DNA of 64,000 bases. Source: Candidatus Iainarchaeum sp. GTDB lineage: Archaea; Iainarchaeota; Iainarchaeia; Iainarchaeales; DTGL01. The translations under genes were made by a program, and so were the position numbers. The DNA lies in the NCBI GenBank assembly GCA_026413945.1, contig JAOAJX010000004.1, forward strand, positions 32,483-96,482, read 5' to 3'. A model generated the notes under the pieces. That model saw nothing but the letters and a program-made list of their open reading frames with translations. It was not told the origin of the DNA and ran no database searches. Below are positions 1-64,000 of the stretch, one piece after another. Each line of letters opens with the position of its first letter. Within the stretch, counting starts at the first letter, position 1.

Positions 1-134
1 AGCACCACTAGGATACGGATAAGCTACTTGAATGTAAAAAGGCCTTTTTCCCTTTTTTATCTCTGGCTCAAAAACCTTATTTGAAGACCAAAATTTTTGC
101 CATTTTTGCTCGATTCTTTTAAAATCCAAAAAGA

Positions 135-2813
135 TCACCTGTTTGTAGAAAAGTAAGCCCTTATCTTTTCACCGTCTGCTGTACCAATCGCCATACGGTC
201 ATTTCCACCGCCTTTGCCGTTCAATGTTGCCAATACTTCCTTAAGCAACTCTGTTGCTTTTTTGTTTGATTTCTCACCGCAAAAAACAACGATGTCTTTG
301 CCTGAGCCAAGAACAAGCGCAATATCAGGTCTCTTTGACATAACATAATTGCCTATCTCAATAAGTGTTTTCTTTTCTGTATCATCAATAAAAAGCTTAA
401 CAATAGGGCCTTTTTCTGAAATCAAAGACCTGCCAATTATAGAAGCGCTTCTCTCTGTCATCAAATCAACCTTTTTCCTAAGCTGCTTCCACTCAGAGAA
501 AAACCTTTCAACTGCTTTTGGAAGCTCATGTGGTTGTACAGATATCTTGGCTGCGGCTTCCTCAAGTATTGCTTCTTTTTCTTGAACAGTCTTTAGGGCT
601 TCGGGACCACAAACAAATGTAAGGCGCTCTATGCCGTCTTGAACACTTTCGCGCTTTATTATCTTAAAGAATCCGATCTCTGAAGTTCTCAATGCATGTG
701 TGCCCCCACATGCCTCAACATCAACGCCGGGTATTTCTACAATCCTAAGCTCTTTACCAGGGACATAACCACCTTGGTAAAGCGTAAAGCCATATTTTTG
801 CTCTGCCTTGTTTCTTGCCATGAAAAATGTTCTAACAGGAATGTTAGCAAGCACGAGTGCATTTACCATCTTCTCTAACTCTTTTATTTGCTCTTTAGTA
901 ATGCGTTTGTAGTGAGTCACATCTAAATGCGCTTTATCCACATCTTTTTGTGCACCTGCTTGCCAAATGTGCATTCCTAGAAGCTTTTTACAGCATGCAT
1001 TTAAAAGGTGGGTTGCTGTGTGGTGTCTCATAAGCTGCTTACGTCTTTCCATATCAATTGTAGCAGAAACAATATTTCCTATCCTAAACTTTTCTGGTTC
1101 TGAAACAGTATGTAGAGTTATTCCATTAATCTTCTCAACGCACACGACAGGCACTCCGCTTATTTTGCCCAAATCATGTGCTTGTCCACCTGAAGTGCCA
1201 TAAAAAGCAGTCTGATCCAAAATGAGTTTGTTACCTTCTTTTCCGATAACTTTTGCTTTAAAGTTACTAAGCATTGGTTCTTTATAATATAGTTCTTTTG
1301 TCTTAGGATACTCTCTAGAAAGCGCTGTTTTTTGTTCGCTTGAAATTGCTTTTTCGTTTTTCTTGGCAATAAGATAATAGAAGTTTTCTGGAATCTCTAT
1401 CTTCAGACCCTTCTTTGAGGCTTCTCTTTCAATTAGTTCTGGTGCAATGCCATTGCTTTCATATAGCTTTATCAGTTCTTTTTCAGTAATTATGTCACCC
1501 TTAGCGGCCTTATCAACAATGTTGGCAATTATTTGCCCTGCCTTTGCGCGCAGCTCCTTATTTTTTTGTTCTTCCTCTGAAATTATTTCAACAACTGAAC
1601 TGACACCTGCGCTCAATAAAGGATCAAGGCTTTTTAAAGCTATTGCATGTTTTTCCAAAAGACCTGGAACATCTAGCTTAAGATCATACTCTTCGTTGAA
1701 TGAAAAAACACGTCTCAACAAAATCCTTAGGTTATAGCCTCCACCCGAATTACTTGGAAGCATTCCATCAGTAATTGCATATAATAGTGCCTTAAGATGG
1801 TCAGCACAGGCATATAACGCTTGCACAGGCCTGATTGATTCGTCAAAATCTTTTTCTTCAAGCCCTATGCTCTTAAGTATCTGAGATCTTTTTTCCCTCA
1901 GATTACCCTCTTCTATATTTAGCGCACCGCCAAGCTTAGCATATAGAGCAAACTTCCTTGAGTCATATCTCAAGCCAGAGTCAGAAAACATCTTTTTTAG
2001 AACATCTTTGAAGACAACATCATAACTTGTTGGTGTTCCGTTTGTGTACCATGCCAGTCGCTCAAGGCCTGCGCCCATATCTATTACTTTTGTTTTAAGC
2101 TCTTCATAACCAGCGTTAGTCTCTCTAAATTGCATGAATACGCAATTACCAAGCTCAACTCCATTAGCAAGATATTCCATGCTTGGGCCGAAAGTGCCTC
2201 CACCTGCCCAAACATCCTCCATGAAAACAAGCTCCTGTTTTGGTACGCCTATAACCTTTGTAAGATAATTAAAGTCATGTTCCAAAGCTTCATTTTTCCA
2301 ATAGAAAAGGCCTGTTTTTTTGGAATTAAAAGCGTGTTGCCCAAACATTATAAAGGCTGAATAATGTTGACCTGTTGCACCAACATTCTGAAGATCATTG
2401 AAACGCAAGCATGGTTGTGGTACAACTAAGGGATTTGCCGGCGGCTCAAGTTCACCACTAACAACATATGGCTGAAAATCAATTATTGAGGCATTAGTAA
2501 AATACAAATCATCTCGCCATCGAGCAACCACGGGATAACGAGCAATGCTTTTATGACCATGTCTTACAAAGTAGCGTTCTATTGCACGCCATGTTTCGAC
2601 ATAACTATAACCTTTTGTTTTTTTTCCAATGAAGCCAAAACTTGAACAACTCGAATCAGCACATGATTTTCTCTCAGGGTTCAAACTCCAAAAAAATCGC
2701 CCGCATTTTTCACATTTTAGTCTAACGAAGCCCATCTCCTTGAGAAAAGGCACTTTGTAATGCTTTTCCCATTCTTTAGAAAATTGCTCGCGTAATTCTT
2801 TTTTATCAGCCAT
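135..2813 (-). CDS. alaS: Alanyl-tRNA synthetase (archaeal type)
   Basis: 892-aa ORF with the archaeal AlaRS catalytic N-terminus, editing domain and C-terminal DHHA1-like GGG motif; the stop codon maps to 135-137. Confidence 0.9.
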   Translation of the reverse strand: MADKKELREQFSKEWEKHYKVPFLKEMGFVRLKCEKCGRFFWSLNPERKSCADSSCSSFGFIGKKTKGYSYVETWRAIERYFVRHGHKSIARYPVVARWRDDLYFTNASIIDFQPYVVSGELEPPANPLVVPQPCLRFNDLQNVGATGQHYSAFIMFGQHAFNSKKTGLFYWKNEALEHDFNYLTKVIGVPKQELVFMEDVWAGGGTFGPSMEYLANGVELGNCVFMQFRETNAGYEELKTKVIDMGAGLERLAWYTNGTPTSYDVVFKDVLKKMFSDSGLRYDSRKFALYAKLGGALNIEEGNLREKRSQILKSIGLEEKDFDESIRPVQALYACADHLKALLYAITDGMLPSNSGGGYNLRILLRRVFSFNEEYDLKLDVPGLLEKHAIALKSLDPLLSAGVSSVVEIISEEEQKNKELRAKAGQIIANIVDKAAKGDIITEKELIKLYESNGIAPELIEREASKKGLKIEIPENFYYLIAKKNEKAISSEQKTALSREYPKTKELYYKEPMLSNFKAKVIGKEGNKLILDQTAFYGTSGGQAHDLGKISGVPVVCVEKINGITLHTVSEPEKFRIGNIVSATIDMERRKQLMRHHTATHLLNACCKKLLGMHIWQAGAQKDVDKAHLDVTHYKRITKEQIKELEKMVNALVLANIPVRTFFMARNKAEQKYGFTLYQGGYVPGKELRIVEIPGVDVEACGGTHALRTSEIGFFKIIKRESVQDGIERLTFVCGPEALKTVQEKEAILEEAAAKISVQPHELPKAVERFFSEWKQLRKKVDLMTERSASIIGRSLISEKGPIVKLFIDDTEKKTLIEIGNYVMSKRPDIALVLGSGKDIVVFCGEKSNKKATELLKEVLATLNGKGGGNDRMAIGTADGEKIRAYFSTNR

Positions 2814-2944
2814 AATTAGGAATATTTACCTGCAAAATAATAAAATACTTTTTCAGAACTGCTTTTTTAATCTTTGTTAAAGTGGTTCTGTTAACTTAAT
2901 GTTGATGAATTAAACATTAAAATTTTCATTTTATTACCCCCAAT

Positions 2945-3139
2945 TTAGTCAGAATTAACAGCTTGGAATTTGGTTGCTTTTTGTATCATACATTTCCAAT
3001 TCTCAACTTCGATATCCACTCCAGAGATTTTAGCTGGAGTATTACCATTAAGACTTTGATGAGGTCTTAAGAAGTTATAAAAGACAAACCAACCATCAAG
3101 AAATGTTTGGGCTGTTTCTTGTTTTTTCAATCCTCGCAT
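2945..3139 (-). pseudogene. IS transposase remnant (C-terminal tail of an rve/DDE integrase-core transposase)
   Basis: 64-aa ORF containing 'FYNFLRPHQSLNGNTPA', typical of the C-terminus of IS3/IS481-type DDE transposases; no upstream catalytic region is present, so it is a truncated fragment. Confidence 0.5.
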
Positions 3140-3166
3140 CGGTTTAAGCCTGTCCTTAAGTGTTCC

Positions 3167-3319
3167 ATGAAACGAATACTAGTAAGCCTTCCAGATGGGG
3201 CATGGAAATTTATCGAGAAAAAACTAAAGGGCAAACTCGGTGACAAAGAGTCAGAATTAGTTAGAAACATCGTTATCGCTTACTTGTCTGAAAAAGGCTA
3301 TTTTGAAGATGAGAAATAG
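3167..3319 (+). CDS. Ribbon-helix-helix (CopG-like) DNA-binding protein
   Basis: 'MKRILVSLPDGAWKFIEKKLKGKLGDKESELVRNIVIAYLSEKGY' matches the RHH pattern of a beta-strand followed by two helices and a 'SELVR' motif; internal ATG start at 3167 within ORF 3107..3319. Confidence 0.45.
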   Translation: MKRILVSLPDGAWKFIEKKLKGKLGDKESELVRNIVIAYLSEKGYFEDEK

Positions 3320-3497
3320 CATGGTTGACAAAGAGATCAAAGAGGTAAAAGAAGATATAGAAACTCTTGAGAACATGTTCTCTGCCTTAGTACACATTCT
3401 AGAAAAAAAGAAAATACTTTCTGATAAGGAACTTGACGAACAAATAAAGAGAAGAATTGATAAAGATAAGAAATTAAAGAAATTTGAAGATCTTTGA
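3303..3497 (+). CDS. Small charged coiled-coil protein (hypothetical)
   Basis: 64-aa K/E-rich ORF overlapping the RHH gene stop, which suggests an operon partner; no recognisable domain. Confidence 0.25.
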   Translation: MKMRNSMVDKEIKEVKEDIETLENMFSALVHILEKKKILSDKELDEQIKRRIDKDKKLKKFEDL

Positions 3498-3539
3498 TTA
3501 ACTAATTAGTTCTGAGAAGTTTGCGAAGCAAATTTCCCC

Positions 3540-3835
3540 CGAGCCCAATATTTCATGATTAAATTATATATTGGCGAGGGGCGACTGAACGAGCTCTGTA
3601 AGAAGCGAGTGAAGGAGTCAGAACGAGTGTTAGTAGACCGAGTGAGATTGAAGCGTTTAGCAGAATGTCTGAGCGAGGCAAGGAGCTTCGAAGAAGCGAC
3701 GAAGCGTTGCTGGCGATCATTTGGGGCGCCGTGGTTTGCTCCAGTTCAATATAGAAGCAAATCTCGTTTAACCATAGTTCAACGAAATAGCCAGCCTCGC
3801 CTTTTATAGAGACTAAATGAAAGCCACCTCTCACT
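3540..3835. other. G+C-rich non-coding island of unknown function (candidate structured RNA or element boundary)
   Basis: About 290 nt that is visibly GC-richer than its flanks. The 5' 'GGCGAGGGGCG' is complementary to the 3' 'GCCAGCCTCGCC', a CGAGTG motif recurs, and both strands show spurious long ORFs typical of GC-rich RNA genes. Confidence 0.2.
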
Positions 3836-3871
3836 AAAAAGTTAATAAATATTATTAGATTATCTTAACAT

Positions 3872-5671
3872 ATGAAAAAAGCATTTGTCTGGGATCCTGT
3901 GATGAGATCTTCAGCAATAAAATACGATCCTTGTATATTATTAAATGGAAAAATATGTAAAACTAAATGTGATAATTGCAAAATTACTCTTATCGCAGAT
4001 AGGTTTTTAGGTAAAGAATTCCAGCAAGAGATACTTGGAAAAATTGGTGGGAGCAAAGGAAGATACCCGTATGTTATTATCGCCGATAGTTTAGGTTGTA
4101 ATCTGCATTGTTGGTTCTGTTACGCATATAAATTTCTTACAAAAGAAAGTGCAGAAGCAAATAAATGCGACATAGCTTATGTTTCTCCTAAAGAACTTGC
4201 AGAACAATTTGGTTGCAAAATCAGAAAATTAGCAGACTTTCAAGAATTACTCAGAGTTGTTGAATCAAAGAATCTCAACGAACAGGTAAAAAAAGCGGCA
4301 ATTAAACATTTACAGATGAAATTACCTTTAATGAGGATCAGATTATCGGGTGGTGAACCAACATTCTCAACTAAAGATACATTGTTTGAACCTCAAGATG
4401 AAAATCTAATCAAATCTACAGTTATGTATTGGCTCTCTTTTTTTAAAGAATTGGATAAAATTATTGGTCTTTTAAAAAAAGATGGAAAATTAAATATTGC
4501 CAATAAAATGGATGTTAAAAATAAAGAGTGGAAAGGAGATTTACCGTTTCCTACATGTCTTGGAGAAAGAGAAGGAAGATTGAATATAAGATACGACACA
4601 AATGGTATCATATTTGGCAACAAAGAAATTACCAAGATGTTTATCGGTGGACTTTTTAAATTATTCAAACAAAATAAGCTAAATCATATATTCATAGAAT
4701 TTGATTATTCTTTTAAAGGTGCGACACCTGTTGAATACGAATGGTCTCAAAGGAGAGGTTTACCAGTTGACGCTTCAAAAATCTCTTTTGATTATAAATT
4801 AAAAGAACACCCACAAATTCCTGGTTATCTAAATATAATCAAAACTATTACTGAGCATTGCAAAAAAGATGTAGAGTTTAATAATTGTGCGGGTATTACT
4901 GTAGAAAGAGGTATAAACCACAACAAAAGTTTTAAAACATACCTGAATTGCAAAGAATCACTTAATTGGGAAAATTTTTCTAAAAAAAGTAGAATTCGAT
5001 TCTCAGTCGTAGATAATCCGATAGAAATGTTTAATTGGAGAAATTATACGCCTAAAAGCTGTTTTATTAAGAACGGTGCGAGCATCAAGGTAATATCAGG
5101 AGAAGCAGAATTTGATTTGAAAAATTGTCCGGATATGAACAAATTTTCTGAATTTGTCCAGAACCATCCAAATTGTTACTTTGTAATATACCCAGTTGAG
5201 ACCAAAGTTAATCTTCAAAAAATTACAAAAATAGGAAAAATAAAACTTGATTCTTCCCAAACGACATTAATAGACATGCAGTTTTCTGGTTGGGTCTTTT
5301 CTGGTACTAAAGAAAATTGGAAAATTGCATTGGAAAAAAGAAAGTGGGGTGTTAAGGAAAAAAACCGTTCTCTTTGGCAAAAAATAAAACCTGGGGATAT
5401 TGTATTATTTTATGTTACTACCCCTATAAGTCGAATTATGGGTTTTGGAAAAGTTAAAGAAACTTCTGAAGAAAATTCCCTTTTGTGGCCAGATGAAATA
5501 AAAGAGAATAATCTAAAATATCCACTAAGAATAATTTTTGAAGAGATGAAATGTATTGAAGATTGGGAAAATGGTGTAAAACCTTTTGGTTTAGAAATAA
5601 AACACGGCATAAATCAAGTTAACAATTATAAAACATTCGAAAAAATAGTCAATACTTTTAGAAATGAATAA
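3872..5671 (+). CDS. Radical SAM domain protein fused to a C-terminal EVE/PUA-like (modified-base reader) domain
   Basis: CxxxCxxC 'GCNLHCWFCY' at nt 4096-4122, the 'RIRLSGGEPTF' SAM-binding glycine motif, and 'NIRYDTNG'. The C-terminal approximately 130 aa (from ~5279) read 'W..WGV...R..W.KIKPGDIVLFYVT..SRIMGFGKV', an EVE-type signature. Confidence 0.7.
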   Translation: MKKAFVWDPVMRSSAIKYDPCILLNGKICKTKCDNCKITLIADRFLGKEFQQEILGKIGGSKGRYPYVIIADSLGCNLHCWFCYAYKFLTKESAEANKCDIAYVSPKELAEQFGCKIRKLADFQELLRVVESKNLNEQVKKAAIKHLQMKLPLMRIRLSGGEPTFSTKDTLFEPQDENLIKSTVMYWLSFFKELDKIIGLLKKDGKLNIANKMDVKNKEWKGDLPFPTCLGEREGRLNIRYDTNGIIFGNKEITKMFIGGLFKLFKQNKLNHIFIEFDYSFKGATPVEYEWSQRRGLPVDASKISFDYKLKEHPQIPGYLNIIKTITEHCKKDVEFNNCAGITVERGINHNKSFKTYLNCKESLNWENFSKKSRIRFSVVDNPIEMFNWRNYTPKSCFIKNGASIKVISGEAEFDLKNCPDMNKFSEFVQNHPNCYFVIYPVETKVNLQKITKIGKIKLDSSQTTLIDMQFSGWVFSGTKENWKIALEKRKWGVKEKNRSLWQKIKPGDIVLFYVTTPISRIMGFGKVKETSEENSLLWPDEIKENNLKYPLRIIFEEMKCIEDWENGVKPFGLEIKHGINQVNNYKTFEKIVNTFRNE

Positions 5672-5767
5672 ACTCATGGCGGCGGCTTCAATATAAATTA
5701 AATATAGCCAGCAATGTCTACTAACAACTATTAAGTGAAATAAATATTCGCTTTATAGTATGAAGAA

Positions 5768-5791
5768 GTATAAAAAGCGAGATTTTATATA
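5768..5791 (+). promoter_or_regulatory. Candidate archaeal TATA/BRE region upstream of the recombinase gene
   Basis: 'gtataaaaag' and 'ttttatata' A/T boxes lie 35-55 nt upstream of the ATG at 5824. Confidence 0.2.
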
Positions 5792-5795
5792 GTCC

Positions 5796-5817
5796 GTCTC
5801 AATAATGTCTCAATAAT
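5796..5817. repeat. Tandem direct repeat 2 x 11 nt (gtctcaataat) immediately upstream of the recombinase start
   Basis: Perfect duplication seen directly in the sequence at 5796-5806 and 5807-5817. Confidence 0.6.
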
Positions 5818-5823
5818 AAATTT

Positions 5824-6633
5824 ATGACGAACGAGAGCAAGATTTATTCTCCAGAAGAGAGGTATAAACTGATTGGCAAGCTGATTGAAGAAATAAAACT
5901 CAGAAGATATTCTTTTCAAACTGGAAAATCTTATATCTCTATTGCAAAAGACTTTCTGGCGTCAGGAAAGATACCAAGAGAATTTTTGCTGTCTTATACA
6001 AACAAAAGCAAATCTGCAATGAGGTTTGCCTATTTTGCTTTGAAGTTCTTTCACGAGAATATTCTGAATGCTAAATTCGGGGAAAAGTTGCCGCTTGCCA
6101 GAAAATCCATGAAATTGCCGTTAGTTTTAAGCAAAGAGGAGGTAATCAAAATGATTAACGCCACAAATAATTTGAAGCATAAGCTTGTTATTATGTTTCT
6201 CTATTATGCTGGCTTGCGTCTGAATGAGGTAAGAAATCTCAAATGGGAAGAAATTGATTTTGGCAGAGAGATAATACACTTAAAAACTGCAAAAGGAGAT
6301 AAGGAACGAATAGTATTTCTTAATAAAAAACTGACTTATATGCTGAAAATGTATGGAATTAATGAAGAAGGCTTGATTTTTGTTTCTCAAAAATTGGGAA
6401 AATACAACAAGAGGACAATCCAGCAAATTGTCAAATCCTCTTCCAAGAAAGCAGAGATAAAGAAGAAAATTACACCACATACGCTGCGGCACAGCTTTGC
6501 GAATCATCTATTAGAATCTGGCGCCGATATTCGATACATTCAACATCTTTTAGGCCATAAAGATTTGAAAACAACGCAAATCTACACTCACGTTGCGAAT
6601 AAGGACATAAAGAAACTTGCAAATCTGCTTTAG
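5824..6633 (+). CDS. Tyrosine site-specific recombinase (XerA/XerCD-like integrase family)
   Basis: C-terminal 'HTLRHSFANHLLESGADIRYIQHLLGHKDLKTTQIYTHV' carries the R..H..R/H..Y catalytic signature; N-terminal SAM-like core-binding domain. Confidence 0.85.
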   Translation: MTNESKIYSPEERYKLIGKLIEEIKLRRYSFQTGKSYISIAKDFLASGKIPREFLLSYTNKSKSAMRFAYFALKFFHENILNAKFGEKLPLARKSMKLPLVLSKEEVIKMINATNNLKHKLVIMFLYYAGLRLNEVRNLKWEEIDFGREIIHLKTAKGDKERIVFLNKKLTYMLKMYGINEEGLIFVSQKLGKYNKRTIQQIVKSSSKKAEIKKKITPHTLRHSFANHLLESGADIRYIQHLLGHKDLKTTQIYTHVANKDIKKLANLL

Positions 6634-6703
6634 AATTTTAGAAAACATTTACTAAAAACAAATATTGACCAACATTAAGTTAACAGAACCGTTAAAGTCT
6701 AGC

Positions 6704-7300
6704 TTAAGAAGCATATTTCAGTACTACTAAACAACACTCTTGTTCTCTAAGCAGCTCATCTTCGAGGCATTTGCACTTAAAGGAGCCACTATCCATCCAT
6801 TCAGGCTTTATATCCCGATAAAGTGTCTCTTCCAAGTATTTATAAAGGCCTGTAGCCGTTGCTCCGCAAATAACTGACACACTAACTTCTTTCTTATCTA
6901 AATTATATCTTATTAGAGAGCCATCTTCATATGCGCTCCAAGACTTTGAGGGCTTTTCCACCCTACCAAATTCTGTTTCGTCCATATAAACGCCTGGACT
7001 CAAGCATATTTGCTTAGACTCTATTCCAACATCAGAATTACCCAAAATTGCCTGTGTTGTAATAGTAATATAGCCATCCCTCTTTGAAAAAACTATCTTG
7101 CCAGATAATGGCGTTGACTTAGACTTGTGGGCATTGTTAAGCACTTCTGCGATTATTTTATTTGGCTCGGAAGTTGAGGGGGGTTTAATTAGACCTAAAA
7201 TATACAAAAGTATTGTCAATATGGCCAGAGCAATTATGGCCGATATAAGAAGTTGAAATGTTGAAAAGGATTGTCCCCTATAATTCATCACATCACCCAA
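6704..7300 (-). CDS. Archaeal type IV pilin-like protein with class III signal peptide
   Basis: N-terminal 'NYRG|QSFSTFQLLISAIIALAILTIL' is a prepilin peptidase (PibD/FlaK-type) cleavage motif followed by a hydrophobic helix. Confidence 0.55.
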   Translation of the reverse strand: MGDVMNYRGQSFSTFQLLISAIIALAILTILLYILGLIKPPSTSEPNKIIAEVLNNAHKSKSTPLSGKIVFSKRDGYITITTQAILGNSDVGIESKQICLSPGVYMDETEFGRVEKPSKSWSAYEDGSLIRYNLDKKEVSVSVICGATATGLYKYLEETLYRDIKPEWMDSGSFKCKCLEDELLREQECCLVVLKYAS

Positions 7301-7510
7301 AAATATTTAACAAAAATAAGTTTTTTCTTATATTTAAAGTTATCGTAATTAAATAAATTTTGGCTTTATCTTGCTTTTTCTTAACACCATAGACCAAAGC
7401 AAAAAACACCAACATTTAAAAATAAATCTTACAGCTATTTAATAGTAACTTAAATGATGAAACATTAGATTTGGATTAGAATACTAAAACAGCGCAATAA
7501 TGCTTTTTAG

Positions 7511-8248
7511 GTGTTAAAAGTGGGATTAAGGCCAGGGCATTGTTATTCAAGTATAAAGCACAGGCCATATACAAGGGTAGCCATAACTGTGCATGAAAAG
7601 AATTATATAGGCACTGTGCCGCCTGTTAGAATAAGGCAATTCAACATGGGAAACCCATCAATGCCTTATACTCACATAATTGATCTTATTGCTGACGACG
7701 CTGTGCAGATAAGAGACAACGCAATAGAAGCACTAAGGATCTCAATAAACAGATTTCTAATAAGGAATGTTGGCAAGGAAAACTATTTCATGCGCATAAG
7801 GGTCTTTCCTCATCAGATTTTAAGAGAGCACAAGCAAGCACAAGGTGCAGGCGCAGACAGGGTTTCACAAGGTATGAGTCATGCTTTTGGCAAACCAATA
7901 GGTCGCGCTATAAGAGTAAAAAAAGGCACAATTGTTTTGAGCATCCTTGCACTTCCGCAACATGTTAACCTAATTGAAAAAACCCTAGAGAAAAGGGCCA
8001 AGTCAAAGCTGCCTTGCAGCTTAAAAGTAAAAACACACACTGATTTGAAGTCGATAGGCACATTGCCGAGGAAAGCCATAATTGAGGAAAAGATTGAAGA
8101 GGCGAAGCCAGAAGAAGAAAAGGCAGCAGAGGAAAAAGCAGCAGAGGCAACAGAAAAAATTGAGGGCAAAGAAGATAGCAAGAAGGAAGATAAAGGAGAG
8201 GCAAAGAAAAGCGAAAAAACCTCGGAAAAAAAGCCAGAGAAAAAGTAG
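7511..8248 (+). CDS. rpl10e: Ribosomal protein L10e (uL16) with long K/E-rich C-terminal tail
   Basis: 'RPGHCYSSIKHRPYTRVA...' matches the L10e N-terminus; a roughly 60-aa low-complexity KE-rich extension is unusual. Confidence 0.8.
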   Translation: MLKVGLRPGHCYSSIKHRPYTRVAITVHEKNYIGTVPPVRIRQFNMGNPSMPYTHIIDLIADDAVQIRDNAIEALRISINRFLIRNVGKENYFMRIRVFPHQILREHKQAQGAGADRVSQGMSHAFGKPIGRAIRVKKGTIVLSILALPQHVNLIEKTLEKRAKSKLPCSLKVKTHTDLKSIGTLPRKAIIEEKIEEAKPEEEKAAEEKAAEATEKIEGKEDSKKEDKGEAKKSEKTSEKKPEKK

Positions 8249-8314
8249 CGAACAAGCCAACTAATTTAAAGATAAAAATAATGGCACAGCAATTAGAGAA
8301 TGCGAATTTAAAAG

Positions 8315-8385
8315 AGCGGGAGGAGGGAGTCGAACCCCCTTAATCCGGTCTGCAGCCGGATGCATGGCCGTTCTGCCACTCCCGC
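8315..8385 (-). tRNA. tRNA-Cys (GCA)
   Basis: Manual fold gives acceptor GCGGGAG/CTCCCGC, anticodon stem TCCGG/CCGGA with loop CTGCAGA, T-arm GGGGG-TTCGACT-CCCTC, and discriminator U73 as expected for Cys. Confidence 0.8.
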
Positions 8386-8422
8386 ATAGATAGTACTGAT
8401 ATAAGTTAACTCAGACCTTTTT

Positions 8423-9688
8423 TTAACTTTTTTCATTTTGAATATTGACCTTGCTTTTTTCTTCGCCGAGACTAAGCAGATAGTTTTTTGCACCATCAAT
8501 GTCATCAGCTTCCAACATGCTGAAAAGTTTTCTTGCATCAAATGCGTTATTGAAGTTTGTTTCGCCAAGTTTTTTCTCGAGGAGTTCATAGCCAAACTCC
8601 AGCACTGATTTATTTTTTTCTTGCAATGCAACTAGCTCAGAGAGTTTTTTTGAAAAAGATTGCGCGAAAAAGTCTGAATCTATAGATATTATTGCTTTCT
8701 TGGAATACTCATCCAAAATATCCTTAATATCAATGCTTTCAGGAGTATGGCCTTTTGCCAAAGATCCTGAAAGCTTGATTTTCACAAGTGGCATTTTGCA
8801 GTATTGCTCCGATGTTATCTTACCAAGAACCTCCCGCAGTCGCTTTGCGACAATGTTTTTTTCAGCGTTTTCAAACTCTAATTTTTCATATATAAAAGGC
8901 CTTTGATTTGGCAAATGCAAAAAATCAAGTGCTTTGCTTTTTGTATCCATGATGTATATGCCTTTTGGCTTTTTGGCTTCTAGGCGCTTCATCTGCGTAA
9001 GCATTGTAGAGCCGGTGAGAATTAAATGCTTATTACCCTGCTTTACTTCATTTTGCCAGTGAAGATGCCCATTGACTATGATGTCAAAGCCTTCTGGAAG
9101 TGAGTCAATGGTTAGCGTAGCAATCATTTCATCATCAAATGGCAGAAATTCCTTGAATGATTGATGCAGCACAAGAATGTTAAATGCTTTTGGTTCTGGC
9201 TTTGGGTTCCAGGCGCGGAGCACGTCTAAGGCCTTCTTTTCTGGAACACCGCCAAGCCCATGAATTGCGATGAGTTCTCCATTTTGCTCAAAAAGAGCCC
9301 TTTCACCATGCAGATATGCTATAAACCCAGCTTCTTCAAAAAGCTGCAGATAATTGGCATAATCACGGCTTCTAAACTCATGTGTGCCATGGATTGCAAA
9401 AATTGGAATGCCATTGAGCTTAAGCTCTCGCTCTTTTTCAGAGCTAATTTTCTTTACAATGAGCAAATTTTTGTTGGCATTTTTTGCGATTGAAAAAACT
9501 GAAAAAGCCTGAATTAGATGCAATGACTCTGGAACTTCCTTATCAAATATATCGCCAGCAATAACTATTGCTTGTGCGCCTCTTTCAACAGCCAGCTTCA
9601 TTGCAGCAAAAGCATTCTCAAAAGCCTCGTTTTCGCGCCCCTTCTGGGAAAAGCCAAGATGGAAATCTGACAAAAAAGCAATCTTCAT
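8423..9688 (-). CDS. Calcineurin-like metallophosphoesterase, Mre11/SbcD-like DNA repair nuclease
   Basis: 'MKIAFLSDFHLG', 'GDIFD' and 'IHGTHEF' phosphoesterase motifs plus a C-terminal capping-like domain; start moved to the internal ATG to avoid overlap; no Rad50 adjacent. Confidence 0.55.
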   Translation of the reverse strand: MKIAFLSDFHLGFSQKGRENEAFENAFAAMKLAVERGAQAIVIAGDIFDKEVPESLHLIQAFSVFSIAKNANKNLLIVKKISSEKERELKLNGIPIFAIHGTHEFRSRDYANYLQLFEEAGFIAYLHGERALFEQNGELIAIHGLGGVPEKKALDVLRAWNPKPEPKAFNILVLHQSFKEFLPFDDEMIATLTIDSLPEGFDIIVNGHLHWQNEVKQGNKHLILTGSTMLTQMKRLEAKKPKGIYIMDTKSKALDFLHLPNQRPFIYEKLEFENAEKNIVAKRLREVLGKITSEQYCKMPLVKIKLSGSLAKGHTPESIDIKDILDEYSKKAIISIDSDFFAQSFSKKLSELVALQEKNKSVLEFGYELLEKKLGETNFNNAFDARKLFSMLEADDIDGAKNYLLSLGEEKSKVNIQNEKS

Positions 9689-9713
9689 GAAGTATATGAA
9701 GCTAAATTTTAAT

Positions 9714-10658
9714 TTAAATATATGCTGTATAACCAACTTTTTCGGTTTTGCCCAGCAGAATTTTTTCTAAATTTGCCATACCTGCTTTTGACATCAGCAA
9801 AAGAGGTCTAAAAATCGGAATTTTGATATTTGAATCTAACAAAAATTGCCCACAAAAATTAGTTTTTGAAATTTTTCTTTCTGGGACTACAAGTGCAGAA
9901 ATTCCCTCCTCGTTTATAAGGCAATCAATATCTGCAAAATTAGTTACTTTAAAATTACGCCAAAGATTCCATTGCGATAAAATCTCGAGTGCATTGCCAA
10001 TATTTCCAGCATTAGAGCCAGTAACTGGAAAAACATTGCAGCCTTTGCGCATCATGAGCCAAGCGCAAATAGCGCTCTCAATCTTATTTTTATCGCCCTC
10101 AAACAGAACAGCCACATTACCTTCTACACCTAAAGGTAAACCACCAAAGCATTTTAGCTCATTAAAGTAAAATAAAGCTTTATCATTTTCTATATCTATG
10201 TGAAGCCTATAATCTGGTTTTGAGAGATTAACTTTAAGGCCGTAAGTTTTAACAACATCGGCTCCAACAAAAACTTCAGCATCCTTCGAAGTAAAACTGT
10301 GCTTACCAGAACGTGAGCATTCAATTGCAAAAGTGCCATCTTTTCCAGAAAAAAGATCCCGGGATATTAAGGCTAAGTCTTCAATATCTTGAAAAAAGTA
10401 CTTATGAGCAATTGCAACAGAATAGATCCCAAAAATTTTCTTCAATATTTTAATACAAGTCTCAGATGCATCTGATTGTAAAAGAAGTCTATCGCTTAAA
10501 GTTTGAATATACCTAAAAGCAATTTGATTACGCTTTAGAGCACACCCAACATTGCTGCGTAGCTTCTTTACAAAGTAGCGCCTAGTCGGAGCGCTTTTTA
10601 GGAATATGGAGGGAGAAAATTTAGCCATTATTAGTTGTCCTTCGCTATTGTAAGCCAT
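9714..10658 (-). CDS. THUMP-domain protein, ThiI-like tRNA modification enzyme lacking an obvious PP-loop
   Basis: N-terminal ferredoxin-like/THUMP pattern resembling ThiI; no SGGxDS motif seen in the C-terminal half. Confidence 0.45.
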   Translation of the reverse strand: MAYNSEGQLIMAKFSPSIFLKSAPTRRYFVKKLRSNVGCALKRNQIAFRYIQTLSDRLLLQSDASETCIKILKKIFGIYSVAIAHKYFFQDIEDLALISRDLFSGKDGTFAIECSRSGKHSFTSKDAEVFVGADVVKTYGLKVNLSKPDYRLHIDIENDKALFYFNELKCFGGLPLGVEGNVAVLFEGDKNKIESAICAWLMMRKGCNVFPVTGSNAGNIGNALEILSQWNLWRNFKVTNFADIDCLINEEGISALVVPERKISKTNFCGQFLLDSNIKIPIFRPLLLMSKAGMANLEKILLGKTEKVGYTAYI

Positions 10659-10747
10659 AATTAGACTCTGTCAGCAAACATTTAATTTTAAATATGTTAT
10701 GTAATTCCAATTTATTTAATTTTTGTCACCACTCAGGGGGTTGAAAT

Positions 10748-12697
10748 ATGAAAAAATGGGTTACTGACAAAGATAGTAAAGGTTATTACTGGCCGAGCGA
10801 AGAAGCAAAAAGCTACGCTTGGGTCAAAGATGAGAAAATATATGAAGAAGCTGCAAAAGACCCTATAGCTTTTTGGGACAAAAAGGCAAGAGAAGGAATA
10901 AGCTGGTTCAAGCCTTGGAAGAAGACATATTTGTGGAAACCGCCATATTACAAATGGTTCATAGGCGGCAAGCTAAATGTATGTTACAATTGTGTTGATA
11001 GGCATGTTGAATCTGGCAAGGGGAAAAAGCCTGCAATAATATGGATACCGGAGCCAATGAACGAAGAGAAAAAAGTATTGACATTTGAAGAGTTGCACAA
11101 AGAGGTACAGAAGTTTGCAAATGTTCTTAAAGAGCTTGGAGTAAAGAAAGGCGACCGCGTAACCATATATCTCCCTATGATACCCGAAGCACAAATTGCC
11201 ATGCTTGCATGTGCAAGAATAGGCGCTATACATAGCGTGGTTTTCTCTGCATTTAGCCCGGAGTCTTTAAGAGCAAGAATAGATGACGCAAAGTCAAAAG
11301 TGCTCATAACTTCTGATGGTTACTATAGACGGGGCAAAATAGTGGAACTTAAGAAAAATGCTGATGAAGCAGTGAGTGGAAAGAGCCCAATAAAAAAGGT
11401 AATTGTTGTTAAGCGTGCAGGCAATCAGGTTGAAATGAAAAAAAAGCGCGATTTCTGGTGGCATGAGTTAATGGCAAAAGCAAAGGAAAAGTGCGCACCA
11501 GCAAAGCTTGACAGTGAACAGCCGCTATTTATTCTATACACAAGTGGCACAACGGGAAAGCCAAAAGGTGTAATTCATGTCAATGGCGGTTATATTGTAA
11601 TGGCTTATTGGACATCAAAGTATGTATTTGATCTTCATGATGAAGACATATTTTGGTGTACTGCAGATATTGGTTGGGTAACTGGGCACACTTACAACTG
11701 CTATGGCATATTAGCAACCGGATCAACACTGCTCTTCTACGAAGGAACACCTGATTTCCCAGACAAAGATAGATGGTGGAAGATAGTTGAAGAAAACAAA
11801 GTAACAATCTTTTACACTGCACCAACCGCTATAAGGATGTGTGCCCAATGGGGTTCTGAGTGGCCGGCAAAGCATGACCTTAGCTCATTGAGGCTCTTGG
11901 GCACTGTTGGTGAACCGATAGATCAACAAGCTTGGTCATGGTACTTTGAAAACATCGGTGGCTCTAGATGTCCGATTGTAGATACTTGGTGGCAGACAGA
12001 AACTGGAGCAACACTCATAACAACTCTTCCGGGCGTAGGTCCATTCATACCCACTGTAGCGGGCAGGACTTTTCCTGGCGTAACTGCAGATATTGTAGAT
12101 GCAGAGAAAAACAGTGTTAGCGGTGATATGGGTGGCTACCTTGTGCTAAAGAGCCCTTTCCCGCCAAGCTTGCTTAGAGGTCTTTGGAAAGCTGAAAAGA
12201 AGTACATTGAAACATATTGGCTTAGCTACGACAAAGAGTTTTACTCTACCAATGATGGGGCAAGGCGTGTTGATAATAAGTATATAAGGATAACTGGCAG
12301 GGTTGACGACGTAATGAATGTATCAGGCCATAGAATATCAACTGCAGAGATTGAAAATGCAATAGCTTCGCATAAGAACGTTGCTGAGTGTGCAGTTGTT
12401 TCTCAGCCGCACCCCATAAAAGGCGAAGCTCCGTTTGCTTTTGTGGTTTTGAAGGAAGCGCAGCCAAGCGAACAGCTAAAGAATGAGCTCTTTGAGACAG
12501 TAAGAGTTAAAATAGGGCCAATTGCAAAACCAGAGGTAATAGCGTTTGCGGACGCACTGCCAAAAACAAGGTCTGGCAAAATCATGAGAAGGATGCTTCG
12601 CGCTCTTGTAACGAATCAGCCAATTGGCGATACAACAACGTTGCTTAATCCTGAAAGCATAGAGCAACTAAAGAAAGTAGTTGGATATAAGGGGTGA
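10748..12697 (+). CDS. acs: Acetyl-CoA synthetase (AMP-forming)
   Basis: 'YWTSKYVFD...FWCTADIGWVTGHTYNCYGILATGSTLLFYEGTP' and the 'YTSGTTGKPKG' AMP-binding motif. Confidence 0.9.
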   Translation: MKKWVTDKDSKGYYWPSEEAKSYAWVKDEKIYEEAAKDPIAFWDKKAREGISWFKPWKKTYLWKPPYYKWFIGGKLNVCYNCVDRHVESGKGKKPAIIWIPEPMNEEKKVLTFEELHKEVQKFANVLKELGVKKGDRVTIYLPMIPEAQIAMLACARIGAIHSVVFSAFSPESLRARIDDAKSKVLITSDGYYRRGKIVELKKNADEAVSGKSPIKKVIVVKRAGNQVEMKKKRDFWWHELMAKAKEKCAPAKLDSEQPLFILYTSGTTGKPKGVIHVNGGYIVMAYWTSKYVFDLHDEDIFWCTADIGWVTGHTYNCYGILATGSTLLFYEGTPDFPDKDRWWKIVEENKVTIFYTAPTAIRMCAQWGSEWPAKHDLSSLRLLGTVGEPIDQQAWSWYFENIGGSRCPIVDTWWQTETGATLITTLPGVGPFIPTVAGRTFPGVTADIVDAEKNSVSGDMGGYLVLKSPFPPSLLRGLWKAEKKYIETYWLSYDKEFYSTNDGARRVDNKYIRITGRVDDVMNVSGHRISTAEIENAIASHKNVAECAVVSQPHPIKGEAPFAFVVLKEAQPSEQLKNELFETVRVKIGPIAKPEVIAFADALPKTRSGKIMRRMLRALVTNQPIGDTTTLLNPESIEQLKKVVGYKG

Positions 12698-12775
12698 GGT
12701 TTTTTTTTACTTTTTAACTTCCTTTTCCTTTATTCTTTTTTTCTTTATTTTTATTTAATCTTTTTTTAATTTTCT
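12698..12775. terminator. T-rich bidirectional terminator region between convergent acs and top6A
   Basis: Runs of T (for example tttttttttt) on both strands, consistent with archaeal oligo-T termination. Confidence 0.3.
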
Positions 12776-13978
12776 TTATGGTAAAAATATCTTCTTTTTT
12801 ATCTTAGTTGGTAAATACTCTGTTGCAACAAACTCAAGGCTTCTGTTTGCAAGTGCTTGTTGCTCTATCCTTACTTTCATGTCCATAGCGAGCTTTAATT
12901 CCTCTTGCCAAGGCTTGTTTTGGAACCAATCGTAAGACATTAGCTCTTTTGCTCTTTTAAGATCAAGCAATTTCATCTTTTCAGTTACATTCTCAAGCTT
13001 ATATTCTTTTATATCCTCTATGGTCATGCCAATATACTTTGCATCAGGACATGCTAAAAGCTGCGAATGTGCAGCCAAAGCCATTGATCCCTGTTTTATA
13101 ACGCTGTAAATATACCAACCGTATGGGTCTCCGTCTGTAAATACATAAACAGGAAGATTACACTCAAAGTGAAGCCTATGTATTAGACGCCTTGTTCCTC
13201 TCGCAGCTTGACCACCGGTTCCAACAAGTATTGCTCTATTTTTTCTTGCAAAATCTTCCTCTATTAGGCGCTCATACATAGCGCTTGTCTCAATCACTAA
13301 AACATAATCAGCATTAACACTTTCAATCTCTATTTCATTTGGCTCCATACGGCTCATTATGCTCCAACCACCACGACCTAATTTTAGACAATTGAATTTG
13401 TCGTTTCTGTGTTGCCGGTCTATAAGAGTAATATCCCCATAAAGAGTTCCCTTTGGATTTGCGTGCACATTAAGCTTTTCCCTTATAGTGTCAATGCTGT
13501 GCTCAAGGTCCACTATGGCTGCATCACTCTCACGTTGATCTTCAAAAGTGTTTTCGTTTGTTTTTCCAACCGTGTGCTTAAGTTCGTAGTAAATCTCCCT
13601 GATTGATGCTGTTTTGTTATGCGTAAGATACTCATGTGTTTTTCCCATAACAAGCATTGTTTGCATGAACTTTCTTGCATGAGCTATGTTTAAGAACGTC
13701 CTTGTTGAGCTTTTGTCACCAAGCTTTATTATGCCCATATCTTCATCAAAAAGAACATTGCCTCGGCCTCTTAGCTTTGTCTCAAACTTAGGGTTTTTGC
13801 CAGACTCTATTTCAGAGACTATCTTAAGCCCAATGTTTTTTATCTTGTCAGCAATCTCTTTTGGACCTTCTGTTTCCATGTGTTTTATTGATTTTTTGCC
13901 AAAAGTCTTGCTTTTTTCAGTAGGTTTGCTAGATTCAGACTTCTTCTGCTTCTTCATCGTCTTCACCTTCTTCATCAT
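12776..13978 (-). CDS. top6A: DNA topoisomerase VI subunit A (Spo11-like)
   Basis: Winged-helix catalytic Tyr region plus Toprim 'VLVIETSAMYERL...LVGTGGQAARGTRR'. Confidence 0.85.
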   Translation of the reverse strand: MMKKVKTMKKQKKSESSKPTEKSKTFGKKSIKHMETEGPKEIADKIKNIGLKIVSEIESGKNPKFETKLRGRGNVLFDEDMGIIKLGDKSSTRTFLNIAHARKFMQTMLVMGKTHEYLTHNKTASIREIYYELKHTVGKTNENTFEDQRESDAAIVDLEHSIDTIREKLNVHANPKGTLYGDITLIDRQHRNDKFNCLKLGRGGWSIMSRMEPNEIEIESVNADYVLVIETSAMYERLIEEDFARKNRAILVGTGGQAARGTRRLIHRLHFECNLPVYVFTDGDPYGWYIYSVIKQGSMALAAHSQLLACPDAKYIGMTIEDIKEYKLENVTEKMKLLDLKRAKELMSYDWFQNKPWQEELKLAMDMKVRIEQQALANRSLEFVATEYLPTKIKKKIFLP

Positions 13979-15680
13979 CTACTTTCTTTACAGCCTTAGC
14001 CTCTTCTTTTTCATCAATCTTAAGCTTATTTGCTACAAGCCACTCAAGCTTATTGATGAGGTGCTCCTTCTGCTTTTTTGTTATCTTGCTCAATGCATCA
14101 GCAATTTCGGGTATGTAGCGGTAGAATATATCACGCTTCATTTTCCTTTCAATCAAAGCCCTTTTTGCTGAGATATACCTGCTTGTCTTCCTTGCACACA
14201 TCATTATTGCTAAGCGAAGTTCTTCAACAATCTCATCCTCATCAGCTACTGCTTGCTTGCCTGCTCCAGTATAAGGAACATGCACAGATATGAAGTTCAC
14301 AAATATTGTCAATGGAACATTTTCAAGGTCTTTGACTCCGTAGCGCTTCCAGTCAATGTCATGGACTGTTTTTGTTATAGCACAGTTGCCGGCATCGAAA
14401 AGCAATGGTGCCCTGTTTGCAAATCTCATTATTTCAACCTTGGCTCCTTGATTTTGTTCATCTATTGCAGCAGCATTATTTGCGTTGCTTTTCTGTGTTT
14501 CTTCTGTTTCTTGTGTCAAAATGCCCGCTTTCCCGCCATAAGCAATACCAATTTCAACCTGAAAAGGATATCCGCCTGCATAAACCTTCGGTGGCCTTGT
14601 AAGCGTACAAACGTGCTCAGGCTGCACTATAGTTTCGAGAGATTTTTTTATGCGTTCTTCGCCTATGGGAATGAGGCCTTCTGTGCTCGGAGCTATGAAC
14701 TTTATTTGCTTGAATGCATTGATTATTGTTTCTGCCTCTTGCCATGTAAGCTTTTTTGGATCCTTATTTAAGTCGAAATTAACCAATTTCTGGAGGTTTT
14801 CTATGGCAGTATCGCCCATGCGATCAAACTCAGACTTAAGAAAAGATGAAACCTTCTGTGCCTTTGTTGCCTGTGCCATTGTTATGATGTCATCAACTGT
14901 TGCTCCGGCTGGATGCGGTTTCATTGGCTTTGGAATTTTTGGCAAATATGTTGTGCTTCTGTTAAAAATAATCTTTTCACCTTTTGGTGAGCGAAATATT
15001 ATTTTAGCATGCGGGTTCGCAATGGCTGTTCTTCTCAAATATTCCAAAGGGCCGGTTGCTGATTCCTTATAAAGAACACCTTTAAACCTTGCTTGAACCA
15101 TAAGGCCACGGAAGTCCCTTTCAACCTCCTTAAAATTGTATATCTTTGGCTCATTTTTCTTTGGATCAATAGCAAGCTCGCACGCGAACGCTTTACCTTT
15201 TCCTGTGCCACTTATCACTTTTATGGCTTTGCCGGTGGTCATCTGACTTAGCATAGTACAGCCACTTGCACCAATTCCCTGTTGGCCACGCATTTGTATT
15301 ATTCTATGGAATTTTGTGCCAGCTAGCAATTGACCGAGTGCTTTGCCTATGGTTTCTTTTGTTAAACCTGGGCCGTTGTCTTTCACTGTAACAAGATAGT
15401 ATTCAGGACCGAGCTCATCAATCTTAACTTCTATTTCAGGCAGTATGCCTGCTTCCTCGCAAGCATCTAGTGAGTTTGTGACGTATTCATGTACTATTGT
15501 TGTGAGCATTCTTATCTTTCCGTAAAGGCCAAGCATCTGCATGTTCTTCTTGAAAAATTCTGCAACGCTATGTTCCTTGAATTCTTTTGCGAGAGCTTCA
15601 GCGGTTAAAATATTTATTTTATCGTTATCCTCTTTTAGCTCAGTTTTATTTGAAGCTGCTTTTTCAGCTTTTTTTGCCAT
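13935..15680 (-). CDS. top6B: DNA topoisomerase VI subunit B (GHKL ATPase)
   Basis: Bergerat fold 'VTNSLDACEE...VKDNGPGL...GQQGIGASG'; transducer domain; acidic C-terminal tail. Confidence 0.9.
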   Translation of the reverse strand: MAKKAEKAASNKTELKEDNDKINILTAEALAKEFKEHSVAEFFKKNMQMLGLYGKIRMLTTIVHEYVTNSLDACEEAGILPEIEVKIDELGPEYYLVTVKDNGPGLTKETIGKALGQLLAGTKFHRIIQMRGQQGIGASGCTMLSQMTTGKAIKVISGTGKGKAFACELAIDPKKNEPKIYNFKEVERDFRGLMVQARFKGVLYKESATGPLEYLRRTAIANPHAKIIFRSPKGEKIIFNRSTTYLPKIPKPMKPHPAGATVDDIITMAQATKAQKVSSFLKSEFDRMGDTAIENLQKLVNFDLNKDPKKLTWQEAETIINAFKQIKFIAPSTEGLIPIGEERIKKSLETIVQPEHVCTLTRPPKVYAGGYPFQVEIGIAYGGKAGILTQETEETQKSNANNAAAIDEQNQGAKVEIMRFANRAPLLFDAGNCAITKTVHDIDWKRYGVKDLENVPLTIFVNFISVHVPYTGAGKQAVADEDEIVEELRLAIMMCARKTSRYISAKRALIERKMKRDIFYRYIPEIADALSKITKKQKEHLINKLEWLVANKLKIDEKEEAKAVKKVDDEEGEDDEEAEEV

Positions 15681-15688
15681 AGAACCAC

Positions 15689-16219
15689 CTAAAAATCAAA
15701 ATCTGCTTTGCCACTCTTTCTTAAGCTATGGTGCCTAAACGCAGTTTCTATCTCTGCACCTGACAAAATGTCAAGCACAATTGCTTCGGCAAAATCTAAA
15801 TCATCTTGTGTACCAATTATCGACACTGTATCACCATAAACTGAAAGGTAGCAGTTACAGGATTCTTCTATGCGCTTCCTTATACTTCCTTCCGTACCAA
15901 TCACCCTGGATTTTTTTGTGTGTATCGCTTTTTGACTTTTGCCAACCAACTCACGAACATCAAGTACCCTCAGCTCATAATAGTCTTTGCTTAACATAAA
16001 GGCCTTTTCTGGAGCAAAGCCCCTTGCAATTGCTTTGCAAATTTTTTCGGCAACCATAACCTGAAATGCATCATCGCCAGTTATTGAAACTTCACCATTT
16101 TCGCTATCTACAACAATATTTGTCTTCGTAAGTGCCTCTATTCTTTTTTTAGTTTTGCCTTTAGGCCCTATTATCACGCCTATACGCTCCTCTGGGACTA
16201 AAAGACAAGTGGAGGCCAT
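15689..16219 (-). CDS. KH-domain RNA-binding protein (aDim2/Pno1-like)
   Basis: Two KH modules ('IGVIIGPKGKTKKRIE', 'VIGTEGSIRKRIEE'); adjacent to rio1, aIF1A and aIF2beta as in other archaea. Confidence 0.6.
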   Translation of the reverse strand: MASTCLLVPEERIGVIIGPKGKTKKRIEALTKTNIVVDSENGEVSITGDDAFQVMVAEKICKAIARGFAPEKAFMLSKDYYELRVLDVRELVGKSQKAIHTKKSRVIGTEGSIRKRIEESCNCYLSVYGDTVSIIGTQDDLDFAEAIVLDILSGAEIETAFRHHSLRKSGKADFDF

Positions 16220-16303
16220 TAAAAACCACTATGTTCCAACGAAACTAACTGCAAAAGATTTTAAAAGTATAACTAAAACCAATAGAATTGGATATTATAG
16301 CAC

Positions 16304-17041
16304 TTATCTGGCTTTTTTTATGTCTTGTTTTATCTCTTCTAAGCTCTTCTTTAGCCCATTTTTAGCAAGGTATGAGGAAATATTTTTGATATCTCTCTGA
16401 AAGAACTCCATGGCATGTGGATGCGCAGTCGTAACAGCTTGACCGCAGTCAATTATTACTGGTTTACCTTCAAAGTTAAGAATATTGTATTCTGAAAGAT
16501 CGCCATGCACAAGCTTTGCATGGTAAATCATTTTTGCAACCTCTTTTATTATAAATTCGTAAAGGAAATCAAAATCCGTTATTGGATCTTCCTTTAGTGG
16601 CATTGCAGCAGCATCATTTCCAATAAATTCCATCACAAGAACATTTTGGTTAAAAGCATATGGAAGCGGCACTCTGACTCCAGCATCAGCGAGCTTCTCG
16701 AGGTTTTTGTACTCCTTCCTTGCCCAAAGGCAGATTATATCGCGCCTGTCGCTGCTGATATTTTTAAAGCGGGGGTCCCCCTCAATATATTTGCGAAGGT
16801 TACGGAAGTTGCTTGTTTCTATCTTATATATTTTCACTGCCCTTTTTTTGCCAGCTTTGTCAAATGCAAGATATACGTGAGCTTCTTTGCCAGTGCTTAT
16901 GATATGCTCAAGATGGTCTATAAAACCCTTTGCCGCAAGTTCGTGGATTGCTGCTACTGTTGTGTAGTCGAAAACCTGTGAGAATGTATTTCGAAGCTTC
17001 TCATCTTTTATATAATCCTCAATTCTTGCTTTTGTTGACAT
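16304..17041 (-). CDS. rio1: RIO-type serine/threonine protein kinase Rio1
   Basis: 'STGKEAHVY', 'LVHGDLSEYNIL' and 'IIDCGQAV' RIO kinase motifs; no N-terminal wHTH, so Rio1 rather than Rio2. Confidence 0.85.
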   Translation of the reverse strand: MSTKARIEDYIKDEKLRNTFSQVFDYTTVAAIHELAAKGFIDHLEHIISTGKEAHVYLAFDKAGKKRAVKIYKIETSNFRNLRKYIEGDPRFKNISSDRRDIICLWARKEYKNLEKLADAGVRVPLPYAFNQNVLVMEFIGNDAAAMPLKEDPITDFDFLYEFIIKEVAKMIYHAKLVHGDLSEYNILNFEGKPVIIDCGQAVTTAHPHAMEFFQRDIKNISSYLAKNGLKKSLEEIKQDIKKAR

Positions 17042-17090
17042 TTATAACAACCAAAATTTCGATCTGAAAAAGTTTGGGGTTTTGGATTTT

Positions 17091-17420
17091 TTAGACTGGC
17101 AACCCCTTTAGTAATCCTTTCTTAGCAAGGTGGTATTTTTCATTATTGGAATACCGCCATTCGATATCCGCCTTGTCCTTTTGGAATTCCCAAAGCTTAA
17201 CTATTACAAGATCACCCTCGCGGAGCCATACGCGCTTTTTCATTCTGCCAGGAATCCTGCAATTGCGCTCTTTGCCATCTTGGCACAAAGCCATAACCTT
17301 ATTTGTGCCCATAAGCTTGCTTATAACAGCAAATTGCTCCAGTTCATTTGAATTTGGCATACGAAGCTTCTTGAAAATGAATTCTTGCTCTTGTTGATCA
17401 TCTTGCTCTCTATCGCCCAT
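17091..17420 (-). CDS. eif1a: Translation initiation factor 1A (aIF-1A)
   Basis: S1-like OB fold 'GRMKKRVWLREGDLVIVKLWEFQKDKADIEWRY'. Confidence 0.85.
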   Translation of the reverse strand: MGDREQDDQQEQEFIFKKLRMPNSNELEQFAVISKLMGTNKVMALCQDGKERNCRIPGRMKKRVWLREGDLVIVKLWEFQKDKADIEWRYSNNEKYHLAKKGLLKGLPV

Positions 17421-17426
17421 ATAATA

Positions 17427-17717
17427 TCACAGCTTATAAATTTGAACATGAGGTATGTTACCTATCTTAACTATATTTCGCTCAGTTATTAAACCTTTTT
17501 GAAGGGCAACACGCACTGCTTTTTCTCCAACAATGTTTATGTTAGTATGGCTTTCAAGAAGCTCAGCAAGCTTTTTCGGGGATATTTCAAACCCCTTATA
17601 AAAGGCCTCACTTACATGAAAATGAAGACCTGAGCTTTCAAATGTCTTGCCAATAAGTTCGTTATCACATACTGCGAGCACAGATCCCGACACGCTTTTA
17701 TGGATTTTACAGTACAC
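17427..17717 (-). CDS. Conserved archaeal small protein (DUF424-like), hypothetical
   Basis: 96-aa ORF in the conserved aIF cluster; my recollection of DUF424 is only approximate. Confidence 0.35.
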   Translation of the reverse strand: MYCKIHKSVSGSVLAVCDNELIGKTFESSGLHFHVSEAFYKGFEISPKKLAELLESHTNINIVGEKAVRVALQKGLITERNIVKIGNIPHVQIYKL

Positions 17718-18123
17718 TTTGCTCCCTCACAGATGCAATTGCACCACAGGCACTGCATTTAAGGCGCTTTACGCCATGTTGCTCTATAAACTTTGTGTCT
17801 GGCCTCCCGCATTCGGGGCATATTACAAATTCTTTTATATAAGCTTCAAGTATGCGTTGAACTTGCTGCTGTGTAAAAATGCCTTTAAGTATCAATCTAC
17901 CGGAATCGATGCTTGCCGCTGTTGCAAGCTGCTTGGTCATATATTTGAAAGCGTGGTTTTCTTCCCTGCTTATTGCTTCCATGATCTTTGAAAAATTAGA
18001 TATAATTGTTTTATTCCCTTGCACTAAGCTTTGCACAACAGGCATCTCAAAGCGCTCCTTCTTTAATGTCTTTTCCGGCATAGCTTTGTATGCTTCGTCC
18101 AGTAACTCATTGTAATCCATCAA
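17707..18123 (-). CDS. eif2b: Translation initiation factor 2 beta subunit (aIF-2beta)
   Basis: C-terminal zinc ribbon 'CPECGRPDTKFIEQHGVKRLKCSACGA' and the conserved N-terminal helix. Confidence 0.85.
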   Translation of the reverse strand: MMDYNELLDEAYKAMPEKTLKKERFEMPVVQSLVQGNKTIISNFSKIMEAISREENHAFKYMTKQLATAASIDSGRLILKGIFTQQQVQRILEAYIKEFVICPECGRPDTKFIEQHGVKRLKCSACGAIASVREQSVL

Positions 18124-18680
18124 ATCACCTTCTCATCAATATCAAGTTCATCTGCTGGAATAAAATCAGCAAGCATTGGCTCCTTGCCAAATTTCTTTTT
18201 ATCAGCATCAAGCTTTTTAAGCCCATCTTTTGCACTCTCTGAACCTAAGCTTTGTTGCATTCCTTTTAAATAACTATTATAAACGAAAAGTATTTCAAGG
18301 CGCTTAAGCATTTCCTCAGAAAAGGAAATCCTTAATGCATTTTCTGCAGCAATAAAAATGCCATTATTGCCTTGTTTCAACTTACCAATGACTTTGACTG
18401 AGTCGCCTTCTTTTAGCTTTTTAATTGAATTCATTTCTAATTCTGTGTCAAAAGCCATTACATCTACTGTGCCAGTAAAGTCGTCTATCTTTAAACTTAA
18501 AAATCTCTCATCTTCGTAGCGTCTCACAACGACACCCCAGACGCTAACCCTTGAAACCTTTAAGCCTGACTTGGTAAGGACATAGCTTGGAACATATTGC
18601 TCTTCAACCTTCACGAAAGTAGCATCTTCGAGCTCTTTCAAAGGAATCCTCATAGCATTTGAGCGCATAAAAAAACCCAA
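18120..18680 (-). CDS. OB-fold nucleic-acid-binding protein (RPA-like), hypothetical
   Basis: 'VSRVSVWGVVVRRYEDERFLSLKIDDFTGTVDVMAFD' is a typical OB-fold strand pattern. Confidence 0.35.
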   Translation of the reverse strand: MGFFMRSNAMRIPLKELEDATFVKVEEQYVPSYVLTKSGLKVSRVSVWGVVVRRYEDERFLSLKIDDFTGTVDVMAFDTELEMNSIKKLKEGDSVKVIGKLKQGNNGIFIAAENALRISFSEEMLKRLEILFVYNSYLKGMQQSLGSESAKDGLKKLDADKKKFGKEPMLADFIPADELDIDEKVI

Positions 18681-18754
18681 TTTTTGAGTTAAATTTCAAC
18701 TAAATAAATTTATTAAGGTAAGGTTATTAACTTTAACATATTGCCGGTGGTTTT

Positions 18755-19375
18755 TTGGAGAAAGATAGGACAAATGAGGCCAAAAAAACTATTTTTTGGG
18801 CACTAATTTTCGTTTTTGCAATAATTGTCGTTTACAAAATTGGCACATATCTAATAGATCACATGTCTGTTGATAATATAAAAAGGGCAATGCATGATTA
18901 CGGCCTGATAGGGATTTTTTTTATGGTGCTAATAGGAAACCTTACACTTTTCTTGCCAATGCCAATTGACTTAGCAATTTATGTTTTGGGCAGCTTTGAT
19001 TTCGGCTTCGGGTTTTTAAGCCCAGCAATCATTGGAATTGTTGCTGGCTTTGGTGCTGGCATTGGGGAGCTTAGCGGTTATGCTGCAGGCTTTCTTGGAC
19101 GAAGAAGTGTAAGAAACCTTGCCAAAGGCGAACATAAGAGATTTGAGAGAGTTTACCATGAAATAAAAAAGCATGGTTTGTGGTTCATAATTATTGCTTC
19201 ATTCACCCCCTTTCCATTCGACTTAGTTGGTATAGCTGCTGGAATTGTCAAATATGATTTGAAAAAATTCCTTCTTGGCGCAATCATTGGCAAAATACTT
19301 AGATGTGCTTTAATAGCTTACGCTGGTTACTTTTCCTTGTCATTCATCGCAAAATTATTCGGTGTAGGTCTTTGA
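18755..19375 (+). CDS. DedA/VTT (TVP38/TMEM64) family membrane protein
   Basis: Multi-TM ORF with 'GFGAGIGELSGYAAGFLGRR' and a re-entrant loop pattern characteristic of DedA. Confidence 0.55.
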   Translation: MEKDRTNEAKKTIFWALIFVFAIIVVYKIGTYLIDHMSVDNIKRAMHDYGLIGIFFMVLIGNLTLFLPMPIDLAIYVLGSFDFGFGFLSPAIIGIVAGFGAGIGELSGYAAGFLGRRSVRNLAKGEHKRFERVYHEIKKHGLWFIIIASFTPFPFDLVGIAAGIVKYDLKKFLLGAIIGKILRCALIAYAGYFSLSFIAKLFGVGL

Positions 19376-19436
19376 TTTTGTTCGTTTTTACATAAACAAA
19401 TAAAATTTAAAACCATTCAAGGCAATATTTTTAGGT

Positions 19437-19583
19437 GCCGGGATGGCAGAGCGGCCCAATGCGCCAGCTTGGAGTTCTCCAAATTCTTTCTTTTTATAAA
19501 AGAAAGAAAATTTTTAATCACGAAGATAAGACCAATGAGCTGGTGTGCGCAAGCACTCGTGGGTTCAAATCCCACTCCCGGCG
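19437..19583 (+). tRNA. tRNA-Ser (GGA) with 63-nt intron (19475-19537) at canonical position 37/38
   Basis: Acceptor GCCGGGA/TCCCGGC, anticodon stem CCAGC/GCTGG with loop TTGGAG|intron|A, long variable arm GTGC-GCAA-GCAC, T-arm GTGGG-TTCAAAT-CCCAC, discriminator G; exon TTGGAG pairs with intron CTCCAA to form the BHB helix. Confidence 0.75.
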
Positions 19584-19619
19584 ATAATTTTTCTATTTGC
19601 TTCTTGCAAATGCGAAAAG

Positions 19620-20441
19620 TCAAATTAGCGGAAGGCCTCCAAAAACCATGCCTAGCCATGCTGCAAGCATGAATAAGCCTTGCAGGGGTAAAGCCGGAAG
19701 GGCTTGCTTCTTCTTAAATAGGTAACAAAAAGTCAGTGAAAGGCCAAGCAACGACGCTATAAAAATAACGAAGACTGGGATAAAATAATACGGTGCAACA
19801 TATGCTGCCTTTGCCTTTCTGAGTACTGCTGTCGAAAACACTAAAGGCAGAACAAGGTCACCAGTGCCGAGCTGATAAATTTTTTCCTTTGATGGTAAGC
19901 TAAATGTAAAGGCAGTATTATCCCTTGCGATGGCCTCAGCCATTTTAACCATGTGCTTTGTCTTGAAAACCGCAATGTAATCATAGACGCATAAGGCTGC
20001 AAGCAAAAACACAATAGGCAAAACACCCAAGCTAACACCAATAAGCGCACCCACAACTGCTGTTGAGATTAAACTTGAAGTATTCTTTATGATAATATTC
20101 TCCTTGAAGAGAACCCTCACTGCAACTATTACTAGTGGAAAAAGCAGCACCACTTCAGGAAGAAAAATTTCAAAAAGTATTATAGATGTCAAAAGAAGTG
20201 AAAAGATCTCAAATAGCATTGTCACGCCGCGCACTTTGATAAAAGATATTATAATAATGAAGATTAGCGTAAAAAAAAGCATATACAATAGCAATGCCAA
20301 TGCATTTGAAACATCATCGGGGTTATCAGTCAATATTTTTGCCCTAACATTTTCCTTTATGAAAAAGTCTGCTATGGAAAGCCCGATCAATTGCACCATC
20401 AAGAAAAAGAATATCAGAAGCAGAACAACGCCCTTGTGCAT
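19620..20441 (-). CDS. Presenilin / signal-peptide-peptidase family intramembrane aspartyl protease (A22)
   Basis: Polytopic membrane ORF carrying the 'YDYIAVF' (YD), 'LGTGDLVLP' (GxGD) and 'PALPL' (PAL) motifs in the correct order. Confidence 0.7.
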   Translation of the reverse strand: MHKGVVLLLIFFFLMVQLIGLSIADFFIKENVRAKILTDNPDDVSNALALLLYMLFFTLIFIIIISFIKVRGVTMLFEIFSLLLTSIILFEIFLPEVVLLFPLVIVAVRVLFKENIIIKNTSSLISTAVVGALIGVSLGVLPIVFLLAALCVYDYIAVFKTKHMVKMAEAIARDNTAFTFSLPSKEKIYQLGTGDLVLPLVFSTAVLRKAKAAYVAPYYFIPVFVIFIASLLGLSLTFCYLFKKKQALPALPLQGLFMLAAWLGMVFGGLPLI

Positions 20442-20476
20442 ATTTTTATAAAGAACTTAAGTGTTTTTTAAAATAT

Positions 20477-20833
20477 ATGGCAAGAAAAAAGCCAGAAAAC
20501 CTTAAAACAAAAAGGGAGAGGAAAAGATATGTGTTGTTCACTTTAGAAGGACACAAGAGTGAAAGCAATTTTGCTTTATTCGGCCACATAAAAAGCTTTA
20601 TAAGACAAAAAATGGGGGAGAAATTTCTTCAAAAGGCATCGTTAAAACTTATTGAGTTTGATGGCAAGTTTGGCATATTACAGTGTGAGCGCTCTTCAAA
20701 AGATGCGATTGTAGAAACACTAAGAAAAAATTCTGAAAGAGCGGGCAAAGTTGCTATAAGAACTCTTTCAGCAAGCGGCACCTTAAAAGCATTAAGAAAA
20801 AGAAAGAATATATTTAAATTAGGGAAAAAATAA
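20477..20833 (+). CDS. pop5: RNase P protein component Pop5 (Rnp2)
   Basis: 'RERKRYVLFTLEG...' and 'IRTLSASGTLKALRKR' match the archaeal Pop5 pattern. Confidence 0.65.
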   Translation: MARKKPENLKTKRERKRYVLFTLEGHKSESNFALFGHIKSFIRQKMGEKFLQKASLKLIEFDGKFGILQCERSSKDAIVETLRKNSERAGKVAIRTLSASGTLKALRKRKNIFKLGKK

Positions 20834-20837
20834 TGCA

Positions 20838-23264
20838 TTAACCATCTTTCTCAGTTCCAGCTCTTTTTGCAATAAACAAAACAATTAGCAGCATTATTAG
20901 AATTGCTATTGGGTTAATTTCAGGTGTTTTTACTTCTGGTAACTCAGGCGAAACATAAAAAGATGTGGAGCGCTTGCACTCAAGGGCGTCACAGCCCATG
21001 ATCTCTGCCGTAATAGTGTATCTGCCCGGTTCAACAAGAGGCCCTATAGTAGATGTTGTATTGCAGGGAAACCCTGAAAGCTTTATTCTGTTATTCTCTG
21101 TGCCAAATTCAATGGAAATAGTGTCAGATGAAACACATTTTGTTGAAATGCTTGCTAAGCCATATAAATGCGTATCCTTAACATGCAAACCGGTTATTCC
21201 TTTTGCTTCAGTTACATTTACCTCTGCAGAGCCAAGTGCAAAAAAGCCCAATTGGTTTGAGGCTAAAACTCTTGCTAAATATGTTCCTTTGCTTCGATAA
21301 GCATGAAACAACTCATGGTCACCGCTTCTTGTAATACCATCGCCAAAATCCCACTCATAATTTGTAAAAAAATTCTTATCATCAGTTTTTGATGCAATAA
21401 ACAGCACAATTAAAGGTTCCATGCCGTTGTCTGGATTCGCAATTAGACGCAATGTTTCAATTTCTTTGCCAACCAAAATCTTTTTCATTGAAATGGCTGA
21501 CATTTTTTGTTTTGTCCCATCTTTGCCGTTGTCAGAAACAATTAGGGTTACAGTATAAACCATATATTTTGAGCTAATATCTGAATATGTGTGAGTTACT
21601 TTTTTCCCTGAAGCTTTTGAACCATCGCCAAAGTCCCAAGAATAAGAAGTTATAAAATCACCGGCATCAGGGTCTGATGAGCATGAAGCATCAAAAGTGA
21701 ACTCAGTTATGCTGGGAAGACCTTTTAAAGGAGAAACCTCAAAGCATGCTATTGGCGGCATATTCTCCGATATTGGATCTTGCTGTTGACCAGTTGCCTT
21801 TCTCTTCACAGCATTTATTATCGCATAATCGTAATCACACAAGCTAGCACTATCGCAAGCTTTAAGCTTTACAGTTTTACTGCCAAGGGTTGCATGAATC
21901 GTTATTTTTGCCCAATCATAATAATCAGCACCAATTTCCCATTCGCACCTTGAAATATTGCCATCTGGGTCTATGCTATCTAAGCATGAGAGCTCAACTC
22001 TGTCATTTTCAAAGACATTGATTGTTTTGTTTGCTTCTTCCAAGTATGGTTGTGAAGTTATCACGGCTTTTGGAAGACAATTTGGTAAGCCTGCTTGTTC
22101 GAAGCAGCCAAAGCTACAATACGTTGATAAACCACAATCTTCTTCTGTATTAGTAGTTGAGCAATATGCTCCGGTAACTATTGAATCTACACAGACTCCA
22201 GCCCTTGTGCTTCTATAAGTTTTTTTGTAGGTAGGCGCAGTTGTTATCTGGAGGCATTTTTGGATATTGCACTGACCCATGTAAGAGTACCTCGAGCAAT
22301 CATCACTCTCATAAAGAGGACCATTGCAAGTATCATAAAGCCAAACTGAATTTTCTCGGCACTTTTTTTCTTCTTGGCATCTTGCACAATGACAGCCATC
22401 ACAATGATAACCAGCTGAGCAATCAGAATCATATTGGCAGTCACAAGGTCTTCTTGTTGGGGTTTGACTCGGTGTGATCGTTGGTGTAACTGTGGGCGTA
22501 ATTGATGTTATTGGGCCTTGGCATCTGGAATCCTCACATCTTGCAAATGAATAGCAATAGATTTCCTCTGCACAGTCATGGCCGCTTTCCGGATCTCTTA
22601 TAACTCTTGTGCAAACATAGCTGCCTGTGCATTTTACAGCATCCAAGCATTGGCATTTGGATTGATTGGCAATAACACATTCTGTTTCGCTTTTGTAGTA
22701 AGAAGAATTATTTCTTTGGCAGTCATCTTGCCCTGGCGAACAAGCTGAATTGGTGCAACCATTAAATTTAAAGCAGTTCAAACCAGCAACGCTAACAGAA
22801 CTACAATTCACAGCGGCTACGCAATTGCATTGATTGCTGTTTGCGTTTACGCAATCAACATTTGTGGAGTAATATCCTTGCTCTGAACAGGAAGCTATTT
22901 GGGAGCAAGAGGTGCATTGGCCATTTATACAGCAACGCCCATCACCACATTGAGAATCGGAAGTGCATGAAGTTGGGGCACATGGATCACAGACACAAGC
23001 AAAGCAGCACCAATCTCCACAATCACTATGACTTTGGCATTCGCAATTATCTGGTGGCTTTGGTGAGTCGGCTGGTGGCACAGGCGACTCAGAAGGTGGC
23101 TCTCCACCACCATTGCCATTGTCGATAATTCTACTCGAAGATAAGGTTGCAAAAAGCAGTATTGAGATAACAAAACAAATAAAAGCCAGCAGGAATATTT
23201 TTGTCTTACTCCAAAACTTAAAATTATGCCGGCAAAATATATTGCACAGAATCATATTTTTCAA
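20838..23264 (-). CDS. Cys-rich cell-surface protein with two PKD domains, PT linker and C-terminal TM anchor
   Basis: N-terminal TM/signal, more than 70 Cys in CxC/CxxC clusters, 'ITPTVTPTITPSQTPT' linker, two PKD signatures ('SWDFGDGS', 'YEWDFGDGIT'), and C-terminal 'PIAILIMLLIVLFIAKR'. Confidence 0.6.
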   Translation of the reverse strand: MKNMILCNIFCRHNFKFWSKTKIFLLAFICFVISILLFATLSSSRIIDNGNGGGEPPSESPVPPADSPKPPDNCECQSHSDCGDWCCFACVCDPCAPTSCTSDSQCGDGRCCINGQCTSCSQIASCSEQGYYSTNVDCVNANSNQCNCVAAVNCSSVSVAGLNCFKFNGCTNSACSPGQDDCQRNNSSYYKSETECVIANQSKCQCLDAVKCTGSYVCTRVIRDPESGHDCAEEIYCYSFARCEDSRCQGPITSITPTVTPTITPSQTPTRRPCDCQYDSDCSAGYHCDGCHCARCQEEKKCRENSVWLYDTCNGPLYESDDCSRYSYMGQCNIQKCLQITTAPTYKKTYRSTRAGVCVDSIVTGAYCSTTNTEEDCGLSTYCSFGCFEQAGLPNCLPKAVITSQPYLEEANKTINVFENDRVELSCLDSIDPDGNISRCEWEIGADYYDWAKITIHATLGSKTVKLKACDSASLCDYDYAIINAVKRKATGQQQDPISENMPPIACFEVSPLKGLPSITEFTFDASCSSDPDAGDFITSYSWDFGDGSKASGKKVTHTYSDISSKYMVYTVTLIVSDNGKDGTKQKMSAISMKKILVGKEIETLRLIANPDNGMEPLIVLFIASKTDDKNFFTNYEWDFGDGITRSGDHELFHAYRSKGTYLARVLASNQLGFFALGSAEVNVTEAKGITGLHVKDTHLYGLASISTKCVSSDTISIEFGTENNRIKLSGFPCNTTSTIGPLVEPGRYTITAEIMGCDALECKRSTSFYVSPELPEVKTPEINPIAILIMLLIVLFIAKRAGTEKDG

Positions 23265-23312
23265 ACTAAATAGAACACAAAAAAATAAAAAAAGGGATGA
23301 TGTAATTTAGAT

Positions 23313-24080
23313 ATGCTTTTGGATAAATTCAGGGGGTTTCTTGGGAGAAAGAAAATAAAGTTAGCAATTTTTTTCATATTGGTTTTTACAGGTTCGCTTT
23401 TTTTAGGGGCTTTTTTGATAAAGCCACAAAACAATGTTAAAATAACAATTAAGGCATCTCAGCTTGAAGAGCATAGACTTTTCTTTTTACCATCTGGGAA
23501 TTTGGAGCTTGAACTCAATAACGACACCGCAAAGAAATGCATATTCATAATGTTCCCATACATGAACGCTGGAAACATGAAGTCACACTTTGTTAAGCTT
23601 GTTGAGCCAAGTGAATCCTTTCCTTTCACAAAAGAGATAAAAGAAAATGAAGCTTATGCAATTAAATGTGCTTTGGAGAATGTAAACTTTGAATGGAAAG
23701 ATCTGCCTGTTTTAATAGTGGGAAGTAAAAGTGACTATATTGTGCATGCAAAAATAACCAATGGCAAGATCGTTGATTTCGAGACTGGTGCCAAGATTTC
23801 AGAAGTCATTGTGAGCCCAAAAACAAGGGTGTGGTTCATTGTAAAGAATACTGACCAAAACTATTGGTCTTTTGACATAATAACTGAAAAGGAGAGAGTT
23901 GCCAAAGAAGGCGAACTCATCAAATTTTATACTGAAAGGTATTGGCCGCCGCTAAAGCAAAACCAGGTTGTTGTAATTGGTCCAACATCTTTCAAGGCAG
24001 GAACATATAAGGGCGGGTTACATGACCATTACTGTAAAGATTGTCCAACACAATCAGAGTTTCGTATTAAGTCTGATTAG
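23313..24080 (+). CDS. Hypothetical membrane-anchored protein
   Basis: N-terminal TM helix; no recognisable domain. Confidence 0.35.
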   Translation: MLLDKFRGFLGRKKIKLAIFFILVFTGSLFLGAFLIKPQNNVKITIKASQLEEHRLFFLPSGNLELELNNDTAKKCIFIMFPYMNAGNMKSHFVKLVEPSESFPFTKEIKENEAYAIKCALENVNFEWKDLPVLIVGSKSDYIVHAKITNGKIVDFETGAKISEVIVSPKTRVWFIVKNTDQNYWSFDIITEKERVAKEGELIKFYTERYWPPLKQNQVVVIGPTSFKAGTYKGGLHDHYCKDCPTQSEFRIKSD

Positions 24081-24214
24081 AAAAAACAGGGTTTTTTAGA
24101 AAGATTGGTGTTTAAACCACCTTGGAAAACATTTAAATTATTATCATATATAAATTCTTCAGTTGGGGCAACTTTTTATGTTTAAAATTCTTGTCTTAAA
24201 ACGAGGTGAAATCA

Positions 24215-24943
24215 ATGTATATGGATGAAGGAGCTAAAATGGCTTCAGCATATGATCGCGCAGCAACAATGTTTTCGCCAAAAGGGCGCCTTTATCAGGT
24301 AGAATATGCTTCAAAGATAGTTGAGCAAGGAACTCTTGGCATAGGCCTTGTCTATGCAAACGGCGTCCTGTTTGGCGCTGAAAAGGCTATAACAAGCAAT
24401 CTTATGATACCTGAATCAGTTGAAAAGCTTTTCAAAATAGATGACCACATAGGTGCAATAAGTGCTGGCCTTGTTGGGGATGCGAGGCGCCTTATAAAAA
24501 TAGCCAGAGAGCTTGCTCAAGAGAACATGATTTATTATGATGAGCTCATTGATGTTGAATATCTTGCAAAAGAGATAAGCTCAATAAAGCAAGTTTTTAC
24601 ACAGTATGCTGGCATGAGACCTTTTGGCATAAGTTTTATAATTGGCGGCATTAACAATGGCAATAAGCGCATATTTGAGACCGAACCATCTGGTGCGTTG
24701 GCTGAATACAAGGCAACAGCAATAGGTAGAAACAAAAAGAAGGCAATGGATTTTATGGAAAAGAAGTATAACGAAAAAATGAATCTTGAAGAAGGAATAA
24801 AGTTGATAACAAACACGATAAAGCAAACAAAAGAGAAAAACGAAACATTTGAAATAAACAGCTTGGAGTTTGCATATATTGAGGAAGGCAAACCATTCAC
24901 AAAATTGAGCGCAAAGGAGCTTAAGGCAATAATTTCGAAGTAA
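24215..24943 (+). CDS. psmA: Proteasome alpha subunit
   Basis: 'YDRAATMFSPKGRLYQVEYA' alpha-subunit signature; the ORF track begins at a GTG at 24206, but ATG 24215 or 24239 are the likely starts. Confidence 0.9.
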   Translation: MYMDEGAKMASAYDRAATMFSPKGRLYQVEYASKIVEQGTLGIGLVYANGVLFGAEKAITSNLMIPESVEKLFKIDDHIGAISAGLVGDARRLIKIARELAQENMIYYDELIDVEYLAKEISSIKQVFTQYAGMRPFGISFIIGGINNGNKRIFETEPSGALAEYKATAIGRNKKKAMDFMEKKYNEKMNLEEGIKLITNTIKQTKEKNETFEINSLEFAYIEEGKPFTKLSAKELKAIISK

Positions 24944-24971
24944 TTGCCTGTAATTTCAGGCGTGGTTTTTA

Positions 24972-25673
24972 ATGGTCAAAATTGAGAATGCGGTAGTGGC
25001 ACGTTATAGTTATAAGGGAGAAAAGTTCGAGATACTTGTTGATCCAAACTTAGCCATGGAAGTTAAAAAAGGTAAAAAAGTAAATACAGATGAGTTGCTT
25101 GCAATTGATGAGGTTTTTAAAGATGCTGCAAGAGGCGAGAGACAATCAGAACATGCTGTAAAAGACGCATTTGGCACAGATGATATTTCAGAAATTGCTA
25201 GTAAGATAATAACGAGGGGGGAAATTCAACTTACCACAGAGCAGAGAAGAGAGTTGAGAGAGAGAAAAAAGAACGAGATAATACAAATAATATGCAAAAA
25301 TGCTTATAATCCACAAACAAATGCACAGCATCCCCCTGCAAGAATTGAAACCGCGATTAATGAATTAAAAATAAGTATAAATGAGTTTGAGCCAGCAGAT
25401 GAACAGGCAACAAAAATAATAAAGCAACTGAGCAAAGTTCTGCCCATATCAGTTGAAAAATTTGAGATTGCAATAAAAGTGCCTGCCGGCTATGCTGGCC
25501 GCGCAAGTCCAATAATATATAGCTATGAAATAAAAAAACAAGAATGGCAGAAGGATGGATCACTCATAGCAGTTCTTGACGTTCCAGCTGGAATGAAAGC
25601 AGAATTGATAGACAAAATAAGCAAACTAACCCAGGGAGAAGCGCAGATAAAAATTTTGAATAAGGAGGCATAA
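24972..25673 (+). CDS. sdo1: Ribosome maturation protein SBDS/Sdo1
   Basis: 'VARYSYKGEKFEILVDPNLAMEVKKGK...DEVFKDAARGE' matches the SBDS N-terminal FYSH domain. Confidence 0.8.
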   Translation: MVKIENAVVARYSYKGEKFEILVDPNLAMEVKKGKKVNTDELLAIDEVFKDAARGERQSEHAVKDAFGTDDISEIASKIITRGEIQLTTEQRRELRERKKNEIIQIICKNAYNPQTNAQHPPARIETAINELKISINEFEPADEQATKIIKQLSKVLPISVEKFEIAIKVPAGYAGRASPIIYSYEIKKQEWQKDGSLIAVLDVPAGMKAELIDKISKLTQGEAQIKILNKEA

Positions 25674-25682
25674 GGAGGCATC

Positions 25683-26312
25683 TTGATGGAATATAAAGTT
25701 GTTGTGCCTGGTGAGCTCATAAGCGAATCTAGGTTAAAACTTGGGCAGCACGTTTTTATTGAAAATGGCAAGATATATGCAGAAACTGTTGGAATTGCAA
25801 GAACAGATAAAGGCATAGCGAGGGTTGTGGCTCTTCAAGGCAGATACATCCCAAAAATTGGAGATTTAGTAATCGGCGTTGTTGTATCAGAAGAATACTC
25901 AGTCTATGCTGTAGATGTGAATTCGTTTTATTATTCTTTCATTCCAAAAGAAGAGATCAGGGTTTTATTAAGGAAAGGGAACATAATAAGTGCCAAAGTT
26001 TCAAAGATAAATGAGATTAATGAAATATCGCTCACTAATGTTAGGGTCCTTTATGGTGGTGAAATCCTGCTTGTAGAACCAACTAAAGTCCCGAGAATCA
26101 TAGGCAAAAACGCCAGCATGATAAAGCTTCTTCAGAATAGTACTAGATGCTCAATAATTGTTGGGATGAATGGCATATTATGGGCAAAAGGGACAGAGCA
26201 AGGAATTGAGCTTCTCAAGAAAGCTCTTGACAAAATAGAGCGTGAATCGCATTTAGGCAACCTCACGCTTAAAATACAAAAGATGTTAAGCGAAAAACCA
26301 TCATCTGAATAG
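25683..26312 (+). CDS. rrp4: Exosome complex RNA-binding subunit Rrp4 (S1+KH)
   Basis: S1 domain 'RYIPKIGDLVIGVVV' and KH 'IIGKNASMIKLL...GMNGILWAKG'. Confidence 0.8.
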   Translation: MMEYKVVVPGELISESRLKLGQHVFIENGKIYAETVGIARTDKGIARVVALQGRYIPKIGDLVIGVVVSEEYSVYAVDVNSFYYSFIPKEEIRVLLRKGNIISAKVSKINEINEISLTNVRVLYGGEILLVEPTKVPRIIGKNASMIKLLQNSTRCSIIVGMNGILWAKGTEQGIELLKKALDKIERESHLGNLTLKIQKMLSEKPSSE

Positions 26313-26316
26313 AGGT

Positions 26317-27123
26317 GTGTATATGGAAAAGTCAGTTTATGAAAGACCGGATGGAAGGAAGATTGACGAGCTTAGAAAAATAAAGATTGTGCCGTCTGTT
26401 CTCACTAGGGCGGATGGCTCGGCCTACATAGAGTGGGGGCAAAATAAAGCAATTGTTGGCGTATTTGGACCAAGAGAAGCATTGCCACAGCACATACAAA
26501 ATCCAACAAAAGCACTTGTAAATTATGTGTACAGAATGGCTACTTTTTCTGTTCCTGAAAGAAAGAGTGCAAAGCCTGGACGCAGAGAAATAGAGATATC
26601 AAAAGTGTCTGGGGAAGCGCTTGAAAGTGCAATCTTTGTAGAAAGGTTTGCGAATGCTACGATAGACATATATGCATATCTGTTTGACAGCAATGCTGGA
26701 ACAAGATGTGCTGCACTCACGGCAGCGAGCGTTGCGCTTGCTGATGCTGGCATTCCTATGCGAGACCTTGTACCAGCCTGCGCAGTTGGTCGTGCCAATG
26801 GACAACTAATAGTAGACCCCTGTAAAGAGGAGGAAGATGCTGAAGATGCAGTTGATATGCCAATGGCCATATTGCCAAGAAATAAAGAAGTTGTTCTTTT
26901 GCAAATGGATGGTCTCCTAAGCCTAGAAGAATGGAAAAAAGCATTTCACTTAGGCCTAAATGGATGTATGCAAGTATACGAGATTCAAAAAAAAGCAATA
27001 AAAGAAAAATATGAAAGCATAGAAAAAGAAGACAAAAAAGCAATAGAGGCATTAAATGAGGAAATGGAATGCCTCGAAAGCGAGGGTCAAAACTCAGCGG
27101 AGGGCGATTACGTTGAGGGATGA
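26317..27123 (+). CDS. rrp41: Exosome complex exonuclease Rrp41 (RNase PH-like)
   Basis: 'RPDGRKIDELRKIKIVPSVLTRADGSAYIEWGQNKAIVGVFGPRE'. Confidence 0.85.
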   Translation: MYMEKSVYERPDGRKIDELRKIKIVPSVLTRADGSAYIEWGQNKAIVGVFGPREALPQHIQNPTKALVNYVYRMATFSVPERKSAKPGRREIEISKVSGEALESAIFVERFANATIDIYAYLFDSNAGTRCAALTAASVALADAGIPMRDLVPACAVGRANGQLIVDPCKEEEDAEDAVDMPMAILPRNKEVVLLQMDGLLSLEEWKKAFHLGLNGCMQVYEIQKKAIKEKYESIEKEDKKAIEALNEEMECLESEGQNSAEGDYVEG

Positions 27124-27919
27124 TATTTTGTTTGAACTGCAAGGAGAAAAAGCAAAAGCATATCTTGCGAAGGGAAAAAGGATAGATGGCCGCTCACTTA
27201 TGGAGTACAGACCAATCTCAATAATACCAAATTTCTCTAAGAACGCAGACGGATCATGTCGTGTTAAAGTCGGGGAAACAGATGTTATTGCAGGTATAAA
27301 GATGGAGATAGGTGCGCCATATCCTGATTCACCCAATGAAGGATCAATAAGTGTTGGTGCTGAGTTTACACCAATGGCATCACCGATATTCGAAACTGGA
27401 CCGCCAGATGAATACTCAATAGAGCTTGCAAGGGTGGTTGATAGGTGCATACGGGAGAGCAAAACGCTTGATTTTAAGCAGCTTCTTATAGAGGAAGCCA
27501 CAAAGGCATGGATTGTCAACATAGATGTATACGTGGTAAATGATGGTGGCAATCTTTTTGATGCAAGCTCTCTTGCAGCACTTGGTGCACTTATTGTTGC
27601 GAAAATACCAAAGATAGAAGGAGATAAGATAGTTAAAAACGAATATTCTGGAAAACTTGAACTTAGCTGTATGCCCTTGCTTACAACATTTTTCAAGATT
27701 GGAAACACAATATTTGCAGATGCAACTATAAGTGAAGAAAAAGCGGCAGATGCGAGGATTTCAGTTGGTTCTACGGAAAATAGGCAAATCTGTGCCATGC
27801 AGAAAGGGCTTGCTGGAAAGTTTACACAGCAAGAGATAGAAAGATGTTTTGAAATGACTTTTGAAAAGGCAGATGAGCTGAGGTCAACTCTTAAAGATGC
27901 CTTAGCAGCAGAAAGCTAA
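27056..27919 (+). CDS. rrp42: Exosome complex subunit Rrp42 (RNase PH-like, inactive)
   Basis: 'KGKRIDGRSLMEYRPISII...ADGSCRVKVGETDVIAGIKMEIGAPY'; the true start is probably downstream (for example TTG at about 27110), because the track ORF overlaps rrp41 by 68 nt. Confidence 0.8.
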   Translation: MRKWNASKARVKTQRRAITLRDDILFELQGEKAKAYLAKGKRIDGRSLMEYRPISIIPNFSKNADGSCRVKVGETDVIAGIKMEIGAPYPDSPNEGSISVGAEFTPMASPIFETGPPDEYSIELARVVDRCIRESKTLDFKQLLIEEATKAWIVNIDVYVVNDGGNLFDASSLAALGALIVAKIPKIEGDKIVKNEYSGKLELSCMPLLTTFFKIGNTIFADATISEEKAADARISVGSTENRQICAMQKGLAGKFTQQEIERCFEMTFEKADELRSTLKDALAAES

Positions 27920-27938
27920 CATTATTTCAAAAGGATGA

Positions 27939-28325
27939 GTGATTTGTATGGGTGATACAAAAAAAGTAAAATATGCCGGTCGTTTTGGGCCGAGGTATGG
28001 AAAAGCCATTAGAGAAAGTATTGTGGAGGTAGAATCAAAACAACGCAAAAAACATACTTGCCCAAAGTGTGAATCAGAATCAGTAAAAAGAATCTCGACA
28101 GGAATTTTCTTTTGCAAGAAATGCAATGCTAAGTTTGCTGGGGGGGCATACACTCCGAACACCATGTCAGGAACAATTGTAAAAAAGATGGTTCGAACAA
28201 AAACATTCTTGCCTATGTTGAAAGAACTCATGGAGCAAACTGAGAAAAAGTTAGAACCGAGGGAAAATAAGGAAAAGCAGGGGAGTCAAAAAATGGAAGA
28301 TAAAAATCAGTTTGATGAGGGGTAG
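27939..28325 (+). CDS. rpl37ae: Ribosomal protein L37ae (eL43) with C-terminal extension
   Basis: 'GRFGPRYGKAIRE...CPKCES...CKKCNAKFAGGAYTPNT' zinc ribbon; about 40 extra C-terminal residues. Confidence 0.8.
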   Translation: MICMGDTKKVKYAGRFGPRYGKAIRESIVEVESKQRKKHTCPKCESESVKRISTGIFFCKKCNAKFAGGAYTPNTMSGTIVKKMVRTKTFLPMLKELMEQTEKKLEPRENKEKQGSQKMEDKNQFDEG

Positions 28326-28333
28326 GTGTAAAA

Positions 28334-28465
28334 ATGTACAAATGCCTTAAATGTGGAAAAGAGTTTGCGGACATGCCAAAAGACCAAGTCAGATGCCCTT
28401 ACTGTGCATATAGGGTTGTACTCAAAGCAAGATCAGAAGTTACAAAAAAGATAAAAGCGAGATAA
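28334..28465 (+). CDS. rpoP: DNA-directed RNA polymerase subunit P (RpoP/Rpc10)
   Basis: 43-aa ORF 'MYKCLKCGKEFADMPKDQVRCPYCAYRVVLKAR...' with a C-x2-C...C-x2-C zinc ribbon; absent from the ORF track because it is under 60 aa. Confidence 0.7.
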   Translation: MYKCLKCGKEFADMPKDQVRCPYCAYRVVLKARSEVTKKIKAR

Positions 28466-28466
28466 G

Positions 28467-28709
28467 ATGCTTGAGCAAATTATTGAATTAAAGCTTCTGT
28501 TTAAAAGCACAGCAGAAGCTAAAATCATATATTGGGCTGTTAAGCCAGATGTGATGAAGCACCAGAGGCGTTCTGAAACAAGGTTCAGAAGAAGCGGTCA
28601 TACTTTAGAAATATTCATAAGAGCTCATGATAAAAATGCACTGAGAGCATCTTTTAATGCAATAATGTCTCATTTATCACTAGCAAAAAAAGTAACTGAA
28701 ATTTGCTAG
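28467..28709 (+). CDS. pcc1: KEOPS complex subunit Pcc1-like
   Basis: 80-aa ORF ending in 'AHDKNALRASFNAIMSHLSLAKKV', matching the Pcc1/CTAG 'ALRAS' signature, at the conserved superoperon position. Confidence 0.55.
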   Translation: MLEQIIELKLLFKSTAEAKIIYWAVKPDVMKHQRRSETRFRRSGHTLEIFIRAHDKNALRASFNAIMSHLSLAKKVTEIC

Positions 28710-28739
28710 GTTTTTTAAATAAAAAACAGAGGTGGTTTT

Positions 28740-29078
28740 ATGACTGAAGAACAGCAAAAGCAGCAAAGAATTATGGAATTCCAAAAAGGGAGAGAGCAGC
28801 TATTAAGCTTGGGGTCCAGGAAACAACAGCTCCAGATGCAACTTGCTATTGTGGACAGCGCACTAGTTGAGCTAAAGGATTCTAAACAAGAGAAAGTTTA
28901 TAAGTTAGTTGGCAATATAATGATCGAAAAAAGCACAAAAGACGCGGAGAAAGAGCTTAAAGAACTCAAGGAGCAACTCGAATCTAAAATAGATACTATG
29001 CAAAAACAAGAAGATTCTCTTATAAACCGCTTAAACAAGCTTAAGTCGCAAATAGAATCAAAAGAAAAAGAAGAGTAA
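28740..29078 (+). CDS. pfdB: Prefoldin beta subunit
   Basis: Two coiled-coil segments flanking the central 'KVYKLVGNIMIEKS' beta-hairpin region. Confidence 0.75.
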   Translation: MTEEQQKQQRIMEFQKGREQLLSLGSRKQQLQMQLAIVDSALVELKDSKQEKVYKLVGNIMIEKSTKDAEKELKELKEQLESKIDTMQKQEDSLINRLNKLKSQIESKEKEE

Positions 29079-29083
29079 TTATA

Positions 29084-30058
29084 ATGGCTGTCAAAGATAT
29101 TTTGCAATTACGTGGAAAAAACATACTTATTATAACGCATAAAGGGGCTGATGTTGATGCAATAGCATCAGCTGCAGTTTTAAGGGCGACCCTTATTAAA
29201 AATAACAATGTTGAAATTGCTGTCCCTGAACATGTAAATAGGAAAGCGAAGGAGATTGCAGAGAACTTAGACATACCATATTCAATGATGCCTGATTTTT
29301 CTCTTTTTCATGCACTTGTTTTTGTTGATCTAAATTCTTATGAAATGCTTGGCCGCTTTGAGGAAGAAGTTAAGGGCTCTAAATGCCAAAAATTTCTTTT
29401 TGATCACCATACTAAAAGCCAGGATGCTATTACAACTAAAGAAAACAGCTTAATAATTGAAGATGCCGCATCAACCACAGAAGTGCTGTCCTACTTCTTA
29501 AAAGATGAGAAAGAAGAAATAAGCGAAGAACAAGCACTTTTAATTGCTTTAGGCATAATTTCTGACACAGATAGGTTTTCTTTTGCAAGCAAAGATACCT
29601 TTGGCATAATTGCAGATATGCTAAAGATTAGTAAAAAAGACTTCAATGAAATTTTAAGCATGGTTTCTGAGCAGAGAAGCTTATCTGAGAAGATTGCAAT
29701 ATTAAAAGCCATGCAAAAAACCGAGATTATAAAGATAGGTGATATAATAATTGCTAAAGGTTGGATAGGTTCGTTTGAGGCACAAGCAGCTGAAGCCTTA
29801 ATAAGCTGTGGCGCTGATGTAGCCTTTGTTGGTGGTGTAACCGACGGCCATGCACGCATTTCTGGAAGGGCTGATTTTTTGTTTGCAAAAAATTATGGCT
29901 TAGACCTTGCAAATGAAATATTTCAGAAGCTAACTCTTTTTTTTGAGGGTCGGGGTGGTGGCCATGCGACTGCAGCTTCTTTCACCGGCAAAGCTCAGGA
30001 CCTAGAAAGAATTATGCAAAAATGCTTGGATCTGATAAGTGAAAGACTCGAAGCTTAA
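29084..30058 (+). CDS. DHH/DHHA1 phosphoesterase (NrnA-like nanoRNase / pAp phosphatase)
   Basis: 'ITHKGADVDAIAS', the 'FDHHT' DHH motif and C-terminal 'GRGGGHATAAS' DHHA1 motif. Confidence 0.7.
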   Translation: MAVKDILQLRGKNILIITHKGADVDAIASAAVLRATLIKNNNVEIAVPEHVNRKAKEIAENLDIPYSMMPDFSLFHALVFVDLNSYEMLGRFEEEVKGSKCQKFLFDHHTKSQDAITTKENSLIIEDAASTTEVLSYFLKDEKEEISEEQALLIALGIISDTDRFSFASKDTFGIIADMLKISKKDFNEILSMVSEQRSLSEKIAILKAMQKTEIIKIGDIIIAKGWIGSFEAQAAEALISCGADVAFVGGVTDGHARISGRADFLFAKNYGLDLANEIFQKLTLFFEGRGGGHATAASFTGKAQDLERIMQKCLDLISERLEA

Positions 30059-30082
30059 TTTGGATTTAGGCAGCTTTAAGAG

Positions 30083-30781
30083 TCAATTATTAGCTTTTTC
30101 AGAATTAAGTGTGTTAACTATATCAATGAGCTCGCTTATATCTTTTAGTTCAAAATCTGGTTTTGTTGATGAGTAGTCATGTACCACTTGCCCATATTTT
30201 GCAAGGGCTGTCTTCATGCCCAATTTTTTTGCACCTAGAATGTCCCTCGCTGGATTATCTCCAACAAAGAGAATCTCTTGCGGTTTAAGATGGAGTGCCT
30301 TTAGGGCTTTTTTGTAGGGGCTTGCATGTGGCTTCATTTTTCCCTTGGGGCCACGAGCAACCACAACATCAAAAAATTCGCAAAGATTCATTTCGGCCAG
30401 ACGCAACCATGCTTGCTTTATTGGTGCATCGCTTACTATGCCTATGCCAATTCCAAGCGACTTTAGTTTTATTAGTGTTTTCCTTGTGTTTGGATAAGGC
30501 GTCAATGATCCCATTTTGGCTTTCCTATATGCTACAATTGCGTTTGCAAGCATTGCATAATCCATTTTTCCGTTTACCTCTTTGATAAATCTATCAAATA
30601 TGCTTTGATTTTCCATTCCATACTTCTCGTACATATCAAAAAGGATCTTAATTCCCTTTTCTTCATCTATCTGCAGACCAGCCTCAATCATTGCTCTTAT
30701 AGCGGCTTCGCTTGCTGCGCGTTTCATCCGCATGAAATCTACTAAAGTGTTATCTAAATCAAATACAACAGCTCTTATCAT
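30083..30781 (-). CDS. HAD-superfamily hydrolase (phosphatase)
   Basis: 'VVFDLDNTLVDF' motif I and 'FVGDNPARDILGAKKLGMKTA' motif IV. Confidence 0.75.
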   Translation of the reverse strand: MIRAVVFDLDNTLVDFMRMKRAASEAAIRAMIEAGLQIDEEKGIKILFDMYEKYGMENQSIFDRFIKEVNGKMDYAMLANAIVAYRKAKMGSLTPYPNTRKTLIKLKSLGIGIGIVSDAPIKQAWLRLAEMNLCEFFDVVVARGPKGKMKPHASPYKKALKALHLKPQEILFVGDNPARDILGAKKLGMKTALAKYGQVVHDYSSTKPDFELKDISELIDIVNTLNSEKANN

Positions 30782-30833
30782 AAAAATCTATACTTATGAA
30801 TAATTTTAAAAGACTCGAGTTTACAAAAAGGTG

Positions 30834-31157
30834 TCATTTCATGTTTTTTATTTTTAGGAAACAGTATTCACATATAAATTTCTTGTTGAAATCAATGCCA
30901 ACTTCACTGTAGTTTCCGCAAAGAGTACATTGAGTCCCTTTTTTTTGTGTCTTCATAGTTGCCCAATCATAAAGCAGTTCCCATGTTACCCAATTTGGTA
31001 GCATTAACTCTTGCATCACACTTTTATCATTGCGTGCTATTCGCTCAGCATAAGTTGTCAGAACATATTTTTCAATGTTCTCTAACCACTTAACACGGTC
31101 AATGTTGCCCTTGCGTGTGAATTCCATTATCTTTTGTTTATAGATTTCTCCTGCCAT
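30834..31157 (-). CDS. Hypothetical protein with C-terminal zinc ribbon
   Basis: 'CTLCGN...CEYC'. Confidence 0.3.
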   Translation of the reverse strand: MAGEIYKQKIMEFTRKGNIDRVKWLENIEKYVLTTYAERIARNDKSVMQELMLPNWVTWELLYDWATMKTQKKGTQCTLCGNYSEVGIDFNKKFICEYCFLKIKNMK

Positions 31158-31214
31158 ATAATCACCAAATAAAGATAAGCGGTATTATTTTTATTTTTTT
31201 GCTTTAAGCGAAAA

Positions 31215-31625
31215 TTACCTTAGATAAACTATTAAACTACGGCTTTTTACTTTTTTTCTTTTTGAGTATTTTTCAAGATAGTGAATGGTGCTTTTTGGTA
31301 TACCAGTAACTTGCTCAATTTCGCGCAAAGGTCTGTGGTCACGGCGCATTTCAATTGCTGCTTTTATCTTAAACAATGGCACGCTAAGTGCATTTCCCCG
31401 CTCGGAGACAATAGCAGTGCATATATTGTTGGCTTCTATGAGCTTTTTTGCATTTTTTGAAAGTCTAGCATGAGAAGTTTTGCTCATAGTTATATTCTTT
31501 AAATTTTTACACTTTTTGATAAGAGATCTGACTCCAGCGGCTGAAATTGGCCTTGTGAGGTGAACCTCCTCAACATCTTTTGGAACATTTCGAACATCGG
31601 CAGCATGACTAATTGAAACTTTCAT
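31215..31625 (-). CDS. Hypothetical protein with C-terminal HTH-like segment
   Basis: 'LREIEQVTGIPKSTIHYLEKY'. Confidence 0.3.
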   Translation of the reverse strand: MKVSISHAADVRNVPKDVEEVHLTRPISAAGVRSLIKKCKNLKNITMSKTSHARLSKNAKKLIEANNICTAIVSERGNALSVPLFKIKAAIEMRRDHRPLREIEQVTGIPKSTIHYLEKYSKRKKVKSRSLIVYLR

Positions 31626-33109
31626 TGCAAATGCGCCTCGGTTGCTTTAAAGGCAAATTCCAAGAATTTTTGCATTTTGTCGTTGAGATCGCGAAATTTG
31701 GCTTTGATATTCTTTGCGCGGACAACAAAAATATCAAAATCATCGGTTTTTTGCAGTTGCTTAGGCCCAGCGACCACTATTTTTGCTTTTGGAATCTCTG
31801 GTGCAAAGCTGTTCAACTCATTTATACAGCTAACCATCATTTCTTTTTTAGTGGCCTTGCATGGCTCTAAAGAGGTTTCAAGCTTTTCCAATGCTTTTTT
31901 TGTAAATTCTCTCGAATCATAAATATTTTCTTTTTCATTTAGAAAAGATTGCATAGCATAGTGGAGCTTTTCAAAGCCATTTCTAAATATATAGTCTCTG
32001 ACAAAAAGCTCTGAAAAGGCATAACCAAAAGTCCTTTTTTCTGAGTTTTCAGCATTCCATTCAGCCATATATGAGGATTCATCATTGTAATATTGGTAAA
32101 GATCGTTGAAATCTCCTGATGGAAAAATTGTGTAGACATAGCGCCCCTCAATATATTTTTTCTCACCAAGGAAAAGGTTTGGCACCTTAATGCCAAGGTT
32201 TTTTGAAACTAGATACTCTATAAACTTTGCAAGGCCTTCGTCAAGCCATACGGCTTTGCTTGAATTCCATGCAAATGCTTTTGCATTGAAACAGTGAGCC
32301 AACTCATGAAGAATCACTGGCAAAGCTGATTTTTTTTCACGCAAAACGCTTTCTTTGAGCAATATAAGGCCGCCATTTACATATATGCCACGGCTATAGT
32401 TGTTAACTCTAGAATTATAATTACTATCGCATAGTATTGCTATAGCGTATATGTCTTGGTCTGGCTCTATGCCTAACACGTTTGGCAATATAAAATATAA
32501 GTTCTCAGCTTCATTGAAAATTTCAGTCAGGTGCGCGTTGCTTATGCTACCATCTTCAAATACAATAAAACGCCCAAATCTTTGGCCAGAGTGAGAATAT
32601 ATAAATCTTACATGTAATGGGCCGTAGCCAACAAGAAAAAGCTCGCCACCCTTTACAGAACCTTTAAAGCCCGGGCTTGCATCAAAGCCATGGATGGGTC
32701 CATGAGCACGAAAATAAAGCTCAGTGTTATCCTCAGCGGCAACAGAAAAATCGAGTATTCTTGCCTGTAAGAATGCTTCTTTTTCAAGCTCTTTATATTG
32801 TGCTTCTATTTTCAAAAGTTCTTCTTTTCTCTTAGCAGATGAGTTTGTCTTCACAAAAAGTTTTCCGTCACGAACTTCATAATTCTTTATATTCCCAATG
32901 GAGTCAGAAATTTTTATTATCCTGTTGCCCTGAAAAGGCATCTCAATTGAAAAATAGTTTATTGGTGTTTCAGAATAAAGGTTAATAGATATTGAAGCAA
33001 TAGCTTCTTGATCCTTTATATTCAGGTTGCAATCAATCCTAGTTATTTTTGAATATGCTGGCAATGTGAAAAAAAACATAAATGCTAGAAATAATGCCTT
33101 TTTCTTCAC
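31622..33109 (-). CDS. Secreted zinc metalloprotease (HExxH...E gluzincin-like)
   Basis: N-terminal signal peptide; 'VILHELAHCF' followed by 'WLDEGLAKF'. Confidence 0.5.
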   Translation of the reverse strand: MKKKALFLAFMFFFTLPAYSKITRIDCNLNIKDQEAIASISINLYSETPINYFSIEMPFQGNRIIKISDSIGNIKNYEVRDGKLFVKTNSSAKRKEELLKIEAQYKELEKEAFLQARILDFSVAAEDNTELYFRAHGPIHGFDASPGFKGSVKGGELFLVGYGPLHVRFIYSHSGQRFGRFIVFEDGSISNAHLTEIFNEAENLYFILPNVLGIEPDQDIYAIAILCDSNYNSRVNNYSRGIYVNGGLILLKESVLREKKSALPVILHELAHCFNAKAFAWNSSKAVWLDEGLAKFIEYLVSKNLGIKVPNLFLGEKKYIEGRYVYTIFPSGDFNDLYQYYNDESSYMAEWNAENSEKRTFGYAFSELFVRDYIFRNGFEKLHYAMQSFLNEKENIYDSREFTKKALEKLETSLEPCKATKKEMMVSCINELNSFAPEIPKAKIVVAGPKQLQKTDDFDIFVVRAKNIKAKFRDLNDKMQKFLEFAFKATEAHLQ

Positions 33110-33236
33110 AAGAAAAAATAAGCATGATTGGATATTTATTAGTTTCCATCACTTTGTAATAGAGGATTCAGTAAAAATGATTCCTTTTTTAAGCTTATTA
33201 TTTTTTATCTCTTATGAAATTAAGCGAGGATTCTTA

Positions 33237-34511
33237 ATGTCTTTTAAGATTACTGGGCTCGGCGCTTGTGGTGAAGTGGGTAGGAGCAGCTTTTTGTTAG
33301 ATTTCGGAGACAAGATACTTTTAGATAGGGGCATAAAGCTAACCCCTGATGAGACTGAATACCCATTGCATGTGCAAAGCCAGTTAGATGCGGCAATAAT
33401 ATCGCACGCACATTTAGATCATTCTGGTGATCTTCCACACCTTTTTACAAAAAACAAGCCAATTGTATATTTAACACCACCGACACTTGATCTTGCAGAG
33501 ATGCTTTGGCATGATTCTCTGAAAATCGCCGGCATCGAGGGAATAGATGCTAAATTTTCAAAGGCAGATATAAAGCGGACTCGCAGATTTTCATTTCCAA
33601 TAGGATACAGGACAAATCTTAGGATTACGGAAAGGGTTTCACTTGAGTTTTTCGATGCTGGCCACATAGTCGGCTCATCTATGGCTAAGCTAAGTTTCGA
33701 TGGAAAATCGCTTCTCTACACTGGCGATTTTAAAGTTGAAGAAACTCGGCTTCTGAAAAAAGCAGATCTTAAAATAGGCAAAGTCGATTATCTTATTATA
33801 GAAGGCACATACGGTGACACGAGCCACCCAAAAAGGCAAAAAATTGAAAAGGAATTTGTCGAGGCATGCTTACAGACAGTTGAGAGAAATGGTGTAGCAA
33901 TTGTGCCTGCATTTGCAGTTGGTAGGTCACATGAACTAATAGATGTCCTTAGCGAGTATAAAGTGGAGGTGCCAGTATACATAGACGGTATGGCACAAAA
34001 AGCAGCAGCCCTAACAATGCGCTACCCGGGATATCTAAAAGACCCTAAAGCATTAAAGAGAGCACTTGAAAAAGCAATTTGGATAAGGAAAGATTCCCAA
34101 AGAAAAAGAGTTATTGAAGAGCCGTGCATAATAATAACTACCGCAGGTATGTGTGAAGGCGGACCAGTGATGAATTATATAAAGAATCTATGCAATGATG
34201 AAAAATCCTCTATATTCCTCACCGGCTACCAAGTTATTGGAACGCAAGGCCGCAGACTTATAGAGGAAGGAGTAATAAACATTGACGGCAAGGATTATAG
34301 GCCAAAATGCGATATAAGAAAATTTGACTTCTCTGCGCATGCTGGGCAAAGTGAGCTATTGCATGCAATAAAAAAGTGGTCTCCTGAAAGGGTTTTTATT
34401 GTGCATGGTGAGCCGGAGAAGATAGAAGCCTTGAAAGATAAAGTAAAGGATGATCTTGGCATAAAGGCCGAGGCACTTGAATTTGGCAAGACAATTAAAG
34501 TTGGTGAGTGA
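33237..34511 (+). CDS. Metallo-beta-lactamase / beta-CASP ribonuclease (aCPSF2-like)
   Basis: 'ITGLGACGEVGRSSFLL', 'HAHLDHSGDLPHLF' and beta-CASP motifs; start set at ATG 33237, since the 70-aa upstream extension in the track ORF is unsupported. Confidence 0.75.
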   Translation: MSFKITGLGACGEVGRSSFLLDFGDKILLDRGIKLTPDETEYPLHVQSQLDAAIISHAHLDHSGDLPHLFTKNKPIVYLTPPTLDLAEMLWHDSLKIAGIEGIDAKFSKADIKRTRRFSFPIGYRTNLRITERVSLEFFDAGHIVGSSMAKLSFDGKSLLYTGDFKVEETRLLKKADLKIGKVDYLIIEGTYGDTSHPKRQKIEKEFVEACLQTVERNGVAIVPAFAVGRSHELIDVLSEYKVEVPVYIDGMAQKAAALTMRYPGYLKDPKALKRALEKAIWIRKDSQRKRVIEEPCIIITTAGMCEGGPVMNYIKNLCNDEKSSIFLTGYQVIGTQGRRLIEEGVINIDGKDYRPKCDIRKFDFSAHAGQSELLHAIKKWSPERVFIVHGEPEKIEALKDKVKDDLGIKAEALEFGKTIKVGE

Positions 34512-35305
34512 TGGGCCTTATAATTTTTATGGAGGAAGCTTTCAAACTCATGCTTAAAGAACCAAAGCTCTTCATTCCAAAAATTATTGTTGCAATAATT
34601 TATAGCATACCTCTTCTCTGGCTGGCTTACCTGCTTGTAAACAATGCAGCACTTTTCGATATTATGGTGAAAGGTGAAATGCCATCGATAAGAGAATTAC
34701 GTTCAATTTCAGAAATTTTTTTGCAGCTTATGCTAATATCTGCAATAACTTTCATTGCTTTTGTAATGGATACGCTTGTAAATGCAATGTATCCTACACT
34801 TTTGAGGGATTATTACAAGAAAAAGAAACTCTCACTAAGAAGTGCATTCTGTGGGTCGCTTAAGAATACTTTCAGAATATTACCTATAGGCCTTGCATTG
34901 GTACTGCTTGTTTCACTGCCAATAAGCATTGCACAAATGTATTTTGCAAAAGCAAGCAAAAGTTTTTTTCATACTGCCATATTTGGGCTTTTTCTAACGC
35001 TTTTGGGTTCGCTTTTCGTTGTCGCAATATTTTACTTTGTTTATCCCACAATAATTTTAGATGATAAACCGGTAAAGTATTGCCTAAAAAAGAACTTCAA
35101 TCTGGTGAAAAAAAATAAAGGCACTGTTTTAAGCGCTTCACTCATATCACTTGCATCAGCAATAGTTTCGCTTGGTTTTTCTTTTGCTGCTGTGCTTCAA
35201 CCTATTTTCCTATTGTTGTTTTTTCTCGAGCGCTTGTTAGTTATTGTCTTGTTTACATATCAAAATGTGCTTAACCAAGTGGTTTACTTTGGTGTGTCAA
35301 AATGA
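34508..35305 (+). CDS. Hypothetical polytopic membrane protein
   Basis: Six or more predicted TM helices; no recognisable motif. Confidence 0.35.
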   Translation: MMGLIIFMEEAFKLMLKEPKLFIPKIIVAIIYSIPLLWLAYLLVNNAALFDIMVKGEMPSIRELRSISEIFLQLMLISAITFIAFVMDTLVNAMYPTLLRDYYKKKKLSLRSAFCGSLKNTFRILPIGLALVLLVSLPISIAQMYFAKASKSFFHTAIFGLFLTLLGSLFVVAIFYFVYPTIILDDKPVKYCLKKNFNLVKKNKGTVLSASLISLASAIVSLGFSFAAVLQPIFLLLFFLERLLVIVLFTYQNVLNQVVYFGVSK

Positions 35306-35982
35306 AGCTCTTCTGCCCAAAATGTGGCTCTGAGAAAGGGCCTTTTATAAACCATTTATGCAAAAGTTGCTATAGTGAAGAAAATGAGTTGGCAGTTGTG
35401 CCAAGAAAAATGTTGTTGCCAAAATGCAAACGCTGTGGCTTGATATTGGTAAAAAGGCATTGGGTTGAAGAAAGCAATGAAAAAATAAAAGTTTTTTTGG
35501 CTGATAACATAAGAAAATTTTATGTCGATGATTGCTCATTAGAGGCAAAATTGGAAAAGGACTTTATTGGATACAAAGGAAAAGTATGCATAAGTGGAAA
35601 AGCTTTTGGAAAAAATGTTGATAAAACATATGAGTTAGAGATAAGATATGAACAAAAACAATGTGATCAGTGCAAAAAAAAGGCCTCTTCTTACTACGAA
35701 GCCGAGATACAAATAAGGGCAGATAAAGAAACCACTGAGAAAATAATTTATTTTATAGAATCTCTTAATGAGATTGAAAAAAGAGATATTGTAAAGAAAA
35801 TCAAAAACAAGAGAGGTGCTGACATTTTTGTTATATCAAACAGAAGTGCAAAAAAAATTGCAAAAGCCATCGAAAGGAGTTTCAAAACATGCTTTAAGGC
35901 ATCTAGCACTTTACGCGGAATTAATAAAAATGGCAAAGAGCAGCTGCGCCATACATATTTAGTTAGGACAGCAAATAAATAA
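35302..35982 (+). CDS. NMD3-family protein (archaeal ribosome export/assembly factor homolog)
   Basis: N-terminal 'CPKCGS...CKSC...CKRCG' zinc clusters and a later 'CDQCKKK' motif. Confidence 0.45.
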   Translation: MKLFCPKCGSEKGPFINHLCKSCYSEENELAVVPRKMLLPKCKRCGLILVKRHWVEESNEKIKVFLADNIRKFYVDDCSLEAKLEKDFIGYKGKVCISGKAFGKNVDKTYELEIRYEQKQCDQCKKKASSYYEAEIQIRADKETTEKIIYFIESLNEIEKRDIVKKIKNKRGADIFVISNRSAKKIAKAIERSFKTCFKASSTLRGINKNGKEQLRHTYLVRTANK

Positions 35983-35995
35983 GTTAGCGCAGGGA

Positions 35996-36718
35996 TTAGA
36001 TCTCAAACTTCTTCAGCGCTTGCTTTATTTCATTTATAGGGGTATTACAAACTAGAAGGGGTATCCTCTCAGTCTCAGCAATCTTCTTCGCAACTTCATC
36101 AATGTTTTTTGGATCATCAGGACCGTGCAATACAACTATTGCTGGCTTCATATCTGTGCTAAAGCGACCTATTTTAACAGCTATCATTGGTGAGCGTCCA
36201 TTTGAAACCTTTTGGAATATAAGCGCACGCGCGGGAGTTCTTCCATAAAGATGCATATACTCATGCACAGGAACATCAATTATAACCTTAAGCGAGTCAA
36301 TGAAAGTGTATCCATAAACCATAGTCTCACTGAGCCTAGCTTCATGAACAATACAACTAGCTTTTATCAATTTGGCAAATTCAGCAGCGGATATTGCTCT
36401 TGTAAATTCATGAATATCAAAAGCTTCTTCGCCGGGGTCAAAATCCTTCAAAAGCTGCCTTACCACGCGGCTTCCTCTTTGGGTATCTATCTCAATGAGC
36501 GCATTTACGAACCTTTTTATAACGCCTATGCCTGGGCTTTTTCTTCGGCCACCTTCGTAGTCGCTTACTGTTGATGGGCTAACCTTTAGATGCTCTGATA
36601 GCTCCGTTTGTGTTATGCCAAATATTTCACGCCATTTTTTCATGCTGCTGCCTGGGTCGCTGCTTAAAGTAATTTCTCCAGCCATTGTTACAGCTAGTTT
36701 CTCTGTAATAAAAATCAC
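35996..36718 (-). CDS. XRE-type HTH putative transcriptional regulator (COG1395-like)
   Basis: 'FGITQTELSEHLKVSPSTVSDYEGGRR' HTH followed by a C-terminal alpha/beta domain. Confidence 0.5.
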   Translation of the reverse strand: MIFITEKLAVTMAGEITLSSDPGSSMKKWREIFGITQTELSEHLKVSPSTVSDYEGGRRKSPGIGVIKRFVNALIEIDTQRGSRVVRQLLKDFDPGEEAFDIHEFTRAISAAEFAKLIKASCIVHEARLSETMVYGYTFIDSLKVIIDVPVHEYMHLYGRTPARALIFQKVSNGRSPMIAVKIGRFSTDMKPAIVVLHGPDDPKNIDEVAKKIAETERIPLLVCNTPINEIKQALKKFEI

Positions 36719-36808
36719 CTAAATATTAATTATAACTGAATATTTAAATTGGTTTCGTCAATCGTCCCTTTTTGGAGAGTTTTTTGACGAAATATTGCAA
36801 ACAAAAGA

Positions 36809-36881
36809 TGGGCCCGGAGGGATTCGAACCCCCGATCTGCAGCTTAGAAGGCTGCTGCCTTATCCACTAGGCTACGAGCCC
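36809..36881 (-). tRNA. tRNA-Arg (TCT)
   Basis: Acceptor GGGCTCG/CGGGCCC, D-arm GCCT-AGTGGATA-AGGC, anticodon stem GCAGC/GCTGC with loop CTTCTAA, T-arm GGGGG-TTCGAAT-CCCTC. Confidence 0.8.
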
Positions 36882-36943
36882 GGCCATTAAAGAATAATAT
36901 TTGAGGCAAATTAAAATAGTTTGCCTTTCAAAGATGTTTTTCC

Positions 36944-37363
36944 TCAATTAAAAGGTTTTAAAGCTAGGGGATAAAGTTCTTTTAGCCTTACTTTTTTTGT
37001 TTTTGACACTATAACCCAAGGATTTCCAAAACTGCTGATAAAATGCCTACATGCACCGCAGGGCCTTATTATTTGCCATTTTTGGCTTTTCCTGTCTGGC
37101 ATGTGAACCGCAACAATAGTTTTTATTCTTCTCTCACCTGAGGAAAACATAGATGCTATGGCTGCTGGCTCAGCACAAATAGATGTTGGGGACGAAAGGT
37201 AATTTTTGATATTAGTAGCAGCAAATACATTGCCATTGGCAGATAAAAGCGCTGCTCCCACTGATGCAGAAATTGATTTAGTCTCTAACCTGTTATTCAT
37301 TATAACATTAAGGGCTATCTCAATCAATTTCTTATCTTCATTAGTCAATTTTGCACTGCGCAT
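36944..37363 (-). CDS. cdd: Cytidine deaminase
   Basis: 'CAEPAAI' and 'PCGACRHFI' zinc-ligand motifs. Confidence 0.65.
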   Translation of the reverse strand: MRSAKLTNEDKKLIEIALNVIMNNRLETKSISASVGAALLSANGNVFAATNIKNYLSSPTSICAEPAAIASMFSSGERRIKTIVAVHMPDRKSQKWQIIRPCGACRHFISSFGNPWVIVSKTKKVRLKELYPLALKPFN

Positions 37364-37408
37364 AATCTTTTTTTTGCTGAAAAGAATAAAAATGTAACTA
37401 ATACTAAG

Positions 37409-37852
37409 TCATGGCCTATTCTTGGTCGAAACGTTCATTACTTTATTAAATCTTGAGCAAACAGTTATTTTTCTTTTTTCAATATCACAAAGCCAAATGC
37501 AAAGTTTTTTGTTGTTGAATTCGCTGGGAAAGTATTTAGGCCTTGTAATAGGCCCAAACGATTTTGCAAAACATTTCCTGTACAAGCTTAGCGAATTTGA
37601 AGGTATTACAAAAACATACTTGTCAACAAAAGGCAAATAAGCAAGCTTTTCTCTGAGCTTGCCTTTAGTTGGCCTACATAGGATTTCAAACCCAAAGAAG
37701 CTGCCGTTGATCTCAGCAAAAATGTCATATGAGCCGGTTCTTCTGGGTGAAAGTGAAACCGATTGCTCTGTTTTGATATTCTTTGCACACAGTTGCCGTA
37801 ATTTTTTCTCGGTTGCTTTATACATTACTTGCTCAATAAAGCTGCCTGCCAT
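37409..37852 (-). CDS. Hypothetical protein
   Basis: Clean 147-aa ORF with no recognisable motif. Confidence 0.3.
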   Translation of the reverse strand: MAGSFIEQVMYKATEKKLRQLCAKNIKTEQSVSLSPRRTGSYDIFAEINGSFFGFEILCRPTKGKLREKLAYLPFVDKYVFVIPSNSLSLYRKCFAKSFGPITRPKYFPSEFNNKKLCIWLCDIEKRKITVCSRFNKVMNVSTKNRP

Positions 37853-37855
37853 TTA

Positions 37856-38878
37856 CTAAACACCTGCAAAAAGAAGCAAAAATAATACATACGTTGAATA
37901 TAGAATTAAAACATGCTTGCGCGAGAGCTTTCTTTTAATGAAAATCATAATGGATATTAGTAACATCAAAAGAAAAGCTATAGCTGATTTAATTATCAGT
38001 GAGCTTGACACAGAAAATTCCCTGGCAATTGCTGCTACACCAACAACAAAAAAGCTATTTGTTATGCAACTACCAAATATATTTCCGAGGAGAAGGCCGC
38101 CTTTATTTTGCTTAGCTGCACTTACAGTAACACTTAACTCAGGCAAAGTTGTACCAATTGCCAAAATTGCACCTATAAAAGCAGCGCTAACATTAAGATT
38201 CGTGGCAATTTTAATTGCAGAGTTGACCATAAAATCTGCACTTATAAAAACTACTATCAAAGAAACTGCAAGTATAAAAAACTCTCTAAAAAGCTCTTTT
38301 TTGATGGATTTGCCAGTGCTTCCCTTTCTAACTGTTATTGCGCTGCCATTCATAACTTGGTGCAAATATCTAGCTGTTATAAAATAATTGATAAAATCAA
38401 TAAAGTCGTTTTCATTTTTTCGTTCTTTTTTTGTAAAGAAAAGAAAGCTAACATATGCAGTAAAAAGAAGCAGTAAAGCAACTCCATCAATCCAAGATAC
38501 GGTAAAGCCAATGCTCATCACAGACATTAGAAGTGTTATCGCAAAAGCCATTATTGTTATGTCCCTTTTTATAAGCAACTTGTTTACAGCAATAGTCGAA
38601 AAAAGCAAACCAGTACCTAAAACAAGTGTAAGGTTGCTCATGTTAGCACCAACCACATTTCCTATTATCAGTTCGCCATTTCCACGAAGTGCGGAAAAAA
38701 TCCCTGATATTATCTCTGGCAGCGAGGTACCAACGGCAATGATTGTGAGACCTATAACAAGCTCGCTTACAGATAGAATCTTAGCAATATTTACACTTGA
38801 TTTTACAGCGTGCTCAGATGCTTTTACAAGGAAGAATAATGAGGCAATTAAAGTGGCTGATAAAAGCAAAATGTCCAT
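37856..38878 (-). CDS. Ca2+/cation antiporter (CaCA family, YrbG-like)
   Basis: Two alpha-repeats, 'GTSLPEIISGI' and 'GTTLPELSVTV'. Confidence 0.75.
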   Translation of the reverse strand: MDILLLSATLIASLFFLVKASEHAVKSSVNIAKILSVSELVIGLTIIAVGTSLPEIISGIFSALRGNGELIIGNVVGANMSNLTLVLGTGLLFSTIAVNKLLIKRDITIMAFAITLLMSVMSIGFTVSWIDGVALLLLFTAYVSFLFFTKKERKNENDFIDFINYFITARYLHQVMNGSAITVRKGSTGKSIKKELFREFFILAVSLIVVFISADFMVNSAIKIATNLNVSAAFIGAILAIGTTLPELSVTVSAAKQNKGGLLLGNIFGSCITNSFFVVGVAAIAREFSVSSSLIIKSAIAFLLMLLISIMIFIKRKLSRKHVLILYSTYVLFLLLFAGV

Positions 38879-38977
38879 AATATTAGATGAATTGGTGAAC
38901 TTTAAAATTATAACCTCGCTTTAAAATAAAGATTACTTTGCATACTGATTTAAATATCATTTAAACATATTTTTAGC

Positions 38978-39691
38978 ATGGAAGAAAAAAGCAATGGTTT
39001 GGAACAAAAAAATGTTGACCTCGTTGGGTTGATAGAGCAACCAACGTGGAAAACTATATTGATAGATCTTGTGAAAAGGGAAAAGATGGATGTATGGGCA
39101 ATAGACATAATTGAACTTTCCCAAAAGTATTTACAAAAAATACAAGAAATGAAAGAAAACAATCTAAGGATCCCAGCCAATGCGATGCTTGCATGTGCAA
39201 TTCTTCTTAAGCTAAAATCCAGAACCATCAGGTTGCCTACTGAAGAACCAGAGCAGGAGCCTTTGCCAGAAATAGGCGAACTGCCAGAGCTGAAGCCGAT
39301 AAGCAGAATAAAGGAACGCAGCGTTACTCTTGATGAGCTTCTTGAAGAAATTGAAGCAGTTATTGAGAAGACAAAAAGCAAGATGGCGATTCAGGAAAGG
39401 AAAGAAATTATTGCAATAGACGTTCCAACAATGATTAAGCATGACCTGGGGAAAAAGATTGAGGAATTGTATGAAAAGATTACTAAAAGCGCAGATGAGC
39501 AGGGCCTTGTCCTATTCTCGCAGATTGTGGATAAAAGCACATTGCTTGAGGTAGTAACAACATTCATATGCTTATTATTTTTAGCATCTGATGCTCGCAT
39601 AAATTTATGGCAAGAAACATTCTTTGGTGAAATTTTTATTGCAATTATAAAGAACAATGGGGATGAAAGAAACAATAAAACATCTAGTTAA
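38978..39691 (+). CDS. scpA: Segregation and condensation protein ScpA (kleisin)
   Basis: 'DVWAIDIIELSQKYLQKIQEM...AMLACAILLKLKSRTIRLP' and a C-terminal winged helix. Confidence 0.7.
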   Translation: MEEKSNGLEQKNVDLVGLIEQPTWKTILIDLVKREKMDVWAIDIIELSQKYLQKIQEMKENNLRIPANAMLACAILLKLKSRTIRLPTEEPEQEPLPEIGELPELKPISRIKERSVTLDELLEEIEAVIEKTKSKMAIQERKEIIAIDVPTMIKHDLGKKIEELYEKITKSADEQGLVLFSQIVDKSTLLEVVTTFICLLFLASDARINLWQETFFGEIFIAIIKNNGDERNNKTSS

Positions 39692-39694
39692 AAA

Positions 39695-40534
39695 GTGGTT
39701 GATATGGAAAAGCTGATGTTTGGAACCGCTGGAATACCTCTTAGCGCAAAACCATACAACACTATTGAGGGTATAAAAAAAGTAAGGGCTTTAGGATTAG
39801 AAGCAATGGAGCTTGAATTTGTGAGGAATATAAATGTAAGTGAAAATTCAGCGCCGGATGTTAAGAAAACCGCTGAAAGCAATGATATTGTCCTTACATG
39901 CCATGCATCTTATTTCATAAATCTAAACTCAGCAGAAAATGCTAAGCAAGAAGCAAGTGTTGAGCGCCTTAAGAAAGGTGCAATTAGAGCTTACGAGTGC
40001 GGAGCATTCAGCATATGCTTCCACGCTGGTTTCTATCAGAACAAAACGCCAGCTGAAACCTACAAGAAAATAAGGGTGGAATTAGAAAATATAGTTGAGT
40101 TTCTCAAGAATAGTGGAGCAAAAATATGGCTAAGGCCTGAAACCACGGGCAAAAGCTCGCAGTTTGGTTCGCTTGATGAGATACTTTCTCTTAGTTCTGA
40201 AATTGATGGTGTGATGCCTTGTGTGGACTTCTCGCATATGCACGCAAGGAATGGTGGCAAGATTAACTCATACAAAGAGTTTGTAGAGGTTTTAGAAAAA
40301 ATAGAGAAAGCACTTGGAAGAATGGCATTGAACAAAATGCATATTCATGTATCAGGAATTGAATATACTGATAAGGGAGAAAGGAACCACTTAAATCTTC
40401 CTGAATCTGATTTGAATTATAAGGATTTACTTAAGGCGCTAAAGGATTTTAATTGCAAAGGTGTAATTATAAGCGAAAGCCCAAATATTGAGCTTGATGC
40501 TATGCTGATGAAAAAAACATATGAAAAACTTTGA
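39695..40534 (+). CDS. nfo: Endonuclease IV (AP endonuclease family 2, TIM barrel)
   Basis: 'CHASYFINLNS', 'CFHAGF' and 'IHVSGIEY' metal-ligand motifs. Confidence 0.75.
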   Translation: MVDMEKLMFGTAGIPLSAKPYNTIEGIKKVRALGLEAMELEFVRNINVSENSAPDVKKTAESNDIVLTCHASYFINLNSAENAKQEASVERLKKGAIRAYECGAFSICFHAGFYQNKTPAETYKKIRVELENIVEFLKNSGAKIWLRPETTGKSSQFGSLDEILSLSSEIDGVMPCVDFSHMHARNGGKINSYKEFVEVLEKIEKALGRMALNKMHIHVSGIEYTDKGERNHLNLPESDLNYKDLLKALKDFNCKGVIISESPNIELDAMLMKKTYEKL

Positions 40535-40541
40535 ATTGCAT

Positions 40542-41072
40542 TTATGCCAATTTAAGGCCTTTAAGGACTGTAAATGCAACTAATGAGCCAGCTAAAGCTG
40601 TAATTAATTGCATCAAAGACATTGGAAACAAAAGAGCTTTTGGAATTAATGAAAATTGGATAAGGGTAAATGCTGAAAGCCCCAGCCATGTGGCCTTCAA
40701 AGCTGATGCCAAAACAGCCTTTATGTAAAAAGGCCTTTTGGCCATTTTTTTGAATACAAAAACTAGTGCAAAGTTACCCAACCAGATGAAGGGCACTAGC
40801 AAGATAACATATCGTGTCAAATTGCCGAAAAGTAGGCCTGCGCTTACAACACCCAATGAAGGCAGGAGAACTACTGGTAAGGTGTAATGCAGTTTAAGGC
40901 GCAATGCTGAAACAACAAGCATAGTATTTACAAGAATACCAACGATAAGCTGTTGTTGCGAATGACTCAAAACAAAGGGCAAAAAAAAGCAAAAAAGGCC
41001 ATAGCAAATGCCTTCGAGCATCTTATAAAACTCAGAGTATTTGGAGATACCTGAATATGAAAAGGATTGCAT
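40542..41072 (-). CDS. Hypothetical membrane protein (possible ECF-type transporter S component)
   Basis: Five or six TM helices; weak resemblance only. Confidence 0.3.
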   Translation of the reverse strand: MQSFSYSGISKYSEFYKMLEGICYGLFCFFLPFVLSHSQQQLIVGILVNTMLVVSALRLKLHYTLPVVLLPSLGVVSAGLLFGNLTRYVILLVPFIWLGNFALVFVFKKMAKRPFYIKAVLASALKATWLGLSAFTLIQFSLIPKALLFPMSLMQLITALAGSLVAFTVLKGLKLA

Positions 41073-41103
41073 TTAGCTCACCCATAAATAAATGCAGCTC
41101 TGC

Positions 41104-41119
41104 TTTAAATATTTTGCTG
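41104..41119 (+). promoter_or_regulatory. Candidate TATA box for the hyd operon
   Basis: 'ctttaaatattttgc' about 24 nt upstream of the hydC ATG at 41134, which may be a leaderless transcript. Confidence 0.25.
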
Positions 41120-41133
41120 TTTTTCTTTTCTTT

Positions 41134-41553
41134 ATGGAAAACAAAAAGAAAGCCCTGCTTTTAAACGAACTTGGAAAAGCCCAAAAAAGGGAGGGGCGAC
41201 TTTCCAAAAAAGAGCTTGCAAAGATTGCTAAAAAAGTCTGTATGCCTGAAAACGAGGTTTTCAGCACCGCTACCTTTTATTCTTTCCTCACACTTGAAAA
41301 GAGAGCTAAGCACAGCATACTTTTGTGCAATTGCCCAGCAGAGTACCTTAGAAGCTCAGACAAAATATCCAAATATTTGGAAAAAAAGTTGAAAGTAAAG
41401 CTAGGGCAAACTACAAAGGACAAAAAAATTTATCTCGGAATGACCTCTTGCATTGGCCTCTGTGATAAAGCACCTGCTTTGTTGGTAGATGGAAAACCCG
41501 TTGTTAATGTAACAACTAAAAAAATTGATGAACTGCTGAGGTCGCTCAAATGA
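41134..41553 (+). CDS. hydC: [FeFe]-hydrogenase small electron-transfer subunit HydC (NuoE/HoxE-like thioredoxin-fold 2Fe-2S)
   Basis: 'SCIGLCDKAPALLVDGKP' NuoE signature; the first Cys pair is an atypical 'CNC'. Confidence 0.6.
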   Translation: MENKKKALLLNELGKAQKREGRLSKKELAKIAKKVCMPENEVFSTATFYSFLTLEKRAKHSILLCNCPAEYLRSSDKISKYLEKKLKVKLGQTTKDKKIYLGMTSCIGLCDKAPALLVDGKPVVNVTTKKIDELLRSLK

Positions 41554-42671
41554 CAGAGAAAAAGATACTTTTTGACTCAGCTCTCAAAGGAGCGGGAATT
41601 GCTTTAAGTAAAACACCTACAGAAGTAATTGAGGTAGTAAAAAACTCTGGTTTAAGAGGTCGTGGGGGTGCTGGGTTTCCAACAGGCCTTAAATGGGAAA
41701 TAGCAGCAAAATCACAAGGTGAACACTACATCATATGCAATGCAGATGAGGGTGAACCTGGTACTTTTAAAGACCGTCTTATATTATCAACAGTTCCATT
41801 AAATGTAATTGAAGGCATAATAATTGCAAGCCATGCTGTTGGGGCCAAGCAAGCATATATTTACCTTCGTGGAGAATACAACTATTTCTTGCCGAAGATC
41901 AGAAAAGCAATAAAAAAAGCAAGGCCACTAATGGAAAAAATAGAGCTAAATTTAGATATTGTGGTTGGTCAAGGAGCCTATATCTGTGGGGAGGAAACTG
42001 CGATATTGAATTCTATAGAGGGACATAGGCCAGAACCAAGAAAAAGGCCGCCATATCCTGCTGAGAAAGGCCTATATGGTTCTCCAACAGTTGTAAATAA
42101 TGTTGAGACCCTCGCAATGGTTCCATTGATATTTCTCGGCATATTTGATCCAAAAAAGCGCCTTTGCTCACTTTCTGGTGATGTTGAAAAACCAGGAGTT
42201 TTTGAAATACTCGAAGGCAAACAAATAGGGAAAATATTGGAAGAGGCTAAGCCAATAGGCATACCAAAAGCGATTTGTTTTGGTGCTTCCGGTGGCATAA
42301 TGCCGTATGATCCTTGCATGGAAATAACTGAGGAGAATATCAAGGAAAGAGGCTGTTTCTTTGGTTCTGGGACAATAATTATTGTGAATCACACGCATTC
42401 CATAGTAGAGCTTTGCGAAAGCATACAAAAGTTTTTTGTGCATGAGTCATGCGGCTACTGCATGTCATGCCGCGAAGGTTCAAAAAGGATGCTTGAGTAT
42501 ATTAAAAGAATTTCGGCTGGAAAGGCCACAATGAAAGACCTCAATAAGTTAGAAGAGCTTTGCAATTTTGTATCTGTTGCATCTTTTTGTGCTTTAGGCA
42601 GGTCAATGCCATTGCATATATTAACAGCATTGAGACATTTCAGAGAGGAGTTTGTGAGAAAATGCAGATAA
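41550..42671 (+). CDS. hydB: [FeFe]-hydrogenase flavoprotein subunit HydB (NuoF-like; FMN/NADH-binding, 4Fe-4S)
   Basis: 'GLRGRGGAGFPTGLKW', 'CNADEGEPGTFKDR' and 'ESCGYCMSCREGS'. Confidence 0.8.
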   Translation: MTEKKILFDSALKGAGIALSKTPTEVIEVVKNSGLRGRGGAGFPTGLKWEIAAKSQGEHYIICNADEGEPGTFKDRLILSTVPLNVIEGIIIASHAVGAKQAYIYLRGEYNYFLPKIRKAIKKARPLMEKIELNLDIVVGQGAYICGEETAILNSIEGHRPEPRKRPPYPAEKGLYGSPTVVNNVETLAMVPLIFLGIFDPKKRLCSLSGDVEKPGVFEILEGKQIGKILEEAKPIGIPKAICFGASGGIMPYDPCMEITEENIKERGCFFGSGTIIIVNHTHSIVELCESIQKFFVHESCGYCMSCREGSKRMLEYIKRISAGKATMKDLNKLEELCNFVSVASFCALGRSMPLHILTALRHFREEFVRKCR

Positions 42672-44362
42672 CTATTGATGGAAAAATTTTAGAATTTCAC
42701 AAAGGCCAAACAATACTTGATATTGCACGCACAAATAAGATTGAGATACCAACGCTATGTTACCACAAGATGTTAAAGCCCGAGGGAAGATGTAGGGTCT
42801 GCTTAGTAGAAGCAAACAGTAAAATTGTAACTGCTTGTGATACACTTGCAGAAGACAATATGCAAGTAGTTACTACTTCTGAAAGAATTAGAAGGTTAAG
42901 GTTAGAGGCACTAAATCTGATAGCCTCGACTGTGCCAAAAGAAACCTTAAGGAAAGAAAATGAATTAACTAAAACGATGCGCCTTGTTGGATTTAAGAAG
43001 CCGACTTATAAGCATAATATTGTAAAGGACAAAGATAAGTCAAGTGCAGCCATTTGGAAGAGTATGGATGAATGCATTGTTTGCGGTAGATGCGTTCAAG
43101 CCTGCTCAAAAATGCAAACAGTTAACGCTCTCTCATATATGGGTAGGGGATATTCTACAATAGTTGTCGGCAGTGAAAACCAGCCACTAAAAGATACAAC
43201 TTGTGTCTCCTGTGGCCAATGCTCTTTATTTTGCCCAACAGATGCAATAACCGAAGCTTCTGATATAAGCAAAGTAGAAAAGGCCTTAAGATTGAAAAGT
43301 AAGATTAAGGTTGTTCAAGTAGCACCATCTGTAAGGGTTTCGGTTGGAGAATTTTTTGGCCTTGAACCGGGCACGATAGTAACAGGGCAGATAGTCGCTT
43401 CATTGAAGAAGCTTGGTTTCGACGCAGTTTTTGATACTAATCTATCGGCAGATCTCACTATAGTGGAGGAAGCGAAAGAATTTGTGGACAGGTTCAAAAA
43501 GGGTAATTTGCCAATGTTTACAAGCTGCTGTCCAGCGTGGATTGATTTCTGTTGTGAATTTTATCCGGAATTTATAAATAAACTTTCAAATACCAAAAGC
43601 CCGCAGATGATGCTTGGTGCTTTGATAAAAACATACTATGCAAAAAGGTTAGGTTTAAAGCCGAGCGATATAATAAGCGTTTCAATAATGCCGTGTACTG
43701 CAAAGAAAAGGGAGGCTAAACTGAAGAACATAAATGCCTCGAATGTAAAAGACATTGATTATGTGCTAACAACGAGAGAACTAGGTCAATGGCTTAAGAG
43801 CAAAAAAATCAACCCTGCAAAGCTTTTGCCCGCTGAATTTGATTGCCCCCTCGGAGAAAGCACAGGCGGGGGTGCACTTTTTGGTGTTACTGGAGGTGTT
43901 ATGGAAGCAGCATTAAGGACTGCATATTTTTATATTAAAGGCGAGGAAATGAAAGATCCAAAAATAGAGCCGATTAGAGGAACTAAAAGCTTAAGGGAAT
44001 TTGAAGTGAACATCGGTAAAAATAAGGTTAAAGGCGCGGTTGCACATACTTTGGAACGAGCAAGAGAGATTATAGAAAGGATAAAAAAAGGTGAAAGTTT
44101 TGATTTTGTAGAAGTTATGGCTTGTCCTGGCGGGTGTATTGGCGGCGGCGGTCAACCAAAGCCAGTTGATTGGGAAGCGATTGAGAAAAGAGCAAAAGCA
44201 ATTTACTCAATAGATGAAAACAAAAAGATAAGGTTATGTCACCAAAACCCCGATTTGAAGAGGGTTTACGAAACATTCTTGCAGAAACCTGGATCAAAAA
44301 AAGCAAAAGCATTGCTTCATAGAAAATACCCTAAGAGAGGTAAACCGCAACAGCAAGATTAA
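42662..44362 (+). CDS. hydA: [FeFe]-hydrogenase catalytic subunit HydA
   Basis: N-terminal 2Fe-2S and 2x4Fe-4S ('CIVCGRCVQAC', 'CVSCGQCSLFCP'); H-cluster motifs L1 'TSCCPAW', L2 'MPCTAKK' and L3 'MACPGGCIGGGGQP'; start at ATG 42662 overlapping the hydB stop. Confidence 0.85.
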   Translation: MQITIDGKILEFHKGQTILDIARTNKIEIPTLCYHKMLKPEGRCRVCLVEANSKIVTACDTLAEDNMQVVTTSERIRRLRLEALNLIASTVPKETLRKENELTKTMRLVGFKKPTYKHNIVKDKDKSSAAIWKSMDECIVCGRCVQACSKMQTVNALSYMGRGYSTIVVGSENQPLKDTTCVSCGQCSLFCPTDAITEASDISKVEKALRLKSKIKVVQVAPSVRVSVGEFFGLEPGTIVTGQIVASLKKLGFDAVFDTNLSADLTIVEEAKEFVDRFKKGNLPMFTSCCPAWIDFCCEFYPEFINKLSNTKSPQMMLGALIKTYYAKRLGLKPSDIISVSIMPCTAKKREAKLKNINASNVKDIDYVLTTRELGQWLKSKKINPAKLLPAEFDCPLGESTGGGALFGVTGGVMEAALRTAYFYIKGEEMKDPKIEPIRGTKSLREFEVNIGKNKVKGAVAHTLERAREIIERIKKGESFDFVEVMACPGGCIGGGGQPKPVDWEAIEKRAKAIYSIDENKKIRLCHQNPDLKRVYETFLQKPGSKKAKALLHRKYPKRGKPQQQD

Positions 44363-44365
44363 AAA

Positions 44366-45040
44366 TTATTTTTTTATCTTTTTTTTCATTACAAGCTCAA
44401 TCACTGATTTTATTTTTTTGTAATTATTTTCTACTTCATCATCAACATCTATTTCTTTCAAGATACCTTTTTTCTGATAGTGCTCTAGCAGCGGCTTAGT
44501 TTTATTTTCATATTCACGGAAGCGCTTTATTATAGCTTCAGGCATATCATCGGCCCTAACATCCAGCTTAGAACCACACTCATCACAAATACCCTCATTC
44601 TTTGGTTTAACACTTGCCAGGTTGTAAACCTTGGAACAGCTGGGGCAATAGAGCCTTTTTGATAAGCGCTCAACAGCTGCCTTTTCTGACAGTCTGAAGT
44701 ATATCACTAAGTCAAGCTTTGCATTCAATTCAGCTAATATGTTATCAAGGTCACTTGTCTGCTTAATTGTTCTAGGATAACCATCAAGGATAAAGCCATT
44801 TTTTATTTGGCTTTTCTTTAGCTTCTCAAGAAGAAGTTTCTTTGTATTTTCATCGTCCAAGAGTTTTCCTTCTTTTATAAGTGCTTCAAACATTTCCTTG
44901 AATTTTTTGTCGGTAGCTATTTTTTCCCTTATTATATCACCAGTTGAAAAATGAGCTAAGCCATATTCTTCAAAAATTTTTTTTGCCATGGTGCTTTTTC
45001 CCGAACCGGGCGGTCCCATAAAGACAAAATACATTGCCAT
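44366..45040 (-). CDS. adk: Adenylate kinase, bacterial long type with Cys4 zinc lid
   Basis: 'GPPGSGKST', 'LDGYPRT' and a lid 'CPSCSKVY...CDECGSKL'. Confidence 0.85.
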   Translation of the reverse strand: MAMYFVFMGPPGSGKSTMAKKIFEEYGLAHFSTGDIIREKIATDKKFKEMFEALIKEGKLLDDENTKKLLLEKLKKSQIKNGFILDGYPRTIKQTSDLDNILAELNAKLDLVIYFRLSEKAAVERLSKRLYCPSCSKVYNLASVKPKNEGICDECGSKLDVRADDMPEAIIKRFREYENKTKPLLEHYQKKGILKEIDVDDEVENNYKKIKSVIELVMKKKIKK

Positions 45041-45161
45041 AAAAACACCTTTGAATTAAAGTAAGTACAATATGTTTTTAATTGTTGACAAAAATCACCC
45101 AAAAGTTTTCTTTTTATTTTAATGAAACTATTAAAAAGGCAAAAGCATTATCTTCCTATAT

Positions 45162-46187
45162 ATGACTGAGCCTGTTAATATGGGCCGCACTGAACAAACA
45201 CAGGCCCCAAAAAAATATCCTCCAAGGGCTGCAGCAAATCGCATCACTGATAGAGTGCCAACTGCTGGGCCAGAAGAAACCATTCGACAAATAAAGGAAA
45301 AACTTTATGAGAAAGCAAATATATTCGAAACAATAAGCTATATTTATGTTTTAGATTCAAACGGCTGCCTTCTTGGGCTTTTTTCAACGAAAGAACTATT
45401 CAAAACGGGTGACTCCGTTAAGGCAGAAGAGATAATGAATACAAACATTATAAAGGCTAGACCTTATACTGATCAAGAAGAAGTGGCTTTGCTTGCACTT
45501 AAGTACAATTTGAAATCAATACCTATAGTTGACAAAAACAACAAGTTCATGGGTGTTGTTAGGTCAAGAGCGATAATGAATATATTACAAGGAGAGCATG
45601 TTGAGGACTTTCTCAAGTCAGCTGGTATCCGAGGTTTTGCGGCAAAAAATCTCAGCGCATCTGCTTCTCAAATGATAAAGGCTAGGGTGATGTGGCTTAT
45701 AGTTGGCCTTTTTGGTGGTGTTTTAGCCGCACATTTAACCGGCCTTTTTGAAGAGCCACTAAAGCAATATTTTATACTTGCGGCTTTTGTACCACTCATG
45801 GTATATATGGCTGATGCTATTGGAACACAAACGCAGACTTTGTTCGTAAGGGATTTGGTAATGCGACAGCTTGTTCTTAAAAAATACCTTTTGCGTGAAA
45901 TAAAAGTTGGCTTTGGGATAGCAGCACTGCTTGGCCTTTTGCTTTACATAATAACAATATTTTGGTCAAAAAATTATTTTATAGCACTTATTTTGGGGCT
46001 TTCAATGTTTTTAACTGGCTTTGTTGCAATTTTCGTGCCAATTGCAATAATACTTATCCTCAATAAGCTTGGCCTTGACCCCGCAATTGGCTCGGGACCA
46101 TTTGCAACAATTATTCAAGATGTCTTAACTTTAGCCATTTATTTTGCAATAGCTTCAACAATGCTTAATTTAATGCCAATGAACTGA
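45162..46187 (+). CDS. mgtE: Magnesium transporter MgtE (CBS pair + TM domain)
   Basis: CBS pair followed by the MgtE TM signature 'AFVPLMVYMADAIGTQTQTLFVRDL'. Confidence 0.65.
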   Translation: MTEPVNMGRTEQTQAPKKYPPRAAANRITDRVPTAGPEETIRQIKEKLYEKANIFETISYIYVLDSNGCLLGLFSTKELFKTGDSVKAEEIMNTNIIKARPYTDQEEVALLALKYNLKSIPIVDKNNKFMGVVRSRAIMNILQGEHVEDFLKSAGIRGFAAKNLSASASQMIKARVMWLIVGLFGGVLAAHLTGLFEEPLKQYFILAAFVPLMVYMADAIGTQTQTLFVRDLVMRQLVLKKYLLREIKVGFGIAALLGLLLYIITIFWSKNYFIALILGLSMFLTGFVAIFVPIAIILILNKLGLDPAIGSGPFATIIQDVLTLAIYFAIASTMLNLMPMN

Positions 46188-46193
46188 TTCAAT

Positions 46194-47717
46194 TCATCCA
46201 CAATGCATGAACCGAAGCACATATTCTTTGGCTTTTTTTGTGTCGTTTCGAATTTCAGCCATAATTTTGGCATCATTGAAAGATTCGAGCTGCTTTGCAA
46301 CACCTTCGATAAGTCTCTTTGGAAATACACCATCCTCAAGATAGAAGCCAGAGTGTGCTCTTAAAATTGATGCAGACTCAAAGCATGATGAAGGCAGATG
46401 CAAAAGCTTTGCGCGTAACCCATTATTTTCACTCTTAAAGACATTTGCACTTACATAGCTCTCTTTCGCAATCTTGCTACAATCTTTGTGTAGAAGGCCA
46501 TGCTTTGAAGCCACGGCTATTGCTGCAAGCAAAAGGTGAGAATTTGCTGAAGAGTCTGGGCTCCTTAATTCAATTGTTTGTGTTGCGTGTTCGACTGGCT
46601 TTCGCTTATGTTTGTCTTTTTCACCAATAAAGCATTTTATTTTGCGCCAGCCTAGCGGAACTCTTATAAGCGCAGTCCTGTTTCTCTCACCCCAGCAGAT
46701 GTTTGTAGGTGCCTCGTGGTATGGCACAAGCCGCATATATGAAATAGGCACAGTATTTCCAAACGCAGTTATGCTCGGTGAGAGCTTCAAAAGGCCACCA
46801 ATAATGCTTTTTGCAGTGCTGCTTAAATCCTCGTTTTGATCTATTAAAACGTTCTTTCCTTTTTTAACAGCAGCGATATGTATATGCATGCCACTACCAG
46901 CATTTCCAAATGTTATTTTTGGGGCAAATGTAACCTCACGTCCGTAGGCAGCAGCAACATTCCTTATCACCCATTTAGTAATAACAATGTGGTCAGCCAT
47001 TTCTGCTAATGGCTCAAGGTCAAGTTCTATTTCAAATTGTTCCAACACAGCAGCTTCTGTGTCTATGCAACCAACTTCAGCATGGCCGTATTTTGCATTT
47101 ATGCCTATTTTGTGAAGAATCAAGAGTATTTCTTCGTTCATATCGTGTGACTTAACAAATGGTTTGCTTTCGTGATAGCCTCTTTGCTGCGCACATGGAT
47201 ACATGAAAAAAGGCTCTTTTTTTACTATTGAATAATATTCAATCTCGCCAGCTGCAAGAAGCTCTATGCCTGTTTTCTTTTTCAGGGCAAAAATTGCTTT
47301 TTTTAGAACACATGATGAGGAAATATCGAGCTCATTGCCTGACTTATCAAAATAAGAGCAAAGGACATTCAAAGTTGGGTTTTTGGAAAAAGGATTTACA
47401 AAAGCAGAGCTTAGCCTTGGAACTATGTAAAGATCACTGTTTTCAGTATCGATGTAGGGGAATAAGCTTGAGCCGTCTACACGCTCACCAAAAGCCATTA
47501 TTCTTTCAAAATGTTCTCTGCTTTTTATTGCAAAACTGAGCGTCTTAAGGCGCCCGTCCGCAGGAATGTGGTTAAGATTAAGCATTCTTATGTTTTGCCT
47601 TTCAACTAAGCGCCACAAATCTTGCATACTAAAATCCTCTGGGCTTTTTTTCAGAAATTTCGCTATTTCACCTTTCCCCGAAAAACTTTTTTTGCTATAT
47701 CGCAAAGTAACCACCAC
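46194..47717 (-). CDS. glnA: Glutamine synthetase family protein
   Basis: 'NAGSGMHIHIA' and 'NRTALIRVP' catalytic motifs with an N-terminal beta-grasp. Confidence 0.7.
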   Translation of the reverse strand: MVVTLRYSKKSFSGKGEIAKFLKKSPEDFSMQDLWRLVERQNIRMLNLNHIPADGRLKTLSFAIKSREHFERIMAFGERVDGSSLFPYIDTENSDLYIVPRLSSAFVNPFSKNPTLNVLCSYFDKSGNELDISSSCVLKKAIFALKKKTGIELLAAGEIEYYSIVKKEPFFMYPCAQQRGYHESKPFVKSHDMNEEILLILHKIGINAKYGHAEVGCIDTEAAVLEQFEIELDLEPLAEMADHIVITKWVIRNVAAAYGREVTFAPKITFGNAGSGMHIHIAAVKKGKNVLIDQNEDLSSTAKSIIGGLLKLSPSITAFGNTVPISYMRLVPYHEAPTNICWGERNRTALIRVPLGWRKIKCFIGEKDKHKRKPVEHATQTIELRSPDSSANSHLLLAAIAVASKHGLLHKDCSKIAKESYVSANVFKSENNGLRAKLLHLPSSCFESASILRAHSGFYLEDGVFPKRLIEGVAKQLESFNDAKIMAEIRNDTKKAKEYVLRFMHCG

Positions 47718-47868
47718 AAAGTATATGCTACAAAGAAAGATATTTTAAGATTGAGCAGCTACATTGTGACTCTTATGAAGAAGACAAAGGCAGAGTATTT
47801 CAAGAGGCATATTTCGGAAATTTGAGATTAGGGAGTTTTAAATCTAGCGCAAATTAAAAGCATTTTGC

Positions 47869-49419
47869 TTAAATCGGGCTGTAAATTGAGTGCCTTAAAA
47901 TCCTTCTAAATGCCAAAAGAGCCTTGTATGCCGGCCATGCAGCAAAGAAACAAAAAACCAAAAACGCAGTAACTTCGCGGCTGTGCATTATTGGGACTCC
48001 GAAATGTGGCAAGTCATAGTATAGAAAAACAGTCATTAGCGCAAGGCAAACAACGATAAAAGCGTTTGCTGCCATTGACTTTGCTTGTTTCAAAACATAT
48101 GGTGTATTTGCCTTAAGAATTGTCTTTTTCTCTGACTTTGGTAGCTTTGGTATAAGAGAGAAAAGCCTCTCGTGCAAATGCCTATAATTGTAAACCGGTT
48201 GAAAAAGCAATATAGTTATTATTATAAGCAAAAATGCCAAGAAATTAACTGCTTTTGCCTCAGCCATGCTCAAAAGCCCACCAGCTGAAACAACTTGGGC
48301 TATAACTATGAGGAATTCGCCCAACGGACACAAAAGAATAGCAGCCATGGAAGAATCCTCTGAGCTTAATCCAAACTTTGCACCAAGAATCCTTATGCAA
48401 AGAGAATTACCCAAAAATGTCAAAACGCCGAGAAGGATGGCAATTGCAATTAAGTAAAGCAGCTCTTGTGTTTGCGGAACCATAACTTTTCCGCTAAAGG
48501 AATCATAAAATATTGTTGTGCCAAATGCCACAAAGAAAAAAACCAAAAAGAAATCCATAAGGAAAGAAATATTATTTTTTATTTTTTTTCCAGATGCTGT
48601 TTCGCTCAGTGCGAAGCCGGCAAAATATGCACCTAAGCTTGCAGAAAGGCCGAGAGTATCGCCGAGGGTGGCAACAATTATGCCGATGCCAATGGCATAA
48701 AGTGCCATTTTTACCTGTCCAAACCCTTCTTGCTTTATGTACCTTTCGACTTTTCTTGATAGGTAGTGAACACAGTAGAATGCACTAGCTGCAAAAACTA
48801 TTGCTGTAAGGCCAGTGTTTATTATTGCAAATGGTCCGCCACCTTTAAACTTTGACATGCTCGCTATAAGGACGAGTATCATTATTCCCAAAAAATCTTG
48901 TAAAACGTTGATCGAAAGAGCAACCTTTGCACCATTTAGGTGAACTATTTTTTGGTCTATTACAAACTTTGCGATTATTGCTGTGCTTGTATTTGGTAGC
49001 ATTGCGCCAATCACTATAGCAAAAAAAGGACTATAGCCAAGCGCAAGCATTGTGAATGTCCCAAGAGACATCACAAAAGCAAGGTCTATTATTGCTAAAC
49101 CGAAGACAGCTGAGCCAGCTGAAAGAAATTGCTTCCAAGAAAGCTCAAGGCCTAAATAAAACAACAGCACAAAAAGTCCTAATTCAGAAAAAACCTGTAT
49201 TAGTGCATCTTTAGGACTTATGAGGTTAAGCAGAAATGGGCCTAAAAAGAAGCCAGCTATTATAAAGCCGATTACTTCATTTTGACCAAGTTTCTTTATG
49301 ATTGTGCTCAAAGCAAGAGCTACTATTACTATTATGCCAATCATTGTAAACGGCACAGCTAGCAAAGCCATAGTATTCAATAAAGCTTCTAAAAATAAAA
49401 ACCTATTGTGCATTGGCAT
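47869..49419 (-). CDS. Cation:proton antiporter (CPA/KefB-NhaP-like Na+/H+ exchanger)
   Basis: About 13 TM helices with the Na_H_exchanger pattern 'IIAGFFLGPF'. Confidence 0.6.
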   Translation of the reverse strand: MPMHNRFLFLEALLNTMALLAVPFTMIGIIVIVALALSTIIKKLGQNEVIGFIIAGFFLGPFLLNLISPKDALIQVFSELGLFVLLFYLGLELSWKQFLSAGSAVFGLAIIDLAFVMSLGTFTMLALGYSPFFAIVIGAMLPNTSTAIIAKFVIDQKIVHLNGAKVALSINVLQDFLGIMILVLIASMSKFKGGGPFAIINTGLTAIVFAASAFYCVHYLSRKVERYIKQEGFGQVKMALYAIGIGIIVATLGDTLGLSASLGAYFAGFALSETASGKKIKNNISFLMDFFLVFFFVAFGTTIFYDSFSGKVMVPQTQELLYLIAIAILLGVLTFLGNSLCIRILGAKFGLSSEDSSMAAILLCPLGEFLIVIAQVVSAGGLLSMAEAKAVNFLAFLLIIITILLFQPVYNYRHLHERLFSLIPKLPKSEKKTILKANTPYVLKQAKSMAANAFIVVCLALMTVFLYYDLPHFGVPIMHSREVTAFLVFCFFAAWPAYKALLAFRRILRHSIYSPI

Positions 49420-49441
49420 TATAATTCAAATTAGTTTAGAT

Positions 49442-50491
49442 TTATCTAACCTCAAAATCAATTACAATTTGAACCTTAGAGGCAGATACAGATCTTACAA
49501 TGCGTTTATCAGAAAAAACAACGAACCGCTTATTTTTTGCAGCTGCAGTGCTAATTTTTTTTTCAGAATCCAAAAAAGGGTTTTTTGTGTCAGCAAATCG
49601 ATAAAAATGAACCTTACAGCCATTATTAGCTGAAGCGAATACCTCATCAAGAAAGTCTTCAGCACCTTTTGGCATTGGCATCACTATGCGGTCAAACTTC
49701 TCATTTAGCTTCGGCACAATTTTCCTTACATCTCCTAGAAGGGGCCTAATCCTATTTTCAGACTTGTTAATCTTTATATTCTCAACAAGTAAAGAATATG
49801 CTTTAGGATTGAGTTCAATTGCAATTGCATATTTCATTTTGGTGTGCTTTGCAAAAACTATGGGAAAAGGCCCAACACCAGCAAACCACGCACCAATTAT
49901 TTCGTTTGGCTTTATCAGTCTTGCAATTCTCATCCTTTCAAAGCTCAATCTTGGAGAAAAATATGTATTTGCCACATCAACCTTGAAAAGGCATCCAGAT
50001 TCCTTATGCAATGTTAAAGTTCTTTTTTCGCCAGCTATTATTTCAATAGGCCTTAGCCGAAAATCACCTGTGTGCTCACCACATATTCTAGCAACAGTCT
50101 TAATATGTGGATGAACTTCCAGAATAGCTTCACCAACAAATTGCTTTTTATTCTCAAGTTCTTTTGGTATTTCAATTACCGCTATATCACCAATGACATC
50201 AAAAGAAGTTACAAGCTGTTCAGCTTCCTTTTCCGTTAGTTTCTCTCGAAGGATCTCTTTGAAAGACTTTGGCCTATATTCGGAAGGAGAAAGCACCTTA
50301 TCTTCTATTACAAAAGCGCATATTTTTTCTAGCTGCTCTTTCTGCTTTTTGCTGGGTTCTTTTATAAGTGGAAACCATATATATTCGTTGTCTTTGTATG
50401 GCAAAAAACTGAAATCAAGCAATTTTTTTGAAATTAAGGCCTTCCTAATGATTTCGCCAAATTTTTTGTTTGTTCTTATGCAAAGGGGCAT
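49442..50491 (-). CDS. trm5: tRNA (guanine37-N1)-methyltransferase Trm5
   Basis: 'FDVIGDIAVIE', 'YFSPRLSFER' and 'DRIVMPMP' SAM-binding class I fold. Confidence 0.7.
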   Translation of the reverse strand: MPLCIRTNKKFGEIIRKALISKKLLDFSFLPYKDNEYIWFPLIKEPSKKQKEQLEKICAFVIEDKVLSPSEYRPKSFKEILREKLTEKEAEQLVTSFDVIGDIAVIEIPKELENKKQFVGEAILEVHPHIKTVARICGEHTGDFRLRPIEIIAGEKRTLTLHKESGCLFKVDVANTYFSPRLSFERMRIARLIKPNEIIGAWFAGVGPFPIVFAKHTKMKYAIAIELNPKAYSLLVENIKINKSENRIRPLLGDVRKIVPKLNEKFDRIVMPMPKGAEDFLDEVFASANNGCKVHFYRFADTKNPFLDSEKKISTAAAKNKRFVVFSDKRIVRSVSASKVQIVIDFEVR

Positions 50492-50515
50492 ATCTGTTAT
50501 TTTAGGGGATACCTT

Positions 50516-53500
50516 TTAATTTTTATCAGATGACTTTTTGCTTTTCTTTTCTGAAGTGTCGGTTCTTTTATTTTCTACATCTTCAGCGTTTTCCCTTTTT
50601 GTTTTGTCTGTAGGGCTTTTTAAATAAAGCCGCAGAACCAAAAACCACATGATAAGAAAAGCTAAAACTACCAAAAAGATAAATGGCAAAATAAACCAGA
50701 AATAACTAACACCAACATCACTTCTTCCAGAAGGCTTTATCGTAAGCACTGGTGAAACCGTTGTCGAATGTGGCTTGTTTTTATCAGGTGTTGGAGTTGG
50801 TTTTTGTGTGTTTGGTGTTGGGTATTGTGTTTCTCTTGTTTGATTGTAATCTTGGATTGCAAGACCTATAACAACAGGTTCTTGATATTCATAGACTGCA
50901 TTCTCGTCTATTTTAGAATTTACATAATAAACAATTTCATTTTTGCCTGCTAAATAAAACTCAAGCACAGGATCTGGCTGCACAACCTTAAAGGGCTCAT
51001 TACTTGTGACAACGCTTGCATCATTTGCGATAGATTTAGGGATTATCTCGAGGATCTTTGCACTTTGCGTGTTTGTGTTAAATTCAAATGATAATGTAAC
51101 TTTTGCTTTGTGTGATACTTTGCCATTTCCATCACGATATGCGAAAAGCTGCACTTTTCTTTTTGTTGAAACGACATGCTTGCCAAATTCAGCAAACCTT
51201 GTTAGTTCGTCGTTGCTATAAAGAGACTGCAAAATTTTAGGTATTGATTGCTTAGAGAAAACCCTGGTTAGCTCAAAAACGCGTTCCTCAGAGCTATCTT
51301 TTGGAGTTTCTTGGGCTTTTGGTGACATGGTGGGAGTATTCCTTGGAGTGATGCCGGGTGAGTAGCTGCCGCCACCCCCGCCACCGCTTGGCCTGGTGGG
51401 TTTGGGTGTTGGTGTTAGTGATGGATTAACATATATTTCAACAGAAACTTTGTTGTCTGTTTTATAGTCGTTGGCTACATTTTTAATTTGTACCTCAAAG
51501 GTTTTTACGCCAATCTTTGTTAAAGTTTGGGAATATAAAGACACGGGGGTTACAATTTCCGGCTCAAGCACGACCTTTTTTTGATGCAATAGACTTGAGC
51601 CGTCCATAAGTTGCAAAGTAGCATTAACAGCCCATGGCGCACGGTTGAAAACATTTGCAATTATCTCCGCCCTAGATCCCTTATATGCTGGTAAGGGCAC
51701 ATCTATGCTTTCAATTCCGACTGCATTACCATCAATGAATAAAGATGAAGCAAGGTTATTGTCTTCCAGAAGCAATTCGCTAGGCAAGCTATCTATGGAG
51801 ACAAGAATATTATGATCACCCAAAGCATTTATCGATATGTTTTGGAACACAACTAAGTTATTTTGACGAGGAGAGAGCTTACTACTGATTGTTTGGATAT
51901 AGAAGCCGTCTACAAAAAGCGATAAATTCTTATCAATTTGTTCATCCCCCTGCATATCCAACCAAACGTTTACAATTACATTGAAATCTCTGCCAACCAG
52001 CGTCCTATTTTGATACAAAGTATTTTCAAAGTCTACTGATATTAAAGCAACATCATTAACGTCTACGATTTGCTCTAACTCTTTGCTGGATGCCAATGCA
52101 TAATGTTCAGTTTCTACCTTTGGATTTTGGTATTTATTAACAATAAGGATATATTGGCCATCCTCTGGAACAACAACCTGTTCAACATTATCTATTTTTG
52201 AAAGAGATTGAGACACAAGATTGCCGTTTTCATCATAAAGCCTTAAATCTATGTCGCTTATCTTAGCGCAGTAATCTTCTGAGAAATTTTTGTAGTAATA
52301 ATGAAAACGCTCATCAAGATAGTAAGCTGTATCTTCATCTATATTGCAGTGACGCGGCCAAACTACAGTTATTTTGTCACCCGCCTCAAAGTTTCCACGG
52401 TAGTAGTGTTTGGAATAGTTTGAATCCATTAGGGCGGCAATCGTATTATTTCCCTGATGATATGCTTTTTTTAGATTCAAGTAGCCCCACCCATAATTTA
52501 TGTCCCAGCCAGGTTCACCCCAATCATCAGCGCTATTTATAAGCAAGGCCTTTGCCTGAAGCCAATTAAGGTTAAATTTCCCAATCAAAAGCGCAGCAGC
52601 GCCAGTAACATGTGGAGCAGCCATGCTCGTGCCTGACGCAGCTATAGTTTCATTGTTGTCTCCGGGAATAGCTGAGATTATGCCAATTAGGCAGTTTCTA
52701 TCAATTGAACAGTCAGAGCCAAATTGGTTTGTTATGTGACCACCAGGGGCAGATAGATCTGGCTTTTTTCTGCCATCAGCGGCAGGGCCTCGGCTAGACC
52801 ATGGCGCAATAACATCGTCAGCTCTATCAGCTGTTTTATTAATGTCCAAAGCTGAAACAGATATTACATTGTAAGCATCCGAAGGTAGGCTTATGGAGTT
52901 TTGGTCTTCATCCTCACAACGTCCCCCCCAGTAAGGCCCCTCATTGCCAGCTGCGAAGACAAGAAGTTTGCTATAATTGTTTGCTAAATAATCTACATAG
53001 ATTGATGCTAATGATTTACCATCTGATTCATAATATCCACCACAATTCTTATTTGTGGAACCCCAAGAATTGTTTGCTACTTGTGCCGGCTTACTTCTGT
53101 TTTCATCAAAGCATTTTTTGAGATTGGTAAATAAGCAAAACGGAAAAAAGACGAGAAAACCTTTCGCATTTACAATATGGTCAACGCCTTTTGCAATACC
53201 GGTATAATTATTGTCAATAGATGCCACTATGCCAGCCACATGAGTGCCATGTCCAATCTCATCAAACCTTGCAAGGCTTTGCTCACAGTTGATATTTTCG
53301 AATGTCTTGCCAGCAAAGAAACCATGCGCCACATCTATGCCTGTGTCAGCTATGCAAACGCTTGTGCCAATGCCATTGTAGTCCGCCTCTTCATAAAAGT
53401 AAGGTGCTTCTACGGCAGGATTGGAGTAATTGAGAAGCGGGCTTGGCATGCTAAGCTCAAACCTTTTTACTTCATCTCTCAAAATGAATGAAACGGCTTT

Positions 53501-53857
53501 TTCTTTTCGTACGGCGACTTGATAAAATCTGCCATCTAGCTTTCCAGCAATAGCGTTTTCATCTATGCTATACAGCAAATAATTCATTGCATCTTCATTT
53601 AAATCTGACTCAACAATAAACACAAGAAAGTTGCTGTCAAGCAGATTTTTTTTGTGCTTAAAGCCATCTCCAAGGTCCATTGCTTTTGCACCTTCAGTCA
53701 AAGAAAATGAGATATCAGCAATAATTCTCCTTTCAGTCGGGTTCATTTTTTCCAGAGGAAGAGCCAAGAATGCTCCAAATAAAAAGCATGCACAAAAAAG
53801 AACGGCAAATATCCTGCCAAAATGTTTTTTATTTTGAGTCTGCTTTAGGTAGCCCAT
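50516..53857 (-). CDS. Subtilisin-like serine protease (S8) surface protein with PT linkers and C-terminal TM anchor
   Basis: Catalytic triad contexts 'ADTGID', 'HGTHVAGIVAS' and 'GTSMAAPHVTGAAALL'; N-terminal signal; C-terminal 'FWFILPFIFLVVLAFLIMWFLVL'. Confidence 0.85.
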   Translation of the reverse strand: MGYLKQTQNKKHFGRIFAVLFCACFLFGAFLALPLEKMNPTERRIIADISFSLTEGAKAMDLGDGFKHKKNLLDSNFLVFIVESDLNEDAMNYLLYSIDENAIAGKLDGRFYQVAVRKEKAVSFILRDEVKRFELSMPSPLLNYSNPAVEAPYFYEEADYNGIGTSVCIADTGIDVAHGFFAGKTFENINCEQSLARFDEIGHGTHVAGIVASIDNNYTGIAKGVDHIVNAKGFLVFFPFCLFTNLKKCFDENRSKPAQVANNSWGSTNKNCGGYYESDGKSLASIYVDYLANNYSKLLVFAAGNEGPYWGGRCEDEDQNSISLPSDAYNVISVSALDINKTADRADDVIAPWSSRGPAADGRKKPDLSAPGGHITNQFGSDCSIDRNCLIGIISAIPGDNNETIAASGTSMAAPHVTGAAALLIGKFNLNWLQAKALLINSADDWGEPGWDINYGWGYLNLKKAYHQGNNTIAALMDSNYSKHYYRGNFEAGDKITVVWPRHCNIDEDTAYYLDERFHYYYKNFSEDYCAKISDIDLRLYDENGNLVSQSLSKIDNVEQVVVPEDGQYILIVNKYQNPKVETEHYALASSKELEQIVDVNDVALISVDFENTLYQNRTLVGRDFNVIVNVWLDMQGDEQIDKNLSLFVDGFYIQTISSKLSPRQNNLVVFQNISINALGDHNILVSIDSLPSELLLEDNNLASSLFIDGNAVGIESIDVPLPAYKGSRAEIIANVFNRAPWAVNATLQLMDGSSLLHQKKVVLEPEIVTPVSLYSQTLTKIGVKTFEVQIKNVANDYKTDNKVSVEIYVNPSLTPTPKPTRPSGGGGGGSYSPGITPRNTPTMSPKAQETPKDSSEERVFELTRVFSKQSIPKILQSLYSNDELTRFAEFGKHVVSTKRKVQLFAYRDGNGKVSHKAKVTLSFEFNTNTQSAKILEIIPKSIANDASVVTSNEPFKVVQPDPVLEFYLAGKNEIVYYVNSKIDENAVYEYQEPVVIGLAIQDYNQTRETQYPTPNTQKPTPTPDKNKPHSTTVSPVLTIKPSGRSDVGVSYFWFILPFIFLVVLAFLIMWFLVLRLYLKSPTDKTKRENAEDVENKRTDTSEKKSKKSSDKN

Positions 53858-53884
53858 AAAATCACTACTATATTGACTTCATTC

Positions 53885-53900
53885 ATATATATATATATAT
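53885..53900. repeat. (AT)8 microsatellite in divergent intergenic region
   Basis: 'atatatatatatatat' seen directly. Confidence 0.6.
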
Positions 53901-53958
53901 TTCTCTCGTCCTACATTTATACTGAAGCAAAAATAGGGCATTTAGTGGTGCTTAAAAC

Positions 53959-54780
53959 ATGGCTGACATTTTCTCAGAGTATTTTGTCAGGCCTGCTCTT
54001 GATCCAGCATATCAAGGTTATAACATAGTAAATACATTTGTTTATGGTGCAATACTGCTTGGCTTGTCTTTCTTTGTGATTTTTCCTTTACTTGACAAGC
54101 GTGGTATAAAATTCGATTTGCGCTTTGCGCTGTCGCTAATACCATACATTTTACTTGGAGCTTCCTTACGAGCAATAAATGAATTTAAATTGTTGCCTTT
54201 TGTGAATAAAACATTTAATCCACTAGAATTTGGTTTTTGGACCTATACGCCAGGGGTGTGGTTTTTTGTTTTTGGGGTTACTATAGCAGGCCTAATAATA
54301 TCAAGGAAATTGTGGAAGAAAAATTATTATAAGTCTTTTACAATTTTTGGAGTTGCTGTTGGATCATTGCCGGTGGTGCTTTGCTTATTTAGCTTTACCA
54401 ATTGGCTTGCATTTTTTTTGCCGCTACTATTTACTGCATTTACATCTATTGCAATAGGTTTCTTTACGCCGTTAAAGAAAAATCTGCTGCAAAACAGGAT
54501 GAACCTTCTTGTTTTAGGTGGGCAGCTTTTGGATGGCTTTGCTACTGCAATTGCAATAGCTTATTTCAATTTCCGCGAGCAGCACCCTGTGAGCGAAGCA
54601 ATTCTAAATCTTAACCCTTGGCTTTTTGTGCTTATAAAAGCGCTTCTTGCGCTAGTCCTTGTGTACTACATTGACTGCGCAATAAAAAGAGAAAACCTTG
54701 CAAGCTTCGCAAAGCTTTTCATAATAATATTGGGCTTTTCAACAGGCTTAGCAAGTGTTTTTAAATTAGGTCTTGCGTAG
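53959..54780 (+). CDS. Hypothetical polytopic membrane protein (archaeal DUF63-like)
   Basis: Eight or more TM helices. Confidence 0.35.
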   Translation: MADIFSEYFVRPALDPAYQGYNIVNTFVYGAILLGLSFFVIFPLLDKRGIKFDLRFALSLIPYILLGASLRAINEFKLLPFVNKTFNPLEFGFWTYTPGVWFFVFGVTIAGLIISRKLWKKNYYKSFTIFGVAVGSLPVVLCLFSFTNWLAFFLPLLFTAFTSIAIGFFTPLKKNLLQNRMNLLVLGGQLLDGFATAIAIAYFNFREQHPVSEAILNLNPWLFVLIKALLALVLVYYIDCAIKRENLASFAKLFIIILGFSTGLASVFKLGLA

Positions 54781-54788
54781 GATTTTGG

Positions 54789-56039
54789 TCAGCTGGCAGT
54801 ACAAATGCCTTCTTTGCATACGCAAGCTGTTTCTGGCTTAGGCCTTATAACTTGAAGGCACATTTGCCTAATAGCTGAGCAGTTTAGTTTAAGTTTGCTT
54901 GGGTTTACGCATTCCCAGTAAGCACCCGCATTTTCTGGGCAACAATTCGTGCTAACCCATGCGCAGTCAGCATCGGAAATGCAATCTTTAGGCCCAGTTC
55001 CGCTTTTCTTATCTTCTATATCAACTACAACCCACAAGGTTCTAAGCTTCTTTTTTGGCTCTGGGTCAAACTCAAGCTTTATTAGCTTTTCTACCTCTGC
55101 TTGGGGAATTCTGTAAGAAAGTTTTGCAAATTTGCCTAAATTTGTTGGATAGAAAAAAGGGCCTTGCCATAATCTTTGGAAGGCCTCTGATTCCTTCTCT
55201 GTGAAGCCTATGCTGAGCATCTTAGCGTTGAGATCGGGATAATTTGGTGTTTCTGCAAGCTTAACTTCTATGCTCTTGCCTGCTGGAAGAACATCTAAAG
55301 AGCCTAAAAAGTATTTGCCTGAAATGAAATTAGGATCTTCTTTAACTGAAATTGTAACATCATACACATCACAATTGAAATTGTTTGTGACCTTGGCCTT
55401 CATGCTCTTTATGTCATAGTCAACTTTAACATTGTTATAAAACTTCATCTCTCCTTCGTAGAAAAGGAATCTTGCATCTGTTCCATTATAGCTCAGCAAA
55501 TCTGCTTCGACATCATTTAGGTCTGATAATATTGACTCAAGTGGCACAAGACTTTTTGTTGCTCTGCTGATTAGTTTCTTTTCACCTAAGATTTTTACAT
55601 TTTTCCATTCTGCTTTGCTTCCAACTAACTGGGCTTCTGGATAAGTTATTGTTGGCCTGCCATCAGCAAAAACAGCCCTTGCGCTGAAGCTTTCAACTTT
55701 GCCACCGTATTTGCTCGAATGAATATATACAACAGGCTGTTTAACGATTAAAACTTCTTCTGGCCTCGAAGTCAAGATCCAAGAAGTGTTATTATCGCAG
55801 CCGGCTATTACGCCCCATTCGTGAACCTCGTAATCAGCAAATTGCCGTGGAGCAATCGTTGGCGTTTGTCTTGGTGTAGTGGGTGGTTGCGGCGATGTGG
55901 TTGGCACATAGCCAGAATCATCGTCTATTGGCGCACCTTCGTTTATATGCATAAGAAAGTATACTGCCACAATTGAAAGCAAAATAAATGCCAAGGCAAA
56001 AATACCCAAAATGCGTGGGTTATTTTTCAAGGAAGCCAT
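54789..56039 (-). CDS. Hypothetical secreted/anchored protein with PT-rich linker and C-terminal Cys cluster
   Basis: N-terminal TM, 'PTTSPQPPTTPRQTPT' linker, and eight C-terminal Cys. Confidence 0.4.
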   Translation of the reverse strand: MASLKNNPRILGIFALAFILLSIVAVYFLMHINEGAPIDDDSGYVPTTSPQPPTTPRQTPTIAPRQFADYEVHEWGVIAGCDNNTSWILTSRPEEVLIVKQPVVYIHSSKYGGKVESFSARAVFADGRPTITYPEAQLVGSKAEWKNVKILGEKKLISRATKSLVPLESILSDLNDVEADLLSYNGTDARFLFYEGEMKFYNNVKVDYDIKSMKAKVTNNFNCDVYDVTISVKEDPNFISGKYFLGSLDVLPAGKSIEVKLAETPNYPDLNAKMLSIGFTEKESEAFQRLWQGPFFYPTNLGKFAKLSYRIPQAEVEKLIKLEFDPEPKKKLRTLWVVVDIEDKKSGTGPKDCISDADCAWVSTNCCPENAGAYWECVNPSKLKLNCSAIRQMCLQVIRPKPETACVCKEGICTAS

Positions 56040-56106
56040 AAAACCACCATATCTATTATATGCGACAAATTTTAAATAACTCTTGTGCCAAATTTTATTG
56101 GTAAGA

Positions 56107-56859
56107 ATGTTTTATTTAATAAGCGCTGGATTAGGCCCAAAGCAGATTACAGTGGAAGCCTTTGATGCGATAAAGAGCTGTGAAGAGCTTTACTTTGACA
56201 CATATACAAGCTTATGCGAAGGCATGCTCGAGAAGCTCGAGAAGCTTGCAGGTAAAAAAATAGTGCCTCTCGGCAGGATTGAAGTCGAGGGCCTTTTCTT
56301 CGAGAAGCTCAAGACAGCAAAAGAAAAAAACATAGGGCTCATTGTTTTAGGTAATGCTCTTTTTGCAACAACACATATACAGCTATTGATTGACTGTAAG
56401 GAGTTAGGTGTAGATTACAAGGTTGTGCAGGGAATATCAATTCAAAATTATGTGGGCCTTACAGGCCTTAGCAGCTACCGATTCGGCGAAACAGTAAGCA
56501 TAGTTTTGCCAGAGGAAAAATACGCGCCAACCTCTTTCTACGAAAAGCTTGCAAGGAACTACAAAAACAAGCTTCATACGCTTTGTCTCCTTGATATAAA
56601 AGACGGAAAGCAGATTGACGCTCATGCTGCAATTGAACGCCTACTCGAGATTGAAAAGAAGAGGAAAAGCAAAATCATGAAGCAAGCACACCTTATTGCA
56701 ATATGCTGTGCTGGTAACGATAGAGAACAAATATCGGTAGGAAAAGCTTCTGAGCTTTTAGAGCAAAAAATTCCGACACCAACAGCAATTATAGTTTGTG
56801 CTGAAATGAGTGACAATGAAAGGAAAGCCATTAAAGCATTGTATGGAAAGGAGGTTTAG
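56107..56859 (+). CDS. dphB: Diphthine synthase
   Basis: 'MFYLISAGLG...ITVEAF' tetrapyrrole-methylase fold typical of Dph5; start at internal ATG 56107. Confidence 0.75.
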   Translation: MFYLISAGLGPKQITVEAFDAIKSCEELYFDTYTSLCEGMLEKLEKLAGKKIVPLGRIEVEGLFFEKLKTAKEKNIGLIVLGNALFATTHIQLLIDCKELGVDYKVVQGISIQNYVGLTGLSSYRFGETVSIVLPEEKYAPTSFYEKLARNYKNKLHTLCLLDIKDGKQIDAHAAIERLLEIEKKRKSKIMKQAHLIAICCAGNDREQISVGKASELLEQKIPTPTAIIVCAEMSDNERKAIKALYGKEV

Positions 56860-57151
56860 CTTGGGTCTTTTAGAGGAACTTAAATTAAGAGTAGAAAAAT
56901 ATGAAAAACTCACAGCTGAGGCCATTGAAAAAATAAAGATTGTTGCAAAAAAAGGCACGAAAGAATATGATCTTGCTGAGAAATTCATTGAGGTTGCTAA
57001 GGCTTACTTTAGCGATGCAAAATATTACGCAAGCAAAGGCGACAATGTAACGGCCCTTGCAGCTTTTTCTTACGCTCATGCTTGGCTTGATGCCGGGATT
57101 AAGGCAGGTTTTTTAAAGGGTGAAAACGAAAGATTATTTATGCAGCCGTGA
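56810..57151 (+). CDS. Conserved archaeal hypothetical protein (DUF357-like)
   Basis: 'AAFSYAHAWLDAGIKAGF'; the start is probably internal to avoid the dphB overlap. Confidence 0.3.
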   Translation: MTMKGKPLKHCMERRFSLGLLEELKLRVEKYEKLTAEAIEKIKIVAKKGTKEYDLAEKFIEVAKAYFSDAKYYASKGDNVTALAAFSYAHAWLDAGIKAGFLKGENERLFMQP

Positions 57152-57620
57152 TGTTATGGGCATATATGACTCAGAGAAAATGTTTTCATTTGGGATAGAT
57201 TCAAAAAAAGCAGCTTATATTGGGTTGGCTGCTTTGTCTGTTGTATTTGTTGTGCTTTTAGCGATATTCTTGTCTTCAGCGCTAAACCAGGCAATAGAAG
57301 CACGTTTTCAGGATAATCCTCTTTTGATTTCACAAAGAAAGTACACTCTGCTTGAAGTCAAGGTAACAAATGTTACTGACAGTGATGCAAGAGGTGTTGA
57401 AATTGTGGTTTCTGCGAGGGATAAAAGCGCTATAGCAGTCGGACACGGAACGGAAGATAGGAAGACAATAAGCACAATAGAGCGTGGGCAGTACAGAATT
57501 TTAAATTTTCTTGTCACGCCTTTGGAGGGGATAAACGAGGGCAGCTACATCTTAGATATAAAAGCAAATATTAACAATAAAACCTTTACAAAAGAAGCAA
57601 AAATTACAGTGAAGCGTTGA
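57120..57620 (+). CDS. Hypothetical membrane-anchored protein
   Basis: Single TM helix followed by a beta-rich ectodomain. Confidence 0.3.
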   Translation: MKTKDYLCSRDVMGIYDSEKMFSFGIDSKKAAYIGLAALSVVFVVLLAIFLSSALNQAIEARFQDNPLLISQRKYTLLEVKVTNVTDSDARGVEIVVSARDKSAIAVGHGTEDRKTISTIERGQYRILNFLVTPLEGINEGSYILDIKANINNKTFTKEAKITVKR

Positions 57621-57662
57621 TACTTAACTCTTTGTGTTGCCCTCACTGCTAAAATAATTTGC

Positions 57663-58385
57663 TTAATGTAAAAGTTTAATGATTCTCTTTATCAGTGAAC
57701 GCATTATTCTTGGCAAACGAATTCTATCAACAGATTCAAACAAATTTTTTAGCATTAGTATGTAGTTGTTTCTGATTCGATCTTTCAAGCTATTTTTTTC
57801 TACTTTTTGGGCAATAGTGATAGTGTCAATAAAATCCACGTTTTTAAAATGTTTTGATCTGTAGACAAAATCCTCAACAACTTTTTTGGGACCTGGCCAG
57901 CAAGTAGTATCATGGAAAGCCATTATGCCACCTTCAATAACTTTAGGGAACCAAATATCAAGATCAAGCTTTACTAACTCATACTCATGAGCGCCATCGA
58001 TGAAAATTAGCCCCACTTTTTCCTCAAAATCTTTTGCTGCATCTTCAGAAGTTTTAACAATTGGCACGACGATATCATCAACTTTTGCTTTTTCAATGTT
58101 CTTTTTAAATTCTTCAAATGTCCAGATCTTCTCACCTTGTTTTTGGTGCTCAGAAGATCCAGTGTGGGGATCAATTGCATAAACCTTGGCTTTCTTTCCT
58201 CTTTTGGAACCTTTGGCTAACCACACAGTAGATTTCCCTTTCCAAGAGCCAATCTCAACAATGACGCCTTGGCCTTTGCAATCCTTTGCTAAACTAAAAA
58301 GAAGTTCCCCCTCTCTTTCAGTAAGAAATCCTTCAATTTTTCTTGTAATTTTTTTCACTTTTTCAATGTCATCGTTTTTCATCAT
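57663..58385 (-). CDS. Class I SAM-dependent methyltransferase (Methyltransf_24/O-MTase-like)
   Basis: 'VIVEIGSWKGKST' motif I and an acidic motif II 'VYAIDPH'. Confidence 0.5.
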   Translation of the reverse strand: MMKNDDIEKVKKITRKIEGFLTEREGELLFSLAKDCKGQGVIVEIGSWKGKSTVWLAKGSKRGKKAKVYAIDPHTGSSEHQKQGEKIWTFEEFKKNIEKAKVDDIVVPIVKTSEDAAKDFEEKVGLIFIDGAHEYELVKLDLDIWFPKVIEGGIMAFHDTTCWPGPKKVVEDFVYRSKHFKNVDFIDTITIAQKVEKNSLKDRIRNNYILMLKNLFESVDRIRLPRIMRSLIKRIIKLLH

Positions 58386-58436
58386 TTATTTTTCCAAAGT
58401 TTATGTTTATAAATTGTACTTATTGTTCTTTTAATT

Positions 58437-58928
58437 GTGAATCATTCAATAAAGGTTGGCTTCAGCTTTGGGCTTACATCCGCAGTAATAACTACGCTAG
58501 GCCTAATGATGGGGCTCTATGCAAGCACAGAATCAAAGGCAGTTGTTATAAGTGGCGTTTTACTCATAGCAACTGCTGACGCATTATCAGATTCTTTAGG
58601 AATACATCTTTCGGAAGAGGCGGAGAGTAAGCATACTAAAAAAGAAGTATGGCAGTCAACATTTTCTACATTTATTTTCAAATTCCTCTTTGCATGTGTG
58701 TTTGTCCTGCCGTTATTAATATTTGATCTATACCTTGCTGTTATTGTAAACATAATTCTTGGCTTCTTTATGCTCGGAATATTCAGCTATGCGATTGCTT
58801 CAGAGCAGAATATTAAGCGCATATTAGTTGTCATTGAGCACTTTGCAGTTGCAATCTTGGTGCTAATACTTACATACCTTATAGGCCACTTTATTAACTG
58901 CTGGGTTGAGAGCAAACCAAACATTTAA
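58437..58928 (+). CDS. Hypothetical membrane protein (possible VIT1/CCC1-like)
   Basis: Four or five TM helices; weak similarity only. Confidence 0.3.
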   Translation: MNHSIKVGFSFGLTSAVITTLGLMMGLYASTESKAVVISGVLLIATADALSDSLGIHLSEEAESKHTKKEVWQSTFSTFIFKFLFACVFVLPLLIFDLYLAVIVNIILGFFMLGIFSYAIASEQNIKRILVVIEHFAVAILVLILTYLIGHFINCWVESKPNI

Positions 58929-58953
58929 ATTTATTACTGCTGATTTTAAGTTT

Positions 58954-59508
58954 ATGGTTCTGAAAGAAGTCAGGATTCATGGTCGTGGTGGCCAAGGTGC
59001 AGTGACAAGCAGCCAAGTGCTTGCAGTGGCTGCATTCTATGACGGGAAATATTGCCAAGCATTCCCAAGCTTTGGTGTTGAAAGGCGTGGCGCGCCTGTT
59101 GAAGCATTCACAAGAATATCTGACAAGCCAATATTGGCAAGAAATCATGTTTATGCTCCTGATTTTGTTTTGGTTTTGGACCCAACATTGGCTGATTGTG
59201 TAGACGTTGGCAAAGGCCTGAAAAAAGACGGTATTGTCATAATAAACACTAACAAAAGCGCTAAGGATTTCGAAGGCAAGATTGGTGGAAAGGTTGTGAC
59301 TGTTGATATGACAAAGGTTGCAATGGATATAATAGGAAAACCTTTTGTAAACATAATTGCTCTAGGCGCTTTTGCAGCAATTACCAAAGAAATAAAGCTC
59401 GAAAGCGTCTTTAAGGCAATAGACCAAGAATTTTCACACAAAAAGGAAGTTGGGGAGCTAAATAAGAAGGCAGCAGAAGAACTCTACAAAAAGGTCAAGG
59501 GTGTCTAA
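58954..59508 (+). CDS. porG: Pyruvate/2-oxoacid:ferredoxin oxidoreductase gamma subunit
   Basis: 'VRIHGRGGQGAVTSSQVLA...FGVERRGAPV'. Confidence 0.8.
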   Translation: MVLKEVRIHGRGGQGAVTSSQVLAVAAFYDGKYCQAFPSFGVERRGAPVEAFTRISDKPILARNHVYAPDFVLVLDPTLADCVDVGKGLKKDGIVIINTNKSAKDFEGKIGGKVVTVDMTKVAMDIIGKPFVNIIALGAFAAITKEIKLESVFKAIDQEFSHKKEVGELNKKAAEELYKKVKGV

Positions 59509-59802
59509 ATGGCAAAAAGTACTTGTGGTAAGGATAAGATGGAATTTACTATTGGTGCAGTTATAAAAGATCCTGGCTCCACAATAAAAAACAAGACAGG
59601 TGGCTGGAGATCCTTTAGGCCAATAATTGATCAGACAAAGTGTGTAAAATGCGGAAATTGTTGGGTTTTCTGCCCAGACAATTCGATTAAGAAAAACGAA
59701 GATGGAACATTCAGCATAGATTATGATTATTGCAAGGGCTGTGGCATCTGCGCAAATGAGTGTCCGCTCAAGGCAATAAGGATGGAAACCGAAAGCAAGT
59801 AG
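59509..59802 (+). CDS. porD: Pyruvate/2-oxoacid:ferredoxin oxidoreductase delta subunit (2x[4Fe-4S])
   Basis: 'CVKCGNCWVFCP' and 'CKGCGICANECP'. Confidence 0.85.
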   Translation: MAKSTCGKDKMEFTIGAVIKDPGSTIKNKTGGWRSFRPIIDQTKCVKCGNCWVFCPDNSIKKNEDGTFSIDYDYCKGCGICANECPLKAIRMETESK

Positions 59803-59820
59803 TTTTTCGAAGGTGTTTAT

Positions 59821-60963
59821 ATGACAGAAATGGTTGTTGAAGCGAGCAAAGCTATTGCGCTTGCAGCAAAGCTTTGCAGGCCAAAGGTTATTCCGATGTA
59901 TCCCATCACCCCACAAACGCACATTGTTGAAAACCTTGCAGAGATAATAAATAACGGCGAACTTGATGCTGAAATCATACATGCGGAATCAGAGCATAGC
60001 GCTTGTTCTGCACTTCTTGGGGCACAAGCATCCGGCATTAGAACATTTAGTGCAACTGCATCTCAAGGATTAGCTCTTATGTTTGAGGTTTTGCCGATAG
60101 TTGCTGGAAATAGAATGCCTTGTGTGATGGCTGTTGCAAATAGAGCTTTAAGTGCGCCAATAAATATATGGAATGACCATAGCGATGCAGTATCTGTAAG
60201 AGATCAGGGATGGATTCAAATTTATGTTGAATCAACTCAGGAAGCGATAGATACATTAATACAGCTTTACAGGGTTTGTGAAAGCAAGGAGGTTATGCTG
60301 CCAGGCATGCTTTGCATAGATGGCTTTACTCTTAGTCACGTATATGAACGCGCTTTTGTACCTGACCAAAGCGAAGTAGATGAATTCTTGCCTGAATACA
60401 AACCTTTGAATATTCTTGATCCCGCAAACCCAATAACGATGGGGCCAATAGCTTTTCCCAATTCATATATGGAATTCAAAAAGATGCAGCACGAGGCAAT
60501 GCTGTTAGCTAAAAAAGAGATAGAAAAAGCAAACCAAGAGTTTGGAAAGAAGTTTGGTAGAAAATATGGGAATGGACTTATAGAAACATATAGAATGGAA
60601 GATGCAAAATATGCGATAATTGGCATGGGAACATTAATTGGCACAGCACGCACTGTTGTCGATAAGCTACGTGAAAAGAAGAAAAAGGTTGGACTCATAA
60701 AGCTAAGATCATTAAGGCCTTTCCCAGATGAAAAGCTCAGAAAAGCAATAGAAGGCCTTAAAGGACTAGCAGTCATAGATAGGCACATTTCTGTTGGTTA
60801 CGAAGGCCCCTTGTATACTGACTTGCGCTCAGCTTTTTACGGTTCTAAGCTCACGTTAAGCAACTATATTGCTGGTCTTGGTGGCAGAGACATAACAGCA
60901 GCACATATTGAAAAGGTTTTTATAGACCTTATGAATGGAAAAAGTGGAGGCTGGCTATTATGA
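59821..60963 (+). CDS. porA: Pyruvate/2-oxoacid:ferredoxin oxidoreductase alpha subunit
   Basis: 'VIPMYPITPQT' N-terminus and domain III pattern. Confidence 0.85.
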   Translation: MTEMVVEASKAIALAAKLCRPKVIPMYPITPQTHIVENLAEIINNGELDAEIIHAESEHSACSALLGAQASGIRTFSATASQGLALMFEVLPIVAGNRMPCVMAVANRALSAPINIWNDHSDAVSVRDQGWIQIYVESTQEAIDTLIQLYRVCESKEVMLPGMLCIDGFTLSHVYERAFVPDQSEVDEFLPEYKPLNILDPANPITMGPIAFPNSYMEFKKMQHEAMLLAKKEIEKANQEFGKKFGRKYGNGLIETYRMEDAKYAIIGMGTLIGTARTVVDKLREKKKKVGLIKLRSLRPFPDEKLRKAIEGLKGLAVIDRHISVGYEGPLYTDLRSAFYGSKLTLSNYIAGLGGRDITAAHIEKVFIDLMNGKSGGWLL

Positions 60964-61856
60964 TTAGAGGTCTTCCAGAAGAAGAATATTTTGCTTCTGG
61001 GCATAGAGCTTGTGCTGGCTGTGGTGGTGCAATTGCAATAAGACATGTAACTAAAGCAGCCGGTCCAAACACAATAATAGTTCAAGCAACCGGATGCATG
61101 GAGGTTGTAAGCACACCTTACCCAGAAACCGCTTGGAAATTGCCATATATCCACAGCGCCTTTGACAATAATGCAGCTGTTGCTTCCGGCATAGAAGCAG
61201 CTCTTAAAAAAGCTGGGAAGAAAGTCAACATAATTGTTTTTGGTGGAGACGGTGCCACCTTTGATATAGGCTTTGGTGCATTAAGCGGTGCCTTGGAAAG
61301 AGGCCACAATTTTCTTTATGTTTGCAACGACAACGATGCTTATATGAACACGGGAATACAAAGAAGTGGTGCAACACCAAAGTATGCGCATACAACAACA
61401 AGTCCTGCTGGCAAAGTAATTCCTGGAAAAATTCAGTTCAAAAAACCCTTGCCATTTATAATAGCTTCACATCGTTCGCCGTATGTAGCAACAGCAAGCA
61501 TTCATGATATAAACGACCTTTATGCAAAAGTTAGAAGGGGGCTCTCGATTGGGGGGCCTTGCTATTTGCAGGTTTATAGTCCTTGCGTACCTGGGTGGGG
61601 GTATGATACTGCAAAGACGGTGGAAATTGCAAAGCTTGCAGTTGAAACAAAATATTACCCTCTGTATGAGATTGAAAATGGCATACTCCGGATAACACAT
61701 AAGCCAAGTGAGAATAAGTCTATTGAGTCGTACTTAAAAATGCAGGCAAGGTTTAAGCACCTTAGCCCAGAACAGATAAGAGAAGTCCAGGCAGCAGTTG
61801 ATAACGAGTGGGCTCGGCTGCTTGAAATGGAAGAAAAGAAGTGCAAACTTTACTAA
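60960..61856 (+). CDS. porB: Pyruvate/2-oxoacid:ferredoxin oxidoreductase beta subunit (TPP-binding)
   Basis: 'GHRACAGCGGAI' and the 'GGDGATFDIGFGAL' TPP motif. Confidence 0.85.
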   Translation: MIRGLPEEEYFASGHRACAGCGGAIAIRHVTKAAGPNTIIVQATGCMEVVSTPYPETAWKLPYIHSAFDNNAAVASGIEAALKKAGKKVNIIVFGGDGATFDIGFGALSGALERGHNFLYVCNDNDAYMNTGIQRSGATPKYAHTTTSPAGKVIPGKIQFKKPLPFIIASHRSPYVATASIHDINDLYAKVRRGLSIGGPCYLQVYSPCVPGWGYDTAKTVEIAKLAVETKYYPLYEIENGILRITHKPSENKSIESYLKMQARFKHLSPEQIREVQAAVDNEWARLLEMEEKKCKLY

Positions 61857-62428
61857 TCGTGAGCCTTAATTAAAAAATCGTGTTTCAGGATTGCAAAATG
61901 CCACTCATTTTGGAACTTTCCACATTTAAATTTTGATTCCCTTGAAAGGCCTTCGTAACTGAAACCGCACTTCTCAAGAACTCTCCTAGAAGCAATGTTG
62001 CCCTCAAATACATTTGCCTGAATTCGATGTAGCTTAAGATGCTTAAAGCCAAAGTTAAGCATTAACATTACAGCCTCACTCATAATTCCTTTCCCTCTAT
62101 ATCTTTTTCCCAGCCAGTAGCCAAGCTCTGCACTCTTATGCTCTCGATCTAACTTAAAGAGATCTACAACACCTATTGCCTTGTCAGATTTTTTATCTGC
62201 TATTACAAAAGCAAACCTTTTGCCTTTGCGAAGGTAATACTTTGCCCTTCTCACAAATCTCTCTGCTTCTTCTTTTGGGTAAGGCTTGGGTATTGTTATT
62301 GTCCTGCGGTAAAGTTCTAGATCGCCAACGTTTTCATAAATTCTTGCTGCATCGCTTTTCTTAGGAGCCCTTATTCTTATTCTTTTACCATCAAAACAAA
62401 GCTTGCTCTTGTGAGGCATAGAGAACAT
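61853..62428 (-). CDS. GNAT family N-acetyltransferase (RimJ/RimL-like)
   Basis: 'LGYWLGKRYRGKGIMSEAV' acetyl-CoA-binding motif. Confidence 0.7.
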   Translation of the reverse strand: MFSMPHKSKLCFDGKRIRIRAPKKSDAARIYENVGDLELYRRTITIPKPYPKEEAERFVRRAKYYLRKGKRFAFVIADKKSDKAIGVVDLFKLDREHKSAELGYWLGKRYRGKGIMSEAVMLMLNFGFKHLKLHRIQANVFEGNIASRRVLEKCGFSYEGLSRESKFKCGKFQNEWHFAILKHDFLIKAHD

Positions 62429-62481
62429 AAAACCAAAAAAACTTTTAATTGTTCTGAGGACATATTTTTATGTGGTTTTAA

Positions 62482-62988
62482 TTGGTGGGAAAAAGGCATC
62501 AATATAGAAAGGCAAGACAGCCAAATTTTGGAAGAGTAAAAAAATGGCTCGAAGAGACCGGCATTAACAAAGAAATTGAGAGGTATGCTAGGAAGGTTGC
62601 TAAAAGGCCGAAATTGAATATTAGTGAAATGAAAAATCCCATAGAAGAAGTGATGAGAATAATTACAACCCATGGAGTAAGATGGCCAATAGAAAGAGAG
62701 CTTTCAGCAAAAGGAAGGGCTGGTCAATACTTCTACGAAGCCTCATTAGTAAGGGAGGATCGCTATAAAATAAGAACCCTGATTAGATCTGCGCTTGATG
62801 AGTTGCCAAGGAAAGAGTGGAGGCCATTTCTGAGTGCGCTTTTAGAACATGCGAAAAAACAGAGGGAAGCAGAAACAGAAAATTACAAGAAATCAGAAAA
62901 CAAAAGAGACATGCTTTTGCATGCGCGGAAATCCAACATAGCTTTAGGCATAGAAATGGTTTGCATAAGGATGTTGAAATTGATTTAA
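62482..62988 (+). CDS. Hypothetical basic protein
   Basis: 168-aa ORF with a K/R-rich N-terminus; no motif recognised. Confidence 0.3.
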   Translation: MVGKRHQYRKARQPNFGRVKKWLEETGINKEIERYARKVAKRPKLNISEMKNPIEEVMRIITTHGVRWPIERELSAKGRAGQYFYEASLVREDRYKIRTLIRSALDELPRKEWRPFLSALLEHAKKQREAETENYKKSENKRDMLLHARKSNIALGIEMVCIRMLKLI

Positions 62989-63003
62989 CCGCACTTTAAT
63001 GGC

Positions 63004-63588
63004 TCAACTTTTATCTAGTTGAATTCTGCTTATCGCTGGCCCTACATTCTTGCAGTATTTTGAGCTTTTCCTTTTGTTGTAAGGTGTTTCACATTCGCTT
63101 GTGAGAGTCTCAAATGTCAGCCGGCATATCTTCATGCCAGGCCATAGCTGGACTGGAACTCTTGCTATATTCGTCATCTCAAGAGTGATGTTGCCTTCAA
63201 AACCTGGGTCTATGCTGCCAGCTGTTGAATGCACAATTATACCTAAGCGCCCTAGCGAAGATCTCCCATCAAGGCGTGCCATAAGATCATCTGGCAGTCT
63301 CACATATTCTTTGGTAACGGCGAGCGCAAATTCATTTGGGTGTATTATGAATGGTTTTCCTTTTGGGATTCTTATTAATTCAGTTAATTTCTCACTTATG
63401 CCTTTGTTAGTGTCTATATGAGTTACCTCACTATGCCTGAAAACCCTGAAAAGGTTTCCAAGAGTTAGGTCTACGCTTGCAGGCCCTATATTATCAGCCG
63501 AAAGACCTTTAATGATGATATGTTTTTCGCGAATTGCCTTTTTTATATCAATATCACTGAGCACAGTCATAAAAACACCCAAAAACAC
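63004..63588 (-). CDS. dcd: dCTP deaminase
   Basis: 'LSDIDIKKAI', 'PASVDLTLG' and 'GRSSLGRLGIIVHSTAGSIDPGFEGNITLE'. Confidence 0.8.
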   Translation of the reverse strand: MFLGVFMTVLSDIDIKKAIREKHIIIKGLSADNIGPASVDLTLGNLFRVFRHSEVTHIDTNKGISEKLTELIRIPKGKPFIIHPNEFALAVTKEYVRLPDDLMARLDGRSSLGRLGIIVHSTAGSIDPGFEGNITLEMTNIARVPVQLWPGMKICRLTFETLTSECETPYNKRKSSKYCKNVGPAISRIQLDKS

Positions 63589-63617
63589 TCCTAAATATCT
63601 TGGAAAAAATTATTAAA

Positions 63618-64000
63618 TCAATGTTTTCCCGACCTCAAAAAAGAAATTACTTTTTCCTTAAATTCTAATAATTTTTCCCTTGGTATTTTTCCAGCGGCGG
63701 CAGGAATATGGCCGCCAGCGGTAGCACCCTTTATTCCAACTATTGCATTTTCGAGAAGAGAGTTCATTGGAACTTTAAAATCTTGACGTCTAGCAGAAAA
63801 CCTTATTTCATAACCGCCGAGGTCTTCTGCAATTATTATAGTTTTATCTGGAATTTCTTTTGTAAGTGAATCAATTAGCATTGATTTTATTCTATACTTT
63901 GGCTTTATCGTAAAAAAATAAAGCCCTTCTTTTTCGTGAAACTCAGCGTTTTTGTAAAATTCCTTTTTCCATAAGGCAAGTTCTTCCAAAGCTTTTTGGC
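63618..64000 (-). CDS. DHH/DHHA1-family protein, C-terminal fragment (gene continues beyond window end)
   Basis: 'GATAGGHIPAAAG' DHHA1 GGGH motif; the ORF is open to the window edge. Confidence 0.5.
   Translation of the reverse strand, partial: QKALEELALWKKEFYKNAEFHEKEGLYFFTIKPKYRIKSMLIDSLTKEIPDKTIIIAEDLGGYEIRFSARRQDFKVPMNSLLENAIVGIKGATAGGHIPAAAGKIPREKLLEFKEKVISFLRSGKH

Follow-up and report, generated by a model that had tools for sequence, protein, structure and literature searches.

A probable non-autonomous transposon of IS6 ancestry with a mosaic cargo and a XerA-like recombinase in Candidatus Iainarchaeum sp.

The joining of transposition with site-specific recombination is familiar from several mobile systems. 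Class 1 integrons of the Tn402 type are transposon-borne integrons in which the transposition module has decayed, and in Tn4430 the tyrosine recombinase TnpI acts at the IRS site as a resolution module of the Tn3 family. To our knowledge, no resolution module based on a tyrosine recombinase has been described for elements of the IS6 family. The hallmarks of that family are 8-bp direct repeats, a GG tip with a cTGTt motif in the ends, and a cointegrate mechanism that relies on host homologous recombination; typical members measure 0.7-0.9 kb and have no cargo, with a single cargo-bearing member known, ISDsp3 (Varani et al. 2021, PMC7986276). Only six archaeal integrons are known; metagenome-assembled genomes (MAGs) labelled as DPANN lineages are found among their hosts, and the known archaeal integrases (IntIs) have the IntI-specific additional domain (Ghaly et al. 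2022, PMC9668308).

The locus considered here comes from Candidatus Iainarchaeum sp., a DPANN archaeon, and was examined within a 64-kb stretch of DNA ("the window", to which all positions refer). An initial annotation had marked out a patch at 2814-7300, between alaS (135-2813, minus strand) on one flank and rpl10e (7511-8248, plus strand) on the other, with tRNA-Cys (8314-8385, minus strand) beyond it, as carrying the hallmarks of an integrated or decaying mobile element. All of the features that it named are indeed present at or near the positions given. Positions 2884-6690 very probably represent a non-autonomous transposon that arose from an IS6-family insertion sequence and was inserted in the spacer between alaS and a pilin-like gene. 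In its cargo, pieces that are mobile independently of one another form a mosaic: an RHH-like gene, a cassette composed of a small ORF and a hairpin unit, a GC-rich remnant, a radical SAM-EVE fusion gene, and a recombinase module of ~970 bp.

Element boundaries, transposase remnant and empty site

The element measures 3,807 bp and ends on both sides in 27-nt terminal inverted repeats (TIRs; GGTTCTGTTAACTTAATGTTG...) with an IS6-type tip (GG..cTGTt), one proximal to the transposase remnant (GGTTCTGTTAACTTAATGTTGATGAAT, 2884-2910, plus strand) and the other proximal to the recombinase gene (GGTTCTGTTAACTTAATGTTGGTCAAT, 6664-6690, minus strand), which are identical at 25 of 27 positions. A 21-mer within them is the sole exact inverted 21-mer pair found by an inverted-repeat search of the 64 kb; 100 shuffles yielded no match. 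Abutting the tips of both repeats is an 8-bp direct repeat of the target (GTTAAAGT, 2876-2883 and 6691-6698, unstranded), a duplication typical of IS6; identity at 8 of 8 fixed positions has a chance probability of ~2.4e-5. An element is therefore present in the patch as first delimited, with limits set by the TIRs and the duplication at 2884-6690 rather than 2814-7300. Both kinds of repeat had been overlooked in the initial annotation.

These ends recur elsewhere. The 21-mer is found in 14 metagenome contigs, where the boundary is sharp and the outer flanks are unrelated, and a related end (GGTTCTGTTAACTTATTGTAG) lies 3' of the recombinase gene in six loci (L084, L095, L096, L097, L114, and L117). 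In L085, the same TIR pair as in the window, 5.6 kb apart, encloses a full transposase and unrelated cargo, and L084 is a 1.15-kb deletion derivative in which both ends are kept; these two complete pairs are without clean 8-bp duplications, their flanks matching by eye at 5-6 of 8 positions. In other genomes, the recombinase-proximal end has no detectable partner repeat within 4-7 kb, so that its function could be unrelated to transposition.

Just inside the left end lies what remains of an IS6-family DDE transposase, its last ~75 codons (2945-3171, minus strand). The ORF already recognized as a truncated transposase tail (2945-3139, minus strand) scores 27.3 bits against Pfam rve_3, for which the cut-off is 26.5, and in-frame homology continues past it to ~3171, the position at which nucleotide homology of the window to L083, L088, and L113 also ends. 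The closest intact relative of the remnant, the 285-aa transposase of L083, has an N-terminal zinc finger and scores 151 bits against the NCBIfam IS6 model (cut-off 125); residues 211-284 of that protein share 91% identity with the remnant. This similarity, the GG tip, the cTGTt motif, and the 8-bp duplication together assign the element to the IS6 family; the family's "caaa" motif is absent from the inner TIR. Because only the last ~75 codons are left, with all of the DDE residues lost, the element cannot move by itself. Since the 64-kb window holds neither an intact transposase nor a second copy of the element, we only infer that a transposase supplied in trans mobilized it, and this transposition would have proceeded, as in IS6, via cointegrates. 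An autonomous relative with the 91%-identical transposase tail occurs in metagenomes.

Comparison with related genomes bears out the suggestion that the gene order in the patch is not native. In the two closest Iainarchaeum genomes (L001 and L076; AlaS identity to the window 88% and 91%), the contiguous order is thiI-mre11-rpl10e-pilin-alaS, with none of the patch genes at the alaS/pilin junction, and in the 72% relative L002, rpl10e adjoins alaS. Because the pilin-like gene directly adjoins alaS in the two closest genomes, the site there is empty, and once 2884-6698 is excised in silico, the joined flanks are colinear with that site in both genomes. The insertion target is the short spacer between these two genes. 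The pilin-like gene itself (6704-7300, minus strand) gave no match in an HMM search and has an N-terminus resembling a class-III signal (RG/Q), as judged by eye. It had been counted as the last gene of the patch, a position that it loses since its place beside alaS is conserved in a sister genome (85% amino acid identity) and so lies outside the accessory segment.

A tyrosine recombinase with matches to PHROG integrase families, together with a tRNA gene close by, might suggest a provirus, an integrated plasmid, or an island inserted by the recombinase at an att site such as tRNA-Cys. This origin is highly improbable. The search for flanking att repeats proposed at the outset yielded no direct att-like repeats and no tRNA fragment, and the boundaries that were found instead, 27-nt inverted repeats with 8-bp direct repeats, are the signature of DDE transposition. 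Moreover, the sister genome that has no element shows synteny of tRNA-Cys, rpl10e, and the pilin-like gene. A provirus would also sit poorly with the content of the region, in which there are no virus-like genes, and with IMG/VR, where no TIR, no relative of the radical SAM-EVE protein, and no recombinase relative above 33% identity was found. The TIRs and the 8-bp duplication rule out that the recombinase integrated the element, whether at att sites or at tRNA-Cys.

The mosaic cargo

The first cargo gene encodes a small protein of 50 aa (3167-3319, plus strand) initially described as a CopG-like RHH protein. It belongs to a real, conserved family (109 cluster representatives at E<=1e-3), of which 1 of 30 members matches RHH_1, but the ORF itself has no match in Pfam, NCBIfam, PHROG, or the PDB. 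With an AlphaFold2 model that consists of an extended N-terminus and two helices (pLDDT 68), designation as RHH is plausible. The ORF that had been noted to overlap it (3303-3497, plus strand; coiled coil, 64 aa, likely ATG at 3321) is likewise real and forms the coding part of a cassette: 3267-3502 of the window is 86% identical in nucleotide sequence to 777-1012 of L114, where a hairpin unit directly follows the stop codon, as it does in the window. A partial copy of the cassette occurs in L084.

The window's unit (3498-3535, plus strand) is a 5' half only, reading TTAAC-taattag-TTCTGAGAAG followed by the hairpin GTTTGCGAAGCAAAT; CTCTTAATCGCTGTTA, the conserved 3' half, is missing. Nine units from six loci can be aligned with it over their 5' halves, and a unit in L093 matches it at 22 of 22 nt. 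Beyond it begins the purine-rich, non-coding island (3536-3835, plus strand) whose high GC content had drawn attention; over 3540-3835 the GC content is 0.466 as compared with 0.29-0.31 in the flanks. A search of Rfam gave no match, folding showed no unusual stability (z -1.5 and -0.6), and the ORFs of the island have no family matches. Its resemblance to the purine-rich "post-unit" tails with GAACGARGTGA-type motifs, related forms of which trail units in L095, L096, L097, L109, and L114, partly explains its origin.

The radical SAM-EVE gene occupies 3842-5671 (plus strand) with its own promoter region, the coding region being 3872-5671. The fusion proposed at the outset is borne out by CX3CX2C, GGE, and further invariant motifs, by a match to Pfam EVE (E=1.8e-5), and by the AlphaFold2 model (pLDDT 83.5), in which the EVE domain matches MJECL36, PH1033, and YTH and the N-terminal domain shows weak QueE-like similarity. 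From ~25 nt 5' of the ATG through the stop codon, the gene is 75-77% identical in nucleotide sequence in the unrelated contexts of L105-L110, and a relative in Archaeoglobus neptunius has 62% amino acid identity. Of the 51 ORFs of the window it is the strongest outlier in composition (GC z=-3.15, the window minimum; GC3 z=-3.3). By these comparisons, it is a self-contained gene that moves horizontally, and its product is predicted to act on or to read modified nucleic-acid bases, possibly in connection with defence. The deviation in composition anticipated for the patch thus holds for this gene, whereas the recombinase and pilin-like genes are no outliers among the same ORFs.

The recombinase module and its possible roles

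The tyrosine recombinase gene (5824-6633, plus strand) was correctly identified in the initial annotation; its 269-aa product matches Phage_integrase at 147 bits and has RKHRHY-type motifs visible by eye. The annotation allowed that it could be the chromosomal XerA, and a native XerA gene in an ordinary conserved neighbourhood does find some basis in its closest solved relatives, the XerA structures 4A8E (131 bits) and 5HXY (129.5 bits), ahead of IntI4 (117.7 bits), and in its top NCBIfam model, XerA. In other genomes it occurs as a lone gene surrounded by core genes, and a housekeeping use of the Xer/dif kind may exist in some hosts. For the window this explanation nevertheless has very little probability. 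The score against the XerA model, 196 bits, falls below the cut-off of 220, and the gene lies within an insertion, bounded by TIRs and a target duplication, that is missing from the sister genomes. The protein is 82-85% identical in MAGs labelled as other phyla, in which AlaS is ~50% identical; the GC content of the gene stays at 0.34-0.40 while that of the host loci spans 0.31-0.57; and its non-coding flanks are conserved along with it across these MAGs. More than 100 homologues of equal length are 70-85% identical. The ~970-bp module, composed of a palindromic site, the XerA-like gene, and the transposon end, is 77-83% identical in nucleotide sequence in MAGs labelled as other DPANN phyla, and so the recombinase is not a vertically inherited XerA. 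The module has moved among archaeal lineages that are distant from one another.

The left edge of the module is a putative site termed attX (5720-5758, plus strand), consisting of TAAC, a 4-nt gap, and a 12-7-12 palindrome at 5728-5758 (CTATTAAGTGAA ATAAATA TTCGCTTTATAG), which is conserved 5' of the recombinase gene in L095, L096, L097, L114, L115, and L117. A third half-site copy, AAGCGAG, directly adjoining a TATA-like box, TTTTATATA, follows at 5775-5791 (plus strand), ~35 nt upstream of the ATG; AAGCGAGATTTTATA is conserved in all six loci having sequence upstream of the gene, and the box probably serves as the recombinase promoter. The 2x11-nt tandem repeat reported ahead of the gene is present in its 5' leader (GTCTCAATAAT, 5796-5817, plus strand; TRF 2.0 copies, 100% identity), but it is an incidental local duplication specific to the window, since L096 has one copy of the 11-mer and L095 and L097 have none.

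What the recombinase does on this element can be proposed tentatively. In its most likely role, for which the odds fall somewhat short of even, it would carry out site-specific recombination at attX, the site upstream of its own gene, and so resolve the cointegrates formed in transposition, as TnpI does at IRS in Tn4430. Inverted repeats that bracket a segment with a tyrosine recombinase gene, next to a surface-protein gene, could also describe an invertible segment, a phase-variation switch in which the recombinase flips 3.8 kb between the 27-nt repeats beside the pilin-like gene. Such a switch is scarcely credible. The repeats are IS6 ends that elsewhere lie beside IS6 transposase genes, singly or paired around unrelated cargo; here a target duplication adjoins them, and the relatives are without the whole segment. 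The conserved palindrome beside the recombinase gene differs from them in sequence, and because the pilin stop codon comes before the repeats, which lie downstream of it, inversion would alter nothing obvious.

The main alternative to a role at its own site, somewhat less likely and rather doubtful but compatible with the transposon as an added layer, is that the recombinase captures and exchanges cassettes on an integron-like platform with an IS6 transposon as its carrier, in the way that Tn402 carries class 1 integrons. Here attX would correspond to attI, the hairpin units to attC, and the radical SAM-EVE gene and the small ORF/RHH genes to cassettes. The units have TAAC...GTTA ends and a conserved pair of L-boxes (GCGATTAAGAG/CTCTTAATCGC), with a GTTRRRY end in five of nine by our own count on the sequences. 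Their stem is 93.6% paired in nine units as compared with 32-50% in slid controls, with compensatory changes in two pairs, and three of four units tested by single-stranded DNA folding reach z ~ -4, that of L097 having z -1.35. In loci with a recombinase gene, all units are oriented like attX, in the orders attX, methyltransferase, unit, ORF108, unit (L095); attX, ORF298, unit (L096); attX, ORF169, unit, HAD, and onward to another unit (L114); and attX, radical SAM-EVE, half-unit, small ORF (window). Between L095 and L096 the sites are near-identical while the genes between them differ, the strain variants L097 and L099 part exactly at the 5' TAAC of a unit, and in L112 a truncated transposase is joined to the 3' half of a unit. 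In L109 the radical SAM-EVE gene is bracketed by a unit and an attX-like site, a copy that lacks a recombinase gene. Weighing against cassette exchange, the stretch between the two aligned blocks at the position of the IntI-specific additional domain has 18 residues in the recombinase and 63 in IntI4, ~45 fewer, and the protein is closer to XerA; attX, unlike attI, is a palindromic core of the classical double-stranded kind; the orientation of cassette ORFs varies; the window has half a unit only; and covariation is sparse, given the sequence conservation of the arms. In other loci, the hairpin units and variable genes arrayed next to the recombinase look integron-like, and they may represent such a platform.

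Comparison with known systems

With IS6 and IS26, including the archaeal clades, the element shares the GG tip, the cTGTt motif, the 8-bp duplication, and a transposase of the DDE_Tnp_IS240/IS6 type (PMC7986276). It differs in its length of 3.8 kb rather than 0.7-0.9 kb, in a transposase cut to the last quarter, in longer TIRs (21-27 nt) without "caaa," and in its DPANN host; and unlike the pseudo-compound transposons of IS26, it has several passenger genes inside one pair of ends, not between two IS copies. Archaeal integrons resemble the wider family of loci in their variable ORF arrays, imperfect-palindrome sites with AAC...GTT-type ends, and tyrosine recombinase (Ghaly et al. 2022, PMC9668308), whereas the recombinase of the window is without the IntI-specific additional domain and belongs to a large, near-uniform group of 269-aa proteins.

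Archaeal XerA/dif, XerS/difSL, and XerH/difH likewise pair a single recombinase with a palindromic core, and the closest solved structures are XerA, but the window's recombinase scores below the XerA cut-off, is horizontally spread and compositionally foreign, and lies inside a transposon. The dif pattern is 11-6-11, from which the putative 12-7-12 site of the window would differ. The succession of an end, a recombinase gene facing that end, an upstream site, variable cargo, a truncated transposition gene, and the other end recalls Tn402 and class 1 integrons, as does a non-autonomous state in which both ends and the target duplication are kept; in the window, however, the transposase is IS6 and not TniA, the recombinase is XerA-like without the IntI domain, and the attC-like function of the units is putative. 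Although the window's module is a predicted one that also occurs without a nearby transposase, it shares with TnpI/IRS of Tn4430 a recombinase gene directly preceded by its presumed site, an inverted-repeat core with an extra half-site overlapping the promoter, and residence in a transposon family that moves through cointegrates.

Boundaries of the insertion beside alaS

In this AT-rich archaeal sequence (GC 0.38), alaS (135-2813, minus strand) forms the core flank on one side of the accessory segment, and rpl10e (7511-8248), together with tRNA-Cys (8314-8385) and an Mre11-like gene, forms the flank on the other. The initial annotation placed a mobile element between these core genes, at 2814-7300, on the strength of features that are all present in the sequence. 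The reading as a mobile element holds, with other boundaries and another mechanism; the decisive feature was overlooked. A repeat search recovers one long inverted repeat, GGTTCTGTTAACTTAATGTTGATGAAT at 2884-2910 with its complement at 6664-6690, identical at 25 of 27 positions. The window holds a single exact inverted 21-mer pair, and shuffled sequences gave 0 matches. Abutting both tips on the outside, the 8-mer GTTAAAGT occurs in direct orientation at 2876-2883 and 6691-6698, an 8/8 identity at fixed positions for which the chance is ~2e-5. DDE transposons leave this kind of trace on insertion, terminal inverted repeats (TIRs) with a short direct repeat next to them, and these boundaries mark the segment as inserted by DDE transposition.

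The same boundaries bear on two other explanations for such a patch. An invertible switch, which inverted repeats might otherwise suggest, is contradicted by the nature of these repeats, which are the ends of a transposon and abut a target duplication. A provirus or att-integrated island is likewise contradicted: the boundary is of the wrong type, with inverted repeats and an 8-bp duplication, and the repeat search found neither att-type direct repeats nor tRNA-Cys fragments flanking the patch. The element is also absent from viral collections, in that IMG/VR contains neither the TIR nor a relative of the radical SAM-EVE fusion gene (rSAM-EVE), and its best match to the recombinase is 33% identical.

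Comparison with related alaS loci identifies the state of the locus before insertion. The AlaS of the window shares 88% identity with its counterpart in one Candidatus Iainarchaeum MAG (L001, JAWALG010000026.1) and, over a partial match, 91% with that in a second Iainarchaeum MAG (L076); identity is 72% for locus L002, ~50% for other MAGs labelled Iainarchaeum, and ~48% for Micrarchaeota. In L001 the gene order is thiI, mre11, rpl10e, a pilin-like gene (85% identical to that at 6704-7300, minus strand, in the window), and alaS, with 78 nt between the end of the pilin-like gene and the start of alaS. The junction in L076 is the same, and in L002 rpl10e adjoins alaS. The synteny comparison proposed in the initial annotation thus finds the pilin-like gene next to alaS in both sister genomes and the patch genes missing; the transposase tail, RHH-like ORF, small ORF, rSAM-EVE gene, and recombinase have no match in any of 80 alaS loci. 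Removal of 2884-6698 in silico yields a colinear alignment with the empty sites of L001 and L076, in which a single related copy of the target is found (ATTTGTAAC against ACTTTAAC). The accessory segment is therefore 2884-6690 (3,807 bp), narrower than first drawn, and the pilin-like gene, formerly counted within the patch, is resident rather than cargo. The locus shows a clean, recent insertion: both ends and the target duplication are present, and a sister genome has the site empty. Further copies of the TIR, the transposase, or the recombinase are absent within the window.

Between the element and the alaS start are 70 nt, and the conserved block upstream of that gene is undisturbed. Many TIR insertion sites, in the window and in five of the metagenome contigs that carry the TIR (L084, L086, L088, L089, and L093), have TTTAAA or TTTATAAA 12-20 nt outside the tip, which suggests an insertion preference for promoter-like AT-rich spacers. 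Among the neighboring genes, the rpl10e product carries a lysine/glutamate-rich C-terminal extension of ~70 residues, including a 15-nt tandem repeat (8109-8147) in its gene; such an extension is unusual for uL16. Elsewhere in the window, 19437-19583 (plus strand) gives a full-length Rfam tRNA match of 42.6 bits over 147 nt with no ARAGORN call, and is probably an intron-containing archaeal tRNA gene.

IS6-type ends and related elements

Members of the IS6 family generate 8-bp target repeats, and their ends, 15-20 bp in length, are marked by a GG tip and the motif cTGTt (Varani et al. 2021, PMC7986276). The direct target repeats of the element have this length, and both of its ends begin GGTTCTGTT, with the GG tip and the cTGTt motif present; the inner 'caaa' motif of the family is absent from its TIRs. 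The truncated transposase tail recognized earlier at 2945-3139 (minus strand) is confirmed as a 64-aa ORF matching Pfam rve_3 (27.3 bits). The remnant keeps the C-terminal ~75 residues of the enzyme and, over 2945-3171, is 91% identical to residues 211-284 of the transposase of metagenome contig L083, starting just past the catalytic glutamate. The 21-mer end in L083 adjoins the gene of this enzyme, which is intact at 285 aa and combines a zinc finger with a DDE domain; its score against the NCBIfam IS6 model is 151 bits (cut-off 125). The insertion was thus an IS6-type DDE event, and the element is unable to move alone; judged by its sequence, its own transposase gene is non-functional, with a clear family. 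Mobilization would have occurred in trans, by an L083-like transposase, and transposition would proceed through cointegrates, as it does in the IS6 family (PMC7986276).

Relatives of the element carry other genes between the same ends. The 21-mer end is found in 14 metagenome contigs, with a sharp start at GGTTCTG and unrelated sequence outside. In contig L085, a 5.6-kb element (7600-13189) combines these ends and a full transposase (IS6, 123 bits; DDE_Tnp_IS240, 57.6 bits) with unrelated cargo that includes a DEDD-type 3'-5' exonuclease, an RHH-like gene, and several ORFs without family matches; its flanking 8-mers match at 5/8 positions. A 1.15-kb deletion derivative in L084 retains both ends, a recombinase fragment, and the small ORF. 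Together with the window element, these two indicate that the IS6 subgroup with these ends habitually carries passengers inside a single end pair. In two further contigs (L082, 5803-5898, and L092, 8256-8351), the IS6-type end GGTTCTGTTAACTTAATG(C/T)TGATTG itself forms a tandem array, repeated four times head to tail with a period of 25 nt.

Whereas a typical IS6 element is ~0.7-0.9 kb long with the transposase as its sole gene, the 3.8 kb of the window element hold at least four passenger genes, so that it ranks as a derivative with cargo (tIS/transposon) rather than as a simple IS. In this DPANN archaeon the element is a defective transposon of the IS6 family, with kilobases of cargo inside a single end pair; the family review gives only one member with a passenger-carrying layout of this kind (PMC7986276). 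No description of such an arrangement was found in the literature on DPANN archaea, IS6, and tyrosine recombinases.

A foreign and mosaic cargo

The cargo of the element is foreign and mosaic. The rSAM-EVE gene bears out its original description, as the encoded protein has the CX3CX2C and GGE motifs (C76/C80/C83 and G160-G161-E162, invariant among 15 homologues) and a match to Pfam EVE (E=1.8e-5); the Radical_SAM model gives 16.3 bits, below threshold. By sequence and predicted structure, the EVE domain resembles MJECL36, PH1033, and YTH, with profile matches to the first two at E ~1e-7 and Foldseek matches of the predicted structure to 2P5D and 2HD9. Among 51 long ORFs in the window, the gene is the strongest compositional outlier (GC z -3.15, GC3 z -3.3), so that the compositional deviation sought across the patch holds for rSAM-EVE but not for the recombinase or the pilin-like gene.

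The rSAM-EVE family has 19 members, from MAGs labelled Diapherotrites and Aenigmatarchaeota and from Archaeoglobus neptunius, and its relatives share 75-77% nucleotide identity from ~25 nt upstream of the ATG through the stop codon in quite different neighborhoods. In locus L109 the gene is flanked by a site resembling attX, the putative palindromic recombination site upstream of the recombinase gene, and by a unit, the conserved hairpin sequence found between genes in related loci. In A. neptunius (L111, 3326-7547), a homologue with 62% amino acid identity adjoins a split or broken tyrosine integrase, 32% identical to the window recombinase, with a PRiA4_ORF3 protein and a ParE toxin as further neighbors; here too the surroundings of the gene resemble an island. 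An exact-sequence look-up found the rSAM-EVE protein not on record, and a census of EVE domains makes no mention of such a fusion. The protein probably reads or modifies altered nucleic acid bases. A role in defense is possible but unsupported because the sole PADLOC match is a generic radical-SAM one, to pVip (E=6e-4). This uncharacterized enzyme family is a candidate for studies of defense or of the biology of modified bases.

The ORF at 3167-3319 (plus strand), initially called CopG-like RHH, belongs to a real small-protein family with 109 cluster representatives, but the RHH assignment has no direct HMM match; one of 30 family members matches RHH_1, and the predicted model has an extended N terminus and two helices. 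The overlapping small ORF (3303-3497, plus strand) and its upstream region are 86% identical in nucleotide sequence (window 3267-3502) to a copy in locus L114, and in both places a hairpin unit lies directly 3' of the stop codon.

In the window this unit is represented by its 5' half alone (3498-3535), identical at 22/22 nt to a unit of contig L093 and followed by a purine-rich stretch with motifs resembling those after units elsewhere. It runs into the GC-rich island reported at 3540-3835, which is present as described (GC 0.466 between flanks of ~0.30). The island was considered as SRP RNA, RNase P, or another structured RNA and is rejected as a known RNA, with no Rfam match (gathering or E<=10) and folds that are not unusually stable; only its first ~40 nt are explained, as the half unit. 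For the rest, no relatives, Rfam match, or convincing fold were found, and its ORFs (84 and 91 aa) have no family matches.

The recombinase module and its cassette-like arrays

The tyrosine recombinase is secure as such (Phage_integrase, 147 bits). The initial annotation allowed that it could be the chromosomal XerA, and its closest structures are indeed those of archaeal XerA (4A8E and 5HXY, 131 and 129.5 bits), with 196 bits on the NCBIfam recomb_XerA_Arch model. This score is, however, below the cut-off of 220, and the gene lies inside a TIR-bounded insertion missing from sister genomes. Its distribution is also inconsistent with a native gene. More than 100 homologues share the 269-aa length at 70-85% identity, in MAGs named Pacearchaeota, Bilamarchaeaceae, Nanoarchaeota, Woesearchaeota, Aenigmarchaeota, and Altiarchaeales. 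Across labelled phyla, the labels being based on few NCBI names, recombinase identity is 82-85% as against ~50% for AlaS, and the GC of the gene (0.34-0.40) is independent of that of the host loci (0.31-0.57). The empty site and this distribution contradict a native XerA neighborhood. The sole candidate dif-like site for the enzyme in 64 kb is attX, directly upstream of its gene, and a portable Xer/dif-like module is an alternative reading of its role.

Conservation extends beyond the coding sequence. A block of ~970 bp (window 5720-6690), including non-coding DNA, is 76-80% identical in L095, L096, and L097, loci that carry recombinase relatives, and module DNA shares 77-83% identity when the window is compared with loci of MAGs that carry different phylum labels. 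At the start of the block are TAAC and a 12-7-12 palindrome with the consensus CTATTAAGCGAG ATAAATA TTCGCTTTATAG (attX); a third AAGCGAG half-site lies against a TATA-like box at the recombinase promoter, and palindrome and third half-site are conserved in six further loci. The block ends at an IS6-type end (GGTTCTGTTAACTTATTGTAG) in 6/7 further loci, its tip sometimes degraded. The 2x11-nt tandem repeat previously noted is exact, and is a duplication private to the window. Base composition independent of the host and conserved non-coding flanks together indicate that the recombinase is spread horizontally, not inherited. In DPANN archaea, with their tiny genomes and dependence on hosts, the acquisition of accessory genes is poorly known; the similarity of module DNA across labelled phyla and a base composition that ignores the host point to the module as a vehicle that these organisms share for the exchange of genes.

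Individual loci add detail. The most extreme mismatch seen is in L115 (1154-1963), where a recombinase gene of GC 0.34 sits in a locus of GC 0.57; attX is kept there and the IS6-type end is absent. The L117 contig (1-923) ends at attX, 113 nt upstream of the recombinase gene, and many contigs with recombinase homologues are only ~1-1.2 kb long, as would be expected if variable or repeated DNA next to the module interrupts assembly.

In other loci, the units are found upstream of the module and are 84-140 nt long. Their variable hairpins are enclosed by two stems, of 5 bp (TAACA/TGTTA) and 11 bp (GCGATTAAGAG/CTCTTAATCGC), with a 3-nt bulge on one side. Single-strand folding gives z ~ -4 in three of four units tested; the closing stem is 93.6% paired over nine units as against 32-50% in slid controls, with compensatory changes in two of its pairs. 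Units end TAAC...GTTA, with GTTRRRY in 5/9 by our own count. The attC sites of integrons are imperfect palindromes with R''/L''...L'/R' boxes and ends RYYYAAC...GTTRRRY, and are active as folded single strands. The conserved blocks upstream of the recombinase were rejected as tRNA genes, with no ARAGORN calls in the loci scanned, and as a known RNA family, the sole Rfam gathering match being an unrelated tRNA (L095, 7220-7394); the unit region of L096 has no Rfam match near threshold.

Where units occur in a locus with the recombinase gene, they point the same way as attX, and unrelated genes lie between them. The order from attX is methyltransferase, unit, ORF108, unit in L095; ORF298, unit in L096; and ORF169, unit, HAD, and on to a further unit in L114. 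Such arrays of one to two or more ORF-plus-unit modules adjoin attX in a few loci (L095, L096, L097, and L114), with varying ORF orientation. Between L095 and L096 the sites are near-identical and the genes between them different, the strain variants L097 and L099 diverge exactly at the TAAC of a unit, and in L112 a transposase is truncated through fusion to the 3' half of a unit. The L114 locus (1-7900; GCA_053537055.1, JAIYGC010000008.1) belongs to a 171-kb contig with a recombinase module (84% amino acid identity), two units, and a small-ORF cassette; a Sigma70_r2/r3 protein and NrdR encoded on it look bacterial, and the locus could represent cross-domain spread.

The recombinase would act at its own upstream palindrome. 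In the TnpI/IRS system of the Tn3-type transposon Tn4430, site and gene have a layout like that of the window module, which also has an inverted-repeat core and an accessory repeat before the recombinase gene; the resemblance is one of form only. To our knowledge, IS6 elements are without a resolvase of their own. Because of this and of the layout mirroring TnpI/IRS, resolution of cointegrates is tentatively favored as the role of the recombinase, at somewhat short of even confidence, and would fill a known gap. Cassette exchange at the units is a more doubtful role; it would amount to a second, independent invention of the integron principle, with a Xer-type enzyme.

A broader reading, considered rather unlikely as a whole, is that the XerA-like recombinase, attX, and the units form an integron-like cassette system without an IntI-type integrase, carried on IS6-family transposons and spread between DPANN phyla and, because of the sigma-70-type factor and NrdR of L114, possibly into bacteria. 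The rSAM-EVE gene and the small ORF would then be captured cassettes, and the transposase truncations would stem from recombination at unit sites. The architecture of attX, units, and genes is like that of an integron, but the enzyme differs: residues 52-175 and 194-261 of the recombinase align to 51-178 and 242-309 of the IntI4 chain (2A3V), with 18 residues between these blocks as against 63 in IntI4, the region of the IntI-specific additional domain, which the recombinase lacks. Counting against the integron-like reading, the IntIs of known archaeal integrons have this additional domain (Ghaly et al. 2022, PMC9668308). Should that reading hold, the element would be an archaeal counterpart of Tn402/class 1 integrons.

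Follow-up and report, generated by a model that had tools for sequence, protein, structure and literature searches.

The gene at positions 3872..5671 of the window, by which we mean the whole 64,000-nucleotide stretch of DNA analysed here, encodes a 599-aa fusion protein with a radical SAM core and, at the C-terminus, an EVE domain, and it is the cargo of a 3.8-kb cassette with inverted repeats, a target-site duplication and a tyrosine recombinase. Both building blocks, the radical SAM core and the EVE domain, are well known, and their pairing, in one protein or in a gene pair, is undescribed. We read the protein, hereafter rSAM-EVE, as a reader-directed radical SAM enzyme that would belong to a mobile defence or conflict module and have modified nucleic acid, probably DNA, as its target, and we put the probability of this reading at roughly 45%. 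The genomic company of the gene suggests an undescribed tool in the conflict of microbes with viruses or mobile DNA. The preliminary description of this region had recognised both domains and supposed that their fusion belonged to no named family. Domain scans, the predicted structure, a fold search and the recurrence of the fusion agree on the former point. As to the latter, the sources offer no name beyond ‘EVE domain-containing protein’ and no characterised family with the same architecture, and we found no description of it in the searchable literature. The gene and the parts of its product are as follows.

3872..5671, + strand: rSAM-EVE gene, 599 aa plus stop (ORF list and translation)
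3872..4051, + strand: N-terminal beta-hairpin module, aa 1-60 (alignments and secondary structure of the model)
4052..4888, + strand: radical SAM partial barrel, aa ~61-339
4094..4123, + strand: GCNLHCWFCY, the CX3CX2C motif, aa 75-84, with C76, C80 and C83 (alignments, Pfam matches)
4346-4360, + strand: SGGEP, aa 159-163 (invariant in alignments)
4589-4606, + strand: RYDTNG, aa 240-245 (RxDTNG invariant in alignments)
4889..5221, + strand: C-terminal alpha/beta subdomain of the core, aa ~340-450, with an ExGIxH motif (confident model)
5222..5284, + strand: disordered linker, aa ~451-471, variable in sequence and basic (pLDDT < 50 at 452-469)
5285..5668, + strand: EVE (PUA-like) domain of UPF0310 type, aa 472-599

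The open reading frame runs from ATG to stop and contains the peptides quoted in the preliminary description. It represents a real gene, as homologs with 57-71% identity to the window protein occur in different phyla, namely Diapherotrites, Archaeoglobus and the source of a contig bearing bacterial marker genes; one homolog is located in a genome assembly named Archaeoglobus neptunius. Three antisense ORFs inside the gene (3865-4056, 4393-4668 and 5410-5610, all on the - strand) were regarded as shadows of the conserved sense frame. Close homologs number 19, and the family is rare and patchily distributed over both archaea and bacteria. A deep profile search with the core against 1.84 billion representative proteins returned 70 matches, all of them family members or fragments, and no bridge to another family, while the EVE domain alone gave zero matches in a word-indexed protein search. 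The whole protein has a pI of 9.2; high pI values are common in AT-rich genomes.

The core of ~450 aa carries intact radical SAM motifs, CX3CX2C, GGEP and RxDTNG. Further motifs in the barrel are YSxKG (aa 279-283), WSQ and HPQ, and two helical inserts (aa 106-148 and 177-203) are specific to the family; CX3CX2C, GGEP, RFDTNG, YSxKG, HPQ and ExGI are kept in every homolog. The arrangement C76-x3-C80-W-F-C83, with an aromatic residue before the third cysteine, is invariant even when EVE-less homologs are included, and the Pfam Radical_SAM and Fer4_12 matches are centred on GCNLHCWFCY. This motif had been recognised before at 4096-4122, two nucleotides off at the start and one at the end. Judged from the sequence, C76, C80 and C83 would bind the radical SAM [4Fe-4S] cluster, and SGGEP and RxDTNG are presumably the SAM-binding motifs. 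The AlphaFold model reached a pLDDT of 88.3 over the full length, and that of the core 87.2 with a pTM of 0.88. A fold search with the model identified the core as a radical SAM partial (beta/alpha)6 TIM barrel, which answers the earlier concern that the N-terminal part might lack such a barrel. The best structural matches were PFL-activase, QueE and viperin; SPL, RlmN, Cfr, MiaB and TYW1 were also among the matches. Searches of the core against NCBIfam, PADLOC and PDB profiles yielded sub-threshold or chance matches only and no known radical SAM subfamily. As a clade, the enzyme stands apart from every radical SAM family characterised so far.

Two parts of the core had been described differently before. 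The N-terminal module has an invariant DRFLG motif (aa 43-47), and of the cysteine cluster noted there C21, C33 and C36 proved conserved, but not C29, nor C99 further on. In the alignments, C21, C33 and C36 co-vary with C115, and all four are lost together in the subclade of L016 and L024 (numbers of this kind denote the loci of family members), which suggests that they form one Cys4 metal site. C99 and C115 were also considered as an RlmN-like catalytic pair, which we rejected because wider sampling showed that C99 is not conserved. The middle region without an assignable domain, now delimited as aa ~340-450, indeed has no Pfam, NCBIfam or PDB sequence match; nevertheless, it forms a well-folded subdomain within the core that EVE-less homologs retain.

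Pfam scans, suggested in the preliminary description, came out differently for the two parts. EVE (PF01878) passes its gathering score in the window protein (25.2 bits against 23, aa 474-535) and matches 14 of the 19 family members, whereas Radical_SAM (PF04055) stays below threshold in the window protein itself (16.3 bits against 29.5) and matches 18 of the 19 members at E <= 0.1, at best 2.2e-7. The NCBIfam model PRK00809 (UPF0310-like) matches the C-terminal part with an E value of 1.1e-13, yet below the cut-off of that model, and its sequence matches in the PDB are the UPF0310 proteins MJECL36 and PH1033. W474, W492, Y514, W539 and E542 are invariant. In a profile alignment, W492 and W539 coincide with the tryptophans of ‘IWAVKK’ and ‘FWSDS’ in the Mmi1 YTH domain, which we take to be its aromatic cage. 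Predicted structure and fold search both gave a PUA-like beta-barrel with an EVE-type helix, so that a non-PUA fold, considered earlier, does not apply. Readers of RNA (YTH) and of DNA (VcaM4I) scored alike in the fold search, which therefore does not separate the two kinds of binding. The linker has more K+R than D+E in 13 of the 15 fused members, and the two sums are equal in the remaining two.

The pairing of core and EVE domain is no accident. The homolog search proposed earlier found the fusion in at least 11 distinct loci, with nucleases among the neighbours. In L009 it is split into two adjacent genes (core 652-1986, EVE 1983-2483), and the separate EVE protein shares 38% identity with its fused counterpart (E 4e-35). 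Moreover, pairwise identities of cores and EVE domains are correlated (rho 0.63, p 7e-13). EVE-less paralogs of the core exist as well, and thus the core does not strictly need the reader. Neighbours of these paralogs are HNH or reader-HNH nucleases, wHTH regulators and MazG-like genes.

The patch around the gene, previously described as acquired-looking, could be defined as an inverted-repeat cassette with a target-site duplication, a transposase remnant and a tyrosine recombinase.

2876..2883 and 6691-6698, no strand: 8-bp target-site duplication GTTAAAGT, read directly from the sequence
2884..2910, no strand: left terminal inverted repeat, 27 nt, 25 of 27 complementary
2945..3139, - strand: rve-type (DDE) transposase, C-terminal remnant only, inside the left repeat and close to it (Pfam rve_3)
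3107-3319, 3303-3497 and 3555-3809, + strand: three small ORFs upstream of the gene and on its strand (ORF list)
5824..6633, + strand: tyrosine recombinase, 269 aa, last gene of the cassette (Pfam Phage_integrase, E 6.5e-43)
6664..6690, no strand: right terminal inverted repeat, the 27-nt partner of the left one

An exact 21-nt core of the repeat occurs twice in the window and in none of 100 shuffles. The transposase remnant scores 27.3 bits against a cut-off of 26.5 for rve_3, stops interrupt its upstream continuation, and the window holds no full-length copy of the IS. None of the three small ORFs has a family match in Pfam, NCBIfam or PADLOC; by eye, the one at 3107-3319, when read from an internal Met at 3167, reads like a ribbon-helix-helix regulator. 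Integrases homologous to the cassette recombinase adjoin homologs of the gene in L001 and L007, and the GC content of the gene is 30.6% against 38% in the window. These features and the similar proteins in distant phyla mark the gene as mobile, across archaea and bacteria. Searches of 2.9 M viral contigs, 50,697 phage records and 72,556 plasmids found no member of the family, which is consistent with a gene on the side of the cell and not of the virus; given the poor sampling of archaeal viruses, this absence is weak evidence.

Nucleases accompany the family in some loci (L009, L016, L022, L024, L010, L015 and L020). In L009, a McrBC-like pair of genes lies behind the core and EVE genes on the same strand, the genes being separated by small gaps or overlapping slightly: the first of the pair encodes an AAA_5 McrB-like protein whose N-terminus is EVE-like, and the second a 459-aa partner, for which a weak PD-(D/E)xK match was all that Pfam, NCBIfam and PADLOC gave. 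In L016 and L024, the core gene shares its 3' end with an overlapping HNH gene. The order in L016 is wHTH, core, HNH; the wHTH-core pair recurs in L025 and L026 and the core-HNH pair in L024. In L022, a core paralog has a reader-HNH gene as its immediate downstream neighbour. Elsewhere we found a GajB-like UvrD-PD-(D/E)xK helicase, MazG-like proteins, PD-(D/E)xK and NucS-like nucleases, ParE and PemK toxin modules, wHTH regulators and integrases. An all-against-all comparison of neighbours revealed no universally conserved partner gene; integrases and clade-specific genes were the only recurring ones, among them a convergent gene of 365-416 aa and one of ~216 aa without a match in Pfam, NCBIfam or PADLOC. 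The context of L011 consists of housekeeping genes only. Both this context and the lack of a universal accessory gene speak against our main reading.

If rSAM-EVE is genuinely a reader-directed enzyme, the EVE domain on its flexible, basic linker would dock the protein at nucleic acid bearing a modified base, most likely DNA, from an invader or from the host of the element. The core, holding a [4Fe-4S] cluster by C76/C80/C83 and SAM by GGEP and DTNG, would generate a 5'-deoxyadenosyl radical. This radical would attack the bound nucleic acid by removing a hydrogen, from a flipped-out modified base or from a nearby sugar, and would leave the attacked site in a different state, probably non-functional or further modified. 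The reading builds on the architecture, motifs and folds of the protein, on the recurrence and splitting of the fusion and the co-variation of its parts, on the mobility of the gene and on neighbourhoods rich in nucleases and mobile elements; SAM cleavage, the binding of a modified base, DNA rather than RNA as the target and the chemical outcome are inferred. The module may act alone as cargo of transposon or integrase cassettes and, in related loci, may be coupled with nucleases that depend on modification (McrBC-like, reader-HNH). There is precedent for radical SAM enzymes with nucleic acids as direct substrates, for example spore photoproduct lyase (DNA) and RlmN/Cfr, MiaB and TYW1 (RNA). 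PFL-activase, QueE and viperin, to which the core is structurally closest, act on protein or small molecules and not on polymers, which counts against our reading. It is attractive to speculate further that rSAM-EVE is a modification-dependent restriction factor in which radical chemistry replaces the hydrolytic nuclease, albeit we regard this as unlikely. The EVE domain would then find virus bases that were modified to escape ordinary restriction, and hydrogen abstraction would result in a strand break, a cross-link or an irreversible base change, all packed into a single mobile gene. We know of no radical-based restriction, and radical SAM enzymes spend one SAM and one electron per event, which would make this a costly route to DNA restriction; both points also count against our main reading. 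If the core does act on nucleic acid read by the EVE domain, radical SAM chemistry would be extended to already-modified DNA or RNA in genetic conflicts, either as a new restriction of hypermodified viruses or as a new DNA hypermodification. With either outcome, the modular ‘reader plus effector’ scheme of type IV restriction would gain a new class of effector, and a programmable enzyme for modified bases could be one use.

The preliminary description proposed nucleic-acid hypermodification, defence or anti-defence, and tRNA/rRNA modification as functions. The first two are favoured by our results, whereas the rarity, patchy spread across domains, mobile cassettes and nuclease neighbours of the family argue against a housekeeping modifier of tRNA or rRNA. 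The core might introduce a base modification, or elaborate one, in DNA that belongs to its own host or element, with the EVE domain reading an existing or parental-strand mark as a guide, as the SRA reader does in maintenance methylation; the adjacent HNH and McrBC-like nucleases would be restriction partners, or independent systems evaded by the modification. The arrangement in L016, with the pairs in L024, L025 and L026, is reminiscent of RM systems with their order of controller, modification and restriction genes, mobile elements commonly carry solo modification genes, and to our knowledge all nucleic-acid radical SAM enzymes are modifiers or repair enzymes and none destroyers. Nevertheless, the fused form usually has no nuclease partner, and two of the neighbouring nucleases carry modified-base readers of their own, which should make them cut modified and not unmodified DNA. 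The viral, phage and plasmid collections, in which genes for self-protective modification are common, yielded no member of the family either, and precursor-pathway genes were not found nearby. We thus consider such a modifier a serious candidate but an unlikely one. An RNA-directed enzyme, for which the chances seem quite slim, would be either that housekeeping tRNA modifier, hard to reconcile with 70 patchily and cross-domain distributed representatives, or a toxin- or resistance-like tRNA/rRNA modifier that finds a modified nucleotide by its EVE domain, comparable to predicted (PIN)-GNAT-EVE toxins or the mobile Cfr methyltransferase. EVE-toxin fusions against modified RNA have already been proposed (PMC7641849), toxin-antitoxin modules adjoin the family genes in L001 and L008, and small DNA-binding proteins lie directly upstream in several loci, like in toxin-antitoxin pairs. 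These regulators are, however, not conserved family-wide, an Fe-S enzyme of ~450-600 aa would be an unusual toxin, and the operonic partners are DNA nucleases.

A viperin- or QueE-like enzyme that turns free nucleotides or bases into an antiviral or modified compound, with the EVE domain as a sensor or modified-nucleotide site, we regard as decidedly unlikely. MazG-like NTP pyrophosphatases lie a few kb from the core in L010, L022 and L026, and the conserved basic or polar core residues R44, K116, R157, R240 and K282 could hold phosphates. In addition, the validated radical SAM defences (pVip, Ophion) work via nucleotides or nucleic-acid interference. The pVip matches are weak, however: the one in PADLOC (E 6e-4) spans the cluster-to-GGE stretch only, and NCBIfam viperin_w_prok gives 8.9 bits where its cut-off requires 180, on which we rejected membership of the prokaryotic viperins. 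Neither viperin nor QueE was found in the profile search of PDB sequences, and queC/queD/folE or kinase genes were not found nearby, so that neither sequence nor context places rSAM-EVE in QueE. A reader on a long disordered linker is, moreover, typical for polymer targets and not for small-molecule substrates. It is barely conceivable that the core is a protein-radical activase (PFL-AE/NrdG-like) or a peptide-modifying radical SAM enzyme with the EVE domain as a mere scaffold. Activase families gave no sequence-level match in NCBIfam or the PDB profile search, no cognate glycyl-radical enzyme or precursor peptide is conserved nearby, and the conserved residues of the putative EVE pocket and the core-EVE coupling would be left unexplained.

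With the reader-directed enzyme as the preferred reading, type IV restriction enzymes (EVE-HNH VcaM4I; EVE/YTH-McrB with McrC) offer the closest parallel, as single-gene units in mobile or defence islands, and relatives of the rSAM-EVE core are co-oriented with reader-McrB and reader-HNH genes. rSAM-EVE has their modified-base reader domain but no obligate partner, and its effector is a radical SAM barrel; Pfam, NCBIfam, PADLOC and the fold search detected no nuclease domain in the protein. PFL-activating enzyme, QueE and viperin share 11-14% identity with the core, none of it significant at the sequence level, and differ from rSAM-EVE in its attached reader and its neighbours. Compared with these minimal radical SAM enzymes, the core has ~260 extra family-specific residues, in the cysteine-containing hairpin module, the two helical inserts and the C-terminal subdomain. 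Spore photoproduct lyase, RlmN/Cfr, MiaB and TYW1 have no EVE reader, and a sequence-level relationship to them was not detected. RlmN/Cfr are marked by two catalytic cysteines outside the cluster motif, of which the second is not evident in the alignments, and neither are the auxiliary-cluster domains of MiaB/TYW1. The validated radical SAM anti-phage systems pVip, Ophion (OpnA rSAM with PHP and PRTase) and HXS likewise use a radical SAM enzyme for defence, albeit with other architectures and partners and without a reader domain. The closest relatives of the C-terminal domain, in both sequence and structure, are the archaeal stand-alone UPF0310-type EVE proteins PH1033 and MJECL36, which are single-domain proteins of ~145 aa, whereas the domain of rSAM-EVE is fused to a 450-aa enzyme or encoded right next to it. 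An association of the stand-alone EVE proteins of archaea with restriction systems has been reported (Bell et al. 2020, PMC7641849).

The rSAM-EVE gene appeared as an uninterrupted ORF of 599 codons in the ORF list and translation of the window, and all peptides quoted in the preliminary description were found exactly in its product. The gene and the radical SAM motifs read from its translation are as follows.

3872-5671, plus strand: rSAM-EVE gene
4094-4123, plus strand: GCNLHCWFCY, aa 75-84
Plus strand, aa 159-163: SGGEP
Plus strand, aa 240-245: RYDTNG

The family alignment displayed many invariant motifs in the first ~390 residues (DRFLG, GCNxxCWFCYA, RxxGGEP, RxDTNG, YSxKG, WSQ, HPQ and ExGIxH), and C76, C80 and C83 were invariant; C29 and C99 were not conserved. 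Four other cysteines, C21, C33, C36 and C115, occur together in almost all family members and are all absent from the subclade represented by loci L016 and L024. Their joint presence and joint loss fit a putative single, dispensable Cys4 metal site.

The Pfam EVE model matched aa 474-535 above threshold (25.2 bits vs the gathering score of 23), and the Radical_SAM model gave a sub-threshold match centred on the cysteine motif (16.3 vs 29.5 bits). The protein also matched NCBIfam PRK00809, a UPF0310-like family (E 1.1e-13), and the sole match in the PADLOC scan was a weak one to pVip. In the PDB sequence search, only the C-terminal part was matched, to the UPF0310 proteins MJECL36 and PH1033 and, less strongly, to YTH domains; the core profile, covering the first ~450 residues, had no match among PDB sequences. 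AlphaFold models were confident for both the full-length protein (pLDDT 88.3) and the core alone (pLDDT 87.2, pTM 0.88). The full-length model consists of two domains, with a disordered linker between them (residues 452-469, pLDDT <50). The parts specific to this family are a hairpin module at the N-terminus, a pair of helical inserts and a C-terminal subdomain of the alpha/beta type (aa ~340-450). The last corresponds to the middle region previously left unassigned, and belongs to the core because EVE-less homologs retain it. No significant match was found when predicted viral structures were searched with the model.

Nineteen homologs were found in a search of 5.8 billion proteins, of which Radical_SAM matched 18 and EVE 14 in the alignment. 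One, from a Candidatus Diapherotrites MAG, is identical to the window protein; the ten closest non-identical homologs share 57-71% identity. Others are labelled Aenigmatarchaeota or Archaeoglobus neptunius, and the sole name given to the family in any source is 'EVE domain-containing protein'. When 1.84 billion representative proteins were searched with the core-only profile, just 70 matched at E <= 0.001, nearly all of them family members or fragments; the clade is therefore isolated from ordinary radical SAM enzymes. L002 (GCA_039803725.1, JBDRYZ010000008.1) carries the label of a Candidatus Aenigmatarchaeota MAG and encodes DnaN with three beta-clamp domains, OmpA and RecA. This contig looks bacterial; it may have been binned wrongly, or the MAG may be mislabelled. 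Given these bacterial marker genes and the label of L007 (uncultured bacterium), transfer between archaea and bacteria has occurred in this family. The homolog P0006 (L005, 342-2342) carries, as called, a 63-aa N-terminal extension seen in no other homolog, probably due to a mis-called start codon.

We mapped the core and EVE on 32 collected loci with HMMs built from the family alignments, and the fusion was found in at least 11 distinct loci. Domain scans, models and this recurrence bear out the original observation and its reading as a radical SAM core joined to an EVE domain. In L009, the core (652-1986) and EVE (1983-2483) are separate adjacent genes with overlapping ends, and the separate EVE shares 38% identity with the fused domain (E 4e-35). 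Across 15 fused proteins, pairwise identities of the core and EVE were correlated (rho 0.63, p 7e-13), with EVE evolving somewhat faster (mean identity 45% vs 54%). The EVE residues W474, W492, Y514, W539 and E542 are invariant; in a profile alignment, W492 and W539 align with the tryptophans of the YTH-domain motifs 'IWAVKK' and 'FWSDS', which we take to be aromatic-cage positions. Linker sequences differ among members but are basic, K+R exceeding D+E in 13 of the 15 fused proteins and equalling it in two. In L014 (3174-5007) and L018 (146-1959), the two domains occupy different overlapping frames, which could mean that the genes are truly split or have decayed to pseudogenes, or that sequencing introduced a frameshift.

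The gene resides in a cassette spanning 2876-6698, with 3.8 kb between the arms, flanked on one side by the alanyl-tRNA synthetase gene and on the other by a membrane-like ORF of 198 aa. A repeat search of the window delimited it as follows.

2884-2910 and 6664-6690: inverted repeat arms of 27 nt, 25/27 matching
2876-2883 and 6691-6698: 8-bp target-site duplication GTTAAAGT, on the outer flank of each arm

The cassette contains an rve-type transposase remnant, three small ORFs, the rSAM-EVE gene (GC 30.6% vs 38% for the window) and a tyrosine recombinase. As the transposase is present only as a C-terminal stub, the cassette is non-autonomous or internally remodelled. Either the block moved in one piece, or new DNA replaced the interior of an IS that had inserted earlier. 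A tRNA-Cys(GCA) gene (8314-8385, minus strand) is found 1.6 kb away, but the cassette is not inserted there.

Comparison of neighbours across loci found no universal accessory gene, and the context of L011 is purely housekeeping. The following occur near the fused form.

Integrases (window, L001, L007, L008, L020)
ParE and PemK toxin modules
GajB-like UvrD-PD-(D/E)xK helicase
PD-(D/E)xK and NucS-like nucleases
ParB_N-ASCH; clusters of ParB_N with SPL-like radical SAM
DDE transposase, Fic, M78 peptidase, AlpA

Adjoining the rSAM-EVE gene are, in L005 (2466-6581, minus strand), a ParB_N-domain protein with an SPL-like radical SAM protein and two proteins without assigned family, and in L015 (1409-3174, plus strand), a fusion of ParB_N with an ASCH (PUA-like) domain. 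The ParB_N proteins of the two loci are homologs, and their clusters may be a further DNA-modification or conflict module. In L020, which looks like an integrated element, an integrase homolog lies at the upstream edge; a 119-aa ORF (4898-5257), weakly EVE-like (E 3.2e-6 against all locus ORFs), directly follows the fused gene, followed by a NucS/PD-(D/E)xK-type nuclease and, further downstream, a phage Rep_O homolog.

The EVE-less relatives (L016, L017, L022-L026) are more divergent (~440 aa, 32-37% identity); HMM mapping and alignment showed all catalytic motifs retained and EVE absent. Their neighbours recur across loci.

wHTH gene, ~100 aa: directly upstream of the core gene (L016, L025, L026)
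HNH gene: overlapping the 3' end of the core gene (L016, L024)
MazG-like genes: near the core gene (L022, L026, also L010)
Gene for a 365-416-aa protein: convergent, directly downstream (L017, L023, L025, L026; e.g., L025 8770-10020, minus strand); no match in Pfam, NCBIfam or PADLOC
Gene for a ~216-aa protein without assigned family (L016, L025, L026)

In L022 (5065-9311), two divergent core paralogs stand head to head with a wHTH gene in between, and their neighbours include MazG-like, AAA_5 and two nSTAND-like genes. Downstream of one paralog is a 328-aa reader-HNH protein, the C-terminal half of which is HNH-like and the N-terminal half homologous to the N-termini of the L009 McrB-like protein and a 238-aa ORF adjoining the core gene in L019. 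The common ~130-aa N-terminal domain (VWG..G..W..L..GD.I.F; L009 2523-6223, L019 2417-3133, L022 5065-6051) is fused to a McrB-like AAA_5 ATPase in L009, an HNH-like nuclease in L022 and neither in L019. Among the seven proteins scored, the family EVE model matched this domain in L009 only (E 7.5e-9); the domain is therefore probably a divergent PUA-like reader. By this homology, the core family repeatedly adjoins reader-McrB and reader-HNH proteins, both being architectures of modification-dependent restriction.

We regard as settled that rSAM-EVE is a radical SAM enzyme outside the classified families, with an intact set of catalytic motifs, and that it is functionally coupled to a UPF0310-type EVE reader, that the unit is mobile, and that its setting is one of nucleases, regulators and mobile-element genes. 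Both its clade and its domain architecture are new, inside known superfamilies. The EVE census of Bell et al. reported fusions to nucleases, McrB, GNAT, PIN and others; radical SAM figures there solely in Alteromonadales, as a B12-dependent neighbour (PMC7641849). No description of the core-EVE architecture was found in the full-text literature on radical SAM with EVE, PUA-like domains, modification-dependent restriction, McrBC or anti-phage systems. Three defence systems with radical SAM enzymes are known, pVip, Ophion and HXS, and their construction is different.

From the coupling to EVE, the mobility and the company of nucleases, regulators and mobile-element genes, we infer that the radical SAM enzyme is directed by its reader and acts on modified nucleic acid. 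A nucleotide-level enzyme resembling viperin or QueE, or a protein activase, is less likely. So is an RNA-directed enzyme; we favour DNA as the target, since the genes that share operons with the core encode DNA nucleases, and restriction systems are associated with the nearest relatives of this EVE domain. Such an enzyme could damage its target, as in restriction, or modify it further, as a modification component would. The effector role is slightly favoured, since no family member was found in viral, phage and plasmid collections and the nuclease partner is frequently lacking.

Elsewhere in the window, a ThiI-like protein (9714-10658, minus strand) has ferredoxin-like and THUMP domains but matches the ThiI catalytic domain only marginally, and its gene overlaps the start of a Mre11-like phosphoesterase gene (8423-9736, minus strand). 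A tRNA-Arg(TCT) gene lies at 36809-36881 on the minus strand.

Follow-up and report, generated by a model that had tools for sequence, protein, structure and literature searches.

The question raised by this locus is which reaction an archaeal three-gene [FeFe]-hydrogenase cluster carries out, and whether its product is electron-bifurcating. In the 64,000 nt (64 kb) stretch of DNA analysed here, termed the window, an earlier note had described such a cluster from sequence, and we addressed its function through gene content, motifs, cluster inventory, phylogenetic grouping, selection and linkage. The explanation that we favour, with moderate confidence, is that the genes encode a functional, soluble [FeFe]-hydrogenase of the HydABC type that has been maintained by vertical descent in a DPANN archaeon (Diapherotrites/Iainarchaeota) and that most likely functions as an NAD(H):H2 oxidoreductase without bifurcation. 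The features concerned are as follows.

40542..41072, minus strand: hyd6TM-like gene, 176 aa, six predicted transmembrane helices, divergent from hydC
41073..41133, no strand: divergent intergenic region, 61 nt, with the TTTAAATA element at 41104-41111
41134..41553, plus strand: hydC, 139 aa, NuoE/thioredoxin-like [2Fe-2S] subunit (PF01257, E 1.4e-32)
41550..42671, plus strand: hydB, 373 aa, minimal NuoF/Nqo1-like flavoprotein (PF01512, E 1.2e-45; PF10589, E 1.8e-26)
42662..44362, plus strand: hydA, 566 aa, group A [FeFe]-hydrogenase catalytic subunit (PF02906, E 3.4e-91; PF02256; Fer2_4; 2x Fer4)

The three hyd genes are co-directional ORFs in a tight, overlapping operon, and the Pfam matches to their products agree with the subunit assignments originally made from sequence. 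As read from the sequence, hydC and hydB overlap by 4 nt (ATGA) and hydB and hydA by 10 nt (ATGCAGATAA), the latter being the stop-start overlap already pointed out by the earlier note. The start codons it had chosen are backed by NCBI proteins of 566 aa and 139 aa (100 % identity and coverage), and the order hydC-hydB-hydA is the trimeric arrangement by which HydDB, using gene organisation, defines group A3, again as had been proposed. Upstream, the centre of the TTTAAATA element lies ~26 nt before the hydC ATG; going by the general layout of archaeal promoters, we regard this as a putative TATA box that may drive a leaderless hydCBA transcript.

Before a function is ascribed, the origin of the operon has to be considered. 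[FeFe] hydrogenases are mainly bacterial, and the archaeal loci of the minimal-operon clade have a Parachlamydiales locus (L050) and one from an unclassified 'bacterium' (L088) nested among them, which therefore indicates inter-domain transfer at some depth. Both observations would fit an operon that is bacterial DNA joined by misassembly or binning error, or acquired very recently by horizontal transfer. The contig, however, matches a "Candidatus Diapherotrites archaeon" MAG exactly, with HydA identical to its protein P0001 ('MAG: [FeFe] hydrogenase, group A [Candidatus Diapherotrites archaeon]'). Archaeal markers lie on both flanks and throughout the window (Topo VI, aIF2-beta, proteasome, exosome, L37ae, NMD3, Trm5/Tyw2 and diphthine synthase), with informational genes at most 7 kb from the operon (NMD3 at 35.3 kb and Trm5/Tyw2 at 49.4 kb), and the hydCBA locus is syntenic in two independent MAGs, GCA_038886995.1 and GCA_038895395.1 (HydA identity 84 % and 74 %). 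A chimera is excluded on these grounds, and the check for a uniformly archaeal contig that the earlier note had called for thus came out in favour of its assignment. Horizontal transfer, to which it says archaeal [FeFe]-hydrogenases are usually attributed, did not hold up in the sense of a recent import: operon GC and GC3 fall within the window background, and pN values for the hyd genes (0.084-0.091) are like those of the flanking adk, endonuclease IV and NMD3. Together with the TATA-like element at the distance expected in archaea, these findings make a bacterial contaminant or very recent import extremely improbable. Measured against the 84 %-identical relative, dN/dS is 0.048 for hydA, 0.060 for hydB and 0.038 for hydC; the hyd genes are evidently functional, resident and under strong purifying selection (dN/dS ~0.05).

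The catalytic subunit was examined against the signature of group A enzymes, which comprises L1 (TSCCPxW), L2 (MPCxxK) and L3 (ExMxCxxGCxxGGGQP), with all four cysteine ligands present together. HydA contains TSCCPAW (residues 287-293), MPCTAKK (343-349) and MACPGGCIGGGGQP (486-499), matches PF02906 and scores 480.5 bits with TIGR02512 ('[FeFe] hydrogenase, group A'; cutoff 405.95). The H-domain cysteines are C289 (relay), C290, C345, C488 and C492, and they are invariant in our alignment of homologues (A1); the loss of conserved cysteines on careful alignment, which the earlier note had named as the outcome that would overturn its assignment, was not observed. The N-terminal clusters that it had listed are likewise present: a [2Fe-2S] site (C33, C44, C47 and C59) and two [4Fe-4S] sites (C138/141/144/148 and C181/184/187/191), whilst a small-subunit-like domain lies at the C-terminus. 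When HydA was aligned to PDB chains 8a6t_A and 7q4v_A and to CpI, the H-cluster ligands and proton-path residues were found to be kept. For CpI we take the reference proton-transfer and second-sphere residues to be C299, E279, E282, R286, S319, K358, M353 and M497; residue by residue against the CpI chains and 8a6t_A, the equivalents in HydA are C289, E/E/R within 'IVEEAKEFVDR', Ser in 'KSPQ', Lys in 'MPCTAKK' and the two Met. Within a clade whose members are as little as 59 % identical, the ligands, the Cys proton relay and the motifs around them do not vary. The best-scoring NCBIfam model for HydA is likewise that of a hydrogenase ('NADH-dependent [FeFe] hydrogenase, group A6'). These observations support an H-cluster site that is intact and, by sequence, catalytically competent.

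An intact site needs its cofactor, and the earlier note had reported no HydE, HydF or HydG gene in the 64 kb. A Pfam and/or NCBIfam scan of all ORFs of ≥ 120 aa able to hold such a gene bore this out, as no ORF in the window matched the HydE, HydG or HydF models. The ORF at 3872-5671, previously judged unlike HydE or HydG, does carry a CX3CX2C motif (CNLHCWFC) but is indeed neither, because its sole family matches are to an EVE/PUA-like C-terminal domain. Maturases were also missing from the called genes flanking hydA (up to 10 kb per side, less at contig ends) in ten related loci (L081-L088, L089 and L090). DPANN archaea are, moreover, often host-dependent. It could thus be argued that the hydrogenase is not catalytically matured here, its proteins serving another role (as an NADH:acceptor diaphorase, Fe-S protein or sensor), or that it is active only with an external [2Fe] cofactor or maturation, for example from a host. 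[quoted passage not shown] Maturase absence is therefore not peculiar to the window but the rule in archaea. Against an unmatured enzyme stand the active archaeal [FeFe] hydrogenases reported from maturase-less genomes (Greening et al., 2024; PMC11216029), the invariance of H-cluster ligands, relay and motifs down to 59 % identity, and the dN/dS of ~0.05, as such constraint on the active site would be unexpected if the cofactor were never bound. We therefore consider this alternative decidedly unlikely.

Whether the enzyme bifurcates electrons turns chiefly on HydB. The motifs reported earlier are present, with GGAGFPTG falling within GRGGAGFPTG (residues 37-46) and ESCGYCMSC at 299-307; the FMN/NADH site is completed by NADEGEPGTFKDR (64-76) and GQGAYICGEE (140-149), and a single [4Fe-4S] cluster has the ligands C301, C304, C307 and C347. 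In Pfam searches only PF01512 and PF10589 were found, with neither an N-terminal [2Fe-2S] nor a C-terminal 2x[4Fe-4S] domain, and in alignment to 7t2r_B, 2fug_1 and 7q4v_B the protein stops where the Nqo1 core stops. The C-terminal pair of clusters (B3 and B4), used as a criterion for bifurcation (Furlan, 2022; Schut, 2022; PMC9304861), has no counterpart, as HydB ends 3 residues past the NADH_4Fe-4S domain and contains no CxxCxxCxxxC. The N-terminal [2Fe-2S] domain (B5) is absent too, the HydB core starting at residue ~17 as against residue 146 of 7t2r_B. The B2/Zn site (three Cys and a His around the B1 motif) is also lacking: the equivalents of A. mobile C438 and C476 are Ser, and the region of H525/C531/C536 is missing. 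Non-bifurcating homologues are known to lack B2-B5 (Schut, 2022; PMC9304861). In addition, the two types differ near the NADH site, with A/E and M in bifurcating enzymes against T/S and K/S/A in the others, and near the FMN, with Phe against Tyr (Losey, 2020; PMC7311640). HydB reads GEPG-T-F-K-DR and GA-Y-ICGEE, placing Thr, Lys and Tyr where the bifurcating A. mobile, 7q4v and 9bov chains have A-x-M and F. With its FMN, single [4Fe-4S] cluster and T/K/Y residues, HydB thus has the traits described for the non-bifurcating type, although the criteria were drawn from a handful of characterised enzymes.

These minimal traits are common to all ten minimal HydB sequences. Amongst 80 bacterial loci, TK/Y HydB proteins always lacked the C-terminal Fer4 motifs, and long HydB proteins carried AM and F. 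In a tree of 79 HydB cores, built with a distance method (NJ) from limited sampling, all TK/Y loci, including the window and a Syntrophus MAG (L022), form one clade with 100/100 support, which groups the window's HydB with non-bifurcating enzymes of the characterised type.

The other two subunits point in the same direction. HydC carries the reported SCIGLCDKAP motif (residues 105-114), but alignment to PDB HydC/NDUFV2 chains and homologues revealed, in place of the canonical [2Fe-2S] (C1) pattern C-x4-C...C-x3-C, the pattern C65-x-C67...C106-x3-C110, residue 70, where the second Cys is canonically found, being Glu. The shift is clade-wide: in all 17 HydC sequences of the window's clade a Cys stands at +2 and the canonical +5 position has none. 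Three of them have lost Cys1 and one Cys3, whilst 19 outgroup sequences keep C-x4-C. Ligands that are non-canonical, and partly lost across the clade, fit poorly with a mechanism of bifurcation that depends on cluster C1. [quoted passage not shown]

The main rival is an electron-bifurcating or -confurcating group A3 HydABC, oxidizing NADH and reduced ferredoxin together to form H2. The gene order that defines A3 in HydDB speaks for it, as do the function assigned by Greening et al. (2024; PMC11216029) and by the 2021 Woesearchaeota study (PMC8421398), a four-subunit pyruvate:ferredoxin oxidoreductase (POR), a producer of reduced ferredoxin, encoded 14 kb downstream (58.9-61.9 kb), and the closest solved HydA chain, 8a6t_A (500.8 bits), which comes from a bifurcating complex. 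The HydB features that divide bifurcating from non-bifurcating enzymes in the literature nevertheless all fall on the other side, as do its 100/100 grouping with Syntrophus-type HydB, the altered HydC ligands and the missing His-ligated cluster. As such, we consider bifurcation unlikely, and the earlier description of the system as potentially bifurcating is not sustained by its HydB.

For the non-bifurcating NAD(H):H2 oxidoreductase that we favour, we infer an electron path, a dependence on NADH and a reaction direction as follows. Hydride from NADH would be passed to the FMN of HydB, and electrons would travel one at a time via its single [4Fe-4S] cluster to the N-terminal [2Fe-2S] cluster of HydA, and on through the two ferredoxin-like [4Fe-4S] clusters to the H-cluster, where protons would be reduced to H2; the path may also run in reverse. 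HydC would act as a structural, NuoE-like partner with a remodelled cluster site. Lacking a ferredoxin-handling module (B2-B5 in HydB and the His-ligated cluster in HydA), such an enzyme would be expected to form H2 only where its partial pressure is very low, for instance beside an H2 consumer, or else would serve in H2 uptake. Several points were counted against this non-bifurcating reading: H2 formation driven by NADH is endergonic except where H2 is kept at pascal levels; and ferredoxin reduced by the encoded POR has to be reoxidised somewhere, yet the 64 kb show no evident sink for it. Also counted were the lack of maturases in the window and in the ±10 kb flanks examined, and the score of HydA with its top NCBIfam model, 'NADH-dependent [FeFe] hydrogenase, group A6' (NF040763), which at 695.6 bits stays below the curated cutoff of 765.

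The divergent gene adds a membrane component. Its product matches no Pfam, NCBIfam or PDB entry by sequence or profile; a gene of this kind was named 'hyd6TM' and left uncharacterised by Greening et al. (2024; PMC11216029). Homologues (39-77 % identity) adjoin or lie near hydCBA in L081, L083-L087, L089 and L090, and hyd genes are present in 12 of the 13 metagenome hyd6TM loci with ≥ 3 kb on both flanks (80 loci in all); the linkage to HydA holds whatever its partner subunits. We propose that the divergently transcribed hyd6TM is a co-inherited accessory of HydA. An AF2 model (pLDDT 88.6, pTM 0.83) has six helices, and the best Foldseek matches in the PDB are ECF S-components (TM 0.51-0.61, probability up to 0.97), at E ≥ 0.37 and hence not significant. 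ECF S-components (RibU, ThiT, PanT and 5EDL) resemble hyd6TM as six-helix membrane proteins of ~180 aa, but differ in lacking any sequence or profile match to it, and no EcfA/T genes were seen nearby. The conserved polar intramembrane residues and the weak ECF-S-component-like fold of the model suggest that hyd6TM may bind or take up a small molecule rather than serve as a redox anchor.

Amongst known systems, the bifurcating HydABC enzymes (T. maritima 7P5H; 8A6T; 7Q4V; and the A. mobile NiFe-HydABCSL, 7T2R) share homologous subunits (HydB scores 288 bits against 7t2r_B), the FMN site and the main wire from FMN to H-cluster. They differ in the N-terminal [2Fe-2S], C-terminal 2x[4Fe-4S] and Zn/B2 sites of HydB, its A/M/F in place of T/K/Y, and the His-ligated cluster and extra C-terminal domain of HydA. 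T. thermophilus Nqo1 aligns end to end with HydB (287 bits) and has the same cofactor set and S/T-K-Y residues, HydB being ~25 residues shorter with two loop deletions. The likeness to the Nqo/Nuo module extends to HydC (NuoE-like) and the HydA N-terminus (NuoG-like); in the window, however, the acceptor is not quinone but an H-cluster domain to which the NuoG-like part is fused. The bacterial non-bifurcating NADH-dependent type (S. wolfei/S. aciditrophicus) has a trimeric or fused HydA with NuoF-like and NuoE-like partners, a HydB without B2-B5 and with Thr/Ser, Lys and Tyr at the discriminating positions, and is represented in the window's 100/100 clade by L022. HydB identity is only ~42 %, however; the bacterial TK/Y loci except L050 keep the His-ligated HydA cluster that the window lacks; and the window further differs in its shifted HydC ligand, its archaeal host without maturases and its sub-cutoff 'A6' score.

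A trimeric DPANN [FeFe] hydrogenase is not in itself new, as the type was reported in 2024: trimeric "group A3" enzymes occur in at least six DPANN phyla, some Iainarchaeota included, and are the commonest type (n=44) amongst the [FeFe] hydrogenases of 130 archaeal genomes from nine phyla (Greening et al., 2024, Cell; PMC11216029). The earlier remark that such enzymes are rare in archaea is thus outdated. In the literature searched, we found no paper stating a non-bifurcating inventory for DPANN trimeric enzymes. The enzymes of the two published analyses (PMC11216029; Nat Commun 2021, PMC8421398) resemble that of the window in host superphylum, lack of HydEFG and associated 'hyd6TM'. Both analyses label them bifurcating group A3, whereas the cofactor inventory is that of non-bifurcating enzymes in the window and in the nine other minimal DPANN-type loci that we examined.

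Three co-directional ORFs make up the operon that an earlier note had read from motifs as a trimeric [FeFe]-hydrogenase, and every motif it quoted was found in place. The genes concerned, together with a divergent gene for a six-helix membrane protein (6TM), are as follows.

Hydrogenase genes and the adjoining membrane protein gene
40542-41072, minus strand: hyd6TM, 176 aa, six-helix membrane protein, divergent from hydC
41134-41553, plus strand: hydC, 139 aa, thioredoxin-like [2Fe-2S] protein (PF01257, E 1.4e-32)
41550-42671, plus strand: hydB, 373 aa, Complex1_51K (E 1.2e-45) and NADH_4Fe-4S (E 1.8e-26)
42662-44362, plus strand: hydA, 566 aa, Fer2_4, two Fer4, Fe_hyd_lg_C (E 3.4e-91) and Fe_hyd_SSU

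The overlap claimed between the stop codon of hydB and the start codon of hydA is real (ATGCAGATAA), hydC and hydB overlap at ATGA, and the start codons match those of deposited proteins of 566 and 139 aa at 100 % identity. HydA scores above the cutoff of the NCBIfam model TIGR02512 ('[FeFe] hydrogenase, group A'). When aligned residue by residue with 8a6t_A, 7q4v_A and CpI, it was found to possess all four Cys ligands of the H-cluster as well as the pocket Lys and Met, and the same alignment retains the Cys proton relay and the Glu/Glu/Arg/Ser proton path. HydB contributes an FMN/NADH site and a single [4Fe-4S]; HydA contributes a [2Fe-2S], a pair of [4Fe-4S] and the H-cluster site. Among the relatives of HydA, two sequences of 48 % identity (P0012 and P0013, from the context of comparison locus L087) read TSCSPGW around column 312 of our HydA alignment, so that the L1 motif has Ser in place of its second Cys, a position that ligates [4Fe-4S]H.

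The HydA sequence exactly matches an NCBI entry, 'MAG: [FeFe] hydrogenase, group A [Candidatus Diapherotrites archaeon]', from a contig of 115 kb; Iainarchaeota is the GTDB name of Diapherotrites. Whether the contig might be chimeric had been raised as a check, and Pfam scans covering nearly all of the larger ORFs of the window showed the operon to be flanked on either side by archaeal informational genes. Upstream are topoisomerase VI A/B, RIO kinase, aIF2-beta, proteasome alpha, SBDS, exosome Rrp4/41/42, L37ae, L10e, an aCPSF-like beta-CASP protein and NMD3, whilst downstream are Trm5/Tyw2, DUF63, a diphthine-synthase-like methylase and a four-subunit pyruvate:ferredoxin oxidoreductase (POR). 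An Rfam search detected a tRNA missed by ARAGORN at 19437-19583 (plus strand); its 147-nt span implies an intron of ∼75 nt, which is consistent with an archaeal genome. The gene order around the operon (NMD3, HTH, deaminase, Na/Ca exchanger, ScpA, endonuclease IV, 6TM, hydCBA, adk, MgtE) is common to two other Diapherotrites MAGs, GCA_038886995.1 and GCA_038895395.1, with HydA proteins 84 and 74 % identical to that of the window. GC content is flat along the window and GC3 of the hyd genes lies within background. Relative to the 84 % relative, pN of hydA, hydB and hydC (0.084–0.091) is similar to that of adk (0.077), endonuclease IV (0.111) and NMD3 (0.155). Taken together, the archaeal flanks, shared synteny, pN and GC3 exclude both misassembly and recent import of the operon. 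In the same comparison, dN/dS of hydCBA is 0.04–0.06 where dS is unsaturated, and the genes are thus maintained by strong purifying selection. Elsewhere in the window, a 416-aa ORF at 54789-56039 (minus strand) with an N-terminal TM/signal segment, a Cys-rich C-terminus and no Pfam or NCBIfam match may encode a DPANN surface protein.

Such enzymes are by now well documented. Trimeric group A enzymes were already reported in Woesearchaeota in a 2021 study (PMC8421398), and the archaeal genome survey of Greening et al. (2024; Cell, PMC11216029) counted 130 genomes with [FeFe] hydrogenases, spread over 9 phyla, with trimeric 'group A3' the most widespread type (n=44, at least six DPANN phyla) and 'some Iainarchaeota' mentioned among its carriers. 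The full set of H-cluster maturases, HydE, HydF and HydG (HydEFG), was present in only 5 genomes of that survey, whose authors proposed an alternative maturation pathway. Given these studies, archaeal context and maturase absence are published generalities: trimeric [FeFe] hydrogenases unaccompanied by maturases are already known from archaea, chiefly DPANN, and the window protein is itself annotated in NCBI. The identity and context given in the earlier note stand, but its description of such enzymes as rare in archaea is outdated, and the bifurcating function it named as a potential one appears to be wrong. What the present analysis adds is a non-bifurcating re-reading of the enzyme, the recognition of a remodelled HydC site, and a quantified linkage between HydA and 6TM.

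We also scanned a genome collection with the HydA alignment. The back-translated patterns were too generic and the matches listed hold no archaeal genome; 80 loci among them served as the bacterial comparison set (HydA identity 41–46 %). In these 80 listed loci, long HydB proteins (about 595–665 aa, with some larger fusions) always combine two ferredoxin-type motifs with A/M and F at the positions that discriminate bifurcating from non-bifurcating enzymes, whereas the few HydB proteins with T/K/Y at these positions (a Syntrophus MAG, a Parachlamydiales MAG and a few others) never carry such motifs. In neighbour-joining trees (100 bootstraps; distance-based and limited in sampling), monophyly of the window's clade has 100/100 support in HydA and HydB alike, and all T/K/Y HydB, including that of Syntrophus, forms a single clade, again at 100/100. 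All 'minimal' operons, defined by HydC of about 140 aa, HydB of about 360–375 aa and HydA of about 560 aa without the His-ligated [4Fe-4S], fall into one clade (bootstrap 83 for HydA, 100 for HydB), whose members are nine archaeal loci, L050 (Parachlamydiales) and L088 ('bacterium'). The archaea are not monophyletic within it, which points to inter-domain transfer, but of ancient date. The chlamydial locus L050 (MAG contig JAFGFA010000020.1), nested inside this otherwise archaeal clade, encodes HydA of 563 aa without the His-ligated cluster, a T/K/Y HydB of 365 aa and HydC of 137 aa; no 6TM homologue was detected at this locus.

The window 6TM protein matches 'hyd6TM', named but uncharacterised in Greening et al. 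(2024; PMC11216029). Homologues adjoin hydCBA in every related archaeal locus examined (L081 and L083–L087), and two distant Woesearchaeota homologues (39 % identity), one of them on a 1.0-Mb contig, each adjoin a minimal hydCBA operon or lie 4 kb from one. Of 80 metagenome loci fetched with the 6TM profile, 36 contain hyd genes; where both flanks extend for 3 kb or more the figure is 12 of 13, and where the upstream side reaches 5 kb or more it is 15 of 18. The partners are of three kinds: short T/K/Y HydB operons (11 loci, in most of which 6TM is divergent), long F-type HydB operons whose HydA contains the His-ligated cluster (eight loci, 6TM mostly just downstream of hydA), and small HydA-only genes (L104, L109 and L166). 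As such, the common denominator of 6TM is HydA rather than the NADH module. The family comprises 788 cluster representatives (E ≤ 0.001) among 1.84 billion, all without annotation, and every named member is from Diapherotrites or Woesearchaeota. The MAG of the window also encodes a second hyd6TM paralogue on a 2.3-kb contig (P0185, N3F05_05035; 194 aa, 41 % identical), hinting at a second hydrogenase locus. Look-ups by exact sequence, run for this paralogue and for P0001, the NCBI match of HydA, yielded no record.

Searches with hyd6TM returned no Pfam, NCBIfam or PDB sequence match, and the family profile gave zero matches to PDB sequences. An AF2 model, confident at pLDDT 88.6 and pTM 0.83, contains six helices; the PDB folds that match it best are those of ECF S-components (5EDL, RibU, ThiT, PanT), at TM 0.5–0.6 with non-significant E-values. 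Polar residues conserved inside the helices, including H37, Q41, N49, W97, N100, K126, Q155 and T158, suggest a putative ligand pocket. With RibU among the best folds, riboflavin/FMN supply was considered, but was rejected as the leading idea because 6TM also lies beside the HydA-only genes, where the fetched DNA holds no HydB or HydC match. The family bears on the question of how archaea assemble the H-cluster without HydEFG, for which it is a concrete candidate accessory factor; a role in supplying the HydA cofactor is speculative. That hyd6TM forms part of a HydEFG-independent route to an active H-cluster in DPANN, for example by taking up, from its surroundings or a host, a precursor of the [2Fe] subcluster or some other ligand or metabolite, strikes us as quite improbable. 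Such a route would explain why 6TM is tied to HydA whatever its partners, and why the family is known only from maturase-less lineages.

Several neighbouring genes were also inspected. The window gene at 3872-5671 (plus strand) encodes 599 aa, with the motif CNLHCWFC (CX3CX2C), resembling that of radical SAM enzymes, around residue 76 and an EVE/PUA-like domain at the C-terminus (residues ∼474–563); it had been judged unlike HydE or HydG, and indeed matches neither, nor any Radical_SAM Pfam model at E<0.001. A 598-aa gene adjoining hydA in L084 proved unrelated to it. In the Woesearchaeota loci L089 (8522-10207, minus strand) and L090 (9504-11159, minus strand), a gene for an Elp3-like radical SAM/acetyltransferase (561 and 551 aa) adjoins or lies near hyd6TM; the product is probably an Elp3 of tRNA modification, retained through lineage synteny, but it does place a radical SAM enzyme beside a hydrogenase cluster in genomes that lack maturases. 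A COG2403-like GTPase and a Cys-rich ORF of 93–95 aa near hydA in L084–L086 were likewise taken as lineage synteny, as neither has a homologue in the window. The Cys-rich ORF lies directly 3′ of hydA in Diapherotrites relatives of ∼60 % identity (L085 8219-8500, L086 3607-3894). A few kb downstream is a P-loop protein of 437–461 aa with a faint CobW match (L085 9486-10808, L086 5396-6709, L084 15960-17345), of which no homologue was found in the window. A VIT1/CCC1-like putative iron-transporter gene is located just upstream of the POR gamma subunit (58437-58928, plus strand), and its 52 %-identical homologue in L084 (6732-7205) directly adjoins hyd6TM.

Judged by their cofactor inventory, the minimal DPANN enzymes are most likely NADH-only, non-bifurcating hydrogenases. 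By homology to complex I and the solved HydABC structures, electrons would pass from NADH via FMN to the HydB [4Fe-4S], the HydA [2Fe-2S], the two [4Fe-4S] and the H-cluster, with no branch to ferredoxin. Under standard conditions NADH + H+ = NAD+ + H2 is endergonic, and characterised non-bifurcating enzymes produce H2 only to the pascal level; a H2-scavenging partner would thus be needed, or else an uptake role, and sequence cannot decide between production and uptake. This contradicts the bifurcating A3 function assumed in published metabolic reconstructions and would change the energetics, in that H2 production at only pascal-level H2 entails dependence on a H2-consuming partner. The main point in favour of a bifurcating, ferredoxin-linked enzyme is the POR encoded at 58.9–61.9 kb, as no sink for its product, reduced ferredoxin, is apparent within the 64-kb window, and a non-bifurcating enzyme leaves that ferredoxin without an assigned sink.

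All three subunits nevertheless depart from the bifurcating enzymes. In HydC (residues 63–71, window 41320-41346), Cys 65 and 67 give C-x-C...C-x3-C, as opposed to the canonical C-x4-C...C-x3-C of the [2Fe-2S] site (C1). The +2 Cys is present and the +5 Cys absent in all 17 HydC sequences of the Diapherotrites-type clade, where the first Cys is missing from three sequences and the third from one (P0247, P0255 and P0256), whilst the 19 outgroup sequences are canonical, as are Woesearchaeota-type and bacterial HydC. A site that appears remodelled and partly eroding would be difficult to reconcile with bifurcation models requiring C1. In HydA no Cys is found from residue 60 to residue 137, and the protein therefore lacks the His-ligated [4Fe-4S], which its Thermosipho and Omnitrophota relatives keep and which in T. 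maritima HydABC joins the two protomers (Furlan 2022). HydB aligns only with the central part of the A. mobile (597 aa; residues 17–370 to 146–524) and T. maritima (626 aa; residues 19–370 to 178–554) chains. HydB has neither the N-terminal [2Fe-2S] nor the C-terminal 2×[4Fe-4S] domain of these chains, and at the extra B2/Zn site the ligands are Ser, Ser or past the C-terminus. Of the extra HydB clusters, B2–B5 are missing from non-bifurcating homologues (Schut 2022, PMC9304861), and the B3/B4 domain occurs in all characterised bifurcating enzymes, but not in non-bifurcating ones (Furlan 2022). Non-bifurcating enzymes have T/S, K/S/A and Tyr where bifurcating enzymes have A/E, M and Phe (Losey 2020, PMC7311640); the window HydB reads GEPG-T-F-K-DR and GA-Y-ICGEE. 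The bifurcating chains have A, M and F at these positions, whereas T. thermophilus Nqo1, with which HydB can be aligned end to end, resembles it in having S, K and Y.
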